From IMG/VR virus record IMGVR_UViG_3300027896_000011, positions 1 through 64,000 of that record: a stretch of DNA of 64,000 nt; one strand, given 5' to 3'. A program made the translations under genes and the position numbers. A model generated the notes under the pieces. The model was given only the letters and a program-made list of their open reading frames with translations, was not told where the DNA came from and did no database searches. The DNA is from a virus. This document shows, one piece after another, positions 1 through 64,000 of the stretch. Position 1 is the first letter of the stretch. Every line of letters starts with the position of its first letter.

Positions 1-2
1 TA

Positions 3-176
3 GTTGGTGTAAGTGATGGTTTTAAATATGGCTATGCTCTTGGTGGGAATACAGGTGATGATGTCACCACAGCAGATAGAATAGTTTTTTCTACAGGAGT
101 AACTTCTGCTAATACTGTATCGAAACTTAGTCAAGCTCGTTATATTTTAGCTGGTGTAAGTGACCATACTGTGTAA
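3..176 (+). CDS. C-terminal end of a kelch-like/beta-propeller repeat protein (probable tail or receptor-binding protein), 5' truncated
   Basis: Manual frame-3 translation VGVSDGFKYGYALGGNTGDDVTTADRIVFSTGVTSANTVSKLSQARYILAGVSDHTV*. It has the GYxxGG...DRI.F...LSxAR..LAGVS repeat unit. Not in the ORF track. Confidence 0.65.
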   Translation, partial: VGVSDGFKYGYALGGNTGDDVTTADRIVFSTGVTSANTVSKLSQARYILAGVSDHTV

Positions 177-186
177 AATAAAATTA

Positions 187-1326
187 ATGATAATAGATGA
201 CAAAACAAGACAGGCATTATTGCAGGCGTTTGATGATATTCAACAGCCTCGTACTCCATTTGCTTTAGAGAAGTTAGTGGTTGGAGCTAGGTTTACTATT
301 GAACAGCAGTATGCCCAATGCGTACTAGAAATGTCAATGGCGTATGATAACCTCAGACTTGCTAAACTCAATTGTCAAAAAAAAGAACTAGAAATACAAG
401 AGCTGCCTAACACATTAGTAGGTAAGATAGACCGAGAGATGAAAGAGATTGAACTAGAACAAACTCGACGGGCTATGCTGGGAGCATCACGAGAGTTCGC
501 ATTTCTTTTTAACATGTGGCAAAGCTTTCCTAAACGCTATACCCGTGAAGAGCTGAATGATGCCTCTCCTAGAGAGTTTCAACTTCGATTACAGACACAG
601 GCCCAGCAGGATTTAGCTGCCACTGGTCGAATCGGAGTCTCTAATCTAGAAGGTCTGCGCCAGATAGGCATGACTGAGTCATTAGTGTTGTCTTCAGCAG
701 ATCATGTACAAGTATTAGATAAAATTGAGCAGAAGTATTTGGCGGAAGGTAAATGTAAAATTCTAATAGGAATTCCAACTGAAAAGAAAATTGAGGGAGC
801 TGCCAGATGCCTAGAAGGCATAAGCTTCCCAGTTGGAGCTGAAATAAAATTATTCAATAACTATGGTAATCCTGTAGCTGATGCGTATAATTTCATAGTA
901 AGAGAAGCTCTTAATGATGATGCTGACTTGTTGATCACTGTCGAGGATGATACCTTTCCACAGGCTGATGCTCTTATTAGATTAGTAGAATTTGTAAGAA
1001 GCAATCCTCGAACTGCTGTTGGAGCTTGGTATCCAAGACGGGAAGAGTATAGACAAGGTGTGCATATTATTGTAGGCAAAAATGAACGAGGACCTTTGCC
1101 GGATGACGGAAAGGTCCATGAGGTCTATACTTTAGCTATGGGCTGCTCAGTTTATCCTGTTCAAATGTTCCGGGAAATACAAGGACCATGGTTTAAAACC
1201 TCTCCACAGTTATCTCAAGATAGTTATTTTAGTCAGTTAGCTAGAGAAGCTGGTTGGAAATTGTTTGTAGATACGAATATTAAGTGTAAGCATATTGATC
1301 GGAATACTGGTAAAGTTTACGAATGA
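187..1326 (+). CDS. Coiled-coil (chaperone-like) domain fused to a GT2/GT-A glycosyltransferase
   Basis: C-half has ILIGIPT, AYNFIVREAL, VEDDT (DxD-like), AMGCSVY, SQDSYFS and VDTNIKCKH, typical of GT2. N-half is helical. The ATG at 187 follows the upstream stop at 176. Confidence 0.7.
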   Translation: MIIDDKTRQALLQAFDDIQQPRTPFALEKLVVGARFTIEQQYAQCVLEMSMAYDNLRLAKLNCQKKELEIQELPNTLVGKIDREMKEIELEQTRRAMLGASREFAFLFNMWQSFPKRYTREELNDASPREFQLRLQTQAQQDLAATGRIGVSNLEGLRQIGMTESLVLSSADHVQVLDKIEQKYLAEGKCKILIGIPTEKKIEGAARCLEGISFPVGAEIKLFNNYGNPVADAYNFIVREALNDDADLLITVEDDTFPQADALIRLVEFVRSNPRTAVGAWYPRREEYRQGVHIIVGKNERGPLPDDGKVHEVYTLAMGCSVYPVQMFREIQGPWFKTSPQLSQDSYFSQLAREAGWKLFVDTNIKCKHIDRNTGKVYE

Positions 1327-1344
1327 ATATAGTGAGGTGAGCCT

Positions 1345-2052
1345 GTGCCAGGTAAAGATTCATATGGAACAGCTGGAAAATGGGTTCATAACAGGGCGCA
1401 TAGGCTTATGGCAGAAAGTGAAGTGCCTAAGCATATAGCGTATGCCATTGCCACCCAACAAGGACATAAGATCGGTAAGACACCTAAAGGGCATAGAACT
1501 AGAGAGGGTGTAATGGAAGCTAAACAAAAATACACAGCTCCCAAGTCGGAGTATCAAAAGACAGCAATGATTGCTGGGTTTTTGGATGAGATGGATAAGA
1601 TTGCTTTTGATGCCGCTACAGCTATGGAGGCCTTTGGTGTTCCTGGAGCTTTATGGGAGGGGCATCATAAGGGTGGATTAAAGGGGATGGCTACTACGGG
1701 GCTTGGTGCTGTAGGTGGTTTAGGTGCGGGTATGCTGGCATCACATTATGTTAAGAAGTTAACTGGTGGGCAGTGGGGGACTAACCATCCAATATTAAAG
1801 ACTATAGCTGATGCAGCACCTATTGGAATGGGTGGAGTTCTTGGTGGAGCTCTTGGTGGGCATTATACAAAAAAAATAGGACACGTAACTAAAGAGGCAT
1901 CTCTTGCTACAGAGTTACTTCTTAAGTCTGTTAAAAATGCACCTATAGCCATTCATGAAAAGAAGAATATAGAGCGGCTTCCTGAACGGATAGAGAGGGT
2001 AGAGTACGCACTTAGGAATAACGTCCCTATGGGTCTTGTTCCTATGCCATAG
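1345..2052 (+). CDS. Glycine-zipper, K-x-A motif protein (probable internal virion protein)
   Basis: GLGAVGGLGAG and GGVLGGALGG zippers; KTA, KIA and KEA motifs. Confidence 0.5.
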   Translation: MPGKDSYGTAGKWVHNRAHRLMAESEVPKHIAYAIATQQGHKIGKTPKGHRTREGVMEAKQKYTAPKSEYQKTAMIAGFLDEMDKIAFDAATAMEAFGVPGALWEGHHKGGLKGMATTGLGAVGGLGAGMLASHYVKKLTGGQWGTNHPILKTIADAAPIGMGGVLGGALGGHYTKKIGHVTKEASLATELLLKSVKNAPIAIHEKKNIERLPERIERVEYALRNNVPMGLVPMP

Positions 2053-2054
2053 GT

Positions 2055-3977
2055 ATGTCTGTGTTGCCAGCAGACCATATAATGAGGAAACTGGCTGTTC
2101 AGGTTTTGACAGCCAAAAATGAGTTTGCTCCTGGTATACCGATAGCTAGAGAAACAAAGGTTATCCCTTATGTCTCTCCAGATAGCCCAGAAACTTGGCA
2201 TATTTCCACGCAAATTCATGAGGCTGAGAAGGCTGGTAGGCATCTTGATCTACGTCTCGTGTCTCCTGATAATGATGCTCATTCTTGGGCTATTCCTGCT
2301 GGTGAATTACCTAAACCTGGTCATAAAGTTCTTGCTATTAAGCAGCCTACGCATACTAAGGAGTACGCGGCCAGAAAAGGTACCTTTCAGATCGAAGAAG
2401 GATACGGAAAAGGAACTGTAACCTCTTCTGGTTTAGTTCCTGTAGAAGTAGTGAGGTCTAAACCTGGGCATATTCGTTTTAATCTATATGGCGGAAGAGG
2501 TATACAAGAGTTCAATTTAATTGATACTCCGAAGGGTACTCTTCTTCATAACATTACGTCTACTGCAGAGTCAGGTGTTCGTGGAGATAAAGGGCAGCCA
2601 ATACCGAATGCCAAACCGGATTATAAAGAGTTAAATACTGGTTCGGTGCGATTTGATAATCCTGAGGAAGTACATCAAGCAAAGGTAGATGGCGCTCATT
2701 GTACGGTTCACTTACGTCCTGATGCACCAGTCAAGGTGTTTTCTTTCAGGCCTACAGAGCGAGAGTCAGGGGTTATAGAGCATACCCATAAGCTTCCTAA
2801 TTACCGCAGTTTGATAGCTCCAAAGGAGTTGGCAGGCACTGTACTGCGTGGGGAACTTTATGGGGTAGACACAGCCACGAATCGTTCTCTCCCTGCAGAG
2901 ACGACGGGAGGGCTTTTGAATGCTTCTGTATGGAATAGTAGGGAGAAGCAAAAAGAGCTAGGGGCTGTTTTGAGACCTACTATTTTTGATGTGGTACGTT
3001 ATAAGGGTAAGGTAGTAGAAAATGCTCCGTATTCAGAGAAGTTGAGGATATTGGAAGAGGTACAGTCCAAGGTGCCTCGTTTACAGCTTCCACCTACAGC
3101 TCGAGATACAGCGGAGAAGGTGAAGTTATTTGGGCAGATACAAAGTGGGCAGCATCCAGTTACTTCAGAGGGTGTGATTATATGGAATCTTAATGATTCC
3201 CGCCCTACGAAAGCTAAATTTAGACCTGATGTAGATGTTGAGGTTGTGGGTGTGACTAAGGGGGAAGGGAAGCATGAAGGGCGTATTGGGGCTTTGCAGG
3301 TGCGGTTGCCTGGTAAGGATGCTATTACTCATGTGGGTACTGGGTTTTCTGATACACTGCGGGAGGATATTGCAAAAGACCCGCAGAAGTATATTGGTAG
3401 AGTAGCTAAGGTTCATACTATGCAAGTATTCCCAAGTGGCAAGCTTCGAGCTCCTTCTTTTGGAGGTTGGCATCTCGAGAAGGGAAAGGAAGCTAGTATA
3501 GTTAAAGAAGGGTCGGATAAGTTAAACATAGCAGCTTATGTGATTGGTCCATCTGGGGCAGGGAAGACAACTTATGTAAAGCAGCATTATCCAGCGGATA
3601 AGTATTTCATTCTTCATAGTGATAGGTACGCTAGGAAGCGTTCTAACGATACTGTTTCTATAGATTGGGAGAAAGCTTTATTGGATGGACAGATGTCTGG
3701 AAAGCCTATTGTGATAGATTCTTACCACACTAATTCAGATCTTATGAAGTTGGCTAAAGAGAAGATTCTTTTAGATCCGGGTAAGGTAATAACTCTTAGT
3801 CAGCTTATAAGCCGTAGAAAAAAATCTCTTAATGGTGTATACAAATACTCACCAGAAGAGAAGCTCGAACGATTTAATAAGAAAGCACGACCTACTGCAG
3901 AAACTCTTGGATTTAAAGAGAAGACTGCCACTATTCGTACTTTAGCGGAAAGAGTATTAAGGGGTCATCATGTCTAA
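2055..3977 (+). CDS. Fusion of LigD-type 3'-phosphoesterase, ATP-dependent DNA ligase and P-loop kinase
   Basis: PE motifs QIHEA..HLDLRL, SWAIP, LAIKQPTH, YGKGTV. Ligase motifs KVDG, GELY, FDV, EGVII, KAK and OB-fold VGTGFSD/LRAPSF. C-terminal Walker A GPSGAGKTT and IVID. Confidence 0.85.
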   Translation: MSVLPADHIMRKLAVQVLTAKNEFAPGIPIARETKVIPYVSPDSPETWHISTQIHEAEKAGRHLDLRLVSPDNDAHSWAIPAGELPKPGHKVLAIKQPTHTKEYAARKGTFQIEEGYGKGTVTSSGLVPVEVVRSKPGHIRFNLYGGRGIQEFNLIDTPKGTLLHNITSTAESGVRGDKGQPIPNAKPDYKELNTGSVRFDNPEEVHQAKVDGAHCTVHLRPDAPVKVFSFRPTERESGVIEHTHKLPNYRSLIAPKELAGTVLRGELYGVDTATNRSLPAETTGGLLNASVWNSREKQKELGAVLRPTIFDVVRYKGKVVENAPYSEKLRILEEVQSKVPRLQLPPTARDTAEKVKLFGQIQSGQHPVTSEGVIIWNLNDSRPTKAKFRPDVDVEVVGVTKGEGKHEGRIGALQVRLPGKDAITHVGTGFSDTLREDIAKDPQKYIGRVAKVHTMQVFPSGKLRAPSFGGWHLEKGKEASIVKEGSDKLNIAAYVIGPSGAGKTTYVKQHYPADKYFILHSDRYARKRSNDTVSIDWEKALLDGQMSGKPIVIDSYHTNSDLMKLAKEKILLDPGKVITLSQLISRRKKSLNGVYKYSPEEKLERFNKKARPTAETLGFKEKTATIRTLAERVLRGHHV

Positions 3978-4926
3978 TCCAGAGACAGTATCCATTATCA
4001 CCACAGATCAAGATGACGCTCCTGTATCTGGCGTGCTAGTTCGTGTTTTTGATTCTACTGGTACCTCATTTATCACTCAGCAATATTCAGCCATGGTAGG
4101 CGGTAATGCTGTTGCAGAGTTTACGTTGAATGGAAGTACTACACCTATTGTTTATACGATCAGAATGTCTAAAACTGGTGTAGCTTTCGACGGCTCACTA
4201 GGAGACTCAAGTAAATCTCCTCAATCTATTTCCGTTTATAGTCCACCTGGAACAGGCACACAGAATGTATTTAAAGTTGTGTGTGAGACTTTTGTTCGTC
4301 CTACTGCTCCAGACCCATTCATTTGTCGCTGCAGTGGTTTCTTTAAGGACATTACTGGTAATCCATTAGTATCTTTACCTATCCGGTTTATTAATGAGTT
4401 TGGACCTACGGTAGTGAGCGGATCTGCGGTACTTGGTGAAGGCATTGATATGGAAACAGATAAATACGGATATATGTCGATAGACTTATATCGTAAAGGT
4501 CTGTATATGGCTTGGGTAACTAGTGTGCAAGCTACGGATAATGATAGTGAGCATGCTATAGGTTTTCCTAGGTATATGATGGTGCCAGATCAATCCAGTG
4601 CAGATTTGCCTACATTGCTATTCCCAGTAGTAAATAGTGTAACAATTACACCTGATCCGATCAATTTGTCTGTAAATCAAAACGTAATCCCTACTGTAGT
4701 AGTGACTTCGGATGATGGACGTACTTTGATAGGTACTGCTTGTGATGACGTGTATTACGATATTGTGGATAAAACAATAGCTAGTTTAAGCGTTCAATTA
4801 GATAAACTCACTATACTCGGTGTTCAAACTGGAACTACTCAGTTGACGGCAATAAGAAAAGACCAGAGTATAGTGAAAATGCCAATAGTGCCGATATTAG
4901 ATCCAGTTACTATTACAGTTACTTGA
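3970..4926 (+). CDS. Virion structural protein with C-terminal Ig-like (Big_2-like) domain
   Basis: SVTITPDPINLSV...IASLS...TILGVQTGTTQLTA; beta-rich; lies in the tail cluster. Confidence 0.55.
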   Translation: MSNPETVSIITTDQDDAPVSGVLVRVFDSTGTSFITQQYSAMVGGNAVAEFTLNGSTTPIVYTIRMSKTGVAFDGSLGDSSKSPQSISVYSPPGTGTQNVFKVVCETFVRPTAPDPFICRCSGFFKDITGNPLVSLPIRFINEFGPTVVSGSAVLGEGIDMETDKYGYMSIDLYRKGLYMAWVTSVQATDNDSEHAIGFPRYMMVPDQSSADLPTLLFPVVNSVTITPDPINLSVNQNVIPTVVVTSDDGRTLIGTACDDVYYDIVDKTIASLSVQLDKLTILGVQTGTTQLTAIRKDQSIVKMPIVPILDPVTITVT

Positions 4927-4927
4927 G

Positions 4928-5248
4928 GTGATAATGCTGATTTATGTACAACCTGTTTGTCCTGGCGGCCATGCTGAGATGCTACTTTGGGCGGCAGTAA
5001 TACGACGAGCTGCGCTAGATATAGCTTTGTATAAAGGTACAAAACGACGAAATTTTAAAAAGATTTGGGATGATGCTTATCGTTGGATATTTTCTGAGGA
5101 TACAGGGTACGAGAACTCATTCGTTAATGTCTGTTTTTGGTTAAATCAAAGACCAAATGAGCTGAGAAAGAATATTCTGGAATTAAGAAAAGAGGACGTA
5201 CGAAAGTACGATATGATTGAACGTTATGGACGCGTCCACTCTAGCTGA
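4928..5248 (+). CDS. Hypothetical protein
   Basis: 106-aa ORF tightly coupled to both neighbours. Confidence 0.55.
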   Translation: MIMLIYVQPVCPGGHAEMLLWAAVIRRAALDIALYKGTKRRNFKKIWDDAYRWIFSEDTGYENSFVNVCFWLNQRPNELRKNILELRKEDVRKYDMIERYGRVHSS

Positions 5249-7916
5249 AGAAGTAGAAGCTGCTGTACAAAAGTTTGTACAAAATGCTGTTGTAGTAAAC
5301 AAGGATACCCTTGGGCCTATCGACGTATCATCTCGTTTCGATGAGGTGATGCAATTATTCGCATCTACTCTTATTTTCGATCCAAACGCGTTATTTTATT
5401 TGATCTACTTGGCGTCTAATAAGTTGTGTGCAGATACTATATCGGCTTTAGCATTATTGACAGATGTGCAGACGGCTATAGATGAGATCAACCGGAAGAC
5501 AACTAAAATATCACAAACAACTTTATTAGGTGATGCTGCAGCTGCGCTTACGGTTATGAGTTCTATATTGGCTCAGAATTCAGCAGTAAGCACTCCGCCG
5601 TATGAGCGGTATGTTGCCGCTATAGATAAGTTTAGGGATGTGTCTTTAAAAGACAATATTCGTGACAAGAGTGGTGAGGTTCCTGTTATTGTAAGGTCCG
5701 CACCAGAGGCCAAGTTATCAGCCGTATCATCTTTATCCGGGTTAAGGTCGGCATATCCAGAGCTGTTAGCTAGGGCTGATGTATTACTGACAATGGTTGA
5801 TCAGTATACTGCTTTAAATTTACCGGCTATTTCTTTATTGCAGTCATTGCAAAAAGCCCGGCAAGATTTGATTACGCTGCAACAGGCTCTAGAAAGCCCA
5901 ACAGCAACAGAAGATCAAAAAATTGCCATGTCTAGAGACGCCTATTTGCGTATAACTGCAGGTAAGGCAGTAGTAACTAATTTACGCGGAGTGAAGAAAC
6001 CTACAGATTTGAGAATGGTATCAACTGCTCCTAACGTCGTTCCAGCAATGACTGGTTCTGTAGTGATACCTAGTGCGCCTGGTGCATTTGTTCCTGCTAC
6101 TGTACAGACGGCAGTAACAACGACAGGTTGGTCTATCACTGCGGGGATAAACGATACAATAATTATTGCGGAAGATGGAAATACAGCAACAACGTATACT
6201 ATTCCTGTAGCTGGTTTTCCTTCAATAACTAGCTTTGGTAACTCAAGTACATACCCAATTTATGGTAATGCCCCTGCGGTTATTACTACTGCAGTAGGAC
6301 CTTTTAATATACCGTCAATTAACGCTACGTTTTATGTAACTGTAGATGGTATGCTCTTTGCTGGGTCTATTACTCAAGGATCATCAGTAACTGCTGATAG
6401 TGTGGCACTTAGTTTGAGCTTACTTCAGTCAGTAAATACAGTTGGTTTTGCTTATGTATTACAGAGTTACGTTTCTATCTCTAGTGTTGGTGGAAAAGTA
6501 ACGATTAGTTCTATTGGTTCAGGTCTGCATAGTATTCAGGTGTCTGATAATGATCAGGATGGCGTCAGTAAACATAGATACTTAACTAGTTTAGGAATTA
6601 CAGTTACTAATGCCACTAGTACTGTTGCAAACAATGAATTGTGTATTGACAATCTTAACCCATTAGTGTCTTTAGGTACGATTTCGAGGAGCACCCCTAA
6701 TGTACCTATAGTGGTTGAGAAGATAAACACATGGGCGTCTACGAATAATTTACCGTATTTTGCCTCATCTGTGTATTTGACTCATGATCCTGATGAGTCT
6801 CCAATGAGGTTTAAGATCACTAAAAATGTAGCTGGTACTCAATCTATAACTATGACGTTACCCGCAGATTCTAATAGGGGTACAGTAGCAGCTGCGTATG
6901 CGTTACTTGGATTTTATGAGGGGCAGACTGATAGTTCTACATCTATATCAGCTGCGGAACTTGCTACAGTTATAAATGATCAGAATAAAGTCACAGCTAC
7001 TGTAGTTAAGGGAGTAGGAGGAGAATACGTTAAGATAGCATCTAAATCTACGGGGTTAAATACAGAGCTGGTTATAGGAGCGGGTACTGCCAATAGTACA
7101 TTGGGTTTAGTTGCTGGGGTGTATAAAGGAACTACTACAGGGTTTACTGCTTATTTATCTGGGAAGGCACAAGATCCTATAGACTATGATGTAATAATGG
7201 GAGATGTGTTTTATTTTCCGGAGAATAGTGAAAAGTCACACGGAACTATTACTTCGATCACCGGTAATGTGATAAATATAGACCCTCCCTTTTCTACTAG
7301 TGATGACGTTACTTCTTTTAAAATAGAGAGTGGCGATTATATTAAATATTTAGCTTTTGTAGGCACAATGAATGCAGCAGAAGAGAAAAGATCAACAACA
7401 AAATACGAAAGTAATACACTTGAACTAGATCGATTGATGAATCCACTGCTTCAGGCAAAAATGCCTATTGAGTCACAGGTAACTGATGCAGAGAATGGTG
7501 CAAAAGTATTACAGGGGGTGCTTGAGCAGTTAAGAGATGCACTAAAGGGATATGTCATTAATCGAGTGCCGCGTATAGACGCATGTGTTAATATGTTACG
7601 TGAGCGTGGATTAGATAGAGCGTACGATACGTTAATGCGTGGGGACTTAATTAATTTCTTCTCGTATGATAAAGATGAAGCAGCTACAGCGGCATATATG
7701 CTTAAGACTATGCGTGTATTAGCGCAGCAAGATTTGCCAATATCGAAGATAAGTGAGACGTTAGACGACACAGTATTACAGTCATCTGCCATAACCAGTG
7801 ATGCTAATTTTGATTTTAGTGATAGGGATAATGAGAATTTGAAGCTATTAGGATCTGTACCGGACCTTGATACAGATACTACCGTACCCGCTAACTACTT
7901 TAAGAGTACATACTGA
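5217..7916 (+). CDS. Large baseplate/tail structural protein
   Basis: 899 aa with helical ends and a Thr/Ser-rich beta middle; directly upstream of the gp25-like and baseplate J-like genes. Confidence 0.6.
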   Translation: MNVMDASTLAEEVEAAVQKFVQNAVVVNKDTLGPIDVSSRFDEVMQLFASTLIFDPNALFYLIYLASNKLCADTISALALLTDVQTAIDEINRKTTKISQTTLLGDAAAALTVMSSILAQNSAVSTPPYERYVAAIDKFRDVSLKDNIRDKSGEVPVIVRSAPEAKLSAVSSLSGLRSAYPELLARADVLLTMVDQYTALNLPAISLLQSLQKARQDLITLQQALESPTATEDQKIAMSRDAYLRITAGKAVVTNLRGVKKPTDLRMVSTAPNVVPAMTGSVVIPSAPGAFVPATVQTAVTTTGWSITAGINDTIIIAEDGNTATTYTIPVAGFPSITSFGNSSTYPIYGNAPAVITTAVGPFNIPSINATFYVTVDGMLFAGSITQGSSVTADSVALSLSLLQSVNTVGFAYVLQSYVSISSVGGKVTISSIGSGLHSIQVSDNDQDGVSKHRYLTSLGITVTNATSTVANNELCIDNLNPLVSLGTISRSTPNVPIVVEKINTWASTNNLPYFASSVYLTHDPDESPMRFKITKNVAGTQSITMTLPADSNRGTVAAAYALLGFYEGQTDSSTSISAAELATVINDQNKVTATVVKGVGGEYVKIASKSTGLNTELVIGAGTANSTLGLVAGVYKGTTTGFTAYLSGKAQDPIDYDVIMGDVFYFPENSEKSHGTITSITGNVINIDPPFSTSDDVTSFKIESGDYIKYLAFVGTMNAAEEKRSTTKYESNTLELDRLMNPLLQAKMPIESQVTDAENGAKVLQGVLEQLRDALKGYVINRVPRIDACVNMLRERGLDRAYDTLMRGDLINFFSYDKDEAATAAYMLKTMRVLAQQDLPISKISETLDDTVLQSSAITSDANFDFSDRDNENLKLLGSVPDLDTDTTVPANYFKSTY

Positions 7917-8308
7917 TGTCTAAACAAGCAAGCGTTTCATACACTTCTAGTGGAGAAGTATCCGTAAATTACGGAGAAGGAACAACTGGGGATACGGCTC
8001 TTAATCTAGAAATGCGTCGGATGATCAGTGACGCGTATGTGTTTGTCAGGGGTAATGATTGGAATAAATATGCAGCTAATCTAAGTTATGAGGAGTTGTT
8101 GGCATTAGCTATTGATCGTATTGATGGTAGCCAACAAATGGGCAATACTCGTGCTACTAGACTGGATAGAATAACTCGTATAAAGAATGATATAGCAACT
8201 GCGGTAACTACGGTAAAGAAGAAGCCACCAAGTGCATGGGGCTTTGCGGCTTATGATCAAGAACAAGAAGTAAGTAATGTGAATACAGCAGAAAATGAGA
8301 CACCTTAG
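7916..8308 (+). CDS. Hypothetical protein (baseplate cluster)
   Basis: Start overlaps the upstream stop (TGATG). Confidence 0.6.
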   Translation: MSKQASVSYTSSGEVSVNYGEGTTGDTALNLEMRRMISDAYVFVRGNDWNKYAANLSYEELLALAIDRIDGSQQMGNTRATRLDRITRIKNDIATAVTTVKKKPPSAWGFAAYDQEQEVSNVNTAENETP

Positions 8309-8310
8309 TT

Positions 8311-8958
8311 ATGGATTTACAATTTATACAGTTCAGTGATTCTTTGCCTCTTACCGGGGTTCAAGAAGTACCAAATATGGTACCTAGGTCTCTTTTGGTA
8401 CATGGTACAGATTTGACTAGTGCTATAGAGGTCCGGGTAAATGGAGATACCTCACCATCTTTTGTAGTAGCCAACTCTGGGACTATTGTTGCTCAAGTAC
8501 CTTCTAGTTCGGCGGGTAGACTGGTAACAGACGTAGTGGTAGTGAGCTCTGATTTTACTGCGTCTCTTAGAAGCATCATAGATTTTAAGATTGGCAATTA
8601 CCCCAAAAAAGTATCAGGTGTAAAAGCTCTGATGCAGACGTGGCTCAAAATACTGCTTACGACTCCAGGATATGATTCTTTTACACAGAATTTAGGTGGT
8701 GCAGCGCAACAATACATAGGTGGACAGTATTCTGGTGGTGGTGATGCTGTTAGTGCTTCTTTTTCTATGGCAGTACAACAAGCTACTAAGCAGGTATTAG
8801 CTCTTCAATCTACTAGAGTTGGAATTCCAGATGATGAACGGCTGATAGGTACTGAGCTTATGGGTTTTACTTTCGATCCTGAGTACTCTGGCCTATTGGC
8901 AAGAGTAGCTATATACACTCAAGCTGGCAATAGAGCAATAGCCAATATGGAGCTATAG
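8311..8958 (+). CDS. Baseplate wedge gp25/gpW-like protein with N-terminal IPT/TIG-like domain
   Basis: LMQTWLKILLTTPGYD..NLGG resembles the gp25 LxTxxGE..P.FG motif; sits immediately before the baseplate J-like gene. Confidence 0.65.
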   Translation: MDLQFIQFSDSLPLTGVQEVPNMVPRSLLVHGTDLTSAIEVRVNGDTSPSFVVANSGTIVAQVPSSSAGRLVTDVVVVSSDFTASLRSIIDFKIGNYPKKVSGVKALMQTWLKILLTTPGYDSFTQNLGGAAQQYIGGQYSGGGDAVSASFSMAVQQATKQVLALQSTRVGIPDDERLIGTELMGFTFDPEYSGLLARVAIYTQAGNRAIANMEL

Positions 8959-11900
8959 ATGTCTACTGATACACTTCAAGACTTCATAGAAGCACGTTTA
9001 CGTGCCTATGACCCTTTAATTGATTTGAATCCTGGCTCCCCTGCGCAGGAACAGGTTGTGCAGCCTTTGTTAGATAGGTTTCAACCAGACCCGCTTGAGA
9101 TGAATGTTGAGGATTTTATAGTTACTAGACTGCAGCAAGAGCTGCCTGATATGAATACATCAGAGGGTACTGGTGTTCGTGATTTTTTGGTTAAACCAGA
9201 TCAAGTGCTCATAGACCCTATCATCAGAGAAGTTCAGCTTATCAAACAAGGACAATCATTACTCAATCCAGAACTCTTAGCTGATGCTGAAGCCGATGCG
9301 TTAGTGGCTAACTTTTTTATATCTAGAAATTTAGGGCAATTGGCTACTGGAAGGGTACGTCTGTATTTTAATGCTCCTATAGCTGTTAATATCACTATAG
9401 GAAATACATGTTATACAGCAGCTGGATTACGATTTTTGCCCACTACTCTTCAGAGTATTTCTGCAGAGGCGATGGCACTTAATCAATCTGGTAATCTTTA
9501 TTACTTTGATATTAACGTTACAGCAGAATCTGCTGGAGCGGATTACAATATTAGTGCCGGAGATATAGTAGGTATCACTAATCTTACTGTAGCAGTTCGG
9601 GTAACTAATTTAAATAAGTTCAGTAATGGACTAGTAGATGAAGATACTACTTCTCTTATTCAACGCGCACAGCAGAGTATAACTGAACGCTCACTAGTAG
9701 TGCCTAGGGGTACAATTGCTAGGCTGCAAGATCAGTTTAGCAACCTTTCTCAAATACAAGTTATAGGTACTTTAGACCCGGAGATGAATAGAGATATAGT
9801 TACCGGTGGGGATTTAGGAGAAATACTTTTATCAGGTAGTGATGGTTACGCGGAAGATGATGGTAAAGGGGGAACAACTACTACGCGTTTTAAGACATTA
9901 TTTGGTGATTTTACTGAGGTACTTAATATCGGCAGTGTTTCTGATGTGTATTTGATTACTAATGAGGTCGCATATGGGGCAGATGGAGAAGCGTGGGGTG
10001 TAGGGCGGTTCCATTGTGGGAGTATGGTATTTGCTGATGTAGATATAGGCGCTACTATAATTTTAGTACAGGCCGTTAACATACAGAATATGGGTGTCTT
10101 TCAAATTAGTGACGTATTTGGTATAAATACTATTGGTCTAAAAGATTCTGCTGGTTCTCAGTGGGTAGGTATTCCAGAGACTGGAGTATTTTGGGTGTTA
10201 CTTCGTGGGCAAAGACAAACATTAATTTCAGAGGTATTAAATACTAATGAGCTTTTATTGGCGGATAAAATATCTATTACGTCACATCCATTAGCTTGGA
10301 CTATCCGTCGTAAAGAATTAACTCTATCTAATATACCGGGGGGTATGTTGTTTGGTGACCAGACTAATACTATGCAGTCAAATGAGATTCATATTGGAGG
10401 GTGTACTGATTTTTATGTACGGGGTACAGATGTAACTTCTCAAACGTTGTTACTTACTGCTATAGAAGATGATTCTCCGTTAGTAGAGTCAAAAACTGGG
10501 CAAACTAATTATGTAACTAATTCCTTTTTATTTGATAATTTAGTTAATTTCGTTACTAGTGGTGTACTTCCCGGTATGCCGATGATTATTAAAAACGGTG
10601 TAAATGCTGGAACATATAAAATACTTCGTGTAGGTATAGATATTTATGGTAGTCACACTAGTATACAAGCAGCACATACTATACAGATTGACGTTACTGG
10701 GAGCCTATTTAGTGACTCAGTAGATGTGGCGGACAATAATTACGTTATTGTAAAAAGTATTACTGTGGATTTGATTAATCCACATACCATAAAGTGCTCT
10801 GGGGTATACGGGCAGTCTATACAAGCTAGTAAGGCATTTACTACCACAGATCTAGTAGATTTTGTTGCTTTAGGTGCTTCTGTAGGAGACGTATTACGTA
10901 TTAGAGAAGGTCTTGATGCAGGAGATTATTCAATCACTGCTTTTGCCGGTACAGGAAATAGAGATGTTTTGTTATCTAGAGCAACAGCGCATACTACATC
11001 AAATTTAAGCTGGCAGATATTTACAGCAAATATTGGTGTACAGCTTCCACTTGTTCGTGTGACGTCAATAGATTTACTAGATGGAGCAAACCAACCTACA
11101 GGTAACGTGATTCCTTATGCAGACCCAGTTGATGCAAGATCAACTGCTTTTTCTAATTCTGGACATGGGGTTAAGTTATCAGTATCAAATGCTCAATTAG
11201 GTATCATAGGAAATATAGATATAGCACATGATTTAAGTTATCCTCTTGCAGATTCTGCGATTTCTATTGAGGCTACTTATGGGGCATCCAATGCGGTTGC
11301 AAGTATTAATCTTAGTGGAGCAATTAATGCTGCAAGTATAGTCAATAAAATTAATGCTGTATTCCCAAATATTGCAAGCACAATTATAGAAGAGACTGTT
11401 AATACACCTACATATACTCATTTAACTCTTCGATCAAGTGATAGGTGGATACGTGTGATTGATGTGTCAGGAGTATCTGTAGGTCTGATAGCCGGGGATG
11501 ATAATAGACAAATTAAATCAAATGTAAATGATGTACAAATTGATTGGAATAGCAGTGTGTATGATTTGCGTCCAGCGATAGATGCTGTAAACATAACATC
11601 TGGAATAGACGTAGGATGTTTTTATTTAGTTGCGGTTAAAGAAGATAGGTTATTAGTAGTAGGTTTTGATGAGTCAAGCAAAGCAGTAAGATTTTTTAAT
11701 CCAAGTCTAAGTACGTCGTTGACAGTAGGTGTGCGTTCTACTGGCGTAGCTAGGGTTTACTTTCTAGAGCCGACGTCATTTGAAGTACGTGGGGCGTACC
11801 ATCCTGCATTAACTGATACTATAAGTAACCCAGCTAATAAAGCTATTAGTGAGTTTGCATCAGTATCAATTAATAGTGAGGAGCCGCCTGTTACGTATTT

Positions 11901-13287
11901 TACTGTAAATTTGAATGGATCAACATTACGCTATATCCCAGATCCATCTTTATCATACACAATAATTCCTACAGTAGATGCAGCTCCGCCTAATAATCTG
12001 ACGATTTCAACAACTGGTAATGCTACATCGGAAGTTGCGCCTTCTGGTACGCTCGGAAAGATGGGACGTAGTCCTCAAGTAAATTTTTTGGCTAATTTAG
12101 TAAAAGTGGGGGATTTAATCGATATTACCTACCAACCACTACAAGGTACAAATGATCTAACAGCATTATTAGCTGCGACACCAACAGCGTTGGTGAATAA
12201 GTATATGACTTTGAAAATAGATGGATCTAGTAAGACTATAAGATTTACTAGTGATGCTATTACTACGAGTAAGATTGCTACAGAGATTAATAATGCTGTA
12301 GGAATGGAGATAGCGTTTATAGACATAATTAATGCTGGAGAATATATTCGATTAGAAGCAGACGTACGAGTACTTATTGTGGCTGGGGATGCAATCAATG
12401 GTGCTTTATTAGGACTTGATTCTGTTTTAGATAACTTATCCTTAGCTGCAGAGTTTAATCCATATACTGTTTTTGAACAGAGATTTATGCAGATTCAGTT
12501 AAATCCATATACAATACAGATTAGAGATGTGAATGGTAATTTACCTTCAATAGTTTCAGGAAGAGAACAAGCACATCATTTTTCTATTCGTAAAGCAGGT
12601 ATGCAAAGAGTTCATTCAACTCTCATGGCCAAACAAACAGAAAATGGACTTTATTATGTAGACATAGAACTCATTTCTGATGGGTCTGGGGACGCATGGA
12701 ATATTCCAGCAGATATGCGCTTTATTGTTACTGGATATACATCGGATGGGTATAAGCTTGTTGTAGCAGATTCGAATTTAAGTTATTCAATGCTTGAACA
12801 AGTAAAGATGGTTCTATCAAGAAGTATTTTAGCTGTAGGTCAGTCTGATACTCCAACTGCGGCTATTACGTTAACCGATCAAAATATTCAAGTGAACTAT
12901 GAGAATTCAAGTATCGTTAAGAATATACAGTCGTTTACTTCAGCGGATTTGGATAGAGTATTAACAGCAAGTATCTTAGTGCGGCACTTACAGCCAGCTT
13001 ATGTTAGTTTTGATTTAGATTACACGGGTGGTTCTTCTGAAGATGTTGTAAGAGCAGATATTGAAAGTTATCTTGCAGCTCTCACTCCAAATGAGCGTGT
13101 AGAATCCTCTAGTGTGCAGGATAAACCTAAGCGTAGAGGAGCATCATTTGTTTCTAATCCGATCACACTGTTAGCAATATCACATGATGAAAATAGGAAT
13201 ATAGTAGTAGAGAGGTCTACTAATTACGTATCTCATAGTAGACTGTCTACCTTCTTCCCCGGTGTGATCAATATCCAAAAGACCTAA
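8959..13287 (+). CDS. Baseplate J / gp6-like wedge protein with large inserted domains
   Basis: N-terminal ATGRVRLYF, VTAESAGADYNI, VTNLNKFSNGLVDEDTTSLIQRA (baseplate J pattern); C-terminal QPAYVSFDLDY...IESYLAAL. Confidence 0.75.
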   Translation: MSTDTLQDFIEARLRAYDPLIDLNPGSPAQEQVVQPLLDRFQPDPLEMNVEDFIVTRLQQELPDMNTSEGTGVRDFLVKPDQVLIDPIIREVQLIKQGQSLLNPELLADAEADALVANFFISRNLGQLATGRVRLYFNAPIAVNITIGNTCYTAAGLRFLPTTLQSISAEAMALNQSGNLYYFDINVTAESAGADYNISAGDIVGITNLTVAVRVTNLNKFSNGLVDEDTTSLIQRAQQSITERSLVVPRGTIARLQDQFSNLSQIQVIGTLDPEMNRDIVTGGDLGEILLSGSDGYAEDDGKGGTTTTRFKTLFGDFTEVLNIGSVSDVYLITNEVAYGADGEAWGVGRFHCGSMVFADVDIGATIILVQAVNIQNMGVFQISDVFGINTIGLKDSAGSQWVGIPETGVFWVLLRGQRQTLISEVLNTNELLLADKISITSHPLAWTIRRKELTLSNIPGGMLFGDQTNTMQSNEIHIGGCTDFYVRGTDVTSQTLLLTAIEDDSPLVESKTGQTNYVTNSFLFDNLVNFVTSGVLPGMPMIIKNGVNAGTYKILRVGIDIYGSHTSIQAAHTIQIDVTGSLFSDSVDVADNNYVIVKSITVDLINPHTIKCSGVYGQSIQASKAFTTTDLVDFVALGASVGDVLRIREGLDAGDYSITAFAGTGNRDVLLSRATAHTTSNLSWQIFTANIGVQLPLVRVTSIDLLDGANQPTGNVIPYADPVDARSTAFSNSGHGVKLSVSNAQLGIIGNIDIAHDLSYPLADSAISIEATYGASNAVASINLSGAINAASIVNKINAVFPNIASTIIEETVNTPTYTHLTLRSSDRWIRVIDVSGVSVGLIAGDDNRQIKSNVNDVQIDWNSSVYDLRPAIDAVNITSGIDVGCFYLVAVKEDRLLVVGFDESSKAVRFFNPSLSTSLTVGVRSTGVARVYFLEPTSFEVRGAYHPALTDTISNPANKAISEFASVSINSEEPPVTYFTVNLNGSTLRYIPDPSLSYTIIPTVDAAPPNNLTISTTGNATSEVAPSGTLGKMGRSPQVNFLANLVKVGDLIDITYQPLQGTNDLTALLAATPTALVNKYMTLKIDGSSKTIRFTSDAITTSKIATEINNAVGMEIAFIDIINAGEYIRLEADVRVLIVAGDAINGALLGLDSVLDNLSLAAEFNPYTVFEQRFMQIQLNPYTIQIRDVNGNLPSIVSGREQAHHFSIRKAGMQRVHSTLMAKQTENGLYYVDIELISDGSGDAWNIPADMRFIVTGYTSDGYKLVVADSNLSYSMLEQVKMVLSRSILAVGQSDTPTAAITLTDQNIQVNYENSSIVKNIQSFTSADLDRVLTASILVRHLQPAYVSFDLDYTGGSSEDVVRADIESYLAALTPNERVESSSVQDKPKRRGASFVSNPITLLAISHDENRNIVVERSTNYVSHSRLSTFFPGVINIQKT

Positions 13288-13625
13288 TCTTCTGGACCGT
13301 CTATAAGAGGGACAGTAGGAACAAATGCTTTACCTAAGTTACCCATTTTCAAAAGGATATTAGTGTGTGGGTCAAAAAGGCATTCGCAGTCTTTACATTT
13401 AAGGAGGAATCTAGGTAGCGGATCTTCTGGAATAAACAAGGTTTTGGGGTTTGCAACCTTAGTGAAAGTGCCCCCTCCACAACGTAAACATTGTCGGCTT
13501 TTATAAAAAGCATCTCGCTTTTCAACAAGGGGGCCGAGAATGTCTTTTTTACCTTCGAGTAGTTTTATCGTTATGCGTGGGTCTGCAGGTTTTAAATCCA
13601 TTGACCTAGAGTACCGTGTCAACAT
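13284..13625 (-). CDS. Small zinc-ribbon protein
   Basis: CLRCGG and CKDCE pairs; fills the gap between two + strand genes. Confidence 0.6.
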   Translation of the reverse strand: MLTRYSRSMDLKPADPRITIKLLEGKKDILGPLVEKRDAFYKSRQCLRCGGGTFTKVANPKTLFIPEDPLPRFLLKCKDCECLFDPHTNILLKMGNLGKAFVPTVPLIDGPED

Positions 13626-13682
13626 ACACTTTGTCGAGGCCTCAATGTGCTTACGAATAACAATTAGGCAGGAATACTAACC

Positions 13683-16574
13683 ATGGCAGGTTGGGGCTCA
13701 GGTTTATGGGGCGGTATGTTATGGGGGGCAGGAACCACCGAACGGGTCTTGCATATTCCTACTTCTTCCGACTTTACTCTTGCGGATGTAAGTGGGACGC
13801 AGCTAGCTCCATTTGTTTCATACGTAGAGGTAAATGCTACTAATGGTGTTCCTTGGATAACCTATGACGCTTTAACGCAGCAGTTAGTTCTTACTAGTAA
13901 CGCAGATATTTATACTTCTACTCAGATACAGGTCCCAACAACTAATACTTGGACATTAGAAGTAACCTTTCAGCCGTTATCATTGCCGACTGGGTTTACT
14001 AATTTAAACGCAAATAGATTATTTTTTGGGGCGTTCAATGCACAAGGACTTGGCGGAGGAATAGTTGTATCTCGAGAAGGTATAGCTATTGTAGATATTC
14101 TCACTGGGACGGCTTTTTCAATTCCTGGTAGTCAGAATCTTATAGCTGAGGGGGCAGATCTTTATACGTTGCGCATTGTTATGCTCGATGAAAAGATGAA
14201 CGTCTATATCACTAAAACGAGCTTACTTCCTATTAGTGGGCACGTTTTAAGATATACCGTTTATGCCTCTAATTCTCCAGCAGGAATTAGCGATGGCATG
14301 CTTATAGACCTACAGGGGTCTACTGCTAAAGATGTAACGATTGTTGCTAATGCAGTTAGATTCAGCAATCTTGCTTTGATTCCAAATAACAGGCCTATAG
14401 CAGTTCCTGGAGCGGATAGTGTTATAGCCTTAGGTTCTCTTGCTAATTTTGATGGGTCTGCAAGTTATGACCCGGAAGGGGAACCAGTAACATATTTGTG
14501 GTCCTTAATTGGAGTCACAAATGAAACAGTATTTAAAATTAATGGCACGGGGGGCAATAGCCCAGTAGGACATCCATATCTTTGGGCAGTAAGTAGTGAT
14601 GTTTTTAGCTCAACAGCTGCTCCTTTACTTCAACCTGGAGATACGCTTGTAGTTAGTGATGTGGCGTATACTGTGGCTATAGGAGAGCCTGGGCAGCCAC
14701 CTATGTGGGAAATTACTCCTAATTCGTTAGGTAAGTATTTGAGGGTATCTGGGGTATGGTCTGATGATACTATAGCTTTAACAGCACCTATAGCGCATAC
14801 TGCAACGAGCAGATCTTGGGCATTGTATTACTCTGCTACTTTCTTTAACGATCAAACTAGAGGAGTTACTTTTGCTACTCCTGATGTTGTAGGAGCGTAT
14901 AAAGTACAGTTAGTAGTTAATGATGGTCAGTTAGATAGTTTACCTGCGTGGCTTCTTGTAGATGTTTCTTTTACAGCAGCTACGTTAGGGGTGATTCCAG
15001 ATGTAAGTTGGATTTGGAGTCATCTTACAGATTTTATGAATCTATTAGAAGACCGGGATGTAGTAGAGAGGGTATGGTCTGGTTTTGCTCAAGGTGCAGC
15101 TAATGTTCTTATGACTGCCTGGCAAATTGATTATAATAAGAGTCTTAAAGACATTCAGAAGGTTTTTCAAAAGCGATGGCTTTCTTATCAGTTATTGGTA
15201 GCAGTAGATAACGATGCTGTTATTAGTGGAAATACTGTAACGACAGCAGCTTACGATCTTACAGTTTTTAAAGTACAGGCAGGAGATTTCGCTAAGTTTC
15301 AAGTAACGTCTACTGTTACAGGGTATATTCAATACGTTGTATGTCCTATACTTTCTGCTGGGCAGTATTCTTTTCAGTTTAATACTACTCCATTAGATCT
15401 GGTGTACGCTGGGTACTCGAGTAACTACACTGTTGTATTTTTTGGGGTATTAAAAGCTACTGTTTTACCAGTTTCTCCTTTAGTTGTGAATATTCCCCGA
15501 CTACAAGAGATTATTGTAGACCCACCATCATATCTTACGCAAAATCAAGATTATCATATTGATCGAACTAGTCATGTTGGCTATGTTGATATTGTATTTG
15601 AGCCAAATACGTATACGACATTAGATTATCCTCCGGATAAGTTATGGGCAGAAATTACGTATCTTGATAACAATCTTACTATCGAAGCTAATTTTGGCAG
15701 TCTAGTAGATTTAACGATAGAGGATTTTGTAAACAATACTGCGCAGTCAGTAGATAAGATTGACTATCTTTCTGCTGTTCGTGGATTATGGTATGCGTAC
15801 TTTGGTGGTCCTTCTTTTCAGAAGGTACAAGTAGGGACTCAGATTCTTTTAGGTCTTCCTTTTGCGGAGGAAGAGGGAATAGTTAGGACATTAGATCTGA
15901 ATTTTAGTCCTACTATGGGTAGGATGTTTCTAGAGGATGTTAAAGATAATACAGTAGTACGTGGTTACACGTTTGATTTGATCCCAGATCATAAGGAAGA
16001 TAGCGTAGCAATTAATACGCGTACCGGATCACCAATAAAAGTAGGAGATACGATTGGGCAGTTTGAGCCTCTTTGTAAGGGAGTTGAAGTAATAGATTAT
16101 GTAAAAGATCTTATGTGGCCTGCATCATATAGCGGGTCATTTAAAGAAATACAAAAGTTTTTCATGTTTTTGGTCAGAGTGAATGTAGATGTATTTGACC
16201 AGAAAAATCTAATTTTCGCTCTGAACTTCATTCGTAAGATCAAGCCCCACTACACACATCTATTGTTTGCTGTGCTTAAGGACGTAGACAGATGTGAGAT
16301 TGATATTCAAGAATATACCAATATGACCGTCTATCGACGGGTAGTAACATCTACAGATACAAAGAATATTGGCGGATATAGATGGGATGATAATATAGCT
16401 GGTGATTCTTTTGTCTCACCATATGCTTCTCTTAAAACAGATGGAGAAACATTTCAACATTATGATGCAGATATACCATTCTTACATGATCGACCAATTT
16501 TATTTCCTAATTCGATAGTGAGTATATACCTACATCAGATCAGCACCGATATCTATACTTTGATCGATTTATAA
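13683..16574 (+). CDS. Baseplate/tail protein with LamG-like and PKD-like domains
   Basis: WTLEVTFQP (LamG-like), FDGSASYDPEGEPVTYLWSL and GAYKVQLVVNDG (PKD), C-terminal FIRKIKPHYT (tail protein I/gp7-like). Confidence 0.65.
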   Translation: MAGWGSGLWGGMLWGAGTTERVLHIPTSSDFTLADVSGTQLAPFVSYVEVNATNGVPWITYDALTQQLVLTSNADIYTSTQIQVPTTNTWTLEVTFQPLSLPTGFTNLNANRLFFGAFNAQGLGGGIVVSREGIAIVDILTGTAFSIPGSQNLIAEGADLYTLRIVMLDEKMNVYITKTSLLPISGHVLRYTVYASNSPAGISDGMLIDLQGSTAKDVTIVANAVRFSNLALIPNNRPIAVPGADSVIALGSLANFDGSASYDPEGEPVTYLWSLIGVTNETVFKINGTGGNSPVGHPYLWAVSSDVFSSTAAPLLQPGDTLVVSDVAYTVAIGEPGQPPMWEITPNSLGKYLRVSGVWSDDTIALTAPIAHTATSRSWALYYSATFFNDQTRGVTFATPDVVGAYKVQLVVNDGQLDSLPAWLLVDVSFTAATLGVIPDVSWIWSHLTDFMNLLEDRDVVERVWSGFAQGAANVLMTAWQIDYNKSLKDIQKVFQKRWLSYQLLVAVDNDAVISGNTVTTAAYDLTVFKVQAGDFAKFQVTSTVTGYIQYVVCPILSAGQYSFQFNTTPLDLVYAGYSSNYTVVFFGVLKATVLPVSPLVVNIPRLQEIIVDPPSYLTQNQDYHIDRTSHVGYVDIVFEPNTYTTLDYPPDKLWAEITYLDNNLTIEANFGSLVDLTIEDFVNNTAQSVDKIDYLSAVRGLWYAYFGGPSFQKVQVGTQILLGLPFAEEEGIVRTLDLNFSPTMGRMFLEDVKDNTVVRGYTFDLIPDHKEDSVAINTRTGSPIKVGDTIGQFEPLCKGVEVIDYVKDLMWPASYSGSFKEIQKFFMFLVRVNVDVFDQKNLIFALNFIRKIKPHYTHLLFAVLKDVDRCEIDIQEYTNMTVYRRVVTSTDTKNIGGYRWDDNIAGDSFVSPYASLKTDGETFQHYDADIPFLHDRPILFPNSIVSIYLHQISTDIYTLIDL

Positions 16575-16592
16575 TATTAATGATGTATACCG

Positions 16593-16621
16593 TAGACAGT
16601 GTTGGCTATAAGTTCTATAAG
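16593..16621 (+). promoter_or_regulatory. Possible promoter TAGACA-N17-TATAAG
   Basis: Lies in the intergenic gap before the 16651 gene, with canonical spacing. Confidence 0.35.
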
Positions 16622-16650
16622 TGCGCTATACTGCATAATGAGAGGTACTA

Positions 16651-17343
16651 ATGTTTTCTACTTGCATACACGCCAAATCGAATATGTTCTTAACCGCGAG
16701 AGAGCGTGGGAAGTTGGTGCCTGCAATGTGCAGGGAAAGCCATAACATATGGGTAGATCTTGGTAAGATGTTCCTACCATATGTCATTTCACCTACTGCA
16801 GGTTTTGCTGGACGGGTGGATAATAGCGTTATCAAATACATAGGCTTTGGTATCGGCGGAAATAAACAAACAGTAGATATTGCTACTTTATATCCGACGC
16901 TAAATGCAGATTATCCAGGACAAAAAACTTATGATAAAGAGACGCATACCATCACTACTTTAGAGCGTCCAGTGCTTGTAACAGGTACTGGTGGGTCAGG
17001 AGGTAGTGGCACTTGGGCAGGAACAGTAACCGCTCCGCCGACTTTTATTTCTCCTAACAATGATGGAATAAATTCTACAGTAGAGTTTATTACTGCTATA
17101 AATGAACAAGCTGTCAATCTAAGTGGAGCATACCCCGCAGTACCGCTTAGTGAGGCTGCTTTGATCTTATCTAGCCAAGTAAATAGTATAGTTGGGGCAG
17201 CTACTGCTAGTGTGTATGACTATTCAGATCCTCCTGGGTACATTGGAGCAGGCAGAGCTACATTAGTGGCATACAACAACTTTGCGCCGGTAACAAAGAC
17301 AACAGATATAGCTTTTGAACTACGTTGGCTTTTAGAGTTCTAG
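16651..17343 (+). CDS. Baseplate/tail-fibre attachment protein
   Basis: HNIWVDLG, IGFGIGG, SEAAL and FAPVTKT...ELRW pattern seen in proteins preceding myophage tail fibres. Confidence 0.55.
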   Translation: MFSTCIHAKSNMFLTARERGKLVPAMCRESHNIWVDLGKMFLPYVISPTAGFAGRVDNSVIKYIGFGIGGNKQTVDIATLYPTLNADYPGQKTYDKETHTITTLERPVLVTGTGGSGGSGTWAGTVTAPPTFISPNNDGINSTVEFITAINEQAVNLSGAYPAVPLSEAALILSSQVNSIVGAATASVYDYSDPPGYIGAGRATLVAYNNFAPVTKTTDIAFELRWLLEF

Positions 17344-17352
17344 GAGATAATT

Positions 17353-19242
17353 ATGGCAACTGGACTTCCATTTCCGCATGGTGATGGCCCTGGGCAAATA
17401 GGTCACCAGGCGGATATAAGTAAAACTGATACTCCTACTTCTACTGGAGGCAGGTTCGTAGGTTTTGCAGAAATAGGTACCTCAGCTATATCTAATCGAG
17501 CAGCTTGGGCTCTATCTACTAATATCAATTACTTGTATGAGAAGGTTGTTGCTAATTCTTTAGCTGTTAATACAAGTGTAAGATTCACTTCAGTAGGAAT
17601 AACTTCATATACTTTAAATGGAGTTGTTTTCTGCGGAGATAATACATACCCAGGTGATGCAGAAGGATTACGTGCTCTTTTTTCAGTAGTAGATTTAATG
17701 GGCAATAGCCTTTTAGACACTTCTGGAAATGTAGTAGGTATTTATTCCGTTGTAGGTGGCTCTAATAGTAGTGTTTACAAACAAGGATTCATTACGAATC
17801 CTAAAGTATATTTTTGTACGTATGATATTTATGGCAATGTAGCAATATCGCCTTACACAATACCAAATAGTACTGTATTGCGATTGATTTATTCTGTACA
17901 GAGTTCCTTAGAGAGTCTACCTACGGATGCACTAACTAGGTATGTTTCACTTGGAATTGAAGACGCATTTCCTCTTGGTGTTGTATTACAAGATGGCACT
18001 AGGGCAATGACAGGGAATTTAAATATAGGTAGCCACAACATATATAATTGTCAGGTTATGAATAGTACAGCTGTGAATTGTACTAATGTGACTTGTTCAG
18101 ATATATTTGGATTAAATACAGGCGCTATTCTGAAAGCGAATAACGTTTTTACCATAACACCTACGCAAGGAACGGTAGCAACACTTACAGCTAAGTATAC
18201 TGTTAATCCTGCAGAGTCTGGTATAGTAAAAGATCTCGCTAAGCTCAGTTTAGCTGGAGGTGACGCATACACATCACGTTCTTCTATTACTTTGCAGGGC
18301 AACCCAAAGAGTGGAACATCTAAAACACGTGTATTGTGGAATGTAACTGATACTACACAAACGCCATTGGGGATGACGCTTGTATTTGATCCTACAAATC
18401 TTTATTTTGGTCCTTATGACCAAACATCCTCAAATATGTCCCTAGGAAATCAGGATCATCCTTGGTCTACGTTATGTGCTAATCTTGTAAATGCAACGAC
18501 TGCAGTTATTATTGATAGTCTTGTAGTCAATTTTGATCATTTACAAGTAGAGGATAAAAATGTTGAATATTTTTATAGACTGCCCTCTCCGCAAGATTAT
18601 CATTTTATGCAAGATTTTGGTAATGCGTCATTAAATGTAATTACTGGTGGGGGAGATATGTATGTGTCTGCTATTGATGATGCATTTTATGTGTGGACTG
18701 AAATGAATGGGCAACAACCATCTCAAGTGATGGCAACTTCACCTGTATTTGGGCGAAGTACTTTAGCAATGATAAACCCAAGTCTGTTTGGTTCATATCA
18801 AGCAAGTATTGTAGGACCGACTATAATCTCACCAAATAATAATTTTTTTACTTTACGTACAAGTATATGCTTTGGGACTGATATAGGGAATAAAGGTTGT
18901 CTTTTAGGATTTTATTATGATGTGTATACGAATCTTCATGCAGTGGAAATAAGTATTTCTAGTACTCATATTGTAGCTAGAACGTATAATAGGGCAGGTG
19001 CAGTCACAAATACACAATCATGGTATGGAGCACCACCAACTTCACAGTTTATCGATATTACTATAGCGTTTACGCCATCTAATGTTTCATTATATACTTC
19101 TCATGGGGAATATGTAGAGTTTGCATTTGTTCCAACACAAAGTAATCCCTTAACTCCAATATTGACTGCAACGAATGGTCCAATATCGGTGGATTATATA
19201 GAGTTATACTCTGAAGGGCATTTAGTACGCCCAGCTTGGTAA
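17353..19242 (+). CDS. Tail fibre / receptor-binding protein
   Basis: Fibre motif DGTRAMTGNLNIGSHNIYN; Thr/Ser/Asn-rich; C-terminal lectin-like beta domain. Confidence 0.65.
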   Translation: MATGLPFPHGDGPGQIGHQADISKTDTPTSTGGRFVGFAEIGTSAISNRAAWALSTNINYLYEKVVANSLAVNTSVRFTSVGITSYTLNGVVFCGDNTYPGDAEGLRALFSVVDLMGNSLLDTSGNVVGIYSVVGGSNSSVYKQGFITNPKVYFCTYDIYGNVAISPYTIPNSTVLRLIYSVQSSLESLPTDALTRYVSLGIEDAFPLGVVLQDGTRAMTGNLNIGSHNIYNCQVMNSTAVNCTNVTCSDIFGLNTGAILKANNVFTITPTQGTVATLTAKYTVNPAESGIVKDLAKLSLAGGDAYTSRSSITLQGNPKSGTSKTRVLWNVTDTTQTPLGMTLVFDPTNLYFGPYDQTSSNMSLGNQDHPWSTLCANLVNATTAVIIDSLVVNFDHLQVEDKNVEYFYRLPSPQDYHFMQDFGNASLNVITGGGDMYVSAIDDAFYVWTEMNGQQPSQVMATSPVFGRSTLAMINPSLFGSYQASIVGPTIISPNNNFFTLRTSICFGTDIGNKGCLLGFYYDVYTNLHAVEISISSTHIVARTYNRAGAVTNTQSWYGAPPTSQFIDITIAFTPSNVSLYTSHGEYVEFAFVPTQSNPLTPILTATNGPISVDYIELYSEGHLVRPAW

Positions 19243-19243
19243 C

Positions 19244-20158
19244 ATGTCAACTAAACTTCTTAAGCCTCGTGTAATTGCAGAGCCCTTTAGTGAGAACCAA
19301 GCTCAAAGTGTGCCTGGGGCTCAACTTATGGGTACTCGCATGGACGCCATTCAAGGGGATGCTGCTGGAGCAGTAGAAAAGGGTGCTGACTTCGATGGTG
19401 GAGGGTTCTTAGGTGACGGTACTAAATTACAACCAGCCTTGAATAGAATTTGGAAAGTAGGGCATGTAGTTAAACGTGCGATGTATTCTACATACGGCAT
19501 AGAAGATATGGACGCTACATATCAAAGTCGTCTTAATCCTGCTATTAAAGATAATAGAGCTACAGACGCTGGTACTCGAGAAACCTCTTTAACTCGCCGG
19601 GGAGATGATATACCGATAGATGTAGCGCATACAGACCAAAGTCACCTAGGTCCTATTAATCCAGGCGGTAATCTACAGACCACATCAGATGTAGGAGTGC
19701 AAGGGGCCGGAGTAGGTACAGGAGAGATGGAAGATAATCCTGTAACTGAGGTAGAAGAGGCAGGGCCACAAAGAGCTCGTATAAGGCAAGCTAAGGGGCT
19801 TGATAAGCGAGCTGCAGTGGCTAAGGCATGGATAGCCACCCAAACCTCTCCGGCGTTATCAAAGCTCGCACAGGTGCTGCAGGAGCGAGCTTATGATGCT
19901 ATGGATGCTGGTCCTGAACCCCCTTATGAGGGTCCTCCTATACGTTTCAAGATGCCAGGGCAAGTAAGACCAATGCATAAGGAGAGTGATGCAGAGGCTC
20001 AGCCGGGAAGAATAGAAGCAGCTACACAGGCTATGTTTGAGCCATTAGAGCCGATACAGTCGTCTAATCCTCTTGCGGAAGTAAAGAGAGACGTACTTGA
20101 TACTCGTAAAGCTGTTAAACTGGTCCGGAAGATATTAAATGATCAGCCGTTAATTTAA
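19244..20158 (+). CDS. Hypothetical low-complexity protein with K-x-A motifs
   Basis: 304-aa ORF with KRA and KLA motifs. Confidence 0.55.
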   Translation: MSTKLLKPRVIAEPFSENQAQSVPGAQLMGTRMDAIQGDAAGAVEKGADFDGGGFLGDGTKLQPALNRIWKVGHVVKRAMYSTYGIEDMDATYQSRLNPAIKDNRATDAGTRETSLTRRGDDIPIDVAHTDQSHLGPINPGGNLQTTSDVGVQGAGVGTGEMEDNPVTEVEEAGPQRARIRQAKGLDKRAAVAKAWIATQTSPALSKLAQVLQERAYDAMDAGPEPPYEGPPIRFKMPGQVRPMHKESDAEAQPGRIEAATQAMFEPLEPIQSSNPLAEVKRDVLDTRKAVKLVRKILNDQPLI

Positions 20159-20163
20159 TGGCT

Positions 20164-20184
20164 AAGAAAAACCCAGGTGGGTTT
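20164..20184 (-). terminator. Intrinsic terminator
   Basis: Minus strand AAACCC-ACCT-GGGTTT followed by TTCTT. Confidence 0.6.
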
Positions 20185-20253
20185 AGTGGTGAGGACACAC
20201 CTAGGAGGTTGGAGAACCATGGTGCAGCTAGCAGCGAAGATGTATCCTCACCA
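20164..20253 (-). ncRNA. Candidate ~90-nt small RNA: 16-bp stem with an anti-RBS/anti-start-codon loop
   Basis: Arms 20187-20202 and 20238-20253 pair fully on the minus strand (two G-U pairs). Own promoter at 20259-20287 and terminator at 20164-20184. Confidence 0.6.
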
Positions 20254-20258
20254 AAGTA

Positions 20259-20287
20259 CTTATACCCTGATAAGTTTATTATTTGCT
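20259..20287 (-). promoter_or_regulatory. Phage-consensus promoter AGCAAA-N17-TATAAG
   Basis: One of five copies of the same motif. Confidence 0.65.
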
Positions 20288-20292
20288 AGCTA

Positions 20293-20318
20293 ACAAAAGT
20301 CACGAGTGTGACTTTTGT
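20293..20318. terminator. Bidirectional intrinsic terminator
   Basis: ACAAAAGTCAC-GAGT-GTGACTTTTGT perfect inverted repeat. Confidence 0.7.
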
Positions 20319-20336
20319 AGACGGGGGACTGGAGAA

Positions 20337-20399
20337 TTATTTGCCTTTTACTGTATGTAACGCAGGCATTCCCTTCTTTCCCCAGGTCTTTTTCAGCAT
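20337..20399 (-). CDS. Possible 20-aa micro-ORF MLKKTWGKKGMPALHTVKGK
   Basis: Start overlaps the end of the upstream micro-ORF. Confidence 0.25.
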   Translation of the reverse strand: MLKKTWGKKGMPALHTVKGK

Positions 20400-20518
20400 T
20401 TCCAGTTTTCCAACTCAATTTCCAGATCGTCAGCTAGACGATCTAGAGCCATCTGGTCTAAGCCAGATGACTGCTTAGATTTGAATACCTCCTCTAACTC
20501 TAACTTTTGTTTTGTCAT
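20393..20518 (-). CDS. Possible 41-aa micro-ORF MTKQKLELEEVFKSKQSSGLDQMALDRLADDLEIELENWKC
   Basis: Starts 1 nt after the stop of the 20520-20594 ORF. Confidence 0.4.
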   Translation of the reverse strand: MTKQKLELEEVFKSKQSSGLDQMALDRLADDLEIELENWKC

Positions 20519-20519
20519 G

Positions 20520-20594
20520 TTACACCAGGAAGTAAATTGCGGTGAATACTATCAAAAATGTCAAATCCCATTTGTAGATCATGTTTTTGAACAT
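20520..20594 (-). CDS. 24-aa hydrophobic micro-protein MFKNMIYKWDLTFLIVFTAIYFLV
   Basis: AGGAGG RBS 6 nt before the ATG, directly behind the promoter at 20613-20642. Confidence 0.55.
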   Translation of the reverse strand: MFKNMIYKWDLTFLIVFTAIYFLV

Positions 20595-20612
20595 GGTTTT
20601 CCTCCTATATGT

Positions 20613-20642
20613 CTTATACCGTTAATAGGAGTAGAATTTTCA
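20613..20642 (-). promoter_or_regulatory. Phage-consensus promoter TGAAAA-N18-TATAAG
   Basis: Motif copy followed by an RBS and ATG. Confidence 0.65.
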
Positions 20643-20658
20643 TAGCTATGATCAAAAA

Positions 20659-20686
20659 GAAAGGGGGACGGTTAGTCCCCCTTTTT
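20659..20686. terminator. Bidirectional intrinsic terminator ending the replication operon
   Basis: AAAGGGGGAC-GGTTA-GTCCCCCTTT with A/T tracts on both sides. Confidence 0.8.
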
Positions 20687-20885
20687 AAATTGAATGTCTA
20701 CGAATTAATGAGATGATCTTCTCTTTAGTAGATACGTCGTCATCTGTTTGATAGATCACTAATCCATTTAACAGATTTTGTAACTCCTCTACATTTAAAG
20801 TATCAAGTTGCTGAGAAGGGATACACTGTGTTTCATTTGTAGTGGGAGCCCTAAGTCCATAAGTATTAGGGCTTATTCTTTTCCC
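20685..20885 (-). CDS. -1 frameshift extension (~64 aa) of the 20873-21373 gene
   Basis: Slippery G GGA AAA at 20885-20879, 5-nt spacer, 8-bp stem at 20847-20873; the -1 frame stays open up to the terminator. Confidence 0.65.
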   Translation of the reverse strand, partial: GKRISPNTYGLRAPTTNETQCIPSQQLDTLNVEELQNLLNGLVIYQTDDDVSTKEKIISLIRRHSI

Positions 20886-21373
20886 GGTTCAAAATCATTA
20901 TTGGCTTTTGTGATTTCAGCGTCTACATCAGCTGGTTCAAGGTCAGTAGTACCAAGGAACATTTTAAGCATAGCCATGAGCACATAGACTTGTCGTTGAA
21001 CGTCAATAACTTCTGACTTTAGATTCTTTTCCAACTCATCTACTGCTAATCCAAGTTTATCGATACGAGTAATAACAGCATTCTCTTCTTTCTTGGAAGT
21101 TTTAGTAGGCTTTTCTGTAGGGGTTGGAGCTACCTCTTCAGATACCTCTTCCGTCTCTGGTTCAGGCTCTGGAACTGACTTCAAGCTAGTTGTCTTTTTA
21201 CCAGGTTTTGTCTCAGCTGCGCCACCTTGCTTGCTAAGAATGAATTCAATTAGGTCTTTGGATGCAGCATTTACTGCTTCTTTTGGGGTCATACCAAATT
21301 CGTCACTAACTGCTAATGTACGAATTTCAGATCTGCGTAGTCCTTCGAGTTCTTCACGTGTGTAATTAGCCAT
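20873..21373 (-). CDS. Protein with N-terminal Rho-N/HeH-like motif, acidic linker and coiled coil
   Basis: YTREELEGLRRSEIRTLA...KDLIEFIL. Confidence 0.65.
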   Translation of the reverse strand: MANYTREELEGLRRSEIRTLAVSDEFGMTPKEAVNAASKDLIEFILSKQGGAAETKPGKKTTSLKSVPEPEPETEEVSEEVAPTPTEKPTKTSKKEENAVITRIDKLGLAVDELEKNLKSEVIDVQRQVYVLMAMLKMFLGTTDLEPADVDAEITKANNDFEPGKE

Positions 21374-21602
21374 TTCGGTGTCTTCTCCTCATTTTCGGCG
21401 ATGCACTCTTTACTGTTTGTAATTTAGGATTTTCGAATCTGAGCGCCCAAGATCCGAAATCCCTTTCAATCTGAAAACGTGCATTCATTTCACTTTCGGC
21501 TACACGTTCCCAGGCACTGCAATGGTACCCTGTTACTATTTTATTTTCATCAACTACCGAACAATCTTTTAGATGTCGGCATGATGTACACGCCCTCATC
21601 AC
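21366..21602 (-). CDS. Small Cys-containing hypothetical protein
   Basis: CTSCRH..C...HC; coupled to both neighbours. Confidence 0.6.
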   Translation of the reverse strand: MMRACTSCRHLKDCSVVDENKIVTGYHCSAWERVAESEMNARFQIERDFGSWALRFENPKLQTVKSASPKMRRRHRNG

Positions 21603-21970
21603 GAATCTCTTTTTCCCCGCACCATATCCGCTTTATTCATACGTCTAAAGCCTTCGTCATGATTAATAACAGCGCAGATAGCTACTCGAGCCGGTGGACA
21701 AAGAGGACAGAAGTAATCTTCAGATTTACACTTTAATTGCCCTAATATTGTGTCAGGGTGTGTCTCCTGCATGTAAAGCATTAGTTCTCGCTCATCATCT
21801 ATAGGGTCCGGACTATCTATTTCGTCCGGAGATATAGTACCTGTGAGTAATCCTGTCAATACCTCTCTTCCCATTCCACGGTGTGCAGAAAGATGTCCAG
21901 CCTTTTTGCATAGAGCAATCAGTTCGGTTACATTTAGTTCATCGAGAGGATGTACTTTCTCTAGCATCAT
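21599..21970 (-). CDS. Hypothetical protein with HeH-like N-terminus and Cys cluster
   Basis: LDELNVTELIALCKKAG; C.....CPLCP...C. Confidence 0.6.
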   Translation of the reverse strand: MMLEKVHPLDELNVTELIALCKKAGHLSAHRGMGREVLTGLLTGTISPDEIDSPDPIDDERELMLYMQETHPDTILGQLKCKSEDYFCPLCPPARVAICAVINHDEGFRRMNKADMVRGKRDS

Positions 21971-22403
21971 ATTGTTCCTTAGTCAGACCCACTAGGTCCT
22001 CAGTGATAGGTTGCAGGGATATATACATCCCTGGATGTTCCGGATCACAATGTTTCTCCAGAACCAACCTGAAGTTATGCTCATCCCCTATACCTATTGC
22101 CTCAGAAATGGTGTCCTCTATGAGCTTAACTTGGTTGCTAAGATCTATACGCTTATACCGCATTCCCTTCGTAGATTTCAGGTACTCAACTTGATCAAAG
22201 AATACACTTAAGCGTAGCTCATATGGTACGTTCTCTTTAAGCCCCAAAAATGCTGCTCTACCATCTTGTTGAATAGCTCGCATAGCAAAGACTTTAAACG
22301 CCCTTGCCTCTGGAGATAGAAACCGTCCCTTCCCTGGGATGTTTATGTATATTTTGTTGGATGATGGGGGTAGTTTATCTATCCACACACGTAGTTGGCT
22401 CAC
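21939..22403 (-). CDS. RusA-like Holliday junction resolvase
   Basis: PPSSNKIY and RIDLSNQVKLIEDTI...GIGD match the RusA DxDNxxKxxxD pattern. Confidence 0.75.
   Translation of the reverse strand: MSQLRVWIDKLPPSSNKIYINIPGKGRFLSPEARAFKVFAMRAIQQDGRAAFLGLKENVPYELRLSVFFDQVEYLKSTKGMRYKRIDLSNQVKLIEDTISEAIGIGDEHNFRLVLEKHCDPEHPGMYISLQPITEDLVGLTKEQYDARESTSSR
22152..22180 (-). promoter_or_regulatory. Intragenic phage-consensus promoter TGAAAT-N17-TATAAG
   Basis: Full motif match inside the RusA-like gene, upstream of the last three operon genes. Confidence 0.5.
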
Positions 22404-22999
22404 TGACGACCTCTCCGGAAAACAGAAAGAACATCACTTCTAGCTGGACCAGCTTTGAAATTATTGGCTTTACGTTCTCCTGTATACCTATGCCCATCAA
22501 CATTACTATTATGCTCACAACCAGTAATAACCCTAGAGATAGTCTCTATGTCCCGGTATAACCCCTCCGTAATGGCTTTGAGCATAGTATATTTGTATTC
22601 AGCTGTTTCAAGGTCTGCATTGAGCTTGATGTACCGTAGGTCTGTACGTGTAGCATCATCTTTATCAGATACTGTCTTCTCGGCTGATTTCTCTCTTCTG
22701 ATTTTAGCCCAGGCAAAATCTCTAGCAGACTCTGCTGTATTCTTTGTTATACGGGCTTTAGGAACTAGGCTATTAGAGTAGTCATACCATGCTGTATACC
22801 AGTTTAGTAGGTCTAGTAACTGAGACATAGTCAAGTCGCTTATACGTTCTGGTAGATAAGGTCTATCTGCTAGGTCTCCATCACGTCTAGGTCTTTCTGC
22901 TTGAGGAAAGCCCATCATGGACATGTCTGCGTCTCCTTTGTCTACAGCCTGTGCGTACAAAGATATCCCTTGTCCATATTCTGCTTCAGTGATTGGCAC
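22400..22999 (-). CDS. Helical protein, possibly a UvsY-like recombination mediator
   Basis: KTVSDKDDATRTDLRY...ISRVIT; located near the RecA gene. Confidence 0.45.
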   Translation of the reverse strand: MPITEAEYGQGISLYAQAVDKGDADMSMMGFPQAERPRRDGDLADRPYLPERISDLTMSQLLDLLNWYTAWYDYSNSLVPKARITKNTAESARDFAWAKIRREKSAEKTVSDKDDATRTDLRYIKLNADLETAEYKYTMLKAITEGLYRDIETISRVITGCEHNSNVDGHRYTGERKANNFKAGPARSDVLSVFRRGRQ

Positions 23000-23878
23000 T
23001 TACTCCTCCTTTCGTCGATCACTTCGAAAGATAGTTGCTGCAAGTGGCCCTCTTGATTTTCCAGGAGGTTTACAGATTTTGGCGTATTTACAGTTCTTAC
23101 AAGTAGAGCCTATTTCCTGTTTTGGCTCTTTATTATTCATTGCACAATCACGTACATAATCTAGTTTATCCGTAATGGCTTTCCATCGATGCTCATCAAA
23201 CTCCATAACATATTCAGCTAGACTTGAATCATTTTTGTTATAGTACAAAAAGATCATTACCGGTAAGTCTAAACAAGCCTGATACACGGTCCCTTGCATT
23301 ATGTGTTCTGCATGTGGACCATTGGTTACTTTAAACCCATCCGTATTGATGGTCTTTATTTCTAGTCCGGCTCTAATATGTGCAGCAGGAGTGTTTACTT
23401 CGTACAGCCCGTCCATGTGCGCGGAGATATCATATTTATCTGCTATGATATTGTTCTCCGGACAGATTTTTACTTCATCTTCAAACTTCTCTGTCTTCTT
23501 GTGCTTCTTTGCGTACGCTATTAAATACAGCTGTAGCTGTAAGTGTATAGCTGAACCGGTATCAAAAATACGACGAAGTCTCGGATCAAATGACTTCTCA
23601 ACTTTAGCTCCAATATACCCATAATAGAGGGCTCTACCACAGCCCATTGGGTAATTACCGTCTAATGTCTTTCCAGTTAGGCTACCTATTTCTGAAGCGT
23701 GGAAGATGTGACTTCTTCGTGGAGCGTCTCCTATACATAGTTCACCACGCATTTGCAGAGGTTCTATATTTAGGTCTTCTAGGAAGGACTCAATGCGGTC
23801 TTTAATTACTATATTCTGTAGTATGCTTCTATCAAATTCCCTGCTTTGCGCAGTAGTCAGCAATTCGGCTGTATTCAT
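23000..23878 (-). CDS. Cas4/RecB-like PD-(D/E)XK exonuclease with Fe-S cysteines
   Basis: CGRALYY, GSAIH, HMDG, LEIKT, QGTVY and CKNCKYAKIC. Confidence 0.8.
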   Translation of the reverse strand: MNTAELLTTAQSREFDRSILQNIVIKDRIESFLEDLNIEPLQMRGELCIGDAPRRSHIFHASEIGSLTGKTLDGNYPMGCGRALYYGYIGAKVEKSFDPRLRRIFDTGSAIHLQLQLYLIAYAKKHKKTEKFEDEVKICPENNIIADKYDISAHMDGLYEVNTPAAHIRAGLEIKTINTDGFKVTNGPHAEHIMQGTVYQACLDLPVMIFLYYNKNDSSLAEYVMEFDEHRWKAITDKLDYVRDCAMNNKEPKQEIGSTCKNCKYAKICKPPGKSRGPLAATIFRSDRRKEE

Positions 23879-24417
23879 TTAAATTTCTCCATGAGTTCGA
23901 GGAACAGATCATAAGACAGTGTTACATATCGTTTGTCTAGCTTACGGAAGTTCAACACTAAAGCAGGTTTCTCTCCTGAGAGTTTAGCGTGTCTTGCAAC
24001 AGCTTCTAAGTCGCTGCTGTGAAGTGTGTAGCTTTTGACACTGTCTGTATATTTGTGTTCAAACCTCCACTCACCATGTACTCGAACATCATCTTTGGCA
24101 TCTTGATTTCCAGAACCTGGCTGTACAACACCATCGACGTCTATTGCTAGATTTCGTTCCATTTCTCTAGATAGGCGTACTCTTCTTGCAGCTCTTCTTG
24201 CAGCTTTTTTTGCTACTTCAGCGTCTGCATATTTGACATCGAATTTTATTACGTGGCCATTATCTTGACACTGATCACACAGACGGAAGTCTTGTAGAAT
24301 ATCTTCCGTCTGTGCGTTCCTAAGTACATACCTGGTACTTTCTCTAACTTTTCCGCAGCCATTACAGGAGAGGCCAAAACCTATGTATCTGATACCTAGT
24401 TCCAGGTTTGTACTCAT
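23875..24417 (-). CDS. Hjc-like PD-(D/E)XK resolvase/nuclease with N-terminal Zn ribbon
   Basis: MERNLA...PGSG...DV...FEHKYT...PALVL; CNGC and CDQC. Confidence 0.7.
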   Translation of the reverse strand: MSTNLELGIRYIGFGLSCNGCGKVRESTRYVLRNAQTEDILQDFRLCDQCQDNGHVIKFDVKYADAEVAKKAARRAARRVRLSREMERNLAIDVDGVVQPGSGNQDAKDDVRVHGEWRFEHKYTDSVKSYTLHSSDLEAVARHAKLSGEKPALVLNFRKLDKRYVTLSYDLFLELMEKFK

Positions 24418-25721
24418 TACTTGTACCTTATGTGCCCCTGTCCTGCGAACTTAATAGCCTCGATTCGTAAAAGAGATTGAAAGTCATTATCCTCTTCAAT
24501 TCGTCTTTGCATTTCTTCTTTACTACCGAGCTTCATTTCTCCTAATAGGAAACCCACTTTTGAGCCTCCATAGGTTATGATGTTATTAGTAACACAGTAA
24601 TTTTCTAAGTCAGCAGCAACATCAATTTGCGGAGGATTGAAATAATAGTTATATGTTCCAGTTAGTCCTTCGTGGGTACCTGCCTTACCTTTGGTCAGTT
24701 CCCATACGATCTCTTTACCTACATCTTTATCTTTAACTGTAATGGCCTTCCCTTTACGTAGTTGTATATCGATCATCTTTCCATGACGAAGAGCATAGGC
24801 TCCTGTGGTCTTATACTCCCTGGCGTGCCCATACTGCTTCAGATTAGCCCGGACTTGACGAAGACCAATGATAGTAGTTTCATTCTCCCACATATATGGG
24901 CGTTGGCCTTCCCAAGAGCAGTCTCCATTCCCACATTTATATGAGTAATTACCTTTGCCGAAGAGTTTAAAACCTAAAGGTCTATTTAAACATTCAGGAC
25001 ATATTTTTTGTGGAGAAAGAGCACCAAAGACTTTTCTCATCCAACGGGTTTGTACGTTAGATGCGTCAGCTACTTTGGCATTATCTTCCAGTTCTTTATT
25101 TTCATCAGCAATAGTCAGCATGGCGTCCCATGAGTCTATGCCTATGATCTGATAGGCGTTACAAGCTACCCAATCTACAACACCCTCTAGGATTTTCTCT
25201 GCTGCAGCACCACGGAATACATGGAAGTTTCCGATCTGTTCTCGAAATTCATCTGCTTCTTCAGAGGTGAGTTCAGGTTGTCCTTTTAGATGTCGTTCTC
25301 TACCTATTGCTTCTATTTCGTAGTTAGATAGAGCTACTTTTACACCTATAGCTCTAGCAAATAGCTTATCAAAAGCCCCTTCTAAACAAACCATGCCTAT
25401 GTTGGTACTGCCTCTGTGTATACGTTGCTGATTGGCCAGGTAGTGATTAAGAAGTAGGTTCTTTCCAATACCATCTAGCCCATCAATTTGAGAGAGGCCC
25501 CCAGCAGGAAGGCCTCCACCACAAGCAATGTCTAATTGTACAATACCACTAGGTCTACGCAGATCGAAACGCCCTTCAATCTCCTCCCCACGCTGTAGAA
25601 CAACTGCATCCCCACCTAACTTTGCTTGAAGGGCGTCTAGTAGTTCATTGGTGTCTGTTCGTGGAATTTTATTGCGGTCTATGACTTTTGTTTCAGTTAC
25701 TTCCTTTTTAACTTTCGCCAT
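24417..25721 (-). CDS. recA: RecA/UvsX-like recombinase
   Basis: PSGIVQLDIACGGGLPAG, Walker A GLDGIGKN, Walker B IIGIDS, QVRANL, TTGAYALRH, KGK. Start moved to MAKVKK (25721). Confidence 0.8.
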   Translation of the reverse strand: MAKVKKEVTETKVIDRNKIPRTDTNELLDALQAKLGGDAVVLQRGEEIEGRFDLRRPSGIVQLDIACGGGLPAGGLSQIDGLDGIGKNLLLNHYLANQQRIHRGSTNIGMVCLEGAFDKLFARAIGVKVALSNYEIEAIGRERHLKGQPELTSEEADEFREQIGNFHVFRGAAAEKILEGVVDWVACNAYQIIGIDSWDAMLTIADENKELEDNAKVADASNVQTRWMRKVFGALSPQKICPECLNRPLGFKLFGKGNYSYKCGNGDCSWEGQRPYMWENETTIIGLRQVRANLKQYGHAREYKTTGAYALRHGKMIDIQLRKGKAITVKDKDVGKEIVWELTKGKAGTHEGLTGTYNYYFNPPQIDVAADLENYCVTNNIITYGGSKVGFLLGEMKLGSKEEMQRRIEEDNDFQSLLRIEAIKFAGQGHIRYK

Positions 25722-25887
25722 TGACACTCTCTTGCTTTTTTGTAGGTTCCTTTTCGTATGGAAGGCTGCCCTTCTCATCATCTAGTGGGATATTGGCGTC
25801 AGGGTTATTTGATAAGTTCTTCCCTGCTATTTTTTCTTGTTCCACTTTCTTTGGGTCGATCACTACTGCATATTTTTCCATCTGCAT
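25708..25887 (-). CDS. 59-aa protein MQMEKYAVVIDPKKVEQEKIAGK...GSLPYEKEP...
   Basis: AAGGAG RBS; bridges the HU and RecA genes; has a KIA motif. Missed by the ORF track. Confidence 0.55.
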   Translation of the reverse strand: MQMEKYAVVIDPKKVEQEKIAGKNLSNNPDANIPLDDEKGSLPYEKEPTKKQESVNGES

Positions 25888-26215
25888 TCTCCTTCGGTAA
25901 GTATTGGTTTATTACGTCTGGCTCCTGAAACAAAATTACGGAATTCCTAACTCCAAATTTTAGTGTTGTACAAGGCTTGAACCTTATTCTACGTCTAGCT
26001 TTAGTCCAATACCGTTCTCCGGTTTTGTAATTACGGACAGAATGAGGAGCTGCAGGTACGTTAAAGAACGTACCTACAGTATTCCATTTTACATTCTGTC
26101 CTCCAGTGAGCGCGTTATGTATTGTTGCTGCAACGATTCTTAGCAGTTTCCTAACTTCACGCTTGGTGTAGTTAGTTTCTTCAGATACTTTTGTGACTAA
26201 TTCTGAATACGTCAT
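25805..26215 (-). CDS. HU/IHF-family DNA-binding protein
   Basis: MTYSELVTKVSEET...VGTF...RNYKTGE...ARRRIRFKPCTTLK. Confidence 0.85.
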   Translation of the reverse strand: MTYSELVTKVSEETNYTKREVRKLLRIVAATIHNALTGGQNVKWNTVGTFFNVPAAPHSVRNYKTGERYWTKARRRIRFKPCTTLKFGVRNSVILFQEPDVINQYLPKENADGKICSSDRPKESGTRKNSREELIK

Positions 26216-26216
26216 A

Positions 26217-26756
26217 TTAACCTTTGGCTGTAGCCCAACTATAACCACTACCACCATCAACATTTAACGGAACGGAAAGATCAAAAGGAAGTGGATGTTC
26301 CATTTTATGTTTGATGATTGGTAGCGCCTCTTCTACGGATTCTTCAGGTACCTCGAAAATAAGTTCATCATGTATTTGGAGAAGCATTTGTACTCCCAGA
26401 TTTATTAAAGTTTGATCAAATTCACATGATATCATAGCTCTTCTAGCTACATCTGCTGCAGAACCTTGAATGCGTGAATTAACTGCTTGGCGTTCTGCTC
26501 TAGCTAATTCTCCACGTTCTCTACCAGTCATCGCACTACGGTACATTCCTCCAAGAGTTTCCATACCTGGAAATCTACGAGGACGGCTGGTAACAGTACG
26601 GACCATGTGTTGCTCACGTATCGCTCTATGAGTATCTTGTATAAATTGTCTAACTTTGGGGTATGGACGGAAATAGTCTTCAATTTTGACTTTAGCGTCA
26701 TTTACAGATATGCCGAGGCTGTGTGCAAGTTTATTTGGACCTTCACCATAGGTTAA
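26217..26756 (-). CDS. polA: Family A DNA polymerase, exon 2
   Basis: LTYG (end of motif B), ERQAVNSRIQGSAAD, motif C QIHDEL. Confidence 0.9.
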   Translation of the reverse strand, partial: LTYGEGPNKLAHSLGISVNDAKVKIEDYFRPYPKVRQFIQDTHRAIREQHMVRTVTSRPRRFPGMETLGGMYRSAMTGRERGELARAERQAVNSRIQGSAADVARRAMISCEFDQTLINLGVQMLLQIHDELIFEVPEESVEEALPIIKHKMEHPLPFDLSVPLNVDGGSGYSWATAKG

Positions 26757-27034
26757 CGTACTAATCCCAAGTTTCCTTGGGTACTGACTATACCTTTGAA
26801 GAGCATTGGAGTTGAGTAGTTTCCAATTACGTAACATTTTGCTCTTCTTCCACCGTATCAACAAGAAAACGTGAATGACTACACTGCTTGATTGATCAAG
26901 CTTCTTGTTGAGGACATCCTCCGGTGTCCAAGTCGATACACTACCCTTATTGGGCAGCACGGGATTGCCTTGTGCAAATGCATTTAGGTTTCCCCGTTTT
27001 GAGTGGATTTTACTTCGGCTTAACACATCGGTCT
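26757..27034 (-). ncRNA. Group I self-splicing intron (278 nt, no homing endonuclease) in polA
   Basis: Exon 1 ends in U and the intron ends in G. P1 CUUCGGU/GCCGAAG with U-G; core AAAACGGGGAA / AAUCCCGUGC / UCGACU / AAGGUAUAGUC; P9 CCCAAG-GAAA-CUUGGG. Splicing restores KTVGFG|LTYG in frame. Confidence 0.9.
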
Positions 27035-28429
27035 ACCGAAGCCGACTGTCTTGCTAGCTTGTCGGGCAAAACACATAGCTTTTTCAGTATCATTGAGTAT
27101 TGCTTCTGGGTTCTTTTTTTTCTTTAATGCCTTATTTAGCTCATCATAATCATACCCGTACATCATGCAGGCGGTACCTGCATGAATATCCCAACCACGG
27201 TTTATGACTCCTATCATGTTCTCGTCATTAGCCCCATGTGCCAGTAAGCGCATTTCTAGTTGGCTATAATCTAGTACGATAAACCGGTATCTGTGTTTAG
27301 GAATAAATGCTTCACGTAAGTGATATATATCGTTATCAGGACGAGGAATATTTTGAAGGTTAGGATCAGTGGAACTTAATCTTCCGGTAACCGTCACATG
27401 TTGTGTAAGTGTTGGATGTATTCTTCCATCTGGATCTGCACACTTAGAAAGACCTTCTACATACGTGCTTTTGATCTTATTAACTTTGCGTAGTTGTGAA
27501 ATCAATTTACATACTTCTACACCCTCTTCCGCATATATGTTTAATGTGCTTTCATCTGTAGAGGGTAACTGCCCTTTAGTCTTTTTGATTGGTTTAAGTT
27601 TGAGCTTATCAAAAAGTAGCCAACGAAGTTGGGCAGTACTTCGTAAGTTGATCTCTTTTCCTGCCACTTTATTAATCTTCCGTTCGAGACGAACAATTGC
27701 ATCGGACATCTGAGGTTTTAAGTCTTCTAGATACCCGGTATCGACCATAATACCTCTTCGGATCATATTGTAAAGCACCCGTGTAAAAGGCATCTCAACT
27801 TCTTGAAAGTAATCCCATAAAGAGATGTTATCTACCATCTCTTCCGCAGCTAGACGTTCTCTTAGTACATCTTTTACCTTGAATGTGGCGTAGGCGTCTA
27901 GTGAAGCGTAATTGATAGCAGCCCTGAAATCTTCTTTAAGTCCGCGAAGAATACGAGTTTCAGTGCTGTCATCTTTAAACTTCTTTGCAAAGGTATCTTT
28001 GAAACTGGCCATGTTCATGTTGCAGTAATCTAGAGCAGTTTCTTTTAAACCATGGCAGCCTTGTCTGTTCTCATCATGCAGCCAGTCCATTGCAAGAGTA
28101 CAGTATGCGTTACCGATGGGGGCGCGTACTCCTGAGTTAGCTAGCATACAGAAATCGAATGTCATATTAGTGAGCCACCAAATCATGTTTGGGTCTTGAG
28201 AAAGTTCGGCATCAAAGATGCGTAACATGTCTCTACTGAAGCAGTATCGTTTTTCCGGAGAAGGACAAGCAGACCAAACTACAATATGATCTTTCCAACG
28301 GTTAAGTCCTGTGGTTTCTGTATCTATTGCACACTCTCCAGTATCTTTAGCGTGCCTTATAAATTTCATCATCTCTTCCGGGGTGTCTACCCAAACTACT
28401 GGGGGTAGTGGTTGAAGAATTCCAGCCAA
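27035..28429 (-). CDS. polA: Family A DNA polymerase, exon 1 (3'-5' exonuclease and polymerase)
   Basis: IDTETTG, YASLDA, TGRLSSTDPNLQNIP, motif A DYSQLEMR, motif B RQASKTVGFG. Confidence 0.92.
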
Positions 28430-28456
28430 AGCGCGGCCCTCCTATGGGTGTTTTGG

Positions 28457-28494
28457 AAAGAAGAAACCCCGCCCTCTATTACTAGAGAGCGGGG
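28457..28494 (-). terminator. Intrinsic terminator after the SSB gene
   Basis: CCCCGCTCTCTA-GTAA-TAGAGGGCGGGG followed by TTTCTTCTTT. Confidence 0.75.
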
Positions 28495-28508
28495 AGTTTA
28501 TGCTGCTA

Positions 28509-29642
28509 TTACTTATTGTAATTAGCTTGCCCGTACTCACGAGCTTGTGGAGCTGAATCCCTATAAGGATTCCGTATTCCAAGTATTTCTGCCTGTACGT
28601 CTAGTGGGTCCGGGCAGAATATTTCAGGGAAGTTCCAAGGCTTTGCCATTTCCAACAAGTCCTCAGATAGTACAGTTGGTGTCCAGCGTACAATTTGGAC
28701 AGTTGAGCTAGCACCTTCTCCTTGTCGTTTAATGTCGAGGTCGCAGTCGTAGATAGAGCGTGGTTTCGGATCTTGACACACCTTATTTTTATTATTGCAT
28801 TCAAGCTGAGTCAGTAGCCATCCTGTATGACCACATTTGCATTTATACGGAGAACCCGTAATGCGATAGTATTCTGCTGATTGCGTTTCATCTGCAAGAT
28901 TGAAGTCATTTACAGAAATAATAGGCTTACCACATTCCTCGCAGTCACAGGTAATTTTCTCTATAGTTCCAATTCCGCCACAAGTAGCACAATCTTTCTC
29001 AATCTCGTCAATAGCACCAACTAGATTTTGTATGTGACCAAAGCCCATACTCCAATGTACTTTCTTACCAAAGCTCTTGGGTAGTTTATCGGCACAATAT
29101 TCACATTTACGGCCTGTACATGGCAGCCTGTTAGTGATTGGTTCGCCTTTACGCTTTCCATTTTCAAACAGAACAGGCTTACCGTCACGTACTGCTGGCA
29201 CATCGTGATACCAGTCTAGGTGTATTCCAGTGAAGGCGTGCATTACGCGCATAGAGACTGTGCGGTGATTTCTATCAACACCTTCTTTAGTCTCTTTCTC
29301 GAATTCGTCCCAACCTAGACAAGTGCCACCTATCTTTTCTGGACGACCATTAACTAGTGCCCATTCTCCGGAACTAACGAAGCTCTTACTAGTACGGGCG
29401 CTATAGAAAGAGATGTATTGGTAGTATTCCTTTTCTTCCCCCGCTAAGTCTTTATAGTTGCCGGGAACAAGACGGAATTTTGCTATTGTCCCTTTAGGGG
29501 GAGCCCATCTACAACCCCACCTAATGTTGAGAGATGCTCCTCTACTTTTATTACCTCCGCCGTTAAATCCTGCATTACGGCTCGCGATGTACCCATGTAG
29601 TCCCTGGGCGGTCGTAAGTCTTCTTGTTGGTGAGTATTCCAT
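28509..29642 (-). CDS. gp32-like single-stranded DNA-binding protein with Zn-finger insertions
   Basis: KFRLVPG, CEYC, DIKRQGEGASSTVQI; lies between primase and polymerase. Confidence 0.55.
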   Translation of the reverse strand: MEYSPTRRLTTAQGLHGYIASRNAGFNGGGNKSRGASLNIRWGCRWAPPKGTIAKFRLVPGNYKDLAGEEKEYYQYISFYSARTSKSFVSSGEWALVNGRPEKIGGTCLGWDEFEKETKEGVDRNHRTVSMRVMHAFTGIHLDWYHDVPAVRDGKPVLFENGKRKGEPITNRLPCTGRKCEYCADKLPKSFGKKVHWSMGFGHIQNLVGAIDEIEKDCATCGGIGTIEKITCDCEECGKPIISVNDFNLADETQSAEYYRITGSPYKCKCGHTGWLLTQLECNNKNKVCQDPKPRSIYDCDLDIKRQGEGASSTVQIVRWTPTVLSEDLLEMAKPWNFPEIFCPDPLDVQAEILGIRNPYRDSAPQAREYGQANYNK

Positions 29643-30633
29643 GTTCGTTTCTCCATTCATTGAATGTTTTTGCCGTATCTAGGCTTTCTTGGATTTCTTC
29701 TTTACTTAGATTGTCGGGTTGTGCGCCTTCCTCATATATGTCTGGGTAATCACATACTAGAAAGTTTAGCCCTCGATTTATCAGTCTTGGTCCTGCGTCA
29801 GCTGTTCCCTCCATTCCTGCTTTGTTTTTATCTAGGAAGAAGATGACCCAGCCATCATGCTTCGCTAGAGTTGCTTCTTGTATATCACTCATTCTACTTC
29901 CCTGTAAGGCTACAGTGTTTTCGAATCCTTGTTGTAGCATCCACAGGCAAGCTTTATATCCCTCAACTACTATAACGGTATCTAATTCGGTATGGAACAA
30001 CTTAGGGTAGACATTATGCATGTTCCATAGAAAATGATGGTTCTTTATTTCGTATTGTTTGTATTTAGCGACATCTTCGTAGTCATCGGATGCAAAACGC
30101 ATCAGATCTTCCTTCTTATACACCTTGTACCTAGGGAATGCACCAGTAACAGTACGTCCACTAATGCCCACCAAGTTACCATATAAATCCCGGATGGGAA
30201 ATGTGATTCGTTCATACTCTTTGTCAAAACCTATGTCCATTTTCTGTAGTAGTACTTCATCAAAACCGTCATCTATTAATTTGATCGGGCAATAATCAAA
30301 TACTCCTAGTAGACTCTCTTTTAGGAAATGTTTACCGTGTAGGTCTAAAGCCTTAGGTGGCGCATTTACTTTGACTTCTCTTGCCAGCTCTAATACTAGG
30401 TCTATCTTCTGTGCGCTTTCTCCCATCGCTTTAAGAAATTGAGGGAAAGTTCCTTTTTCACCACATGCATGACAGAAGTATAAACCGTTGCGGAGATTGA
30501 TATAGAAAGATGGTGTTTTTTCATTTCCATCTTTATGGAAAGGGCAAGGCCCTCCGATATTACTGTTACCGGAGGGCTTTACAAACCTTAAGTACTTCTT
30601 AGCTGACTCGAGTACTACATCAGACAGAGCCAC
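29575..30633 (-). CDS. dnaG: DnaG-type primase
   Basis: CPFHKDGNEKTPSF, CHAC, RITFPIRD, GRT; TOPRIM VVEG and FLDKNKAG. Confidence 0.9.
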   Translation of the reverse strand: MALSDVVLESAKKYLRFVKPSGNSNIGGPCPFHKDGNEKTPSFYINLRNGLYFCHACGEKGTFPQFLKAMGESAQKIDLVLELAREVKVNAPPKALDLHGKHFLKESLLGVFDYCPIKLIDDGFDEVLLQKMDIGFDKEYERITFPIRDLYGNLVGISGRTVTGAFPRYKVYKKEDLMRFASDDYEDVAKYKQYEIKNHHFLWNMHNVYPKLFHTELDTVIVVEGYKACLWMLQQGFENTVALQGSRMSDIQEATLAKHDGWVIFFLDKNKAGMEGTADAGPRLINRGLNFLVCDYPDIYEEGAQPDNLSKEEIQESLDTAKTFNEWRNEHGILTNKKTYDRPGTTWVHREP

Positions 30634-33358
30634 TGGCTGGTCCTCTACGTGAGATATTGATTGCTGGTCCTTTATTCCTTAGCTCCTTTCCAGGTGTAGG
30701 AGCGTTATGATCTGGCATTTCTTCTGGTACATAGTTCTTCCAGAATATTTCTTTAATGTCTTTAGAGTCGTTAAACACTACAGGCATCATCATTGGCTTT
30801 CCATCTGCTCCTACTTTTGCCCCGCAATCGTCATACACTTGCCGGTATAATTGAGAGAAGTTAGTTGCTGGGTCTCCATGAATAGCAAATCCTGCTATAT
30901 TAGCTTCGCGGGAAGCAGTAATAGCAAGTGCTAGTTCATTATGACTAGAATCTACTCTCTTCTTTATGATTTCAATAGCTAAATCAGTATCCTGTGCATA
31001 GGAGTCTGAGAAGGACATATTGATTGCAGACTTACCTTGTTGGTCTTCTTTTTCACTAGCTCTGTTAGCTTGCAGGGTAGCTACAATTGGTCTTTTGATG
31101 TCTTGAGCTAGTTCTTTTAGGTCTTGAGAGATGGAAGCTTGATCTCCCCATTTCATAGACCTAGCACCGTTATCTCTATCATTACGCATTAGATAGACTG
31201 CATCAGCAATTATCAGGTCTGGTTTGAAATCGTCTATCTTATTTCTTAAACCACGAACGCCTCCGCCATACTTCTTATCTTGTCTATCACTGGTAATGAC
31301 TATTCCTTTTTGTTTTCCAGTTTCAAGACTACAGGTAACCTCGTCCTGTTTCATTGTTTCCATTATGGAGTAGAAGTGGTCTTCCATACTGCCACCGTGA
31401 GGATGCGGAAGTGTATGAAGTAAACCATGTTTCCATTCTCTGTATGGTGTGCCTATAAGAAGGCAAACACATCTCTCCATCATTTGTTCTGGAGCCATTT
31501 CACGGGTATAGATAAGTATCTTACGGCTGCCATAATCGTAGGCGTACATTCCTATATTCAAGGCTATCCAGGTTTTGAGACTGTTGTGTGTTATAAAGTC
31601 CTCTACTACGAATACCGGTTCTCCCTCCTCTATGGTGATGTCATAACAGTCTTTAGGCCCTAGTTTTTCAATGCTTAGTATTGGCTCCCACCGTATGTCA
31701 GAATTGGCCCAGTCAAGTAGCTCTGGAGCGTCTAAGTGCTCTGCTAATCTGCGCAATAAATGTCTACTAATGTTTCCTGTTCTTCTGAATAATTTTCCTA
31801 TGGAGAAGCCTGACCACAAGTATTTCCACTCTTTGATACCCTTAGCAGTAAGGATAGCCTGCATTAACTCATCGGAGTACGGAATACCATCATCGTGTCT
31901 TTTGCGTCTGATATCGGCTTCCGCTAATCTTTGTAGTTTCTTTGCTTTATGTCCACATTTTAGATCAAGTAGCTTGTGTAGTACTGCGTGCTGTTCTTGT
32001 GAGAATATGTGTAGATGCCATGCTGTAGTGCCGAAGTTAGTTTCTACCTCAGATATAGTTCCGGTAATGCCAAACCGTAGTAATAGGTGCTTTACGTCTC
32101 GAATTAGGTTATAGCTAGCACTACACCAGGACACAGTGCCTTTTCCTACCGTACCATCTGTATCTGTATATGCAGATAAGAAAGCCTTAATAGCGGTATC
32201 GTGGCTTCGAAATAAGACATCTGGTACGTGCTTATCCGGTCCTTTTTGACCATGACAGCCTACCCTCTTTAGTAGGTCTAGTATTGTATTTCTGCTAGTA
32301 GATTTACCAATTATTCTGTACTGTATGTCTTTACACCCATCAGGTTGGTGTAATACTGCTCCTAGTGCCTCTACGTTATCGTATAGATCACCTATTACAT
32401 CCTTGTCTTCGTTTGTGAACTGCACTTCATTTCTAGTATAGTTACCGTCTCCTATTAGATAACCTAGTACTGTAGCTTCTGCGGTACTTAGTGAGTCAAC
32501 TGCGGGAGTAATTGATGGTAGTTTTCTTGCTATGCCTATATATGCTCCGACAGATAACTCCCCGGCAGCTTTGAAAGCCATATTGGGTATCATCAGAGGG
32601 TGGTCTTCCCCTACTTCAATGGTATGGCCACTTTTAGTTGTTATTCTTACTGCATTCTTTATGCCTGCATATGTACCTGAGCACGGACCCCAAGTTAGTT
32701 TGTGCCCTTTTGTGACAGGCACGGAGTCTGGAGGTGTTTCAATGGGAATTAGGCTACCATCTTGAGCCATTACCCGTTGACCAGCTACCACACATTTTGG
32801 CCTGCCATAAAAGATGATGTATTCGCCGTCTTGCATCCCTCTAGTTTCATCGTTTAATACTTTCCAGGGGTATGGTATTCCTTTGAGTACTCCTCGATTT
32901 TTATTTTCCTCGTAGAGATACCGCACAGATTCAATAGATTCAGATACAACAATATCTGTACTTCCTCTACGTTGTTTACCTAGTTCTTTTACTTCCCGTT
33001 CAATATGAGCAATTGCTTCGTCAGGTCTATCTTTCCAATCCTCAATATATGCGGATAGTTTTAAGAGTCTAGAGGATGCATTATGTTTTTGAAAGTCCTC
33101 TATTGTTGAGGACATTTTCATTCTATCTACTGCCGGGAGATCTATTGTAGGAAAATCCGCTTCAATCTGTTCTCGAGTAGGTATGTCTCCGCCAGTTTTT
33201 ACGGCATGATAGAACTTTAACATATGGTCGAAGAGCATACGTGCATCTGAGTCAGTGAGGTGGTCTATACGTATACCGGCATCTATTACGGCCCTCATAC
33301 CGGTAGGACCGACGTCAGCTATTTTCGCTATTAACTTCAGATCTCTATTGGCAGCCAT
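30620..33358 (-). CDS. dnaB: DnaB-like replicative helicase with one intein
   Basis: Walker A GRPK|SLKT after splicing, TREM, IIADAVYLM, QANR, SDSYAQDTD. Start at MAANRD. Confidence 0.85.
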   Translation of the reverse strand: MAANRDLKLIAKIADVGPTGMRAVIDAGIRIDHLTDSDARMLFDHMLKFYHAVKTGGDIPTREQIEADFPTIDLPAVDRMKMSSTIEDFQKHNASSRLLKLSAYIEDWKDRPDEAIAHIEREVKELGKQRRGSTDIVVSESIESVRYLYEENKNRGVLKGIPYPWKVLNDETRGMQDGEYIIFYGRPKCVVAGQRVMAQDGSLIPIETPPDSVPVTKGHKLTWGPCSGTYAGIKNAVRITTKSGHTIEVGEDHPLMIPNMAFKAAGELSVGAYIGIARKLPSITPAVDSLSTAEATVLGYLIGDGNYTRNEVQFTNEDKDVIGDLYDNVEALGAVLHQPDGCKDIQYRIIGKSTSRNTILDLLKRVGCHGQKGPDKHVPDVLFRSHDTAIKAFLSAYTDTDGTVGKGTVSWCSASYNLIRDVKHLLLRFGITGTISEVETNFGTTAWHLHIFSQEQHAVLHKLLDLKCGHKAKKLQRLAEADIRRKRHDDGIPYSDELMQAILTAKGIKEWKYLWSGFSIGKLFRRTGNISRHLLRRLAEHLDAPELLDWANSDIRWEPILSIEKLGPKDCYDITIEEGEPVFVVEDFITHNSLKTWIALNIGMYAYDYGSRKILIYTREMAPEQMMERCVCLLIGTPYREWKHGLLHTLPHPHGGSMEDHFYSIMETMKQDEVTCSLETGKQKGIVITSDRQDKKYGGGVRGLRNKIDDFKPDLIIADAVYLMRNDRDNGARSMKWGDQASISQDLKELAQDIKRPIVATLQANRASEKEDQQGKSAINMSFSDSYAQDTDLAIEIIKKRVDSSHNELALAITASREANIAGFAIHGDPATNFSQLYRQVYDDCGAKVGADGKPMMMPVVFNDSKDIKEIFWKNYVPEEMPDHNAPTPGKELRNKGPAINISRRGPASGSV
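31583..32794 (-). mobile_element. Intein with LAGLIDADG endonuclease in the DnaB P-loop (404 aa)
   Basis: CVVAG...ITHN|S; LGYLIGDG and FLSAYTDTDG. Confidence 0.9.
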
Positions 33359-33368
33359 AGTACCCCTT

Positions 33369-33677
33369 TCACAGTTGACGAATAGATACAATTCCTCCTT
33401 TTGTGAAGATACGAGGGCTGTTCTTTGTTTTTTCGACTATGCAAATGCAATATCGATCTGTCCATTTCAATATACCGTCGTAGTTGAGGTCCAAAATTGT
33501 TTCTATTCTTACTTCTTTACCGTACCAACCTTTAATCTCACTGTGCCAGTTTTCATGCACATTAATGGAGTCCTTAAGTGCACTGACTTCTTTTTGTAAG
33601 TTGAAAACTGCTGATGCAAGTTGTACGTTGTCTATAATGCCACTGTCTCTACGAAAGGTTTCATGTGGTGGTCGCAT
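33369..33677 (-). CDS. Hfq/Sm-like RNA-binding protein with N-terminal coiled coil
   Basis: GKEVRIETILDLNYDGILKWTDRYCICIV...RIFTKGGIVSI parallels Hfq V.IYL.NG..L.G.I..FD.F.ILL...MVYKHAIST. Confidence 0.55.
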   Translation of the reverse strand: MRPPHETFRRDSGIIDNVQLASAVFNLQKEVSALKDSINVHENWHSEIKGWYGKEVRIETILDLNYDGILKWTDRYCICIVEKTKNSPRIFTKGGIVSIRQL

Positions 33678-33693
33678 AGTTTCCTTGAAAAAT

Positions 33694-33739
33694 ATAAGGA
33701 ACTAAGACTACATCGGTAGACGTAGCCTTAGTTCCTTAT
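33694..33739 (-). promoter_or_regulatory. 18-bp intergenic RNA stem-loop
   Basis: ATAAGGAACTAAGGCTAC / GTAGTCTTAGTTCCTTAT with one G-U pair on the minus strand and a 10-nt loop. Confidence 0.6.
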
Positions 33740-33746
33740 TGTGTGG

Positions 33747-34895
33747 TTATTGCGCTACTGCAGCCAATGCAGTGAGCTTAGGTGCCATTGAAATAAATCG
33801 TCCAGCCATATCTTCAATATTCACACGCTTATCCATATCTTCATTGATATCTTTTGCTGCACGAGTAATAGCCTGTAGCACTCCGTACATGTTATCTAAT
33901 GGTTCAAGTTTGAATGCATCTTGTGCTGACTTAATGAATGTTTTACTAGCTTCTAGCTTAATCAGTTGAGCTTCAATTTCTTTTTCGGCGTTATTTACAG
34001 GAATGCTACTCAATAGTTTTAGCTTATTCCCGGTGGATACCCATTTCTTATCTATACCCGCAAATACATCATTTAATTGTCGGTCAAGCAATGCTTCCTC
34101 AATAGGACGATGTTGTCGGTATAGAAGTCGGCTCTCGCCAACACTAATAATTGCCCCATTCAAACAAACTAACCGGAAGCTGAATTCATCGATAATTACT
34201 GCGGTATACCCAACTTCAGAATTACGCATGGTTAACCCTGGATACACTAGGTCAGATGCAGGAAGCTTTCCTTCCCTTTCTGCAATATCATATATGCGTC
34301 GGACATCTGGATTAGCATGTCCACGATCAAGAGGACCTAGGTCTATTGGGTTCTTAGCTACTAATGTGTAATAGTTGCAGTGGTCATTGCCCCATTGCTC
34401 ATGCTTATTGAAGTGCCCCTTCATAAATCCGAGATTGGATAGTTCGCTGCTGAATCTACGTTCACATCGATCAAATATCTTTTCGTCATCGATGGGTTCG
34501 TATGTAGGAGACAATACAGCGCGAAGGTATCCATCTGCTTCTTTCAATCCAGGAGCACCAGGACGATATTTTTTAGTCCTGAGTTTCTTACTCTCACCAC
34601 TATGGGTGAACCTACGTTGTAGCTCTTCTTGAATTTGAGCATGGTTCACCCACTTAGTATTGAACCACTTATCCCAATGAATCCCCAAAGATTGCCCGAG
34701 TTGGAATTTAGCCCAATTAGTTATGCTGTAAGTACCGATGCCAGGAATATCCATGTTCAGCTTTTCATCAATCTGAACATCAGACATCTTTATTACTACA
34801 TCTTGATTTTTTAGATCGTGCTCTTCTGCTACTTCTTGTCTGACTGTTTCAAACTTGATCAGTTTCTTCGTGTCCTCTAATCTCAGTCCGTTCAT
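33747..34895 (-). CDS. DUF932-family protein
   Basis: RAVLSPTYEPIDD, MRNSEVG, RLVCLNG. Confidence 0.75.
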   Translation of the reverse strand: MNGLRLEDTKKLIKFETVRQEVAEEHDLKNQDVVIKMSDVQIDEKLNMDIPGIGTYSITNWAKFQLGQSLGIHWDKWFNTKWVNHAQIQEELQRRFTHSGESKKLRTKKYRPGAPGLKEADGYLRAVLSPTYEPIDDEKIFDRCERRFSSELSNLGFMKGHFNKHEQWGNDHCNYYTLVAKNPIDLGPLDRGHANPDVRRIYDIAEREGKLPASDLVYPGLTMRNSEVGYTAVIIDEFSFRLVCLNGAIISVGESRLLYRQHRPIEEALLDRQLNDVFAGIDKKWVSTGNKLKLLSSIPVNNAEKEIEAQLIKLEASKTFIKSAQDAFKLEPLDNMYGVLQAITRAAKDINEDMDKRVNIEDMAGRFISMAPKLTALAAVAQ

Positions 34896-35181
34896 TGTTT
34901 TTCTCCGTCGTTTGAGTACGTTGAACCATAAAGTGTCTAGGTATTAAATCGAATTCCATTGATTCTAGTAGTTCTTTAAGTGTTGTGAGTGTTTCTTCAG
35001 ACCAGTTTTTAGGATTGGCAGTGCATTTACCGTGTGTATGTACGATCTTTTTTGTAACTTCGTCGTATTGAGCTAGTGCATATACAGCGTGAAGTAATAT
35101 TCCGGTGTCCGGAAAGTTGGTAACGGAAAGTTCTGTTACTTGCAAAGCGTTTACCTTACTTTCTGCATCGCAGACTCTCAT
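34849..35181 (-). CDS. Hypothetical protein
   Basis: Coupled ORF within the operon. Confidence 0.6.
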   Translation of the reverse strand: MRVCDAESKVNALQVTELSVTNFPDTGILLHAVYALAQYDEVTKKIVHTHGKCTANPKNWSEETLTTLKELLESMEFDLIPRHFMVQRTQTTEKNNERTEIRGHEETDQV

Positions 35182-35184
35182 AGG

Positions 35185-35550
35185 TTACCTTTTTGCGAAG
35201 TCTTGAAGGTAAGCGCCCATTTCTTCTGCACCCTCTTTTGCTTTACCTTCTGCTACGATAGCTGCTTGATCAATAGATGCCAGTATGGAGTGTATGTCTT
35301 GATTACACGCCACACTTACGGTTACGGTAGATTCAACGGTTAGTCCTGCGTCTCGAGTACTGAACCAGTTTTTGAATCCACGAGTGACACTTACGTTACC
35401 ACGTCCATCTCCTATGTCAAATGGGAATTCTATATTGTCGTCTAGATTTTTGCTGTCTCTAATTCTGCCGCCATCGGTACGTATTTTTTGTGTAGCTTCG
35501 CCTCGAATGGTAGCGCTAGCAGGCACACCTGGTACAAGTTGTTTGGTCAT
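35185..35550 (-). CDS. Hypothetical protein
   Basis: Coupled ORF within the operon. Confidence 0.6.
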   Translation of the reverse strand: MTKQLVPGVPASATIRGEATQKIRTDGGRIRDSKNLDDNIEFPFDIGDGRGNVSVTRGFKNWFSTRDAGLTVESTVTVSVACNQDIHSILASIDQAAIVAEGKAKEGAEEMGAYLQDFAKR

Positions 35551-35556
35551 GCTTTT

Positions 35557-36051
35557 TTACTCCAATGGAAGTGCCGGAAGGGTGAAAGGTTTTGGGGTTC
35601 CTGGTATAGCTGATGGGGGTTGTGCTTTTTCATGATATGCCTGTCGTACGATGTCATTATCTACTTCCCCTTGTCGTACCATTTGTTCGAGCATAGGTTG
35701 GTTCAGCTCGTATATTATTTTTCGAGTCAGAACTAATTCTGCTTGACCTACGGGTAGGTGTTCAGACAAGAAATCTGTATCGTAATATCTTTCGGTTTTC
35801 TTTTGAGCGCCTATACCTTCGTAAACCAGTTGTCTATGATCAGATCTTTGTAGTTCTGATTTTACATCACGAATAGCTACGTCTAGTAGTTCATTCCTAT
35901 GTTTTACTAGGGCATAAAACTCTTCAAGTACTGGGCGTACATTTAAATCTTTTAAGAAGGCTACTAACTCTTCATTAGCCTCTTTGTATTTTTTAGCGTT
36001 TCTTTTTGCTGTTGTTTCTGGTGGTGCTTCAATCGGTTCTGTCTTCTTCAT
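35557..36051 (-). CDS. Hypothetical protein
   Basis: Coupled ORF within the operon. Confidence 0.6.
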   Translation of the reverse strand: MKKTEPIEAPPETTAKRNAKKYKEANEELVAFLKDLNVRPVLEEFYALVKHRNELLDVAIRDVKSELQRSDHRQLVYEGIGAQKKTERYYDTDFLSEHLPVGQAELVLTRKIIYELNQPMLEQMVRQGEVDNDIVRQAYHEKAQPPSAIPGTPKPFTLPALPLE

Positions 36052-36790
36052 CTAGTTCTTCCTCAAAATCTTGATCTTGTTGTTTTTGCTGTTCTACATC
36101 TGGAGGCAGAATTCCGTAGTATTTTTCTCGTAAGAAATCTAGAGCATTACAAATAGTGCCAAAGTCTTCTTCAGTTGGTCGCCAAGGACCTGTGGATTGT
36201 GTTCTATTTGAACTAGAAGCAAGTGATGCTAAGTCATGCATTGGAAATACTGCGTATCTTAATTCTGTACGTCTTCCCGGTAAGTGCATGACTTGTACTT
36301 CACCACGGGTTCTAGCTGTAACTGTTCCTTTACCGGTCAATGCTTGTAGTGCAATACGACCGAATGTTACTATGAGTAGAGGGTCTATAATATAGATCGT
36401 CTCTAATAGTCTCTCCCTACAGGCAATTCGTTCTATTTTGTTAGGCTCTCTGTATGACATAAACTTTTTACCTGTACGTTCGTCTTCTTTTTCAATTTGC
36501 GGATAACAACAAACAATGTTGGTAAGGTAAATGTCATTCTTTAGACTTAACTTTGCCCCTTGAAGAAATTGATGGAGTACTATCCCAGCATCACCTCTAA
36601 AAGGTCTACCAGAAATATCTTCTTCTTTTCCAGGGCCTCCCCCTACAAACAGTAAATCTGCATTAGGATTACCTTCTCCAAATACAACGTTTTTTCTGGT
36701 TTTGTGTAGAGGGCATTTTTCGCATACAGACCATTTATCCTCTAGTTCTTTGAGTGCTTTTTCTTTGTTCATGCTGTGCCCATACTCCAC
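36029..36790 (-). CDS. Family-4 uracil-DNA glycosylase-like protein with altered motifs
   Basis: CEKCPLHKTRKNVVFGEGNPNADLLFVGGGPG, GRPF, TNIVCCYP, ACRERL. Confidence 0.8.
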   Translation of the reverse strand: MEYGHSMNKEKALKELEDKWSVCEKCPLHKTRKNVVFGEGNPNADLLFVGGGPGKEEDISGRPFRGDAGIVLHQFLQGAKLSLKNDIYLTNIVCCYPQIEKEDERTGKKFMSYREPNKIERIACRERLLETIYIIDPLLIVTFGRIALQALTGKGTVTARTRGEVQVMHLPGRRTELRYAVFPMHDLASLASSSNRTQSTGPWRPTEEDFGTICNALDFLREKYYGILPPDVEQQKQQDQDFEEELDEEDRTD

Positions 36791-36806
36791 GTAATATGAC
36801 GCATCC

Positions 36807-36837
36807 GGTAGATTTCGGCACCGTGCCGAAATCTACC
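36807..36837. repeat. Perfect 15-bp inverted repeat with a 1-nt centre
   Basis: GGTAGATTTCGGCAC-C-GTGCCGAAATCTACC. Confidence 0.85.
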
Positions 36838-36858
36838 AACTGCGTTATAAATCTTGAT

Positions 36859-37248
36859 CTAACTACTCTTTGGTAGTGATGTCGCCATCACTAATCCAGA
36901 ACTTTTAGCTCGAAGTTGTTGTTCCATGTCTTTACATGCATTCATGAGATGCTCTACTACGTCTCTTACATCCGGCTGAGCTTCTACGTCAATATACGTA
37001 GTAGCTTTTATATAGATATCTCCACCACTCATAGACAACGGGAATGGAAATATTTTGGTACTAGCAGAAATACTAGGACCTTCTGCGCTCATCAATGCAA
37101 ACAATTGGTGATGAAAAATTCTAGCATTTCTCAGAAAAATAAATTCTCCTCTATCCATACTACGAATGAGTATATCGTTATCCTCGTCAACAAATCCTAC
37201 ATACATGTGCTGTGAGTTACTGTTTCCGAGAATTACTAGTCTGCTCAT
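36859..37248 (-). CDS. Hypothetical protein
   Basis: 129-aa coupled ORF. Confidence 0.6.
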   Translation of the reverse strand: MSRLVILGNSNSQHMYVGFVDEDNDILIRSMDRGEFIFLRNARIFHHQLFALMSAEGPSISASTKIFPFPLSMSGGDIYIKATTYIDVEAQPDVRDVVEHLMNACKDMEQQLRAKSSGLVMATSLPKSS

Positions 37249-39683
37249 TTCTTGTATCTCTCCAGTTCATCAAATGGTCGAAGGATTGTGTATTCAAATG
37301 GACCGCCTTCATCAACAGGCCATTCATTAATAAGTTTCTTTAATTGCCTACACATTTTGTGGAATTTTGGAATGAATACATGGTCGAGTATTACTACTAC
37401 TGGATGATTACCACCTCCGCGATAACCAAGTATGCGTCCCATACCTTGTTGTAGAGTGTTCTTTCCCCCCATATCAATAGCGCCACTACCAAACGGAGTA
37501 AGAAAGAACACAGTATCTAACGTTTTCTCATCTAGTGCTTCTTTAACTAATTGAAGCGTTCCAAATGTTATTTGTTTAGCCTTTAGCGTTTCTATTCTAG
37601 CTGCAGGCTTTTCATCCCCAGTACACAATCCTGAATCTGGGAACATAAGATGAAGCGCTCTTAGTTGATCTACGCTATGACTTAGAGCAAGTATCTTACG
37701 TCCTTTGCTGACTGGTAATTGAAGCTTGTCAGCAATAAACTGATTGTTGGCCGGAAGAGTACCAAGATAAGTCCTCAATTTAGGTATATTGAGTTTACCT
37801 CGAGTATCGTATACCCTGCTTGCAACTTCAGGGTCTCTCAGGTCTATTGTGATTGGGACTTCTTGAAGATAGATACGCGGCTTCACATCTTGAGCTAAAT
37901 CCCGGAAGAAGACAGGACCAATATGATATTGGTAGATAGGCTCCAGTCCATCTTCTCTATTTACTGTAGCCGTCAGTCCATATCTATTTCCATAGAACAT
38001 AGGAGCTGTGTGTATGAAGAGTGGAGCACTTAAATGATGGCAGTTATGCACCACTAGCCCATTAACCAGGTACGTATGTGTGTCTTCTACTTCAAGGTTG
38101 TAGACATAACCGTCTGGACACACCTCTCCAAATTCCGAGTCACTTCCCTGTTCGTAAACCTCAACACTGTCCACCCGAAACCATTTAGTAGCTCGTCTTT
38201 TCTCGCATCTTGGTCCTTCCTGCCCCAATGGGACCGACCATCTACCTCCACATTTATCATTCTCGATGGGCAGGCTATGTCTAGTTTGTAGTGTGTTGGA
38301 TAGCCCCCCTTGTGACGAGGTTTGTGTGTAGGCACTATGTACTCCAGGCACCAACCTTTTTGCTGTAATTGTAGAGCATCGTACAAGATCTTCTGTACCG
38401 TTGGGACGGCTGATCCATTTCCACCCCGTACTGGTGGGCGTAAATCCATGCTCTTTAGCTTCTTTTGTGTAGCTTTTCTTATCTTCAGGTCGAACATAGG
38501 ATTGTTCTTTTTCATTCTCTCTGAGAGGATGTCGGATCTCTGTATATTCGTCCTGCGCATTGTTAATGAGGATATTTTTCGACGGTACTCCATAGAGCAT
38601 GTTTGTGAACAGTAGGCTCTCCCTGATTTTTTGTAGCGGTCTATCTTGCTTTTCTGAGCCAGTATTATGCCCTTTCGGCATGTAGTGCATATTGTAGATA
38701 TGTTGTTCATTTTTAGTTCCTTTTATGTAGTCCCCTGCCGTTAAATTACCTGCTTTAACCCACCCAGTAGCAGTTAGGAATGGGTGAGGAATGGTGCAGT
38801 AGTAGGCCGCACCTTCTACATTTATCTTAACAAGGCACTTTGTTTTTCTTCTTGTTACGCCGATTACTTTTTTATCGACAAATATGTGCGTGCCTTCGTC
38901 ATATGAAGGCACAATGTCCCCAGGCACTATCTTTTCTATGGGAACTCCCCCTATAGGAGTACCTGCGATAAAGCACTCATCATAATATACACCACCAAAG
39001 TACCGATCAAATTTCTCTGGTAATTGTTCATAGCGTATAGCTAGCGTGTTAATCATCGCTAGTACTATTCCTCTTTCTTTCCAGTCCCATTTAGATGGGT
39101 CACCTTGTACCACGCCAACGCCTCCTTCAACATCTAAAAATTTCTCAATACGCTCTTTCCATTGATCTATGAGGGTGGTGTTATTTACGATCACTATTGC
39201 TGGTACACCTTTGTCGGCAATAACTTGTAAAGCTATCTGGGTTTTGCCGCGCCCACAAGCTAGATTAAGTATTCCCCCATCTATTTCTGACATAGCTTTG
39301 TGGGCTCTACGTTGTACATTTTCTTCCGGACGAAGAAAATCCAATACAATTTTGCTTTTGAATTTGATCTTAGTGTATTTAGTAGGTCCTATATCTATGA
39401 TCTGAAAAGGAGCATCTTTATATTGGCTTCTTGGTATGAATTCTCGTGGAACAATTATATGCGTGGCATTTTCTTCCCAAAGTTGCATGAACTCAACCCC
39501 AGTATCTGTCATTACAGGAAACTCGAGTCCTGCTTTTATAGACCTGGGGTTGATATGCTTTTTAGGAATCCAGAGTTGTCTTCCATAGTACCCTTTATCT
39601 GGGTCTAATTTGACTAGTCGTAATTCTGTATTATTTGAGTCGGAACACTTGCCAGAATCGATACCATTCATAGAATCCTCCAC
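37245..39683 (-). CDS. SF2 (SSL2/XPB/UvsW-like) DNA helicase with one intein
   Basis: LACGRGKT, DE|CHH after splicing, GLTAT, EALD, QQGMGRILG. Confidence 0.85.
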   Translation of the reverse strand: MEDSMNGIDSGKCSDSNNTELRLVKLDPDKGYYGRQLWIPKKHINPRSIKAGLEFPVMTDTGVEFMQLWEENATHIIVPREFIPRSQYKDAPFQIIDIGPTKYTKIKFKSKIVLDFLRPEENVQRRAHKAMSEIDGGILNLACGRGKTQIALQVIADKGVPAIVIVNNTTLIDQWKERIEKFLDVEGGVGVVQGDPSKWDWKERGIVLAMINTLAIRYEQLPEKFDRYFGGVYYDECFIAGTPIGGVPIEKIVPGDIVPSYDEGTHIFVDKKVIGVTRRKTKCLVKINVEGAAYYCTIPHPFLTATGWVKAGNLTAGDYIKGTKNEQHIYNMHYMPKGHNTGSEKQDRPLQKIRESLLFTNMLYGVPSKNILINNAQDEYTEIRHPLRENEKEQSYVRPEDKKSYTKEAKEHGFTPTSTGWKWISRPNGTEDLVRCSTITAKRLVPGVHSAYTQTSSQGGLSNTLQTRHSLPIENDKCGGRWSVPLGQEGPRCEKRRATKWFRVDSVEVYEQGSDSEFGEVCPDGYVYNLEVEDTHTYLVNGLVVHNCHHLSAPLFIHTAPMFYGNRYGLTATVNREDGLEPIYQYHIGPVFFRDLAQDVKPRIYLQEVPITIDLRDPEVASRVYDTRGKLNIPKLRTYLGTLPANNQFIADKLQLPVSKGRKILALSHSVDQLRALHLMFPDSGLCTGDEKPAARIETLKAKQITFGTLQLVKEALDEKTLDTVFFLTPFGSGAIDMGGKNTLQQGMGRILGYRGGGNHPVVVILDHVFIPKFHKMCRQLKKLINEWPVDEGGPFEYTILRPFDELERYKK
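38043..38975 (-). mobile_element. Intein in the helicase DExH box (311 aa)
   Basis: CFIAGT, TIPHPF, VYNLEVEDTHTY...VVHN|C. Confidence 0.9.
38087..38710 (-). CDS. Vsr/DUF559-like homing endonuclease overprinted in another frame inside the intein
   Basis: CTTC and YCSQTC Zn finger; YKLDIA...VEVDGRSHW...DARKDELL..FGWTVLRFTN. Confidence 0.8.
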   Translation of the reverse strand: MNNISTICTTCRKGIILAQKSKIDRYKKSGRAYCSQTCSMEYRRKISSLTMRRTNIQRSDILSERMKKNNPMFDLKIRKATQKKLKSMDLRPPVRGGNGSAVPTVQKILYDALQLQQKGWCLEYIVPTHKPRHKGGYPTHYKLDIACPSRMINVEVDGRSHWGRKDQDARKDELLNGFGWTVLRFTNREVTRNLERCVQTVMSTTLK

Positions 39684-40047
39684 GGGCTGCCCCAGCTACT
39701 CCATCTTTTAAGAATCTAGTGATGGGGTTATCTGTTTCGCTTATAGGACCTGGAGCCCAGTTTGCGGATTCTACTCCACTACCTTGCGGTCTGTAGGGAG
39801 CAGTATACGCTCCTTGTGGGCGATAGGATGAATACGTTCTATTGGCGCTGGCCGAAGGAAATGACGATGTATAGGCAGATGCTACTCTAGGAGGTCCCAT
39901 AGCTGCGGCAGATGCTCTAGAAATCTCTGTTCTACAAGTATGTTGAAAACTACAAGCAGAGCAGTCCGCATCTCGGGTATCATAAGAGTCTGCATCCCCC
40001 CAGCAAGCTGGCCTTTCATTTACATTGACGCGATCAGCATAACTCAT
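39631..40047 (-). CDS. Cys-cluster hypothetical protein, first gene of the replication operon
   Basis: PACWG...CSACSFQHTC. Confidence 0.6.
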   Translation of the reverse strand: MSYADRVNVNERPACWGDADSYDTRDADCSACSFQHTCRTEISRASAAAMGPPRVASAYTSSFPSASANRTYSSYRPQGAYTAPYRPQGSGVESANWAPGPISETDNPITRFLKDGVAGAARGGFYEWYRFWQVFRLK

Positions 40048-40097
40048 TCAAATTTGGTTCCTTTCTGTTGGCGAATTAGGGGGTGTTAAGTTAAATG

Positions 40098-40126
40098 CTT
40101 ATACCCGCAATTTACAGTTATTTGCA
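40098..40126 (-). promoter_or_regulatory. Phage-consensus promoter TGCAAA-N17-TATAAG heading the replication operon
   Basis: Motif copy in the divergent intergenic region. Confidence 0.7.
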
Positions 40127-40143
40127 CATCCTTATAGTCTTTG

Positions 40144-40173
40144 TTGACATACCTTGTAATAGGAACGTACTAT
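40144..40173 (+). promoter_or_regulatory. sigma70-like promoter TTGACA-N18-TACTAT
   Basis: Perfect -35 and near-consensus -10, then a GGAG RBS and the ATG at 40196. Confidence 0.6.
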
Positions 40174-40195
40174 CATAGGAAATACGGAGACCCTT

Positions 40196-41386
40196 ATGCG
40201 AACAGGCACCATCATCGACTTTTATGATGACCCTACTGGGTCTGTTCTTAAAACTAAAGTAGCTCATACACAACTACCTGATTACATCAGGTCTTCGAGC
40301 TATCAAACTGAAGAAAAGCTGGCTTCTTTGCCTGATGATGCCTTCGCTTTGATCATGGTGGATAACGGGAAGGCTATAAGAAAGTTTGCTTGTGTAGATA
40401 AAGGCAATACTGCGCTATCAACTTTGTACTTTATGGAGAACAAAGATAAGTTGCCGGAAGAAGCTATGAAGGTAGCTGCAGCAAATCTGTTTGGGTACTG
40501 CCTTGCTTTTGGAATTGAGCCCCCTTTGCAGCTCGAAAAAATAGCCAACCAGCTTCCTAAGTTTAAAGAGAAGAAGGGGGATTTGATCGGCTCAACAGTA
40601 ATGCCTCTTCAATCTAACCCTAATAAGGCTGATGATCCTGATAGTCAGCTTAATGCTACTATTAAAAAGACAGCTGCAACTTTGTATGTAGACGTGACTG
40701 GTAAGAAACCGGTTTCTAAATTCGTAAAGCAGGCGCATTCTAATTACGCTTTACATAAATACGGTCAAGGACAGTTCCCTCTTGATTCTTATGGTGATGT
40801 GCTTGAAGCTAACCGTTGGTTTGAAGAGAATGGTAAGACACTACATCCTTCTGAACGGAAAGAATACTGTACTAAGGTAGCAGCAAAAGCTGATCAATTA
40901 GGTATCTCAGTAACTAGTACTCTTCGTAAATATGCTAGTTCTTCTTTTGCTCCGGAAAATGAAATACGGGCAGCAGTTAGTACTCGTATGCAATTCTGGC
41001 AAAGTGACGCACCAGAACGTAATGTACTACAAGGTATGCTTGATAAATATGCCAGTGTAAAACCGGATGTGTTTTGTGCAGCACTTAACGCATTTGACAC
41101 CGATCACGATTTACAGCATTATTGGGATGACTACGTGATAGACCCGTGGGCCTCTACGTATGGAATGGATAAGACTGCGGAGTGGAGTTGGGAACAGGGA
41201 GCGGATAGGCTCACAGAAGATGTATTGAAGCAGGGTGTTAGAGACGGTAAGAAGATTCATGAAATAAAGGCCAAATTCGGGAACGACCTGGCGAGTGAAA
41301 TCGTTGAGAGCCCGAGTACGGTATTTGATTCCATGCCACTGGATTCAAAACGTATACTTGCCAGGATTCTCAACGACTCACAATAA
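40196..41386 (+). CDS. K-x-A motif-rich protein (probable head or internal virion protein)
   Basis: KLA, KIA, KTA, KQA, KYA x2 and KTA; FPLDSYGDVLEA motif. Confidence 0.55.
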   Translation: MRTGTIIDFYDDPTGSVLKTKVAHTQLPDYIRSSSYQTEEKLASLPDDAFALIMVDNGKAIRKFACVDKGNTALSTLYFMENKDKLPEEAMKVAAANLFGYCLAFGIEPPLQLEKIANQLPKFKEKKGDLIGSTVMPLQSNPNKADDPDSQLNATIKKTAATLYVDVTGKKPVSKFVKQAHSNYALHKYGQGQFPLDSYGDVLEANRWFEENGKTLHPSERKEYCTKVAAKADQLGISVTSTLRKYASSSFAPENEIRAAVSTRMQFWQSDAPERNVLQGMLDKYASVKPDVFCAALNAFDTDHDLQHYWDDYVIDPWASTYGMDKTAEWSWEQGADRLTEDVLKQGVRDGKKIHEIKAKFGNDLASEIVESPSTVFDSMPLDSKRILARILNDSQ

Positions 41387-41399
41387 TAGGAGATAGAAC

Positions 41400-42587
41400 A
41401 TGTCCAGTAAGTCATTTGGTACGCAGTACGCAAAAATTGAGCACCTAACAGAGGGTAAGACTGGCCTTGCTGGCGAGATTGATGATCTCCGCCATGACGT
41501 AGAGGCAGGCTTCGTAAACAATGAGGCCAAAACAGGTTTCCCCTCATTAGAATGGCTGGACGGTTCAGAGCCTACGGCTTCTGGGTCTACAGTTGTTCTG
41601 CGTGGTAGTGCTCTTAATCAGAGTCAGACGTTTGATAGCTTGACCTTGGCCTCGAGCACTGCTCGTTTGGTCATCACGGCTATGAAGCCTGGTAAAAGCG
41701 GAATTAAGGTAAAATTCCTTGCTCCTGCTAGTTCAGCGTCTGTTGCGTATTCTGAGTACGATACTGTAAGTTTGACTTCTGGTTCGGCTGTTGTAACTCT
41801 TACCGCTGTAGCTCCTGGAGCTTCTGGGCTACAAGCAGAAATGCTAACACCACAGGGCACGTTAGCTGTTACGTATCATCCTGTTGGTAAGAAGATTAGT
41901 ATTCAATTGGCAGCAGCTGGTAGCACTTCGCAGCAAATTGTTGACAAACTTAATGCAGATGCTACTATCTCTGCTCTTGTCACGGCCACTGTTGGTAACG
42001 CAGCAACTGCAAGCACAGCAGTAGCAGCTACTGCTCTTGCTAACGGTCGTGTACTTATTGTTCAACTTGCAGCATCTACTGGTAATACTGCTTCGGAAAT
42101 TGCTACATTGATCAACGCAGATAATGCTGCGTGCTTAGGTAAGTTGTGGGCAAGTGTGACCGTTGGTGATGCTACTGCGTTTACTGCAGCAATAGCAGCT
42201 ACGCCGCTTACTGGTGGTGCAGGGCATTATGATGGTAACGCTGTTCTCTTCTCTGGTGTAGAAGGCTTACCAAAGAATACAACTGGTGCGACCGGAACAG
42301 CAAAATGGACAGATACTGCAATTACTGTAACCTCCCCAGATTTGACAGCCGCTAGTCCAGCACGTGCAACTGGAGATGTGATTACGATTGTAGTTAAGTC
42401 TAATGGTGTACGTACCAATTCATTAACTTCTCAGCTTGGTGGTGGAATCGCTGGTCCTCAAGGTAACCAAGGCAACCAAGGCAACCAGGGTAACCAAGGC
42501 AACCAGGGTAACCAAGGCAACCAGGGTAACCAAGGCAACCAGGGTAATCAAGGTCTGCAGGGCGCTCAAGGCCTACAGCACGCTTAA
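41400..42587 (+). CDS. Ala/Thr-rich virion decoration or fibre protein with C-terminal collagen-like repeat
   Basis: IPT/TIG-like WTDTAITVTSP, internal duplication, (GxQ)14 tail. Confidence 0.65.
   Translation: MSSKSFGTQYAKIEHLTEGKTGLAGEIDDLRHDVEAGFVNNEAKTGFPSLEWLDGSEPTASGSTVVLRGSALNQSQTFDSLTLASSTARLVITAMKPGKSGIKVKFLAPASSASVAYSEYDTVSLTSGSAVVTLTAVAPGASGLQAEMLTPQGTLAVTYHPVGKKISIQLAAAGSTSQQIVDKLNADATISALVTATVGNAATASTAVAATALANGRVLIVQLAASTGNTASEIATLINADNAACLGKLWASVTVGDATAFTAAIAATPLTGGAGHYDGNAVLFSGVEGLPKNTTGATGTAKWTDTAITVTSPDLTAASPARATGDVITIVVKSNGVRTNSLTSQLGGGIAGPQGNQGNQGNQGNQGNQGNQGNQGNQGNQGNQGLQGAQGLQHA
42453..42578 (+). repeat. 9-nt tandem repeat encoding collagen-like GPQ(GNQ)10GLQGAQGLQ
   Basis: GGYAACCAR units. 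Confidence 0.95.
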
Positions 42588-42598
42588 TTTGGGGCAGG

Positions 42599-43450
42599 GT
42601 GACAGATCACGAATCAAGTCTGCTGGCCGTCTTACAAAAGGTCGGCCAGCAGTCACCCACAATATCGGTAGACGAGTCAGCTGTACTCGATGCAGCTACC
42701 ATTGTTTCTACAACAGACAGATACAAAATAAACTTACCGGAACCTTCTTTTATTCCGCCATTAACAGTGCCGGATTTAAATACTAGGAAGGTTACCCCGA
42801 TAACGAATAAGAATCTGTTTGTACACCATGATGCTCACCCCGTGGTGTTTGATATTGTTCTATTAAAAAAATATAAAGCAGAGTGGTTTGAATGGCAGCC
42901 GGAGACTTTGTGGAAAGAGATCAAAGAGGATTTTAGAGTTCCTTCTATCTCAGATCACGCAAAGGCTAAAATTCAAGCAATTAGAACACTCCATATAGGA
43001 GAGATGTTCTGGAAGAGTTGGGAGTCGTTTTGTTGGATTACCCAAGCGCTGAATAATAACATTCCAGATTGGCATGTTCTACAAAAGCCTTCTCTTTCTC
43101 AATTGATTAGTAGTGTTGATATATCAGAAATAATAAGAGCTGGAGAGGTTTTTGCTCTTGAGGTTACTAGTTTTATAGCTGCTAGTGTGCTTGATGAGGG
43201 TGTTTTTTATGCCCCCCATCCTATTTCTTTTTGTCAAAGTGAGATAGACCGGTATTTAGATAGCAAAGGAATAGAGCATACAGAGATAGCTGCGGCGGTT
43301 CAAAAGAAGTATCGTGATGTAATAAAAACTTCTGGTATGCCTTTAGAAGAAAATATAGTAGATATTCAGGTAGCTAAATTGAAGGTGGCGTGGGATTATC
43401 AAGCTATGAGAGGGAGGCAGTTGAAAGAACAACTGCAGCTACTTACATGA
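42599..43450 (+). CDS. Hypothetical protein (head module)
   Basis: 283-aa ORF; WFEWQPETLW. Confidence 0.65.
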   Translation: MTDHESSLLAVLQKVGQQSPTISVDESAVLDAATIVSTTDRYKINLPEPSFIPPLTVPDLNTRKVTPITNKNLFVHHDAHPVVFDIVLLKKYKAEWFEWQPETLWKEIKEDFRVPSISDHAKAKIQAIRTLHIGEMFWKSWESFCWITQALNNNIPDWHVLQKPSLSQLISSVDISEIIRAGEVFALEVTSFIAASVLDEGVFYAPHPISFCQSEIDRYLDSKGIEHTEIAAAVQKKYRDVIKTSGMPLEENIVDIQVAKLKVAWDYQAMRGRQLKEQLQLLT

Positions 43451-44292
43451 AGCACATTACTGAATTACATTTGGCTGGTATGCTAAGCGAGCTAAAAAAA
43501 GAAGCTGGTGTTGCATCAGATATTGCTTCACGTGGTCTTCAAATGCTTCGCAAGGTACCTACGTTACCACTTGTGAGTAGGATTCCTGGTATAAATTCTA
43601 GAGTAGGACAGACCCTTGCTGGCGGTGCATTAGGTGGTGCTATCGGTGCTGCTACTGGTGAAGAGGGCGATAGACTTCATAGAGGTGTAATGGGTGGGTT
43701 GTTAGGAGCAAGTGCTGTAGGTCTTGGGCACATGGCTACACAGAGTGGTAGAGATGCTGCAAAGAAATCTATGGGGAATTTATGGCAGAGGTCTAAATAC
43801 CAATTTACTGGTAAAGGTCTAGAAGGTACGCCGGAAGCTAGGATATTAAAGGCCAGAGAGATTGGTCTTATTCCTGAAGCAGGTAAAAATAAAGCTGTAG
43901 ATGCTGCACAAGAACATGCATTGAAAAATGATTGGTTATCATTACCTGGTGCGGTACATGGTCTAGTTACTCAACCCGGACAAGTATTAAAGAATTCTTG
44001 GAATAGAATGGATACAATGGGTAAAGGGCTTACTGCTGCAGGTGGAGCGATTACTGCCGCAGATATGATACAAAAGCCAACTCCAGAAGGTCCCGGTAGA
44101 TTAGAAAAGGGATTGGGTGGATTAGCTTCAACTATAGGCTTTACTGCAGGACCTGCAGGTATCTTACCGGGCATGTTGATGGGTAGTTGGGCAGGTAAGG
44201 CAGGACAAAGGGTTGGACGTGTGGGGGATAGATTGTTAGGGTACAACCCTGCAGCTGAGGCAGCGCCTATGTATGAAGGGGCTGTACAATGA
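43447..44292 (+). CDS. Glycine-zipper protein with KEA motif (possible ejection/internal protein)
   Basis: GGALGGAIGAA and GVMGGLLGA; ELKKEA. The ATG overlaps the upstream stop. Confidence 0.55.
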   Translation: MKHITELHLAGMLSELKKEAGVASDIASRGLQMLRKVPTLPLVSRIPGINSRVGQTLAGGALGGAIGAATGEEGDRLHRGVMGGLLGASAVGLGHMATQSGRDAAKKSMGNLWQRSKYQFTGKGLEGTPEARILKAREIGLIPEAGKNKAVDAAQEHALKNDWLSLPGAVHGLVTQPGQVLKNSWNRMDTMGKGLTAAGGAITAADMIQKPTPEGPGRLEKGLGGLASTIGFTAGPAGILPGMLMGSWAGKAGQRVGRVGDRLLGYNPAAEAAPMYEGAVQ

Positions 44293-47200
44293 GTGTAGGT
44301 TTAGGCGGCGCAGATTCCTCTGCACTTCGTTTCTCTAGAACTCGAGGTCGTACTGGAGCTTCTTCTGATTACGGGCTACAGTACCCTAGTCCTTTTTTTG
44401 ATATCGGGCAAACGTATTTACCCGCCACTATTAAACAGATGTTTAGGTGGTGTCGGTATTACTTCTTAGTTAATCCATTGATCAATGCAGTGGTAGCTAA
44501 GATGGCGGATTATCCTGTTACTGATATTATTCTAGATACTGACAAGCCGGATTTAAAAGAAAAGTGGTATCACTTTTTAGATTCACAGCTTAGGTATCGT
44601 CCTTTTCAGATTGAACTAGGACTTGACTTTTATGCCTATGGTAATGCTTTAGTTAGTATCTTTTATCCGTTTATAAAGATGCTTAGGTGTAAACGTTGTG
44701 GGCATGAGAAACCTGCAGCGGATGCTACATATCGATTTCAGAATTTTGAATTCCACTGGGAGTGTTCTAAGTGTAGCCATGCTGATATTGCTACTGTAAG
44801 AGACCATTACGTTAAGGCACCTAAAGGTATACGTCTTTTACGTTGGAACCCGGAAGATATAGATATCAGATATAATGATATTACTGGGGATACGGAATAC
44901 TATTATACGATTCCGGTACAGATCAAAAATGATATTATTATGGGGAAGAAGTCTACTGTAGAGACTATGCCTCAGCTCTTTATCGATGCTTTAAGGCTAA
45001 GAAAAGCCGTAGTGTTTTCTCGAGACAACATCTATCACTTCAAGCGGCCTACATTGGCCGGAAAAGATAGAGGTTGGGGTACTCCTTTAATACTGCCAGT
45101 ACTTAAGGATACCTACTACCTCCAGGTCCTGCGAAAAGCTCAGGAATGTCTTACACTTAGCTCTCTTTTAGAGAGGCCATTTGATCTTTGTAAAGCAAGC
45201 GAGATTAGGATTGGAGACCTAGTAAAGACGCATACAGGAGCGTATAAACGGGTAACAGATATTCGTCCTAAGCTCATAAACGAACAAAACGGTGGTTTTA
45301 CGGTACAAGTAGCTACTAAGGCTATGAAAGCTTTTCCGACCGGTTATTCTGACAATCATCCTCTCTATGTATTGCGGAGAGAAGAATTGGCCACTGGGTG
45401 TAGGGCGAATAAGCACATCAATACTAAGTATGTTCGGCGTTATACAGACGAGTATGCGCCTAAATGGGTAAATGCTGGAGATGTCAAACTTGGTGAGTAC
45501 GTAGTTTATCCTATAGATAGGCTAAAGAACACATCCGGGGAGGTATTGGATATATCACAGTATACTGGATTGCCAGCAACAACAGACTGGGTATATCAGC
45601 AATCATCTAAAGAAACAGTAGATGCGTACGAGGCTCTTGAGCAGGGAGACGAACTTCCGTGGGCTGATAACGCCCAACATGCAGCGCATACCCTTCATAA
45701 TAGGGGAAAGACGCCTCCACGGGTAAAGAGGTATATCTCATTAGACGAAGATCTTGCTTACTTATCCGGGTGGTTCATCGGAGACGGCAGTACAGGTGAC
45801 CGACAAATAAGCATAGCTCTAGGGCTTAAGGACGATTATAAGCTTCTTGCTAAGGCATTTAAAAAGGTATTTGGTAAGGAGCCTAAAATCTCTAAGAGTA
45901 AGAGATTTAATGGTCGTTTACTTGTTCACAGTGATGTGATTGCGACTAAATTTATGCGTGGTTGGATACCTGGTGATGCACACACTAAGAGCCTGCCAAA
46001 AGAAATTCAGCAAGCTCCAGACCAAATATTATTGTCTTTCCTACGAGGATATGTTGAGGCAGATGGGTGCTTTCATAACGACCTTGATCGAGTAACATTT
46101 ACTTCGGTAAGTCCTCAGCTTGCTTATCAAGTATGGAAGCTTCTTATTTCTCTTCGATGTGTGGCTAGGGTATCCAAGAGAAAAGAATCGCAATCAATTA
46201 TTGAGGATAAGCTTGGACGTAGAAACAAGGCTATAAGTGGTGTCTCTTATGATATAGTCTTAGATGGGTCATCTGGACGTAGATTACGTGCGCTTTTGTA
46301 TGGTGGAGAAGTTGAAGACGCAGCCGGAGGGCATACAGGATTTTTTCACGGGGATTATTTTGCCTCTCCTATTTGTAATTGGGAACGCCTAACAGAACAG
46401 CACGTATTGAGTTTTGAAGTAGAAGATGATCATACTTTTTGCACTCCAGGAATGGTGACGCATAACAGCATCGCGCTCGAGCACATTGTGCCGCTACGCG
46501 TCTTATTCCCACAAGCCGGGTCGGCCTCCTCGGACCCATACTGCGTTGCGTTAGATAGCCTTGTAGAGACTCGAGAAGGAATATTTCCTGCTGGGGAAGT
46601 CAAGAAGGGTGACTGGCTAAAGACACATACAGGTGCGTGGAAGCCTGTTGAGGCCGCCGTAGATCGTAAAATTCGTACTGGTGAGAAGGTATACGAATTT
46701 TCTATTGCTTCTCTTAGTGCCTTTCCATTTAAGGTATCTGAGGAGCACCCAATACTCGCTGTAAAGCGGCCCTCAAGATTTAGAGGCTATGAGAGCCTTA
46801 CCGAAGAACCGGACTATATTGAGGCCAAGAATATTGACGAGGGGGACTTTGTTTGTTACCCCAAGCATAGAACCGTTTGGGATAGTCTTGACCTAGATCT
46901 TCACGAGTACTGTCCTGAGCGTGCATTCACTGCTGAGTATATGTACCGTAGGTTAGATCAACAGTCTGCGGACATCTATGAGTACTTTGAGGCTAATGGT
47001 GTGCCTAGCTTTGCTCATGGAGAACGTAAGACCTTCTTGGCCGACAAAGGTTGGACCGAAGATTACTACAATAATGCTAAGGCGGTGTTTAGCCAGCAGG
47101 AAGCTGTTGATAGGATTCCTAGGTATCTGCCAGTTACAAAAGACCTGGCGTACGTAGTAGGTATGTATGCGGCTGAAGGTAGTCAGAAGGATTTAGGTAT

Positions 47201-50200
47201 TTCTTTTAGTCTTAATGCGGCTGAAGATTCCATCATGGGCGCTTTGGACTCTGCGCTACAAGGGATGGGGTTTGCTAGTGGGCACAGATACATACGAGAT
47301 AACTCCGCGCAGTACGATGTTGGTGATGTATTTTTGGGCAGCTTACTGCCTCAGCTGTGTGGCAAAGGTGCCCAAAATAAACGATTACCAAGGTTTATTG
47401 TTGAGGCTCCAGAAGAGATTGCGCTTCGTGCAGTAGAGGCAGTGTTTCTAGGTGATGGTTGTTCAATAAATAGTAAAACTCGTAGAGAAGGATTAAAGAC
47501 TGTCAGCCCTCAGTTAACTATAGACGTGCGTGCCATACTACTTTCTTTTGGTCTAATAGCTAATGTACAAAAGAGTATTCCTGGGGAGCACGAGATAGCT
47601 AAACTTCCGTACTACCAAGTCAATTTAAACGGATCACAGGGAGACGCCTTCGCTAACCTGTGTAGTAGCGGAACGCGTACACACAAAGGATTCAGTAGGT
47701 GTGGGTTTGTTCGTGGTGATTATGTCTATCTGCGGGTAAGTAAAAAATCAGAATCTCCAGATGTCAAAGTAGTACGTGGCTTCCAAATCAAAGGAGATAA
47801 GTCCTTCTGTATTGTTGGCGTAGCTACGCACAATACGAGCGTGAATCTTCAAGATTGGCACGATCAGATCGCAGGAGAATTACGTCGTTGGAGAAGCGAT
47901 AATTCGTATATTCCTATTCTTCCGTTACCTATTGGACAACAGACCATAGGTGGTGATGGTAGAGCTCTGCTTCTTTCACAAGAAATACGAGTATGGAGCG
48001 AACATATTATTGCGGGTATGGGTGTCCCAACGGAGCTCATTTTTGGTGGTCTCTCGTATTGTCAAGCTCCTGATACTCTCTTGTTTACGTCTCACGGTCT
48101 CGAGACATTAGAAGAGCTGACCCCAGCTGAAGAGGGGCAAGGGACATCAAATCGCAAAGTAGTAAGCCATATGGGCGTGAGAGACGTTGTTAGAACGCAT
48201 CACGTAGGTCTTAAAAAGGCAGCGTCGGCAAAAACTAGGCTTGGTCTGGAACTTACTGGAGCGTATACGCACCCCGTGTATGTACTACAGCCAGATTTAA
48301 CTATGGCATTTAAAACTATGGAGGAATTGAAGCCAGGAGATAGAGTGGCTGTAAAAGCGGGAGCTAACCTTTGGCCTAAGGACACACCTAAAATTGACTT
48401 TCATACGACAAAATCTGGAGACCGGTTTGAGGACGTTACTATCCCACAGGAGTTAACTCCAGAATTAGCCAGACTTTTGGGATATTTAATAGCAGAAGGT
48501 TCTTGTACTGAGGCGCGTAGAATTGGCTTTGGAAATTCTGATCAAGAAGTAAATACTGACTTTGCAGATTGCGTAGAGGCTGTGTTTGGATACCGTCCAA
48601 AGTTCCATCTAAATCTAAGTATGCCTGTAACCACCAAACCATTTTATCAGACTGAGATATCAAGGCAGCAGGCAACTGAGTTTCTCTACGCATTAGGTAT
48701 CGGTGGTTATGCTGCTGAAAAAACGGTACCTAGAATTATACGTCTTGCTCCTAAGCATCTTGTAGCAGAGTTTTTACGAGCTTATTTTGAAGGAGATGGC
48801 GGGTCAGAGGACGTAGAAGACAAACAAGCAGTTACCGCCTGTTCAATGTCGGGTAGACTCCTTCAAGAAATACAGCTATTGATGCTGAATATGGGTATTG
48901 TTACTTCTAGGTATTTCCCAAGAGTTAAGTCAACGTTCACACTACAAGCCAGGTCAGAGTATGTAGATATTTTTGCAAAAGAGATTGGGTTTATTTCCAG
49001 CTGTAAAAAAAGAATACTTTCACAGAGAACCCCTACTAGAGGATCTTCTTGTCTATCATCTCAAATTCCATATCTAAAAGAGAGATTAGAGGAGTTTAGA
49101 GATCGTCATTTTGAGAATAGGTCTTCGTGGAAGTTTGAATCTGTAAACGTTGAGTTGCTGCAGGAACAGTATACTGTTGATGAGATTGCAGTACTTACAA
49201 ACAGGGAACGCTCTACTATATTGCTGCACATTAATTCTGGAGCACTTACAGCGGTAAAGCAGCCATCTGTACAAGGTAGATTTGCTGCATATACTGTCAG
49301 TCGTCAAAATTTAGAATATTTTCTTAAACATCATGGTTTAGGTAGACGTAGAACAACACCAAAGAGTTTCTGGGGCATGAGCTATGAGAAGCTAGCTACT
49401 AAAGATCTTTCTTTTATTAAAGAAAAAGAGCCTGATTTTGCTCGGCGTATAGAAAATTTAGCTGAGATGCGTTTAATCTGGGATGAGGTACAGGAAGTAA
49501 ATCTTTTGGATATAGAAATTCCTATGCGTGATTTGACGGTGGATGAGGCTTCTACGTACCAAGGTAACGGTGTAATTAGCCATAATTCCGGATCAAATGT
49601 ATCTTTACGTATGCTTGAGAATATGTTCCTTGGTTATCTTTCCGATCAATTAGCTTTACTTCGTTGGATAATCGAAAAGACTGCCTCATACCTTGGTTGG
49701 GCTAAAGTAGGAGCTAGGTTCAAGCCATTTAAGATGGCAGATGATCTGCAGAGAAAGGCATATCTATTCCAGCTTAATCAAGCCGGAAAGATATCAGATG
49801 AGTCTCTTTGCTCTGATGCTGATTATGATTCATCTAAAGAAGATGCGATCATGGAGAACGAAGCTACTCGTCGCATAGGAGCGATGAAGAAGCAACGATT
49901 GCTTCAAGCAGAGATGGAAGGCGAAGCAGCTATGGTCCAGCAGAAGTGGCAGACCAAAGCACAGAATAAAGCTATGTCAGAACAAATGGCTATTCAAGGA
50001 GAAGCGGCTAAAGATCAAATGGCATTCCAATCTCAGATGCAAAATGGAATGATGCAAGATCAAATGGCTGTTCAAACAGGACAAGAAGCGCCACCTAAAA
50101 CTCCAGATATGATGCCTGCTCCTCGAGACCCATCGTTGTTATCTGTACCTAAGGGGATTACCTCTCCATTAACACTACAAAGTGTTCAACAGCATCCAGT

Positions 50201-50471
50201 TTCTGCGTCTAATGCAGATATAGCTGGTGGGCAAAATGTAGACCTGTTGTTTATGGCTAGAAAATTAGCTGATAAGTTTTCTAGACTTAACCCCGGAGAG
50301 AAACCAGTAATGTTAAGTAGGCTTAAAGAACTTAATCCTATACTGTATTCTACGGTTACAGGGCTAATGATGAGCGGAGGGAATGGACCCACCGCTGCAG
50401 CTCAAGCCTCTGCGAGGCCGTTGCCATTGCAACGAACACCCCGCAGAGGATCTGAAGCTGCTCAAATCTAG
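44289..50471 (+). CDS. Portal protein (~680 aa spliced) with three inteins
   Basis: YYFLVNPLINAVVAKMADYP, YGNALV, IYHFKRP, RGWGTPLILP, IIAGMGVPTELI. Confidence 0.75.
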   Translation: MSVGLGGADSSALRFSRTRGRTGASSDYGLQYPSPFFDIGQTYLPATIKQMFRWCRYYFLVNPLINAVVAKMADYPVTDIILDTDKPDLKEKWYHFLDSQLRYRPFQIELGLDFYAYGNALVSIFYPFIKMLRCKRCGHEKPAADATYRFQNFEFHWECSKCSHADIATVRDHYVKAPKGIRLLRWNPEDIDIRYNDITGDTEYYYTIPVQIKNDIIMGKKSTVETMPQLFIDALRLRKAVVFSRDNIYHFKRPTLAGKDRGWGTPLILPVLKDTYYLQVLRKAQECLTLSSLLERPFDLCKASEIRIGDLVKTHTGAYKRVTDIRPKLINEQNGGFTVQVATKAMKAFPTGYSDNHPLYVLRREELATGCRANKHINTKYVRRYTDEYAPKWVNAGDVKLGEYVVYPIDRLKNTSGEVLDISQYTGLPATTDWVYQQSSKETVDAYEALEQGDELPWADNAQHAAHTLHNRGKTPPRVKRYISLDEDLAYLSGWFIGDGSTGDRQISIALGLKDDYKLLAKAFKKVFGKEPKISKSKRFNGRLLVHSDVIATKFMRGWIPGDAHTKSLPKEIQQAPDQILLSFLRGYVEADGCFHNDLDRVTFTSVSPQLAYQVWKLLISLRCVARVSKRKESQSIIEDKLGRRNKAISGVSYDIVLDGSSGRRLRALLYGGEVEDAAGGHTGFFHGDYFASPICNWERLTEQHVLSFEVEDDHTFCTPGMVTHNSIALEHIVPLRVLFPQAGSASSDPYCVALDSLVETREGIFPAGEVKKGDWLKTHTGAWKPVEAAVDRKIRTGEKVYEFSIASLSAFPFKVSEEHPILAVKRPSRFRGYESLTEEPDYIEAKNIDEGDFVCYPKHRTVWDSLDLDLHEYCPERAFTAEYMYRRLDQQSADIYEYFEANGVPSFAHGERKTFLADKGWTEDYYNNAKAVFSQQEAVDRIPRYLPVTKDLAYVVGMYAAEGSQKDLGISFSLNAAEDSIMGALDSALQGMGFASGHRYIRDNSAQYDVGDVFLGSLLPQLCGKGAQNKRLPRFIVEAPEEIALRAVEAVFLGDGCSINSKTRREGLKTVSPQLTIDVRAILLSFGLIANVQKSIPGEHEIAKLPYYQVNLNGSQGDAFANLCSSGTRTHKGFSRCGFVRGDYVYLRVSKKSESPDVKVVRGFQIKGDKSFCIVGVATHNTSVNLQDWHDQIAGELRRWRSDNSYIPILPLPIGQQTIGGDGRALLLSQEIRVWSEHIIAGMGVPTELIFGGLSYCQAPDTLLFTSHGLETLEELTPAEEGQGTSNRKVVSHMGVRDVVRTHHVGLKKAASAKTRLGLELTGAYTHPVYVLQPDLTMAFKTMEELKPGDRVAVKAGANLWPKDTPKIDFHTTKSGDRFEDVTIPQELTPELARLLGYLIAEGSCTEARRIGFGNSDQEVNTDFADCVEAVFGYRPKFHLNLSMPVTTKPFYQTEISRQQATEFLYALGIGGYAAEKTVPRIIRLAPKHLVAEFLRAYFEGDGGSEDVEDKQAVTACSMSGRLLQEIQLLMLNMGIVTSRYFPRVKSTFTLQARSEYVDIFAKEIGFISSCKKRILSQRTPTRGSSCLSSQIPYLKERLEEFRDRHFENRSSWKFESVNVELLQEQYTVDEIAVLTNRERSTILLHINSGALTAVKQPSVQGRFAAYTVSRQNLEYFLKHHGLGRRRTTPKSFWGMSYEKLATKDLSFIKEKEPDFARRIENLAEMRLIWDEVQEVNLLDIEIPMRDLTVDEASTYQGNGVISHNSGSNVSLRMLENMFLGYLSDQLALLRWIIEKTASYLGWAKVGARFKPFKMADDLQRKAYLFQLNQAGKISDESLCSDADYDSSKEDAIMENEATRRIGAMKKQRLLQAEMEGEAAMVQQKWQTKAQNKAMSEQMAIQGEAAKDQMAFQSQMQNGMMQDQMAVQTGQEAPPKTPDMMPAPRDPSLLSVPKGITSPLTLQSVQQHPVSASNADIAGGQNVDLLFMARKLADKFSRLNPGEKPVMLSRLKELNPILYSTVTGLMMSGGNGPTAAAQASARPLPLQRTPRRGSEAAQI
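45147..46466 (+). mobile_element. Portal intein 1 (440 aa, LAGLIDADG)
   Basis: E|CLT...THN|S; SGWFIGDG, LRGYVEADG. Confidence 0.9.
46542..47834 (+). mobile_element. Portal intein 2 (431 aa, LAGLIDADG)
   Basis: Y|CVA...THN|T; VGMYAAEG, VEAVFLGDG. Confidence 0.9.
48060..49586 (+). mobile_element. Portal intein 3 (509 aa, LAGLIDADG plus extra HTH)
   Basis: Y|CQA...SHN|S; LGYLIAEG, LRAYFEGDG. Confidence 0.9.
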
Positions 50472-50806
50472 TGTGTACACGCACACGTACATGTTTTAGC
50501 GTGAGCACTAGCTTGATCCATCAATGATGTTGAGAAAGATTTCTCAGCATTGTAGATATTAACTACTTTCTGGACTTCTTGGTCTCCTGATAGACCAAGC
50601 TCTTTCTGACGTTTGAAGTAGTCAACTGCCCTTATTGCGTTCTCTTTAGGAAACCAATAAGTTTCTGCTCTAGTTGGCGCTATTAGCTGAATTCGATGTT
50701 CATCTTTTGCCAACCAGAGGTACGTGTTCGTTGCTCTGCTTGTCACTAGTAATGCCTCTGTTGCCATGCTACAAAATTTGCAGTTTTTGCATTTATCGTT
50801 TTTCAT
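50468..50806 (-). CDS. Hypothetical protein with terminal Cys motifs
   Basis: CKNCKFC and CTCAC; purine-rich RBS-like sequence upstream. Confidence 0.55.
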   Translation of the reverse strand: MKNDKCKNCKFCSMATEALLVTSRATNTYLWLAKDEHRIQLIAPTRAETYWFPKENAIRAVDYFKRQKELGLSGDQEVQKVVNIYNAEKSFSTSLMDQASAHAKTCTCACTH

Positions 50807-50845
50807 AATCCCCTCCCCTTATTTAGGGGGTTACATCCCATTTAG

Positions 50846-51400
50846 TTAGTTTTCAGTTGTTCTTTCATACAATATGACATCTCCTTCTGCTTCATCACCC
50901 TCTCCCAATATCTTTCTGATACAACTTGGGCAAAGGATCAGTTTTTCACAAGTAGCATCCAGAGTGTATTCTGGATTGCCGTTTTCTACTTCTGCTGCTT
51001 TCTCAGGGCACCATACGGTGACCTGGTATACTCTATGTCCCAGATCTAGACACCTACGACAAGCATCACAATGTCTAGAATCTCTATCATCTGGTGCTAC
51101 AATCTCGTCATCTAACGTTCCACAGTTACTTATGAAACAATCATAATGAGCAAAGATGGTAGTTACACACGCATCTTCTGGCAATGCATTGGTAGGCAAA
51201 TCTGCCCATGATTGGAACCGTAAGAATCGCGGGTCCTTTCTCATAGACAGCATTTGCCCACCTTCTATGACTACCATTTGATGCCCAGCAATCTGGGTAT
51301 CACACTCACAACTTAGGCAATCTGGAGCATCCGGACAGTCCGGACAATGTTCCCTTGGACAAATCGGACAATAATTAGTTATACGAACTACAGGGACCAT
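50846..51400 (-). CDS. Cys-rich (multi-CxxC) acidic protein
   Basis: CPIC, CPDC, CLSC, HYDC, CDAC, CPSC. Confidence 0.6.
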   Translation of the reverse strand: MVPVVRITNYCPICPREHCPDCPDAPDCLSCECDTQIAGHQMVVIEGGQMLSMRKDPRFLRFQSWADLPTNALPEDACVTTIFAHYDCFISNCGTLDDEIVAPDDRDSRHCDACRRCLDLGHRVYQVTVWCPEKAAEVENGNPEYTLDATCEKLILCPSCIRKILGEGDEAEGDVILYERTTEN

Positions 51401-51448
51401 GGCTTATTAATGAGGCAAATAAGGCCGATAAGAACGCAAAAATAAATA

Positions 51449-51583
51449 TCAATTTTCTTCGTTTCCTTCCTCTTTTTCTTCTTCTTCTTCTTCTTTGTTT
51501 TCGCCTCCAATTTCGTCTTCGAAACGATCTGACAGATCGCTCAAAGAATTCTCACTCTTCTCTTCTTCTTCTTCTGGTCGCAT
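51449..51583 (-). CDS. 44-aa extremely acidic protein
   Basis: MRPEEEEEKSENSLSDLSDRFEDEIGGENKEEEEEEKEEGNEEN; AAGGAGG RBS; promoter upstream. Missed by the ORF track. Confidence 0.6.
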   Translation of the reverse strand: MRPEEEEEKSENSLSDLSDRFEDEIGGENKEEEEEEKEEGNEEN

Positions 51584-51628
51584 AAGTCCTCCTTTTTGTA
51601 GAAGCGAAATACGTTCTTCTACACAATA

Positions 51629-51657
51629 CTTATACCCTTAAGCGTCGTATAATTTCA
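51629..51657 (-). promoter_or_regulatory. Phage-consensus promoter TGAAAT-N17-TATAAG
   Basis: Motif copy divergent from the RNAP gene. Confidence 0.65.
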
Positions 51658-51718
51658 TGCCCATATTCCTGTAATTCTGATACCTTAAGGACAACACACA
51701 TAAACAAGCGAGGAATTC

Positions 51719-54700
51719 TTGGCACGCATTGCACCGGAAGAGGGGTTTGAACTCCTCAAAGACCGAGTACAAAAAGCAGTCAGTGGATTCTTCCCCATAA
51801 TCGGGCGGAAGAATACGCTAGAGCTCCATGATATATCGGTTAAAGATAACCTGAATATCGATGATATTAGGTCCCAGAAACACGCTAAGTTGAGTGGTCG
51901 TTCCTGGACTGTACCAGTAGAGGCAACTATTGCCCTAAAGGACAATACTACTGGGTCGATAATCGATAAACAGAAGATGAACTTGCTTAACCTGCCTAAG
52001 GTTACAAGACGCTATGGCCATATCGTAGATGGCCAGGAGTATCAGATAGATAACCAGTGGCGCTTAAAGCCCGGTATCTATAACATGGTTAAACAAGACG
52101 GAGCTATTGAGTCTCACTTTAATGCGGCAGGAGGCTTTAAGATACATTTTGATCCAAAGTCTCGTCAATTTACATTGAACTATGGTAATTCTAATATGCC
52201 TCTTAGACCCTTCTTACACGCCATGGGGGTGTCTGAAGAGGAAGTAGAAAATCGTTGGGGTAAAGATATCGCTACGGTTAATCATGCTGATAGTTCTAAA
52301 GAACTTATTAAGTTTTATAGAGCATCCACTGGGGATAAGACCGTTAAGCCCACTATAGATGAGGCAAAGTCTCATTTGTGGGATGTAATGCAAAAGACGG
52401 TACTACGTCCGGAAGTAACTAAATTTACTCTAGGTAAAGAATATACAAACGTTACTGGGCATACGCTTTTAGATGCGTCAGATAAATTATTGAAGATATC
52501 TAGAGGCGAAGCGCAGCCAGACCCTAGAGACGCTTTGATGTTTAAAGATCTCCATTCAATTGAAGATTTTGCAGCAGAACGTCTTATTAAAGGTTCTAGA
52601 GAAATTCTTCGTAAAGTAAATAATAATATTGATCGTAAAGATAAAGTACGAGACATCATAGCTCCAGAAATATTTAATCGTCCGATCAAACAGATGTTTG
52701 GAAAGAATTCCTTAGCAATTGTTACTGATCAGACTAACCCGTTAGAGATGTTCTCCGCTAATATGAAGACCACCATTATGGGAGATGGTGGTATTAAATC
52801 AGAGCATACTGTTTCAGATGAGGCGAAACTTATAGATCCGTCTCATTTAGGATTTCTTGATCCAATACACACTCCCGAAGGATGTTACGATTCTGAGACA
52901 GAGGTCTACACAAAGACTGGCTGGAAGAAGTGGATAACCGTAACAGAGCAAGATCAATTAGCTTGTCGAGTAGACGGTAGATTAGAGTTTCACCTCCCTA
53001 CAAATCTGATCAATGCCCCATATAAGGGGAAAATGTATGGGGTAAATACCGCACGAAACAAGCAGCGTAGAAAGAGAGAAATTGATTATTTAGTAACGCC
53101 CAATCATAGAATCTACTGTCGTACTAGAGACCTCAGGGGAAAGGCCCTATTTCGTATAGAGACCGCAGACGTGGTGCACGGTAAAGCTAGAGACTTAGAA
53201 CTTGGGCATGACCCGTATCTAGGTTCCAAAGAAACGGGCGTATTTCATTTGCCTTACGTAAAGGGAAACAACTCTTCAAAGAACGTAGACGAGATCAACA
53301 TAGGTGACTGGGCTCAATTTATAGGGTGGTTCCTGTCTGAGGGGAATTGCACGTATGATGATGTAGGTTCCCACTATAGTGTCTGTATTTCACAGAGTAT
53401 AGTTACGTCTAGAACTAACTGCGAAATTATTGAGGCGCTGCTCGATAGGTTACCCTTTGCTTGGAGTTTTTCTGAAAGAGAAGATGGTAAACGCACCTAT
53501 CGGGTAAGTACAAAGCAGCTAGCGCATTATGTCTCTCAGTTTGGACTTAGTTACAATAAGTCCATACCAGAGTACTTTTTCGAATGTTCTGTGGAAACAC
53601 GAGAATATTTATTAGAAGCACTGCTGTTGGGGGATGGCAGGAAAAACTCACATAGGGCTACTGGCGCATCTTATAAACAGCTAGTATACTGCACAGTTAG
53701 TCCACAACTCGCTCTAGATGTGGAGCGCTTAGCAATAAGCTTGGGGCGTCCCGTATCTATGTGCCGGTATGCAGATGACCGAGAAGAGCGATATAGAGAC
53801 GTTTATGAGGTACGTTTACTGTGTCAAACAAAACGAGAAATTCAAGGCGCTAAAGGACACTTTTATACCTCTGAGTACGACGGCACTATTCACTGTGCAA
53901 CTGTTCCAGGAGGGCTACTGTACGTACGCAGGGGAACGGGGTTAGCACACTGGAGCGGTAATAGCGCCACAGGTATCACACTGCGTTTACCTTTAGGTGT
54001 ACATAAAATAGGGCATGATGTTGCTATTAAAATGTACAATACAAAAACTGGAAAAGTTGAAAACGTCAATCCTACTGTCGCTTATAAATCTCATATAGCT
54101 CTGCCAGATCAAATTACTTGGGAGGGCAATAAACCTAAAGCTGCTGGTAAAGTTGTAAAAATTAGTGGGCCGGGTAATGAAATATATGATGGTACGTTAA
54201 AAGATGCTGATTATGTAATGAAGAGTCCGATGCAGATGTTTTCCATCTCATCTAACATGATTCCTTTCATGCCGTCAGATCACCCTAATCGTAGTACCAT
54301 GGCCGGAAGACAGATGGAACAGGCTATCTCTCTAAAACATAGAGAAATCCCCTTAGTACAAAGCTTGGCCGGTAAAGAAAGTTTTGATCGTATACTTGGA
54401 AGCTTTGCCAGTCATAGCGCAACTGTTAGTGGTACAGTATCAAAGATAAAACCAGACGCTATAGTAATTAAGAGACCTAACGGTACTAAGGAAGAAGTGT
54501 TCATTTATGATCACTTTCCACTTAATGAAAATAAAGCGTTTATGCATGCAGAGCCTTTAGTAAAGGTCGGAGATAAAGTAACTAAAGGGCAAGTTATAGC
54601 TGATACAAATTACACTAAAGATGGCGTATTAGCTATAGGTACTAATTTACGTACAGGGTTTATGCCTTATAAAGGATATAACTTTGACGATGGTATTGTA

Positions 54701-57700
54701 GTCAGTGAGAGTGCAGCTCAAAAATTAACCAGTGAACATCTTCATAGACATTCATTAGAACGAGATGTATCTCACATTTTGGATAAGAAGAAATTTACGG
54801 CTTATATGCCTACTGTACTGAATAAAACTCAGTACGATAAATTAGATGAAGAAGGCGTAATCAAACCAGGCACTGTCGTAATGCCGGGAGATACTCTAAT
54901 AGCAGCATTACGTGCTTCAAATAATCCGGAACGTAAAGAAGATTTAGAACTTTCAAAGTTACATAAGTCTATTGTTAAACCATATAAAGACTCGAGTATT
55001 AAGTGGGAAAGCGATTACCCAGGAGTAGTTAAAGAAGTAGTTAAGATTGGTAAGAATGTTTCTGTACACGTAAAAACTGAAGAAGCCTTAGACATCGGAG
55101 ATAAGCTCTGTTACGACGAAAAGCACGAACTATTGACTACTCGTGGATGGGTTCCGGTAAAGGACGTAAAGGTATCTGATGAGGTGTGTTCACTCAACCC
55201 GGAGACTGACGCGATAGAGTACCTGTGCCCGGAGAAGACAGTCAGCTATGATTGTGTAGAGGATGATCTGTACGTCTTGGAGACTACACAAGTGTCTATG
55301 GCTGTCACCATGGAGCACAAAACATATGCAAAGCCTAGGGGAGCGGATAGGCACAGCCTAATTCCAGTCTCTCAGTTAGTAGGTAAGCGTTATCATTTAA
55401 AGCAGCACGGTAAATGGGTGGGGGAAGACAGAGAGACATTTGAGTTCCCCTCTATGGTAGTCAAGGCTGGGCAGAGTGGTAATGGTACCAGAGTGCTGCC
55501 ATCAATACAGATGCCGATGGACACATTCTTAATGCTTCTAGGAATGTACTTGTCGGAGGGCAACAATTATGGTGGTAACGGCGACTACTACATAGAAATC
55601 ACTCAAATAAAGCAACCAGGAAGAGCTCAGACAGAGGAGGCTCTGGCATTAGCAGGAATACGTTTTACGCGTACTCCTGAAAAGATACGCATACACGGTA
55701 AGCAGCTGTATGAGTATTTCGTGCAGTTTGGGCATGCGGTAAATAAATTTATTCCTGATTGGATTTTTCAGCTTCCGAAAAAACGGTTACAGGTTCTGTA
55801 TAAATGGTTAATGTGGGGGGATGGCTGTGAAAAAGGAACCACACACGTATACACCACTATATCCCCTCAGCTAGCCGATGATGTACAGCGTTTAGTTTTC
55901 CATCTTGGTAAGGCAGGCAGAGTGGTGTGGGAGCCTGGTTATCGTGGCCAGATAGAGGGCAGGTATTACGATTTTAAGCCTAGATATAGAGTTAGGGTAA
56001 TACGCACTAAATTAGAGCCCACAATAAATCACGGGCACTCTAATTCACAAGGCGGACAAAAAGAAACTATAGAGAAGTACACCGGTAAGGTGTACTGCGT
56101 GGCTCTTCCACGTAATCACGTACTCTACACACGTCGAAATGGTAAATGCCACTGGTCTGGTAATACGGCGCGCCACGGCAATAAAGGCATAGTGACACGG
56201 ATCATACCTGATCATGACATGCCCCATACTAAAGATGGTAAGCATTTAGAGGTGTTGTTAAACCCGTTAAGTGTTATGGGTAGAACTAACTTAGGTCAAG
56301 TATTAGAGGTTGCTGCAGCCAAAGTGGCGGAGAAGACTGGTAAACCTTATATGGTTAAGAACTTTTCTCCGAATACAGATTTACATGCCCAAGTCACTGC
56401 TGACTTAGCCAAGCACGGTTTGACGGATAAAGAAGAAGTTATAGACCCCGTTACAAATAGAGTAATGGGTAATGTGCTTGTAGGACCTATGCACATTTTT
56501 AAGCTCCACCATCAGGTGGAAAAGAAGCTTAGTGCTCGAGCAGGTGGTTATGGGTATGACTACGATAAAGATATGATTCCTAAAGGTGGTGGCCCACGAG
56601 GAGCCAAGTCTCTCGGAACACTAGGCCTTTATTCTATGCTGGCGCATGGAGCGACATCTAATCTGCGGGAAATGCAGACTTATAAAAGCGATGCGTCACA
56701 AGGTGATCAATTCTGGTCTGCTCTCCAAGCTGGAGAGATGCTTCCTACTCCTAAGCCGACCTTTGCTTACAATAAATTTCTTGGGTACATCAGAGGACTT
56801 GGTGTAAATGTTCAGAAAACAGGTAATAACCTTACGCTTATGCCTATGACTGACAAGCAGATCATAGAACAAAGCAATGGTGAGATTACCGACCCCGCTA
56901 AGTCAGTCACAGCTAAAAATATGAAGCCTGAAATAGGGGGATTATTTGATCCTAAAGTTACAGGTGGTATTGATGGTACAAAATGGGGCTTTTACACACT
57001 CCCAGAATCTATGCCTAACCCCGTATTCGAAAGTGCTATTACTCGTTTGTTGGGAATGAAGCAAAAAGAGTTTGCAGGCTTAATTGGTGGTACGTTAGCA
57101 GTAGACCCAAAAACCGGAAAGATAGGAGATTCTCAAAAAATTGAGGGAGGGCTGGTTGGTGGTAAAGCCTTTGCTCATATGCTTAGTAAAATAGATGTGA
57201 AAAAGGATTTAGCTGCTGCCAAAGTAGCGCTAGATAAACCGACATTAAGAGGGACGTATCTTGATCATGCTAATAGTAAAGTAAAACTACTAGAGGCTTT
57301 AAACAAGGTTGGTATGACGCCAGTAGAAGCGTACATGTCTAAAGTCATTCCTATATTACCGCCATCTATGCGACCTGTTCCAGTGTTGCCTAATGGTACT
57401 ATTAGTGAAGAAGATTTGAACGGTCTTTATAAGAATCTTCATTTGTCTGCGTCTAGATACGCGAAGATGTCTCCATTGATTCCAGAAGATGATCAATCTA
57501 AAGTAGAGATTCGACAAGAAGTCTATGATGGTTTACGAGCAATAGCTGGACTTGGTGGTTACCCACATCAAATTCGTAGAGGAATCTTAGACTACATACA
57601 TGGTAAGAAGATGGACACTCGTACGGATGCTAAGATAGGTTCTCCTAAAGAAGGATTCTTTCAAGATAAATTGGTTGAACGTAAGCAAGATATGTCTATG

Positions 57701-60025
57701 CGTGGAACTATTATCCCTGAACCATCTTTAGGTCTGGATGAAGTAGGTCTCCCAAGAGAAGCAGCGATTGAAGTATATAAGCCATTTGTAATTCGTGAAT
57801 TACGAAATCTATTGGGAATACCGCCTTTACAGGCGCAAAAAAAATTGGCGGAAGGTGGGGAGATAGTAGACCGTGCTTTACAAAAAGTTATATCTACTAG
57901 GCCTATTTTGCTTAAACGTGATCCGGTACTACATAAGTACGGGGTACAAGCGTTTAAGCCACGTATAGTTGGTGGTAAAGCTGTACAGGTTCACCCTCTA
58001 GTTACCAGTGGTTTTAACGCAGACTTTGATGGCGATGCAATGGGTGCTTTCGTACCTGTAAGTATGGATGCTGTAGCAGAAGCATATAAAATGCTTCCAT
58101 CTAGGAACCTATTCAGTCCGTCTAGCGGGGAGATCATGTATGCTCCCACTAACGAGAGCAGATTAGGTCTATATGGTATTACTCAGACTGGTAAAGATAC
58201 TAATCATAAGTTCACTAATATGCAGGACTTAGAGACTGCTATTAGAACAGGCGCAGTAACCTTTACAGATCAAGTAACCGTTGGCGGTATTAAATCAAGC
58301 GCTGGTAAGTTTATGGTTGCTGGAGCCCTTCCAGAAACTATGCGTAGAGAAATATTAGAACGAAAAACACCTCTAGATAAAAAAGCACAAGAAGAACTCT
58401 TTACTCAAGTAGCTAGAGAACACAAGAATGATTATGGTGAAGTAGCTAATAAGCTAAAAGATCTGGGCAATAAGTGGGCTACAGACACTGCCTTCTCTTT
58501 CGGTATGACAGATATTGCGCCGGAACGACAAGTAAGAGATAGGATTCTTGCTGCTGCAGATGCTCAAGTTCATAAACTCACTGGGGCAAATAAAGATAGT
58601 AAAAAGATAGACATATACTCCAAGGCAACGGAGGAAATGAATAAGCATTTGAAGGCAACTCCTGAAAGCCAAAACAACATTATGATTCTACATAATGTGG
58701 GCATGAAAGGAGGCACGGATACTTTGAGACAAATACGTGCTACTCCTATGCTTATGAGTAATCATAAAGGAGAAATCCTCCCTAATCCTATCCGCAAATC
58801 TTATGCCGAAGGATTGGATGTTGCAGACTACTGGACGGCTATTAGTGGTGGTCGTAAAGGTATTATTCAGAAAGTTCAATCTGTTGCCGAACCTGGTTAT
58901 ATCAGCAAACAGGTAATGAACTCTGTTATGAATAACCTTATCTTAGATCATGATTGTGGTACTGATAAAGGCATCTCTTTGCCGGTAGATGAAAAAGATA
59001 TTTTAGGTAGATTTACTGCTGCGGATATTAATGTAGGCGGACATGTAATAAAATCTGGTGCATTAATTACCCCAGAAATGCGTAGTACGCTACGTAATAA
59101 TAATATTGGTAAAGTAGTAGTCAGGTCTCCTTTGCGTTGTTTACATGGTCCTGGTCTTTGCCAGAAATGCAACGGATTAACGGAGAATGGAGAATTACCA
59201 GCAAAAGGTTTGAACGTAGGTGTATTAGCTGGTCAAGCATTAGGAGAACGTAGCGTACAGTTGGCTATGAAGGCTTTCCATAGTGGAGGTAGCGCTGCTT
59301 CAAGGAGTGGTTTAGTTGATGATTTTGAACGTGTAAAAAATCTACTATCATTCCCGAAAATACTTCCTGGTTCTGCTACGCTTAGTGAGTTGAATGGTAA
59401 GGTAACAAAAATAGCTCCCTCACCTGCTGGTGGTCATGAAGTAAGCATAGAAGACAAAGTACACTATATTCCTCACGCGTTAGGGGCTCCTGTATACAAT
59501 GGACAACCTTTAAAAGTTGGTACGGAAGTAAAAAAGGGGAGTCCTATCTCTAACGGATTGATAAACCCTCATGAGATGTTAACGCTTACAGGAGTAGAGC
59601 CAGTACAACTTCATCTCGCTAGTGAGCTAAGTAATGCTTATGCAGATTCCGGAATCCGTAGAAGAAATCATGAAATTGTAGTTAAAGCACTAACTAATCT
59701 CACTAAGGTCAAAGACCCTGGCTCTTCATCCGGACTTATCCGTGGTGATTTTGCTTCTACAACATATGTATCTAACATTAATAGAAACATGCCAAAAGGC
59801 TCTAGACCTATAGTACATGAGCCCATACTTAAAGGCGTTAATGTGCTACCTTTGGAAATGCAAGAAGACTGGATTGCAAAACTTAATCATGAGAATCTAT
59901 CGGAAACCATTATAGATGCAGCTCAAAGAGGATGGACTAGTAGCTTACATGGACTACATCCTATTCCAGCTGTAATTTATGGAGCTGAGATTGGATTACC
60001 CGGTAAAGGAAAGGTCGGATATTAA
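51719..60025 (+). CDS. rpoBC: Single-chain beta-beta' fused DNA-directed RNA polymerase (~2056 aa spliced) with two inteins
   Basis: Beta motifs DQTNPL, TPEG, GYNFDDG, GDKL|TARHGNKG, KLHHQVEKKLSAR. Beta' motifs PILPPSMRP, RDPVLH, catalytic NADFDGD (58016-58036), GRKG, VRSPLRC, QLAMKAFH. Confidence 0.95.
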   Translation: MARIAPEEGFELLKDRVQKAVSGFFPIIGRKNTLELHDISVKDNLNIDDIRSQKHAKLSGRSWTVPVEATIALKDNTTGSIIDKQKMNLLNLPKVTRRYGHIVDGQEYQIDNQWRLKPGIYNMVKQDGAIESHFNAAGGFKIHFDPKSRQFTLNYGNSNMPLRPFLHAMGVSEEEVENRWGKDIATVNHADSSKELIKFYRASTGDKTVKPTIDEAKSHLWDVMQKTVLRPEVTKFTLGKEYTNVTGHTLLDASDKLLKISRGEAQPDPRDALMFKDLHSIEDFAAERLIKGSREILRKVNNNIDRKDKVRDIIAPEIFNRPIKQMFGKNSLAIVTDQTNPLEMFSANMKTTIMGDGGIKSEHTVSDEAKLIDPSHLGFLDPIHTPEGCYDSETEVYTKTGWKKWITVTEQDQLACRVDGRLEFHLPTNLINAPYKGKMYGVNTARNKQRRKREIDYLVTPNHRIYCRTRDLRGKALFRIETADVVHGKARDLELGHDPYLGSKETGVFHLPYVKGNNSSKNVDEINIGDWAQFIGWFLSEGNCTYDDVGSHYSVCISQSIVTSRTNCEIIEALLDRLPFAWSFSEREDGKRTYRVSTKQLAHYVSQFGLSYNKSIPEYFFECSVETREYLLEALLLGDGRKNSHRATGASYKQLVYCTVSPQLALDVERLAISLGRPVSMCRYADDREERYRDVYEVRLLCQTKREIQGAKGHFYTSEYDGTIHCATVPGGLLYVRRGTGLAHWSGNSATGITLRLPLGVHKIGHDVAIKMYNTKTGKVENVNPTVAYKSHIALPDQITWEGNKPKAAGKVVKISGPGNEIYDGTLKDADYVMKSPMQMFSISSNMIPFMPSDHPNRSTMAGRQMEQAISLKHREIPLVQSLAGKESFDRILGSFASHSATVSGTVSKIKPDAIVIKRPNGTKEEVFIYDHFPLNENKAFMHAEPLVKVGDKVTKGQVIADTNYTKDGVLAIGTNLRTGFMPYKGYNFDDGIVVSESAAQKLTSEHLHRHSLERDVSHILDKKKFTAYMPTVLNKTQYDKLDEEGVIKPGTVVMPGDTLIAALRASNNPERKEDLELSKLHKSIVKPYKDSSIKWESDYPGVVKEVVKIGKNVSVHVKTEEALDIGDKLCYDEKHELLTTRGWVPVKDVKVSDEVCSLNPETDAIEYLCPEKTVSYDCVEDDLYVLETTQVSMAVTMEHKTYAKPRGADRHSLIPVSQLVGKRYHLKQHGKWVGEDRETFEFPSMVVKAGQSGNGTRVLPSIQMPMDTFLMLLGMYLSEGNNYGGNGDYYIEITQIKQPGRAQTEEALALAGIRFTRTPEKIRIHGKQLYEYFVQFGHAVNKFIPDWIFQLPKKRLQVLYKWLMWGDGCEKGTTHVYTTISPQLADDVQRLVFHLGKAGRVVWEPGYRGQIEGRYYDFKPRYRVRVIRTKLEPTINHGHSNSQGGQKETIEKYTGKVYCVALPRNHVLYTRRNGKCHWSGNTARHGNKGIVTRIIPDHDMPHTKDGKHLEVLLNPLSVMGRTNLGQVLEVAAAKVAEKTGKPYMVKNFSPNTDLHAQVTADLAKHGLTDKEEVIDPVTNRVMGNVLVGPMHIFKLHHQVEKKLSARAGGYGYDYDKDMIPKGGGPRGAKSLGTLGLYSMLAHGATSNLREMQTYKSDASQGDQFWSALQAGEMLPTPKPTFAYNKFLGYIRGLGVNVQKTGNNLTLMPMTDKQIIEQSNGEITDPAKSVTAKNMKPEIGGLFDPKVTGGIDGTKWGFYTLPESMPNPVFESAITRLLGMKQKEFAGLIGGTLAVDPKTGKIGDSQKIEGGLVGGKAFAHMLSKIDVKKDLAAAKVALDKPTLRGTYLDHANSKVKLLEALNKVGMTPVEAYMSKVIPILPPSMRPVPVLPNGTISEEDLNGLYKNLHLSASRYAKMSPLIPEDDQSKVEIRQEVYDGLRAIAGLGGYPHQIRRGILDYIHGKKMDTRTDAKIGSPKEGFFQDKLVERKQDMSMRGTIIPEPSLGLDEVGLPREAAIEVYKPFVIRELRNLLGIPPLQAQKKLAEGGEIVDRALQKVISTRPILLKRDPVLHKYGVQAFKPRIVGGKAVQVHPLVTSGFNADFDGDAMGAFVPVSMDAVAEAYKMLPSRNLFSPSSGEIMYAPTNESRLGLYGITQTGKDTNHKFTNMQDLETAIRTGAVTFTDQVTVGGIKSSAGKFMVAGALPETMRREILERKTPLDKKAQEELFTQVAREHKNDYGEVANKLKDLGNKWATDTAFSFGMTDIAPERQVRDRILAAADAQVHKLTGANKDSKKIDIYSKATEEMNKHLKATPESQNNIMILHNVGMKGGTDTLRQIRATPMLMSNHKGEILPNPIRKSYAEGLDVADYWTAISGGRKGIIQKVQSVAEPGYISKQVMNSVMNNLILDHDCGTDKGISLPVDEKDILGRFTAADINVGGHVIKSGALITPEMRSTLRNNNIGKVVVRSPLRCLHGPGLCQKCNGLTENGELPAKGLNVGVLAGQALGERSVQLAMKAFHSGGSAASRSGLVDDFERVKNLLSFPKILPGSATLSELNGKVTKIAPSPAGGHEVSIEDKVHYIPHALGAPVYNGQPLKVGTEVKKGSPISNGLINPHEMLTLTGVEPVQLHLASELSNAYADSGIRRRNHEIVVKALTNLTKVKDPGSSSGLIRGDFASTTYVSNINRNMPKGSRPIVHEPILKGVNVLPLEMQEDWIAKLNHENLSETIIDAAQRGWTSSLHGLHPIPAVIYGAEIGLPGKGKVGY
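52883..53962 (+). mobile_element. RNAP intein A (360 aa, LAGLIDADG)
   Basis: TPEG|CYD...VTPNH...WSGN|S; IGWFLSEG, LEALLLGDG. Confidence 0.9.
55109..56164 (+). mobile_element. RNAP intein B (352 aa, LAGLIDADG)
   Basis: GDKL|CYD...VTMEH...WSGN|T; LGMYLSEG, LMWGDG. Confidence 0.9.
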
Positions 60026-61227
60026 TGGGGTCAACGTTTCATAACTCTGTAACAACTACCGGAAACAGAGCTCCAAGACTTGAAACAGGTATAGTGTCTA
60101 GCGTCAACCCACAGAACATGACACTAGATTGGGTGGCCCAACATACCGGAAAACAACAAGCTGGGGTTCAAATTATGACCCCTTATATTCATTATAATAA
60201 CGGCGAGGGCTTTACCTGTTTGCCAGAGCCAGGTGCTGTTTGTGTTTTATGTTGGCCCTCAGATGAAGAATCTCCCTTTGTTATGGGGTTTATTACCCCA
60301 CCAGAATCGGCCCCAGCTAATGCCGGTAGTACAGATAAAAGTGCTTCTCCACCTGTAGTTAAAACTGCTTCATCTACTGGAGCTGCAACACCAGCATTAT
60401 CAGACGCTAGCTATAGGTGCAATAGACCTGTCTTGAATCCAGGAGATATGCTGTGGCAAGGTAGAGATGAGAATTTTATAGCTTTGCGTAGGGGTGGTGT
60501 TCTTCAGATAGGTTCTACCAACATTTGTCAACGGGTGTATATTCCTGTTGGAAATTATATTAGAGATTTTTGTGAAAATTGGGAGGTGAATACTGCTGCA
60601 GGTTCTATGAGCTGGGTAGTGCACCCTTCTGAAAGTACCCCGGAAAGTAATGCTCCTACAGAATTCTCTCTTATAGTCAGAGAATATGCTCAAGATAAAA
60701 TGGCCTCTATTAAGGTAAGTGTAGGTTCTTTATTCAATGAACCTAAGTTGCCTAGCGGAGTAGATTCTTTTTTAGAGATTATTATTGCTCCAGATAACAT
60801 TGATCCAAAAGATGGAACTGTATCGAGTCCCTTGTACACACTACGTATAGGTAAAGATGGTAGTACTGAAACAATTCAGGCTGATCGAAAAGTAACTATC
60901 AACGGTAAAGATAATCTAGACGTTGAAGGAGATCAAACTATCTATGTAAAAGGGGATAGAGCATTGACTGTAGATGGCGCAATTACAGAAGCAGTCAAAG
61001 GTGCATATAGCATCACCGGAGAAAAAGGAAGTGCAGAGATTTGGCATGAGGTTAAGTCAATAGATGCTGCTGCCGTGAAACTAGGTTCAGCAAGCGCTTC
61101 CGAGCCAGCTGTTCTTGGATTACAATTATTAAATTGGCTCGCAACGCATACGCATGTGCCTAATGGACCACCTACAAGTTCCCCCACATTATCTAGTATT
61201 CTTGCCAAGAAAACTTATGTAGCGTAA
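60025..61227 (+). CDS. Baseplate central spike (gp5/gpV/VgrG-like)
   Basis: OB-fold GIVSSVNP...LPEPGAVCVL; beta-helix repeats INGKDNLDVEGDQTIYVKGD; C-terminal THTH metal site. Confidence 0.75.
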   Translation: MGSTFHNSVTTTGNRAPRLETGIVSSVNPQNMTLDWVAQHTGKQQAGVQIMTPYIHYNNGEGFTCLPEPGAVCVLCWPSDEESPFVMGFITPPESAPANAGSTDKSASPPVVKTASSTGAATPALSDASYRCNRPVLNPGDMLWQGRDENFIALRRGGVLQIGSTNICQRVYIPVGNYIRDFCENWEVNTAAGSMSWVVHPSESTPESNAPTEFSLIVREYAQDKMASIKVSVGSLFNEPKLPSGVDSFLEIIIAPDNIDPKDGTVSSPLYTLRIGKDGSTETIQADRKVTINGKDNLDVEGDQTIYVKGDRALTVDGAITEAVKGAYSITGEKGSAEIWHEVKSIDAAAVKLGSASASEPAVLGLQLLNWLATHTHVPNGPPTSSPTLSSILAKKTYVA

Positions 61228-61230
61228 ATC

Positions 61231-61527
61231 ATGCCTTTAAATCCAAATACACTTTCAGGTAATATACACTCATTGCTGAGGGCTACACCTATAGGGCAGT
61301 CCCCAGTTACTGCGGTTGATAAAACTTCAAATGCTGATGGAACAATTACAGTTAAAACATCAGTAGGGTCTATGCAAGACATCATTATGCCAGACCCTAT
61401 GGCACAGGTTATAGCTGATGCAGTAGCTAAAGCAGTGATAGCATATTTTCAAACTGAGGCTGTTATAGTAGGCACATGCCCTCCTGGAACAGCGGGTGGC
61501 CCGTTACTAGCAGGAAAGATTACGTAG
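61231..61527 (+). CDS. Small baseplate-associated protein
   Basis: Directly follows the spike gene. Confidence 0.5.
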   Translation: MPLNPNTLSGNIHSLLRATPIGQSPVTAVDKTSNADGTITVKTSVGSMQDIIMPDPMAQVIADAVAKAVIAYFQTEAVIVGTCPPGTAGGPLLAGKIT

Positions 61528-61535
61528 GAGAAATC

Positions 61536-63563
61536 ATGGACCTCTTTTTAGATCAAAATCCAATTCATATTGAGAAACTAGGTATGGAGTGCCTATTAAG
61601 TGAGGATGCTAACGATTGGCCTCAACAAATTCTAGATGAGCTATATCGTCAGGTCCCTTACGCTAGTGAGTATGCTCCTAAAGTTGTTCTTCGTGTAGTG
61701 GATTCTGATAGACGATATGGTCTTGGACATATCGAATTACTCAATAAGATGGCAATTAACCCACGAGATGATGATACCCCTGCTACATTAAAGGGTCGTC
61801 AAAAGGCAATAATTCCTGTCATTATTCAGGACGGAAAATTAAAGCAATTAGACGTATTGGTTTACGATGGTAAAGTAGAGCCACTCACGGAAGAACGTTT
61901 AAGAAGGGCTTTGTTCCGTCCCAATCTATTTGAAGCCATTCGTGAACGTCCTGGTGATGTGAGCCTTATTGAACAACTCTATCCGCCACATCGGCAATAT
62001 GGTGGTGCCCGTGGACCTATGATGGCAGATGTTGGTGCAGCAGGAGGGATAGGTAAAGAAAGCAGTGTTCATAGTGAATTTCTGTTTGATGCTATACTGC
62101 CTACCATTACTAGAGAGCAAGCTAATGAAGTTCTCAGTAAAGTAGGCGGGGATACTTCAGATGCATATAGCTTGGCAGGTACTTTGGCTAAGAATGCTGC
62201 GGCTAAAGAGATCATAAGCAAACTAGCTAAAATAGCTTCTGGCAATATTGTTACGGGAGAAGATTACCTACGAAAAATTGCTAGTTCTATTAAACCAAAC
62301 GTAGTTCAGGTTCGTAGAGTAGATAATGGTTTCCGTATCAAGACAGCTAATTCTGAAGCATTTATACCTGATGCCCAAGATATTCCTCGCCCTGCTGCTG
62401 TAGGTGCTCTTGGCGGAGATATGGTATCAAAAGTAGAAACTGATGGGACTACGACTATCACTACTCAGCCTGCTGTAAAACAAACATTAACTGATTTAGT
62501 GATCGAAGTAGTTAACAAGTTTGGGGTATATAAAGTCAAAACTCAAAATGAAAATCGTGAATTGATCGGATGGGTATTCCCTAAGATCATGGATTTTGAT
62601 GGCACACTACTACCTATGGCGCTGTTCACTAATGGTAGTGAATCTGCGGTACAAGAAAATATTGCAGGGGTGGCTGTTGCTAAGACTTCAGATCTTATTG
62701 ACGTAGACCCTGAAGGACTTGGCTGTTTCTATTACGCATCCTCAGAAGGCGCAATTGCATTTACCCCAGTTAATGTTACTGCAGTAGAAGAGACCCCGCA
62801 TGGTAGTAGCTTTCATTGTGATACTACTTTAGGGGAAAAGGTCATGGTTACTAAGGTACCTGGATTAAAAACCTCTGCCATGATTGAAGAAGGTCATTTC
62901 GGTATTCCAGAAGAGTGTGGATTTATCTCATTTAATAAGACTGTAGATTTAGCATCCTCTCCTGATGAGTTCACTAAAGTCGGTCAAGCACTTGCTATGA
63001 CTAATGCGGTACGTGTGATCACAGACGGTACTACATATACTTTTGAAGGACAAGTGATTGATAAGATTGCTAGTGTTACTCCTACGGAGTTTTTGGATAA
63101 AGATGATACTGTGTTCTTAGGTGCTGTACTCGGACAAGACCCAGATCAGTTCTCTAAAGATTTAGATACAATGCATAAGAGGGCAAGTCAAGAGCTTTGG
63201 TTTTCTTCTCGTCCAGTAACTTTAATGAGCGAGAGATATGCTAAAGCTAAGACTGCTGCAGCTACTCATCTTAATGGCTTACCTCTTCTTCGAGCATATT
63301 TATTAAAAGAAGCAGCACTTCTAGAAGACCCGACGGCAGTAGATAAAGTATTATCACTAGGGTTTATTACCCCTGAAAATGTTTCAATCTTTGCCGGGTA
63401 TATTCCAGAGTTTGAAACAGTTATACGGAAGTTAGCAGAATTACTAGTGGCTACAAGAATGGGTCTACATACCGTAGATGAAGGGGCGTTACAAAGGTCT
63501 TTGGTGCATCTAGATAAGGTAGTGAGCGGGTTAAAAACACTAGATGCGGCTCCACAGGCCTAA
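61536..63563 (+). CDS. Large K-x-A/G motif-rich protein (probable head protein)
   Basis: AGGAG RBS before ATG 61536; KLG, KLA, KIA x3, KRA, KTA, KEA. Confidence 0.6.
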   Translation: MDLFLDQNPIHIEKLGMECLLSEDANDWPQQILDELYRQVPYASEYAPKVVLRVVDSDRRYGLGHIELLNKMAINPRDDDTPATLKGRQKAIIPVIIQDGKLKQLDVLVYDGKVEPLTEERLRRALFRPNLFEAIRERPGDVSLIEQLYPPHRQYGGARGPMMADVGAAGGIGKESSVHSEFLFDAILPTITREQANEVLSKVGGDTSDAYSLAGTLAKNAAAKEIISKLAKIASGNIVTGEDYLRKIASSIKPNVVQVRRVDNGFRIKTANSEAFIPDAQDIPRPAAVGALGGDMVSKVETDGTTTITTQPAVKQTLTDLVIEVVNKFGVYKVKTQNENRELIGWVFPKIMDFDGTLLPMALFTNGSESAVQENIAGVAVAKTSDLIDVDPEGLGCFYYASSEGAIAFTPVNVTAVEETPHGSSFHCDTTLGEKVMVTKVPGLKTSAMIEEGHFGIPEECGFISFNKTVDLASSPDEFTKVGQALAMTNAVRVITDGTTYTFEGQVIDKIASVTPTEFLDKDDTVFLGAVLGQDPDQFSKDLDTMHKRASQELWFSSRPVTLMSERYAKAKTAAATHLNGLPLLRAYLLKEAALLEDPTAVDKVLSLGFITPENVSIFAGYIPEFETVIRKLAELLVATRMGLHTVDEGALQRSLVHLDKVVSGLKTLDAAPQA

Positions 63564-63578
63564 GTACTTGAGGGTACC

Positions 63579-64000
63579 GTGGCAGATCCAAAACACAGCC
63601 CCTGCGAATTCTTCTGCAAGTTCCTGATTTCAAAACGGGAATACGATATAGGTACGCTTATGGCTATTCTTGAGGACCATCAGTTAGCGTCTTTAGGTAG
63701 ACGCTACCTGGAGGAACTCAAAGAAAAGATGGAGCCATTCCCAGACCCATGGGTAACTACACCTACCGGGGAGGAAGAAAACTATAAGATAACTATGGAT
63801 TATCTGCGGAAACAGAATATCTATGAGTTATGGTTTCCTACCCCGGCAGTAAATGAAGCATTCAAAATACTTGGAGACCCAAGATTAAGAGAAAATACTG
63901 AACAGCTAATACTGTCTTCTTTACGCTTCGAAGAGATCGTAGCTAAACTCAATAAGTATCACGTTACTACTCTTACCGTAGAAGGCGTCTCTGCTTTCCA
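63579..64000 (+). CDS. Hypothetical protein, 3' truncated (MADPKHSPCEFFCKFLISK...)
   Basis: GTG start after GAGG; frame appears open to the window end. Confidence 0.55.
   Translation, partial: MADPKHSPCEFFCKFLISKREYDIGTLMAILEDHQLASLGRRYLEELKEKMEPFPDPWVTTPTGEEENYKITMDYLRKQNIYELWFPTPAVNEAFKILGDPRLRENTEQLILSSLRFEEIVAKLNKYHVTTLTVEGVSAF

Follow-up and report, generated by a model that had tools for sequence, protein, structure and literature searches.

Does the short stretch that separates the last late gene of a large uncultured freshwater phage from the oppositely oriented genes beyond it encode a functional RNA, and if so, from which strand and directed at what? The DNA analyzed here, positions 1-64,000 of a 168-kb IMG/VR virus record with a completeness estimate of 89%, is hereafter called the window; the phage belongs to a little-known group of large freshwater phages (168-188 kb) that have a phage RNA polymerase and many inteins. 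An earlier note on this DNA had placed at this locus a minus-strand sRNA gene with a loop directed against translation starts. The existence of a minus-strand sRNA gene is strongly supported by our results, through the promoter family to which it belongs, compensatory changes in six homologues and an asymmetry in G-U pairing between the two strands. The gene, of ~90-200 nt, is present in this phage and in five relatives, and from the comparison of these sequences it very probably gives rise to a functional minus-strand RNA. The family is new, with no Rfam match, and the class of regulator, the C-rich-loop antisense RNAs, is a known one; the mechanism, like the production of the RNA, its ends, its pairing with initiation regions and its targets in trans, is what we infer.

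The convergent junction and its promoter

Structural genes, including those for Baseplate_J and PKD-domain proteins, occupy the plus strand from 160 to 20158, and minus-strand genes, with RusA-like and Cas4-type nuclease genes among them, extend from about 20393 to 40047. The last plus-strand (late) gene (19244-20158) encodes a protein of 304 aa, and its stop codon ends at 20158. The sRNA element is located 6 nt past this stop, with the minus-strand genes on its other side, and thus occupies a convergent junction. The last two late genes of this operon (17353-20158) occur in two forms, encoding proteins of 629 and 304/307 aa in the window and in P0003, and of ~750-770 and 445-454 aa in other relatives (L006, L009, and L003); a match to the Pfam family InPase (PF18823) is found in the last late gene of the long form only.

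A hairpin with U-runs on both strands (20296-20318), read directly from the sequence and found at the same place in L006, forms a bidirectional terminator that closes an upstream minus-strand unit of small ORFs and, on the plus strand, the late operon. Read in the minus sense (20318-20296), it adjoins the sRNA promoter (20288-20259) on its upstream side, and the promoter is followed by the predicted sRNA of ~90 nt (20253-20164). The succession of terminator, promoter, stem-loop and terminator-like hairpin is therefore the layout of an independent small gene.

The promoter presents a -10 element TATAAG (20264-20259) and a -35-like element GCAAAT (20286-20281), with a spacer of 16 nt whose last three bases are GGG (20267-20265). 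The earlier note had described it as a consensus promoter. It is not a sigma-70 consensus, as GCAAAT matches TTGACA at two to three of six positions and the promoter is absent from the calls of a sigma-70 scan, but it is a member of a family specific to these phages. The motif GCAAA-N17/18-GGTATAAG has 19 sites in the 168-kb genome, compared with 0.75 in shuffled sequences, and most of these sites precede an ORF of their own strand by 8-90 nt. The stricter sequence GGGTATAAG occurs in 12 copies in the genome, ten of them with a G(C/A)AA(A/T) element 13-14 nt upstream, and the genome of a relative (G001) contains eight sites of the promoter family for 0.15 expected. Five family sites fall within the window, each on the minus strand and in or next to a block of non-structural genes, and the one at 40098 heads the replication block. 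Besides this one, examples are found at 20613, 22152, and 51629 (all minus strand), and a short conserved initiation region follows the -10 element. Another signal considered, UUUCUUAGC after terminators, is not a genome-wide signal in this genome.

Both promoter elements are kept at all six sRNA loci (alignment A2). The bases that follow the -10 element in the family conform to a pattern ending in TG(G), which in the sRNA coincides with the first bases of the stem, and transcription should therefore start at the stem base. The +1 position would accordingly lie at about 20253-20252, and the 3′ end would fall in the U-run 20168-20164.

Two further candidate non-coding RNA units were observed in the genome, at G000 117841-118090 (plus strand, L176) and G000 65118-64990 (minus strand, L177). 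Both consist of a family promoter followed by a strongly folded sequence and a terminator, with neither an ORF nor an Rfam match; one measures ~240 nt, the other ~120 nt with three hairpins.

Stem, loop and functional strand in six loci

The five homologous loci (L006, L012, L157, L003, and L009) were reached via searches with the neighboring 304-aa protein; L006 comes from the 188-kb genome of an uncultured Caudovirales phage (NCBI record LR796294.1). Megablast and blastn searches against GenBank phages gave no DNA relatives, and pattern scans of IMG/VR retrieved only the L003 contig, the remaining matches being devoid of the inverted repeat. A scan of metagenomes with a looser pattern returned at least 120 stretches, and none of the matches listed contained the inverted repeat, so these must be chance matches to a pattern that was too loose. 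The comparative set therefore consists of six distinct sequences, which fall into two close subgroups. All five homologous loci have the element at the same convergent junction and oriented alike. With a covariance model of the minus strand (R1), one copy per genome was detected, and thus no sRNA paralogue. The element is absent from three distant relatives, in which the neighboring protein is 44-46% identical, and in other distant relatives the next gene starts 12-22 nt past the late gene, too close for the element to fit.

The minus strand of 20160-20256 is predicted to fold with -36.0 kcal/mol (z -4.9), a value equaled by none of 200 shuffles, into a stem of 16 bp, a loop of 35 nt and then a small second hairpin with a U-run. 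The plus strand folds less strongly (-32.9 kcal/mol, z -3.0). The arms of the stem (20253-20238 and 20202-20187) and the loop (20237-20203) are as the earlier note had described them, as are the two irregular pairs: the minus-strand stem consists of 14 Watson-Crick and two G-U pairs, and on the plus strand those two become A-C mismatches.

This asymmetry extends to the whole set. Over all six sequences, the minus-strand stem contains ten G-U pairs and a single true mismatch, compared with one G-U pair and about ten mismatches on the plus strand; the true mismatch is an A-C in L157, where the plus strand would have G-U. Wobble positions that form G-U pairs in the minus-strand RNA and turn into mismatches on the opposite strand identify this RNA as the functional strand. 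Covariation in related phages, which had been suggested as a check, points in the same direction: 98.9% of the cells of the 16-pair stem are paired, five pairs are changed on both sides and seven are invariant, and these pairing and compensation values were reached by none of 500 column shuffles. When the partner was slid by one to three columns as a control, pairing fell to 31-54%. The R1 model gives scores of 65-90 bits on the minus strand and of 16-32 bits on the plus strand (73 and 24.5 bits, respectively, in the window). The compensatory changes, the G-U asymmetry and the R1 scores together indicate selection on the structure of a minus-strand RNA.

These observations also bear on the idea that there is no functional RNA at all, the palindrome being a by-product of terminator or promoter sequences, or else an element acting at the DNA level. 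The position of the element between two terminators at a convergent gene junction would fit such an origin. Nevertheless, we regard it as highly improbable, because G-U asymmetry and compensatory changes are the marks left by selection at the RNA level, the core of the loop is conserved, and loops of 35-70 nt are not terminator-like.

The terminator proposed in the earlier note can be recognized in the window as a 6-bp hairpin (20184-20169) followed by the U-run UUCUU (20168-20164), but it is modest and below the rule of our terminator scan. An identical hairpin is present in L006, strong bidirectional terminators take its place in L157, L003, and L009, and L012 has no recognizable terminator.

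No match at gathering thresholds was obtained with Rfam 15 over the whole window. In permissive scans (window 20100-20700 and L003), the element was overlapped by sub-threshold chance matches only, the best with 25.5 bits for a cut-off of 70, and the sole match above threshold was a tRNA at L003 4580-4652, outside the element. A tRNA-Met gene lies directly upstream of the sRNA on the same strand in L003 (4579-4690, minus strand) and in the homologous part of L009. The hairpin preceding this tRNA-Met is conserved, and its loop shows GAAGGAGG, which is SD-like and complementary to the CCUCC of the sRNA. A tRNA-like sequence is found upstream of the sRNA in L006 too, and the window has no tRNA.

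The loop divides into a variable 5′ half (20237-20223) and a 3′ half containing a conserved 19-nt core (20222-20204), complementary to an SD, a spacer and a start codon, and two CUCC motifs. In alignment A2, the window, L006 and L012 form a subgroup with loops of 33-38 nt, within which the core is identical between the window and L006 and differs by one base in L012. In contrast, the 15 loop bases 5′ of the core are identical at 6 of 15 positions between the window and L006, and the promoter spacer diverges too. The earlier note had also envisaged a programmable guide, with a stem that is kept and a loop that varies; this agrees with the 5′ half of the loop, but not with its conserved 3′ half. 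L157, L003, and L009 form the second subgroup, with loops of 58-66 nt that have in common with the short ones only CUCCA and a CAU-purine-GU element. In L003 and L009, an inner hairpin displays CCUCC in its apical loop, and its stem differs by compensating changes. All six loops contain CUCC. The motifs have a mean unpaired probability of 0.80-0.84 in the window and of 0.46-1.0 across members, and each member has at least one motif with a value of 0.84-1.0.

The plus strand and the possible partners of the loop

The earlier note had pointed to an exact complementarity between the loop and a translation start. This is true, and it restates what the plus strand contains: AGGAGG (20203-20208), GGAG (20212-20215) and the ATG (20219) of a 24-codon ORF (20219-20293). 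An SD and ATG are present on the plus strand in five of the six members, and the frame, the length (17 to 58 codons) and the peptide vary. In L009, the ATG is replaced by ATA and an in-frame stop follows two codons later, and in L012 the conserved stem bases fall in a different frame. No ORF is common to the six members on either strand, and no conserved hydrophobic peptide or membrane segment was found in their plus-strand ORFs. Therefore, 20219-20293 is probably not a conserved protein gene. A 43-codon ORF (20158-20289) that is coupled to the late-gene stop was considered and rejected, since a 1-nt indel shifts its frame in L006 and nothing comparable exists in other members.

One of the two models put forward in the earlier note, an antisense partner of this ORF as in type I toxin-antitoxin loci, finds no support as such a pair in these comparisons. 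Antitoxin RNAs of such systems include Sok, IstR-1 and SR4, and the phage sRNA resembles them in that its loop can pair with the ribosome-binding site of a very small ORF. It differs from them in that this ORF encodes no conserved hydrophobic peptide and, in two of the six members, is missing or out of frame; nor was a separate promoter for a toxin mRNA found.

It is likewise very unlikely that the plus strand is the functional one, either as a tiny late gene whose ribosome-binding site is held in a hairpin loop or as a hairpin in the 3′ region of the late mRNA whose pair of GGA motifs would bind a CsrA-type regulator. The SD and ATG of five members and the reading of the stem region in the same frame in four would be expected of a tiny gene, every plus-strand loop has two GGA motifs 7-17 nt apart, and a similar SD-spacer-ATG arrangement heads two other 24-codon first cistrons in the phage. 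However, ten stem positions are mismatched on the plus strand and G-U on the minus strand, the conserved promoter is that of the minus strand with no plus-strand promoter seen, and the peptide is not conserved in length, frame or start.

The arrangement GGAGG, A-rich spacer and ACCATG is observed at the head of short first cistrons of 24, 24, and 39 codons, located at G000 94657 (minus strand), window 20605 (minus strand) and G000 145629 (plus strand). Their stop codons overlap or abut the start of the next gene, so that they look like coupling leader ORFs. In the window, the cistron belongs to a minus-strand unit between two terminators (20393-20641) with its promoter at 20641-20613; it is a 24-codon ORF (20594-20520) whose C-terminal half is hydrophobic and which is coupled to one of 41 codons (20518-20393). 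The homologous peptide of L006 has 31 codons, and the two ribosome-binding sites are identical over 20 nt. The site in the window is partly complementary to the sRNA loop and was rejected as a target: at -16 to -19 kcal/mol, the duplex improves on the background by only about one standard deviation.

The RNA may also act in cis, as a simple antisense to late transcripts that read through. In the pure form of this model, it would act solely on the 3′ end of plus-strand transcripts reading through from the late operon, the duplex being cleaved or the small plus-strand ORF silenced, in the manner of lambda OOP against cII. There is no plus-strand U-run after the hairpin 20184-20169, and late transcripts should therefore read through it; the window, L006 and L012 have no plus-strand terminator between the 304/445-aa gene and the element, and these transcripts should run on to the bidirectional terminator at 20296-20318, carrying the full complement of the sRNA. 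The complementarity is perfect (-51 to -81 kcal/mol), and the plus-strand SD and ATG stand at a natural spacing in the five members that have them. Nevertheless, we consider this explanation rather unlikely. In L157 and L003, the late gene and the element are separated by a terminator that has a U-run on the plus strand, which should leave little plus-strand RNA over the loop, and the ORF to be silenced lacks a start codon in L009 and lies in another frame in L012. Moreover, a pair in cis stays complementary without any conservation of its sequence, and yet the 19-nt core is frozen, which points to a partner in trans.

Lambda OOP and P22 sar are short phage RNAs with their own promoter and terminator, convergent to the neighboring operon, and OOP reaches into the cII coding region at its 3′ end. 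The phage sRNA shares with both the possibility of a perfect duplex with the transcript of the neighboring operon. In contrast to OOP, its predicted 3′ end (20164) is 6 nt beyond the late-gene stop (20158), without coding overlap, so that it overlaps only untranslated sequence or a non-conserved mini-ORF, and its conserved loop core suggests more than pairing in cis.

The other model of the earlier note, an RNA acting in trans against SD and start-codon regions, fits the invariant core and the exposed CUCC motifs, although no target was found for it. A genome-wide duplex scan gave -81 for the element itself and -39 for the next best site, inside the background tail. When the 416 SD-ATG sites of the phage were scanned, the cis site reached -51.4 kcal/mol and the best non-self site -26.6 kcal/mol, with no outlier. 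No extended match to the loop was found elsewhere in the phage genome or in G001. Mismatch scans turned up 11 matching nucleotides where a 97-aa gene begins (G000 100849, minus strand), a candidate that was rejected, with ~0.7 such matches expected by chance and no orthologue in G001. Across 185,579 species genomes (one genome per species), the complement of the loop core has seven scattered matches, and neither in the phage nor in these genomes does any trans target stand out. As the long-loop members retain little of the short-loop core beyond CUCCA, a single universal target is unlikely.

Staphylococci have several sRNAs with C-rich loops, such as RNAIII and the Rsa RNAs. The pairing of such loops with an SD and AUG is an established sRNA mechanism, exemplified by SprX, an sRNA carried on a staphylococcal pathogenicity island whose C-rich loop pairs with the SD and AUG of its target and blocks ribosome loading (PMC4005690). 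SprX and the phage RNA are both small RNAs borne by mobile elements, with a C-rich motif exposed in a hairpin loop. They have no relationship in sequence or in Rfam, the motif is CUCC/CCUCC in the phage and UCCC in staphylococci, and the phage sRNA is located on a large genome of lytic type, beside a late operon.

A phage Hfq-fold protein and the possible roles of the RNA

The genome that carries this sRNA also encodes a 102-aa protein (33369-33677, minus strand) with an Hfq/Sm fold preceded by an N-terminal helix. Its match to the Pfam family Hfq_1 is below threshold (22.7 bits for a cut-off of 27). It has, however, 67 relatives, and of the 55 aligned, 36 match Hfq_1 (best E-value 2e-8) and nine match Hfq; the family profile matches the Anabaena Hfq structure 3hfn with an E-value of 1.4e-5. 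The AlphaFold model (pLDDT 86) presents a long N-terminal helix and, at residues 44-101, an Sm-fold part composed of a helix and five strands. In Foldseek, the top matches of the model are the Hfq proteins of Caulobacter, S. aureus and Synechocystis (TM 0.6-0.83, rmsd 1.0-1.5 Å). According to this model, the protein has the Hfq fold; a G replaces the histidine of the Sm2 motif. A homologue is found in G001, itself a carrier of the sRNA, and the protein could possibly serve as a chaperone of the sRNA.

The Hfq-dependent sRNAs of enterobacteria have a terminator hairpin with a U-tail and a conserved single-stranded seed. The phage sRNA resembles them in its hairpin and U-tail, in its conserved seed and in the presence of an Hfq-fold gene in the same genome. 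The difference lies in the protein, which is encoded by the phage and has the additional N-terminal helix and the substitution in Sm2.

The same protein could instead be the destination of the RNA. The sRNA would then be a protein-binding or decoy RNA, either a ligand of the Hfq-fold protein or a mimic of the 3′ tail of the 16S rRNA, whose loop end, ACCUCCU, would titrate a factor or a defense nuclease that recognizes this tail. A conserved single-stranded loop core on a rigid conserved stem would suit such a role, as would the Hfq-fold gene, and the scans of the 416 SD-ATG sites and of the species genomes found no pairing target. We consider it unlikely, as the six loops have only CUCC in common and do not conserve the ACCUCCU heptamer, those of L006 and L012 ending in CCUCCG.

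The reading that we favor, and hold tentatively, is that the exposed CU-rich loop pairs with translation-initiation regions, mainly in trans. The promoter of the non-structural class would start transcription at the first base of the 16-bp stem. The stem would keep the loop open and present one or two exposed CUCC/CCUCC motifs, followed at natural spacing by an anti-start-codon, and the RNA would end at the hairpin and U-run or, in some relatives, at the bidirectional terminator. The loop would then pair in antisense with the SD and start region of one or more mRNAs, and this pairing would block ribosome loading or trigger cleavage, possibly with the assistance of the Hfq-fold protein.

A bolder and distinctly unlikely extension is that the anti-SD-like sRNA (CCUCC and anti-AUG) and the phage Hfq-fold chaperone form a self-contained riboregulation module, which would rival ribosomes for strong ribosome-binding sites as a class or act as a decoy for a factor of the 16S tail. 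If this were true, it would mean a global reprogramming of translation in infection instead of the control of a single gene.

For most sRNAs of lytic or uncultured phages, the support goes no further than a predicted hairpin; here it is comparative, coming from the promoter family, the compensatory changes and the strand asymmetry. If the RNA acts only in cis, it would be an OOP-like fine-tuner of the late operon, of ordinary interest. If its loop acts on ribosome-binding sites in trans, the phage would be steering translation by anti-SD pairing. Together, the sRNA and the Hfq-fold protein provide an entry point to RNA-based regulation in these phages.

Follow-up and report, generated by a model that had tools for sequence, protein, structure and literature searches.

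A Conserved Programmed -1 Ribosomal Frameshift Is Probably Used at the 3' End of an Uncharacterized Phage Gene

An uncharacterized phage gene, the last of a replication operon, very probably carries a conserved programmed -1 ribosomal frameshift at its 3' end. The gene lies in the window, that is, the whole 64,000-nt stretch of DNA analyzed here, which is part of a 167,997-bp IMG/VR virus record with an estimated completeness of 89%. A preliminary description of this DNA had proposed the frameshift, and the proposal was borne out by the shift site, the -1 open reading frame (ORF), and the selection acting on it across 14 distinct loci. Two products of 166 and 229 aa are predicted, the longer of which would carry an additional C-terminal module.

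The Proposed Shift Site at the End of the Operon

The gene, hereafter the HeH-family gene, belongs to a minus-strand operon that encodes an intein-bearing DnaB-like helicase, a DnaG-type primase, and a family A polymerase in two ORFs, and continues with HU-like, RecA-like, Cas4-like exonuclease, and RusA-like resolvase genes. Its last three genes are a 123-aa gene, a 78-aa Cys-rich gene, and the HeH-family gene, so that the location first assigned to the frameshift, at the end of a DNA-metabolism and replication operon, was confirmed by the identities of its neighbors (DnaB, primase, PolA, HU, RecA-like, Cas4-like, and RusA-like). The features at this end of the operon are as follows.

21366..21602, minus strand: 78-aa Cys-rich gene, the conserved upstream neighbor
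21373..20873, minus strand: 0-frame HeH-family gene of 166 aa, from the ORF list, with the 3' end GAA CCG GGA AAA GAA TAA
20891-20889, minus strand: TGA stop of the -1 frame, one codon 5' of the heptamer
20885-20879, minus strand: slippery heptamer G GGA AAA, in X XXY YYZ phase and thus of canonical type
20875-20873, minus strand: TAA stop of the 0 frame, 3 nt past the heptamer, the end of the 166-aa product

The stop of the 78-aa gene overlaps the start of the HeH-family gene by 8 nt (ATGGCTAA). At the other end of the gene, the series of codons from GAA CCG to TAA reads as previously described, with the X XXY YYZ heptamer in phase. Because the -1 frame is closed by the TGA at 20891-20889, a productive shift is confined to five codons. 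In-phase X XXY YYZ heptamers occur at a rate of 0.0038 per codon in the long ORFs of the 64-kb window, and GGGAAAA occurs only four times in the whole 64 kb; thus, the presence of such a heptamer within the five-codon overlap exceeds what chance would provide. A second in-phase G GGA AAA (21617-21611) was considered as another frameshift site and rejected, as it was kept in no homologue.

We propose that most ribosomes would read GGA AAA GAA and stop at TAA, giving the 166-aa protein, and that some would slip one base back on G GGA AAA, whereupon the P-site tRNA-Gly would exchange GGA for GGG and the A-site tRNA-Lys would pair with AAA as before. After the slip, these ribosomes would read AGA ATA AGC onward and add 64 residues; the resulting 229-aa isoform would stop immediately ahead of the operon terminator. 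The frames accordingly give 166 and 165 + 64 = 229 aa for the predicted products, in line with the isoform sizes (166 and ~229 aa) initially suggested, and the predicted junction peptide is EPGK/RISPNTYGLR. Because slipping would be partial, the ratio of the isoforms would be set by the slip frequency. In the relatives, the A-site codon (AAA, AAG, or AAC) would likewise be exchanged for AAA; perfect or near-perfect re-pairing would be the simplest reading. From these sequences, we infer that the slip is ribosomal in nature, and by analogy with G GGA AAG of lambda its efficiency is perhaps a few percent. It has been reported that G_GGA_AAG is highly shift-prone in Escherichia coli, that A-site AAC shifts more weakly than AAG in this host, and that the g-t genes of archaeal viruses use both G_GGA_AAC and G_GGA_AAG (PMC5009743).

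The -1 Extension and Its Terminator

The reading frame entered by the predicted shift, and the element that follows it, are located as follows.

20688..20879, minus strand: -1 extension of 64 codons, from RISPNTYGLR to IRRHSI, with the stop TAA at 20687-20685
20684-20660, minus strand: strong intrinsic terminator with a 10-bp stem and a T-run, starting one base past the -1 stop

The first base of the extension re-reads the final A of the heptamer. In the window, the -1 frame contains no ATG and no TTG, and its sole GTG would yield 24 aa; the 0 and +1 frames downstream of the site are rich in stops. The preliminary account of a -1 frame without ATG, open for ~64 codons up to the terminator, therefore stands. 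Since the terminator directly follows the -1 stop, the ~190 nt past the 0-frame stop, and hence the extension, lie within the operon transcript. This arrangement recurred in the relatives: of the 11 loci checked, nine had a terminator directly 3' of the -1 ORF (the window, L001, L002, L005, L006, L009, L010, L017, and L018), the contigs of the remaining two (L011 and L012) ending before the region. In all nine, the terminator follows the -1 stop and not the 0-frame stop.

Conservation in Close Relatives

Ten related loci with DNA were collected from IMG/VR, JGI, ENA, and Logan, making a close set of 11 with the window. The heptamer G GGA AAA is in phase in ten of these (window included) and is replaced by an in-phase A AAG GGG in the other (L011), and the distance from the heptamer to the 0-frame stop is 0-6 nt. 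In the ten loci with enough downstream DNA, the -1 ORF spans 59-65 codons and is homologous throughout, with the +1 frame closed. The consensus of the extension in the close loci is ..LGPQPP.PGT.STFRQEELE.LG.EELR.LLDGYVIY......TKEQLLGLARK.SV. and L001 and L005 match the window in the tightness of the overlap usable for a shift, with the -1 frame closed 2-5 codons before the junction. Gene callers left a gap of ~270-385 nt after the gene in the relatives.

No form fused in frame was found among the 13 close database homologues (136-172 aa, including the window's own protein), nor among homologues of 91-291 aa in general; a search for longer forms with a profile of the extension also returned none, which counts as weak evidence. 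When 50,697 phage records were queried by blastn and tblastn for cultured relatives, no match was obtained with the region, with the extension, or with two distant family members. A wider locus search in IMG/VR with P0021 gave no match, and the scan of a single metagenome returned only L011, which was already in the set.

Conservation across the Distant Family

A profile search of 1.84 billion representatives recovered 63 family members of 55-303 aa, and the full-length members share a common architecture. In the family alignment, an almost invariant Gly, with N or K after it, stands near an otherwise variable acidic C-terminus. Either G-N or G-K was present within the last 14 residues in 45 of 62 family representatives, the exceptions being mostly fragments or partial matches. 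Five distant loci showed the following sites.

L017: G GGA AAC, 3 nt to the 0-frame stop, -1 ORF of 65 codons
L018: G GGA AAG, 0 nt to the 0-frame stop, -1 ORF of 63 codons
L020: G GGA AAC, 15 nt to the 0-frame stop, -1 ORF of 69 codons
L021: G GGA AAC, 15 nt to the 0-frame stop, -1 ORF of 67 codons
L022: G GGA AAC with a tandem A AAG GGA, 3 nt to the 0-frame stop, -1 ORF of 62 codons

The -1 ORFs of these five loci are homologous, with similar tails (..R.NS[LMI]). In L020 and L021, the 0 frame runs five codons beyond the heptamer, which indicates that the conserved G-N marks the shift site and is not merely the C-terminus of the protein.

Taken together, the 14 distinct loci, which reach down to ~30% protein identity, all contain a slippery heptamer in phase, with the 0-frame stop 0-15 nt past it; 13 match NNG GGA AAN, and one has A AAG GGG. 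Each also has a homologous -1 ORF, 59-69 codons long. Conservation of the heptamer and of an open -1 frame in homologues had been put forward as a check on the frameshift, and both were kept in every locus. In the 13 loci with G GGA AAN, Gly is encoded by GGA and the preceding codon ends in G without exception; against this, GGA accounts for 33% of Gly codons and G-ending codons for 17% of all codons in the ORFs of the window.

Selection on the -1 Frame

A codon alignment of the extension from ten loci gave pN well below pS in every pair, with omega at ~0.1-0.4 for most pairs. Diversity at the three codon positions was 0.31/0.20/0.52, the third position being the most variable. The first 28 codons of the extension, which lie 5' of any internal Met, carried the same purifying signal. 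These results strongly support purifying selection on the extension in the -1 frame, including the codons right after the junction. As the codons 5' of the internal Met are selected in this way, translation must enter the -1 frame at or just after the heptamer. In the window, L001, and L005, moreover, the -1 frame is closed upstream and offers no later start, so that only a shift could translate the conserved region.

Alternative Explanations

The extension might instead be an independent small gene of ~60 aa, translated without any fusion, either through reinitiation after termination or at a non-canonical start adjoining the stop of the upstream frame. Gene callers have annotated something of the kind in three loci: in L018, where a GTG overlaps the 0-frame TAG, a 62-aa ORF was set at that position, and in L009 and L010, 37-aa ORFs were set from an internal ATG. 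The 0-frame stop is also always near the start of the conserved -1 region, as a separate gene of this type would have it. However, ATG, GTG, and TTG are all lacking around the 5' end of the -1 ORF in the window and in most relatives, L018 alone offering a GTG, and the purifying selection on the first 28 codons already acts upstream of the internal Met from which such a product could begin. Reinitiation, moreover, gives no reason for conservation of the in-phase G GGA AAN at the nucleotide level, and in L020 and L021 the 0-frame stop lies 15 nt past the heptamer, yet the homology of the -1 frame begins at the heptamer itself. We therefore consider an independent gene very unlikely.

The same fusion protein could also be produced through transcriptional slippage, by the gain or loss of a base by RNA polymerase in the A-run. 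Alternative C-termini generated by transcriptional slippage are known in bacteria (PMC5009743), and there are short homopolymers at the site (AAAA, or GGGGG in L011). These runs are, however, only 3-5 nt long (GGGAAAA, GGGAAAG, and GGGAAAC), whereas productive bacterial slippage has been described for runs of ~9 A or T (PMC5009743). The conserved, phased X XXY YYZ pattern argues in the same direction, as it matters for the re-pairing of tRNAs and not for RNA polymerase, and slippage during transcription is thus a very slender prospect.

Single-base homopolymer indels are common assembly errors, and no in-frame version was found for comparison; nevertheless, a sequencing or assembly indel that splits one ORF, or an unexpressed non-coding or pseudogenized remnant, is scarcely credible as the explanation for 14 distinct loci that come from independent samples and assemblers (JGI, ENA, Logan, and IMG/VR), share the same frames amid different flanks, and show a strong coding signature of the extension in the -1 frame.

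The preliminary description also wanted the possibility checked that the gene is a displaced G/GT-type tail assembly chaperone with the classical frameshift of tail assembly. The heptamer is indeed of the lambda G/GT type, and an opposite-strand block of baseplate and tail-fiber-like genes adjoins the HeH-family gene in convergent orientation. In all relatives, however, the gene ends a conserved cassette (a 199-aa ORF, the RusA-like gene, the 123-aa gene, the 78-aa gene, and the HeH-family gene) within the replication-recombination operon, and in its architecture a disordered linker joins an HeH head to a long helix. Typical T domains are longer than the ~64-aa extension found here. Searches of Pfam and PHROGs with the window protein, the extension, and 26 members gave no tail-chaperone match, a result that remote homology could escape. 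On gene context and architecture, we rejected a tail chaperone, which deserves as little credence as an artefact. The reading that we retain is a programmed -1 ribosomal frameshift in a gene of the DNA-metabolism operon.

Candidate Stimulators of the Shift

A spacer of 5 nt and an 8-bp hairpin had been noted downstream of the heptamer, and both are present in the window, with GAATA as the spacer.

20847..20873, minus strand: stem-loop with an 8-bp stem and an 11-nt loop, beginning 5 nt past the heptamer

The stem arms are AGCCCTAA (20873-20866) and TTAGGGCT (20854-20847), with the 11-nt loop between them. The local fold in the window has a free energy of -11.0 kcal/mol, within the lowest 4% of same-strand 40-nt windows, and folds at the matching place in the relatives range from -4.9 to -16.8 kcal/mol. 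About six of nine relatives form a hairpin near the corresponding place, though out of register, and it was weak or absent in L009 and L010. RNAalifold identified no consensus helix or covariation in nine loci, and the folds of individual sequences were mostly unremarkable in comparison with shuffles and background. No Shine-Dalgarno-like (SD-like) 5' stimulator was found upstream of the site within the window. Besides the heptamer, the nearby 0-frame stop was the only other recurrent feature. The stem-loop of the window is thus a possible local stimulator and not a conserved element.

The 166-aa Protein

AlphaFold modeling and structural superposition delimited one domain in the 0-frame product.

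21373-21224, minus strand: N-terminal Rho_N/HeH-like domain, residues 1-50

In the AlphaFold model, which was computed with the family alignment, residues 1-50 form a four-helix head at a pLDDT of ~90, and pLDDT falls below 50 over residues 51-90. The head is thus followed by a disordered charged linker (residues 51-90), a long helix (residues 93-142), and a short helix (residues 147-161). Residues 4-55 superpose on the N-terminal domain of E. coli Rho (1a62_A) with Z 6.0 and an rmsd of 3.2 Å over 48 residues at 25% identity. Foldseek aligned the head with Rho chains at an rmsd of 1.5-1.8 Å over 42-44 columns, with non-significant E-values, and the structures returned by an Atlas search were Rho_N proteins. 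The long helix matched generic coiled coils only, and AT-hook-like RGRP motifs are present in the linker of several distant members. Pfam gave no match to Rho_N, SAP, or HeH above threshold for the window protein, and one of 26 family members reached E = 1e-3 for Pfam Rho_N; Pfam, PHROGs, and an Atlas features search assigned no named family.

On the evidence of the modeled fold, the N-terminal 50 residues are Rho_N/HeH-like. Given this head, the RGRP motifs in the linkers of distant members, and the DNA-metabolism operon, we propose that the protein may act as a DNA-binding accessory protein of the replication-recombination module, a suggestion that leans on weak similarity of fold and motif.

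What the Extension May Encode

The long isoform would gain an extra C-terminal helical module, possibly SAP/HeH-like, which could be a second head for the binding of DNA or a partner. The model of the extension has a pLDDT of 63 and three helices (extension residues 22-26, 30-37, and 46-62). Its sequence contains the motif L..L...EL..L, followed by Gly, an extended stretch, and then TKE.LL, a pattern like that of SAP/HeH domains. A comparison by hhalign of the extension with the first helices of the N-terminal head of the family gave E = 0.0016 at 16% probability over 29 columns; the values were weak against alignment A2 (E = 0.011) and against the 123-aa ORF (E = 0.018 over 14 columns), and sub-threshold against Ish1 (E = 0.054). 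BLASTP detected no match of the extension to the N-terminal domain or to the 123-aa ORF. Pfam returned nothing above threshold for the extension, a sequence-profile search of the PDB gave weak matches to centrin only (E at least 0.028), and neither Foldseek against the PDB nor a wide VIA-align search found a meaningful match to its fold.

The resemblance originally claimed between the extension and the N-terminal HeH motif, or the ORF at 21599, was therefore recovered at the level of the motif but not by BLASTP, and weakly in profile-profile comparison. Likewise, the suggestion that the frameshift adds a second HeH-like domain is compatible with the hhalign E-value of 0.0016, whereas the probability of 16%, the low-confidence model, and the lack of a fold match do not favor it. 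A second HeH-like head is thus a plausible identity for the extension.

Significance of a Probable Frameshift in a Replication-Recombination Module

Among tailed phages, tail assembly chaperones and a few capsid genes account for most known cases of conserved programmed frameshifting. The present results point to an equally well conserved frameshift in another, uncharacterized gene family, one that is attached to the replication-recombination module of large uncultured phages (~100-170 kb). Gene callers would miss ~190 nt of coding sequence per member, leaving a false intergenic gap, and the family could provide a clean new positive set for annotation pipelines and for frameshift predictors trained on tail chaperones. 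As no nucleotide feature at the 3' end of the gene is better conserved than the heptamer, the isoform ratio is evidently under selection, and a selected ratio would offer a handle on the roles of the HeH protein and its conserved small Cys-rich neighbors.

More tentatively, the frameshift could be a family-wide stoichiometry device that fixes the ratio of one-headed and two-headed forms of an oligomeric HeH/AT-hook DNA-binding protein, which would organize or bridge replication-recombination intermediates; we regard this as a possibility with the odds against it. If it were true, the protein would work alongside the RusA-like resolvase and the Cas4-like nuclease, and a clade of large uncultured phages would have arrived on its own at an isoform logic like that of tau and gamma. 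The case would then also be the first deeply conserved programmed frameshift linked to the replication-recombination module of phages.

Comparison with Known Systems

The closest parallel to the shift site is provided by gpG/gpGT of lambda (G GGA AAG), which has the same G GGA AAN type of heptamer in the same X XXY YYZ phase. The lambda shift also occurs near the end of the upstream ORF and gives a short major product and a C-terminally extended minor one with a common N-terminal part; no strong conserved RNA stimulator is required there, as may also hold for the HeH-family gene. The proteins, however, are unrelated, and the lambda gene sits between the tail tube and tape-measure genes. In gene 10A/10B of T7 and T3, a -1 shift similarly takes place shortly ahead of the 0-frame stop, by a few codons, and adds ~50-60 aa to a minority of the product; in contrast to the HeH-family gene, it encodes a structural capsid protein, uses another heptamer (G GUU UUC), and is not known to be conserved across so deeply diverged a family.

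With regard to the proteins themselves, the head superposes on that of E. coli Rho and the extension carries a motif typical of the Rho_N/SAP/HeH (LEM-like) domains, but no significant profile or fold match was obtained for the extension.

Recoding in DNA metabolism has a precedent in bacterial dnaX: in its minority form, it is tau that arises by frameshifting, with the 0-frame stop of gamma lying past the site (PMC5009743). As would be the case in the HeH family, recoding in dnaX sets the ratio of isoforms that differ in C-terminal interaction domains, and the 0-frame stop directly follows the shift site in both. The two are nevertheless distinct, in that there is no homology, and the HeH-family protein lacks AAA+ clamp-loader domains. 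The dnaX site, A AAA AAG, is furthermore accompanied by strong SD and stem-loop stimulators and reaches an efficiency of ~50%, whereas no such stimulators are conserved in the HeH family. In comparison with these systems, the mechanism proposed here is canonical and leaves the understanding of the mechanics of frameshifting unchanged; the novelty lies in the gene family, in its setting, and in how deep the conservation reaches.

A conserved five-gene cassette and a second heptamer

The gene with the proposed -1 frameshift is the last member of a cassette that was kept in all relatives, distant as well as close, in the order 199-aa ORF, RusA-like resolvase, 123-aa gene, 78-aa gene, and frameshifted gene.

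20873-22999, minus strand: five-gene cassette; also in the close (L001, L002, L005-L007) and distant (L017, L018, L020-L022) related loci
21611-21617, minus strand: second G GGA AAA heptamer, at the end of the 123-aa ORF (21599-21970)

Three small proteins without family assignment are encoded alongside the RusA-like resolvase. The 123-aa protein is Cys-rich with an HeH-like N-terminus, and the 78-aa protein carries a CxxC motif and a basic tail; its gene and the start of the frameshifted gene share 8 nt (ATGGCTAA). In several distant members of the frameshifted gene's family, namely P0016, P0023, P0038, and P0062, the disordered linker of the product contains motifs resembling AT-hooks (RGRP or GRPP with K/R flanks). 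The window's linker has a high content of Pro, Glu, Thr, and Lys and contains no such motifs.

In the window, the second heptamer lies in the X XXY YYZ phase (codons CGG GGA AAA AGA), and the next downstream gene, encoding 78 aa, occupies its -1 frame; thus, slippage there would fuse the 123-aa and 78-aa products. However, the heptamer was absent at the equivalent position in all homologues, which carry CGT GGT AGG or CGT GGC ACA instead. A second frameshift was therefore rejected, as the site was kept in no homologue, and its in-phase occurrence is probably due to chance. This non-conserved heptamer is an internal control for the conserved heptamer of the frameshifted gene.

Other genes in the window

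26217-28429, minus strand: family A DNA polymerase, two adjacent ORFs
30620-33391, minus strand: DnaB-like helicase with an intein
37245-39683, minus strand: ResIII-type helicase with a HINT/intein insertion
2055-3977, plus strand: LigD-type phosphoesterase/ligase/kinase-like ORF

The polymerase domain is divided between the two ORFs, which overlap by 7 nt: the first (469 aa) encodes its N-terminal half together with the 3'-5' exonuclease, and the second (269 aa) encodes its C-terminal half (profile positions 217-380). The intein of the DnaB-like helicase contains a LAGLIDADG domain. Separately, the single plus-strand ORF joins a phosphoesterase of the LigD type to an ATP-dependent ligase, complete with OB domain, and to a kinase-like P-loop domain (AAA_33).

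Terminator at the convergent junction

20660-20684, both strands: terminator downstream of the -1 ORF

This terminator also scored as a plus-strand terminator (20663-20680); therefore, it may close both convergent transcription units, the replication operon and the tail and fibre block.

Follow-up and report, generated by a model that had tools for sequence, protein, structure and literature searches.

The open reading frame (ORF) at positions 51719-60025 encodes, with a probability of roughly 0.7, the catalytic core of a bacterial-type DNA-dependent RNA polymerase (RNAP) belonging to the phage itself, namely a single beta-beta' chain that is sigma-dependent and probably alpha-less and virion-packaged. 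The window, which is the whole 64-kb stretch analyzed here, from an uncultured large tailed phage, contains this gene between a portal gene and a spike gene, and the 168-kb record to which the window belongs also encodes a sigma70-family protein. The coordinates of the features are listed in Table 1.

Table 1. Positions of the RNAP gene, its parts, and neighboring features. Coordinates refer to the window unless the cell states otherwise
Feature	Position	Strand	Remarks
Portal gene, 2060 aa	44289..50471	+	Broken by inteins; conserved upstream neighbor
GGTATAAG promoter-like -10 element	51629..51636	-	ATGAAA 18 nt upstream; points away from the RNAP gene; would drive the small ORFs on the minus strand in the portal-RNAP interval
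GAGGA ribosome-binding site plus TTG start of the RNAP gene	51705..51721	+	Both invariant in 4 relatives
Fused beta-beta' RNAP precursor ORF	51719..60025	+	2768 aa before removal of the two inteins, 2056 aa after
Beta N-terminal extein, aa 1-388	51719..52882	+	Last residues ...DPIHTPEG
Intein 1, aa 389-748	52883..53962	+	Cys1, TPNH block B, two LAGLIDADG-like motifs, C-terminal Asn, +1 Ser749 (...SGN/S)
Beta middle extein, aa 749-1130	53963..55108	+	Flap and flap-tip helix; last residues ...IGDKL
Intein 2, aa 1131-1482	55109..56164	+	Cys1, TMEH block B, two LAGLIDADG-like motifs, C-terminal Asn, +1 Thr1483 (...SGN/T)
Beta C-terminal extein, aa 1483-1702	56165..56824	+	RHGNKG to beta end (...GVNVQKTG)
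Beta' part, aa 1703-2768	56825..60022	+	Joined to beta without linker (NNLTLMPMTDKQI...)
Site of the missing beta' N-terminal Zn ribbon (GGLFDPKVTGGIDGTKWGFYTL)	56936..57001	+	
Beta' clamp helices, aa 1887-1934	57377..57520	+	Canonical sigma region 2 docking site; aligned with E. coli beta' 255-345; contact surface in the modeled sigma/beta' complex
Catalytic NADFDGD motif, aa 2100-2106	58016..58036	+	Alignment to E. coli
gp5/gpV-like central spike gene	60025..61227	+	Start ATG shares bases with the RNAP stop
Conserved downstream ORF, 695 aa	61476..63563	+	Same gene string
Sigma70-family gene, 254 aa	Beyond the window, at 163568-164332 of its contig		Matches Sigma70_r3 and RpoD/SigA-family models

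One ORF carries beta, beta', and two inteins

Reading of the window reveals that 51719-60025 (+) is a single ORF of 2768 codons. Along it, the Pfam domains of beta (Rpb2_3 and Rpb2_6) are followed by those of beta' (Rpb1_1, 2, 3, and 5), in agreement with an earlier note on this DNA that had described ordered beta and then beta' motifs in one ORF. PF00562 matches a single locus in the genome, indicating one RNAP set, and a protein identical to this RNAP was found on a separate 187-kb contig.

The two inteins are inserted at active-site motifs, PIHTPEG/S for intein 1 and GDKL/TARHGNKG for intein 2, the latter interrupting the GDK..RHGNKG motif. Both show the features of class 1 LAGLIDADG inteins, namely Cys1, a TxxH block B, a C-terminal Asn, Ser or Thr at +1, endonuclease motifs, and empty sites in homologues; their matches to LAGLIDADG and intein-protein models are weak, and Gly takes the place of the usual His at the penultimate position. 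In an 81%-identical homologue, both inteins are precisely absent with the same boundaries, and the +1 positions, Ser and Thr in the window protein, are occupied by other residues in intein-free relatives. Intein 2 is missing in most relatives, and one of them has a 73%-identical copy at the same site. Post-translational splicing of both inteins would be required to give the 2056-aa enzyme, and the boundaries defined against the intein-free homologue reproduce the approximately 2056 aa given earlier for the protein after intein removal.

The catalytic core is retained, and the beta' N-terminal Zn ribbon is lost

Pfam matches and alignment to E. coli reveal that the two double-psi beta-barrels, the NADFDGD motif, and the beta lysines (GDK...RHGNKG) are retained. 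Likewise, the bridge helix, the trigger loop with its conserved His, and the second Zn site with four Cys are present in the columns of E. coli beta' 769-805, 925-945, and 808-900, respectively. Solved bacterial beta' chains in the PDB match the whole beta' part, with E values down to 1e-99. The missing beta' N-terminal Zn finger, reported in the earlier note, is seen in the alignment as a 32-aa deletion corresponding to E. coli beta' 64-95 (Cys70/72/85/88), in place of which stands GGLFDPKVTGGIDGTKWGFYTL with no Cys. This deletion is common to 17 of 17 aligned family members and to the Salmonella-infecting phage Arash, and at most one Cys lies past the GGLFD motif in all 84 long representatives. 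While other surface elements are lost, the sigma docking elements, which are the clamp helices and the flap-tip helix, are kept in the alignment.

With regard to size, the beta' half has approximately 1066 aa, roughly 100-140 aa fewer than the shortest bacterial beta' chains of known structure, which span 1161-1207 aa. To that extent the enzyme is shorter than its cellular counterparts, as had been proposed, whereas most of the difference from E. coli consists of that species' lineage-specific inserts SI1, SI2, and SI3, and "much shorter" is apt only in part. Taking the domain order, the catalytic motifs, and the loss of the Zn ribbon together, the identification as a single-chain, reduced bacterial-type beta-beta' RNAP stands. 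The equivalents of E. coli beta Q513, H526, S531, and I572 are I, A, T, and T, and on sequence grounds the enzyme is probably insensitive to rifampicin.

The fused RNAP belongs to a large family outside the bacterial clade

In a search space of 1.84 billion proteins, we considered the best 150 representatives at 50% identity. All 150 match via the beta' part (E ≤ 8e-177), and 114 of these best 150 are at least 1900 aa long, with the onset of beta' near residue 1000 or beyond. A regular expression for beta motifs matched 49 of the 114 long representatives, a count that is disturbed by inteins and for which the pattern was too strict. Clustering at 90% identity gives more than 120 clusters of fused proteins approximately 2050 aa long, and about 55 of 80 IMG/VR loci are fully fused. 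The one-chain form is no rarity, being the most frequent arrangement in a family that is very large in metagenomes. No description of the fused family was found in a literature search that had most subscription journals outside its reach, and the phage family is apparently very large and undescribed.

Identity to bacterial beta' is at most 33% over 79 bacterial sequences, which are themselves mutually at least 52% identical. We built a tree with no archaeal or eukaryotic rows and none from the Caudovirales that encode a multi-subunit RNAP (mReC; Weinheimer & Aylward 2020, PMC7481178). In it, the window enzyme branches outside a tight bacterial clade that has 100% support, and it groups with the fully fused clade, and not within a host rpoB/rpoC clade, the position that the earlier note had named as fatal to its proposal. 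The gene might nevertheless be a recently captured or decaying copy of host rpoB-rpoC, or an assembly chimera, given that near-bacterial rpoBC occurs on some "viral" contigs, one of which falls inside Lachnospiraceae in the tree. However, the frame stays open for 8.3 kb, the catalytic motifs are intact, the identical protein recurs on the 187-kb contig, and the layout is common to hundreds of diverged relatives. Moreover, the low bacterial identity and the position outside the bacterial clade argue against a recent capture. Such an origin is extremely improbable and is refuted as far as sequence analysis reaches.

The genome encodes a sigma factor and no recognizable alpha or omega

No alpha, omega, or sigma gene is found within the 64-kb window, as had been noted. 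For alpha and omega this extends to the whole 168-kb record (estimated 89% complete), in which PF01000, PF01193, and PF01192 gave no match at E ≤ 1, with positive controls in 14 of 14 genomes. For sigma it does not, since the contig carries a sigma70-family gene at 163.6 kb, the product of which scores 30 bits with Sigma70_r3, above the cut-off, and reaches E values of 1e-15 with RpoD/SigA-family models. Homologues of this sigma are present in four of five related records, with fused or split RNAP and with identity down to 32%, Arash gp10 included. The earlier expectation that the polymerase works without sigma is not supported, and the enzyme may need one: a sigma70-family gene is present in the phage genome and accompanies the RNAP gene in relatives, and the docking elements are kept.

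A model of sigma in complex with beta' aa 1713-2200 received a score of 0.71, whereas the best of three controls received 0.00. Of 80 solved complexes, 58 attained this mark, as did 2 of 110 mismatched pairs; these counts are only rough because our own alignments were used for the complex model. The runs share at least 67% of contacts, the partner pLDDT is at least 68, and the modeled interface is formed by the clamp helices and sigma residues 68-87. Because sigma and beta' are a textbook pair, the success of the model may only reflect likeness to solved holoenzymes. The complex model cannot separate a preference for the phage core from one for the host core. It is fairly well supported, in part by this model, that the core would bind the 254-aa phage sigma via the retained clamp helices and flap tip.

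The phage sigma might, on the other hand, redirect host RNAP in the manner of the sigma-like factors of T4 and SPO1, with the fused enzyme using either no specificity factor or another one. Many large phages that have no RNAP encode a sigma factor working with the core of the host enzyme (PMC7824862), the AR9 enzyme works with a non-sigma specificity subunit (PMC7598289), and the indifference of our model to phage versus host core leaves room for such a role. We nevertheless find this quite improbable in view of the co-occurrence of sigma with fused or split RNAP in four of five related records, down to 32% identity, and the retention of the docking elements despite the loss of other surface elements. 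In addition, RNAP and sigma were detected together in Arash particles (PMC10585845), and the motif GGTATAAG described below is found both in Arash and in the window phage, whose host need not match that of Arash.

There is moderate support for a fused core that would dispense with alpha2 and omega. The chain may still need an alpha-like platform, and perhaps omega, from the host or from an unrecognizably divergent phage gene, in which case it would not be a one-chain core. In cellular RNAPs, alpha is described as the platform for assembly (PMC7598289), family matches are lacking for most phage ORFs around the gene, and a very divergent phage gene or host alpha may be involved, as the absence of alpha rests on Pfam models in a record that is 89% complete. 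We consider this dependence unlikely, however, because all three alpha and omega models were silent at E ≤ 1 where the controls were positive in 14 of 14 genomes, and because phiKZ/AR9-type RNAPs of the same fold work without alpha and omega (PMC7598289). Covalent fusion would also take over one of the jobs of alpha.

A promoter-like motif is enriched and precedes replication-type genes

In the genome of the window phage, GGTATAAG occurs at 28 sites versus 6.2 expected, and 20 of the 28 are located in the non-coding 12% of the genome. A k-mer screen of 84 upstream regions returned it as the sole enriched motif besides Shine-Dalgarno sequences and gave no second promoter class; other enriched 8-mers were rejected as signals, being collagen-like coding repeats. 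The motif stands upstream of replication-type genes. It is strongly enriched in Arash as well, where it counts 31 sites, all but one of them on a single strand, and a control pattern counts 5, whereas nearer relatives are poorer in it, having 3-6 sites per 108-137 kb and 0 in one 76-kb fragment. We infer that the phage holoenzyme, and not host RNAP, is what uses GGTATAAG, and it is fairly well supported that this holoenzyme would initiate at phage promoters of the form RTGMAA-N17/18-GGTATAAG. The minus-strand element at 51629..51636 is likely to be in the target class of the phage sigma-RNAP.

Neither the RNAP gene nor the sigma gene is preceded by GGTATAAG, and no other promoter was found for either, including in a consensus sigma70 scan of 51400-51718 upstream of the RNAP gene. 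The conserved TATAAT at 51647-51652 was rejected as an RNAP promoter, since the GGTATAAG promoter on the opposite strand accounts for it by way of its -35 region (ATGAAA). A further conserved block, TTCTGRTACCTT, has no repeat elsewhere.

The RNAP gene is embedded among virion genes

The placement among virion genes described in the earlier note is borne out by a conserved order of portal, RNAP, and gp5-like spike, held across relatives of 37-85% identity as well as in Arash and Vibrio phage D69. The spike gene does start on the RNAP stop codon, with the overlap TAATG at 60023-60027, suggesting coupled translation. By Pfam, the ORF after the RNAP is gp5/gpV-like in six of eight family members. 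An AlphaFold prediction of the spike-like ORF from an 8-row alignment had a mean pLDDT of 42 and was unusable, and the two downstream ORFs had no match among cultured phages. PF07068 (T4-type major capsid protein, associated with the mReC) had no match in the record, and PF00940 (T7-type RNAP) had none in the phage's own genome; the control genomes were silent for both models too. The RNAP and sigma genes both lie within structural blocks. There is moderate support for a scheme in which the RNAP would be produced late, alongside the virion genes.

Mass spectrometry of Arash virions detected the RNAP protein gp206, with more spectra than any other protein, together with gp216 and the sigma gp10 (PMC10585845). 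By analogy, the window enzyme is probably carried into the cell inside the virus particle. RNAP and sigma would be packed in the particle and injected, starting host-independent early transcription, a step with moderate support.

It is also conceivable that the RNAP is a non-virion enzyme for middle or late genes that is not packaged, with the adjacency to portal and spike being mere gene order. The Arash "virion" proteome comprises 116 proteins including ribonucleotide reductases, and its authors allow for carry-over of abundant infection proteins (PMC10585845). Many clearly non-structural enzymes are present in that preparation, and the RNAP peptides may be carry-over too. The length-normalized spectral counts of the Arash RNAP are near those of the major capsid protein, which in our own reading of the numbers in PMC10585845 would imply an implausibly high copy number per particle. 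Furthermore, there is a single RNAP set, and late transcription may depend on this enzyme in any case. On the other hand, portal and spike flank the RNAP gene in relatives that are 37-85% identical as well as in cultured ones, the RNAP gene and the sigma gene each reside in a structural block, and GGTATAAG precedes replication-type genes and neither the RNAP nor the sigma gene. An unpackaged enzyme therefore appears rather unlikely to us, and we favor packaging.

A fuller reading, held tentatively and with somewhat less than even confidence, is that of a self-sufficient two-protein holoenzyme made of the 2056-aa chain and the 254-aa sigma, with no alpha, omega, or Zn ribbon. It would be packed in the virion, be injected, and carry out rifampicin-insensitive early transcription from RTGMAA-N17/18-GGTATAAG promoters, and it would be common to hundreds of uncultured phages as well as Arash and Vibrio D69. 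Bacterial-type RNAPs are thought to require an alpha dimer for assembly; the alpha-less phage RNAPs known to us are fragmented and do not use sigma. If true, this would be the simplest known sigma-dependent multisubunit polymerase and a compact object for studies of structure and mechanism and for expressing genes orthogonally. It would also show that a virus can do without the Zn ribbon, the alpha and omega subunits, and inserts specific to single lineages. A large family with cultured relatives makes alpha-free assembly, the promoter code, packaging, and repeated fusion or fission at one site directly testable, and it adds a branch to the debate over the age of viral RNA polymerases.

Comparison with known RNAPs

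The rpoB-rpoC fusions of Helicobacteraceae and Wolbachia are ordinary full-size cellular enzymes, unlike the window enzyme. The Zn ribbon is present in these fused RNAPs, as are alpha and omega. By descent the phage fusion is not related to them, because it lies outside the bacterial clade. According to PMC7483510, which credits Lane & Darst 2010 and Zakharova et al. 1999, they likewise form one polypeptide by joining the beta C terminus to the beta' N terminus.

Like the window enzyme, the phiKZ/AR9-type RNAPs are phage relatives of bacterial beta and beta' without alpha and omega, and one of their sets is located in the virion (PMC7598289, PMC7824862). However, they consist of 4-5 polypeptides and come as virion and non-virion sets (PMC7598289), whereas a single ORF and a single PF00562 locus are found here, supporting the distinction from the split enzymes that had been drawn earlier. 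They also lack a sigma homologue, AR9 using gp226 and reading the template strand (PMC7598289), whereas the window phage has a sigma70-family partner.

The mReC are similar in being uncultured tailed phages with beta and beta' that are recognizable by cellular profiles and branch outside Bacteria (PMC7481178). Their subunits are similarly reduced in many entries of the part of that source covered, with beta of about 1000 aa and beta' of about 900-1000 aa. In the dataset rows covered, by contrast, mReC beta and beta' are always separate proteins, some contigs having two sets, whereas the window has one ORF. The paper names fusion only for crAssphage and makes no mention of sigma or inteins (PMC7481178).

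Both catalytic barrels lie on one polypeptide, as here, in crAss-like gp66, YonO, and the tape-measure-fused RNAP of P23-45, and the crAss and P23-45 RNAPs are delivered by the virion, according to the parts of PMC7481178 and PMC10770324 covered. Enzymes of this type are too diverged for beta/beta' profiles (PMC7481178), whereas the window protein matches Pfam strongly and bacterial beta' at E 1e-99. No sigma is described for them in the parts of PMC7481178 and PMC10770324 covered, whereas the window protein keeps the docking elements.

Full-length homology, at 25-42% identity, extends to Arash gp206 plus gp216 and to the RNAPs of Vibrio phages D69, D148, and D181. The paper on Arash goes no further than annotating the subunits and leaves architecture and promoters aside (PMC10585845). 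The Arash-like RNAPs share the direct beta-beta' junction and the deletion of the Zn ribbon at the same place, and their phages share the portal gene just upstream and an orthologous sigma. Their chain is cut after the catalytic barrel into beta plus the beta' N-terminal part (1525 aa) and a separate beta' C-terminal part (606 aa), with the two genes about 5 kb apart in Arash. The Arash cut point corresponds to the junction of aa 2189 and 2190 of the window protein, which is continuous there. Unlike the Arash-like RNAPs, the window enzyme thus has all of these parts on one chain, together with two inteins.

Structure of the RNAP gene and its inteins

The RNAP is encoded by a single open frame in which Pfam models match in the order Rpb2_3 and Rpb2_6 of beta and then Rpb1_1, 2, 3, and 5 of beta', confirming the earlier note's observation of one ORF with beta followed by beta'. 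The C-terminal 1286 residues are matched by solved bacterial beta' chains at E ~1e-99. Translation begins at a TTG codon four bases 3' of a GAGGA ribosome-binding site, and both elements are invariant in four relatives in which the rest of the upstream DNA is only 70% conserved. At the other end, the stop codon overlaps the ATG of the spike-like gene (TAATG), as the note had also described.

Judged by their sequence, both insertions in the RNAP are inteins. They carry two LAGLIDADG-like motifs each (FLSEGN/LLLGDG and YLSEGN/LMWGDG) and fall inside highly conserved motifs, while an 81%-identical homologue (locus L006, protein P0004) lacks both, with the gap exactly at the same boundaries. Delimited against this homologue, the spliced chain has the 2056 aa originally stated. 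The +1 positions are occupied by different residues in intein-free relatives. Inteins come and go across the family, with none in L006 and two in locus L013, both in beta'C. The load is also extreme and variable: locus L022 (IMGVR_UViG_3300041809_000868, 4127-14914) has four inteins in 3596 aa, further members (P0058 and P0150) reach 3990 and 4739 aa, and 69 of the best 150 representatives exceed 2200 aa.

Features of the RNAP region and the sigma gene (window positions unless marked)
Feature	Position	Strand	Remarks
Portal, 2060 aa	44289-50471	+	Three extein pieces are homologous to Arash gp204; intein-broken
Cys-rich ORF, 184 aa	50846-51400	-	Between portal and RNAP; many CxxC pairs; relatives 27-65% identity
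Acidic ORF, 44 aa	51449-51583	-	Extremely acidic (MRPEEEEEK...EEEEEEKEEGNEEN); first gene behind the GGTATAAG promoter diverging from RNAP
GGTATAAG copy	51629-51636	-	Putative promoter of small ORFs between portal and RNAP; diverges from RNAP gene
Fused beta-beta' RNAP	51719-60025	+	Single open frame, 2768 codons
RNAP intein 1	aa 389-748		Cys first, TPNH block, ends Asn then Ser; site PIHTPEG|S
RNAP intein 2	aa 1131-1482		Cys first, TMEH block, ends Asn then Thr; site GDKL|TARHGNKG
Sigma70-family gene, 254 aa	contig 163568-164332 (L003, same contig beyond window: 1258-2022)		Outside window; one in record

Anatomy relative to E. coli beta and beta'

The spliced RNAP, 17 intein-free family members, and the proteins of the cultured Salmonella phage Arash (OQ632216.1) were aligned to E. 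coli beta and beta'. Beta, ending ...GVNVQKTG, is followed directly and with no linker by beta', which begins NNLTLMPMTDKQI.... With approximate boundaries, the segments missing from beta are 1-37, SI1 (221-357), SI2 (932-1035), and 1126-1194, and those missing from beta' are 14-31, 64-95, 127-151, SI3 (~943-1136), ~1142-1193, and the C-terminal tail. Because SI1, SI2, and SI3 are among them, much of the streamlining claimed for this enzyme simply reflects the absence of inserts specific to the E. coli lineage. The part of the claim that stands is the missing N-terminal Zn finger of beta': residues 64-95, the ribbon with Cys70/72/85/88, are deleted here, in every family member examined, and in Arash, and on this alignment the loss is a real departure from the bacterial enzyme. 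Still present are NADFDGD, beta K1065/K1073, the bridge helix, a trigger loop that keeps its His, and the second Zn site, as are the clamp helices and flap-tip helix. Resistance mutations are known at positions of the rifampicin pocket, and Q513, H526, S531, and I572 of E. coli beta read I, A, T, and T in the RNAP, which predicts rifampicin insensitivity.

Origin and extent of the family

Over the beta'N region, the RNAP shares no more than 33% identity with any of 79 bacterial sequences, which were drawn from about ten phyla and are at least 52% identical among themselves. In an unrooted maximum-likelihood tree of 57 rows (quick search, LG+G4; no archaeal, eukaryotic, phiKZ, or mReC rows, the last being multi-subunit-RNAP-encoding Caudovirales), the bacterial rows group tightly in a single clade (100% support), interrupted solely by contig L185, and a branch with 100% support separates the phage lineage from them. 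The RNAP lies inside a supported group of 25 rows, nearly all fused; Arash-type split RNAPs form separate groups. A recent capture of host rpoB/rpoC, which the earlier note had named as an outcome that would refute it, is rejected on sequence grounds because of the low identity and the position outside the bacterial clade.

Two other contigs stood out in this tree. L185 (IMGVR_UViG_3300029491_000146), classed as viral, has separate rpoB- and rpoC-like genes with its beta' nested inside Lachnospiraceae, which points either to contamination by cellular DNA or to a capture that is genuinely recent. L182 (IMGVR_UViG_3300031722_000008) encodes a fused 2329-aa viral RNAP on a long branch, sister to all bacteria and apart from other phages, a placement that could result from a long-branch artefact or could mark a second lineage.

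A word-indexed search limited to proteins of 1522-4844 aa listed at least 120 clusters at 90% identity; almost all of these measure ~2050 aa or exceed that length with intein domains, to a maximum of 3990 aa. With the beta' half as query, HMMER was run exhaustively against 1.84 billion representatives and returned 3116 matches below 1e-30; the best 150 (E<=8e-177) all aligned through their own beta' part, and 114 of these are at least 1900 aa long with that part starting near residue 1000 or later. Among 80 IMG/VR loci, ~55 are fully fused, ~16 encode beta'C separately from a chain of beta plus beta'N, and a few are otherwise split. One close relative is the GenBank entry "rpoB ... [uncultured Caudovirales phage]", and an identical protein is present on a separate 187-kb contig. 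By sequence comparison, then, the fused RNAP belongs to a large family that has relatives in culture and is not a one-off; no description of a fused, sigma-linked RNAP family was found in the literature searched.

Virion-gene neighbourhood

The genes follow one another as orf42599, orf43390, portal, small minus-strand ORFs, RNAP, spike-like ORF, and orf61476, an order kept in relatives down to ~40% identity; portal followed by RNAP is also the order in Arash and the cultured Vibrio phage D69. The portal ORF is long because inteins interrupt the gene: its extein pieces lie at ~aa 35-298, 1189-1264, and 1771-1881, its Pfam matches comprise LAGLIDADG_3 (two copies) and Intein_splicing, and intein-free portals of relatives have ~650 aa. 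The Cys-rich ORF has no Pfam or PHROG match. In six of eight family members the ORF 3' of RNAP matches gp5 C-terminal models, and in two of eight it matches the gpV OB domain.

In Arash virions, mass spectrometry recorded the most spectra of any protein for the RNAP protein gp206, and also detected gp216 and sigma gp10 (PMC10585845). Packaging of the RNAP in the virion is rated plausible and no higher, because that list holds 116 proteins and its authors allow carry-over (PMC10585845).

A phage sigma factor and a promoter-like word

The window has no alpha, omega, or sigma gene, as the earlier note held, and the absence of alpha and omega extends to the whole 167,997-bp record (IMG/VR, 89% complete), where no alpha or omega model matched even at E<=1 and controls were positive in 14/14 genomes. 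The statement fails for sigma elsewhere on the record, which holds a sigma70-family gene. Its product scores above the Pfam cut-off for Sigma70_r3 and is matched by RpoD/SigA-family models at E 1e-15, with regions 2 and 4 recognisable by eye. Homologues, including Arash gp10, occur in four of five related records, the remaining one being a 64%-complete fragment. Sigma-independent transcription by the RNAP is thus unlikely, and the note's overall interpretation is for this reason only partly supported.

When the phage sigma was modelled in complex with beta' aa 1713-2200, the score was 0.71 (best of three controls, 0.00). Of 80 solved complexes, 58 attained this value, as did 2 of 110 mismatched pairs, counts that hold only roughly because the analysis's own alignments were used. 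The runs had at least 67% contact agreement and partner pLDDT of at least 68, and the modelled interface sets the beta' clamp helices against sigma residues 68-87. The pairing is a textbook one, so the pass may reflect no more than resemblance to solved holoenzymes, and the model cannot separate phage core from host core as the sigma's partner. In the region 2.3-like stretch, the sequence is STFLTGQMRQ in this phage and THIRHQLKK in relatives; since primary sigmas carry a Trp-Trp dyad at the corresponding position, the -10 melting chemistry of the phage sigma may differ from theirs.

The promoter hypothesis tested in the record was RTGHAA-N18/19-TATAAG. The -10-like word GGTATAAG occurs 28 times in the 168-kb contig against 6.2 expected (order-3 Markov model), 20 of these within the non-coding 12% of the genome, and is the sole enriched upstream word apart from Shine-Dalgarno sequences. 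Many copies lie 10-100 nt before a same-strand start, with TGMAA ~17-18 nt upstream. In Arash, which has an RNAP and a sigma just ~32% identical to those of this phage, there are 31 copies, 30 on one strand (control pattern, 5), and by annotation five of them are located 28-48 nt upstream of gp197c, gp202c, gp203c, gp211c, and gp214c; nearer relatives have fewer, 3-6 each. The word precedes replication-type and small, non-structural genes, and was not found ahead of RNAP, sigma, or virion genes. Recognition by the phage sigma-RNAP holoenzyme fits because the word is common to phages sharing both, and we infer that this holoenzyme probably reads it. The acidic ORF could encode a small early protein. 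Several of the most over-represented genome 8-mers derive from collagen-like Gly-X-Gln repeats (GNQGNQ...) in tail-fibre-like ORFs (window 41400-42587, +; contig 165.8-168.0 kb, outside the window).

Comparison with known RNAPs

With a large family that includes cultured relatives, alpha independence, promoter code, and packaging become testable there. The RNAPs of the jumbo phages phiKZ and AR9 are alpha-less, fragmented, present as two sets, and without sigma (PMC7598289, PMC7824862), whereas the RNAP here is one chain with a sigma gene in the record, so that the contrast drawn in the earlier note holds. The mReC phages, in the portions of their description available, encode their reduced beta and beta' separately, with fusion mentioned there only for crAssphage (PMC7481178), whereas ours is fused. 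Several mReC contigs in the portion of Supplementary Dataset 2 available have two beta/beta' sets, of ~1364 + 1005 aa and ~1011 + 904 aa, suggesting two polymerases per phage, in contrast to the single set here (PMC7481178). In Helicobacter and Wolbachia, it is ordinary cellular subunits that are fused (PMC7483510). Finally, the crAss, YonO, and P23-45 RNAPs are single chains too diverged to be found by beta/beta' profiles (PMC7481178, PMC10770324), whereas the RNAP of this phage is found by the Pfam beta and beta' models.
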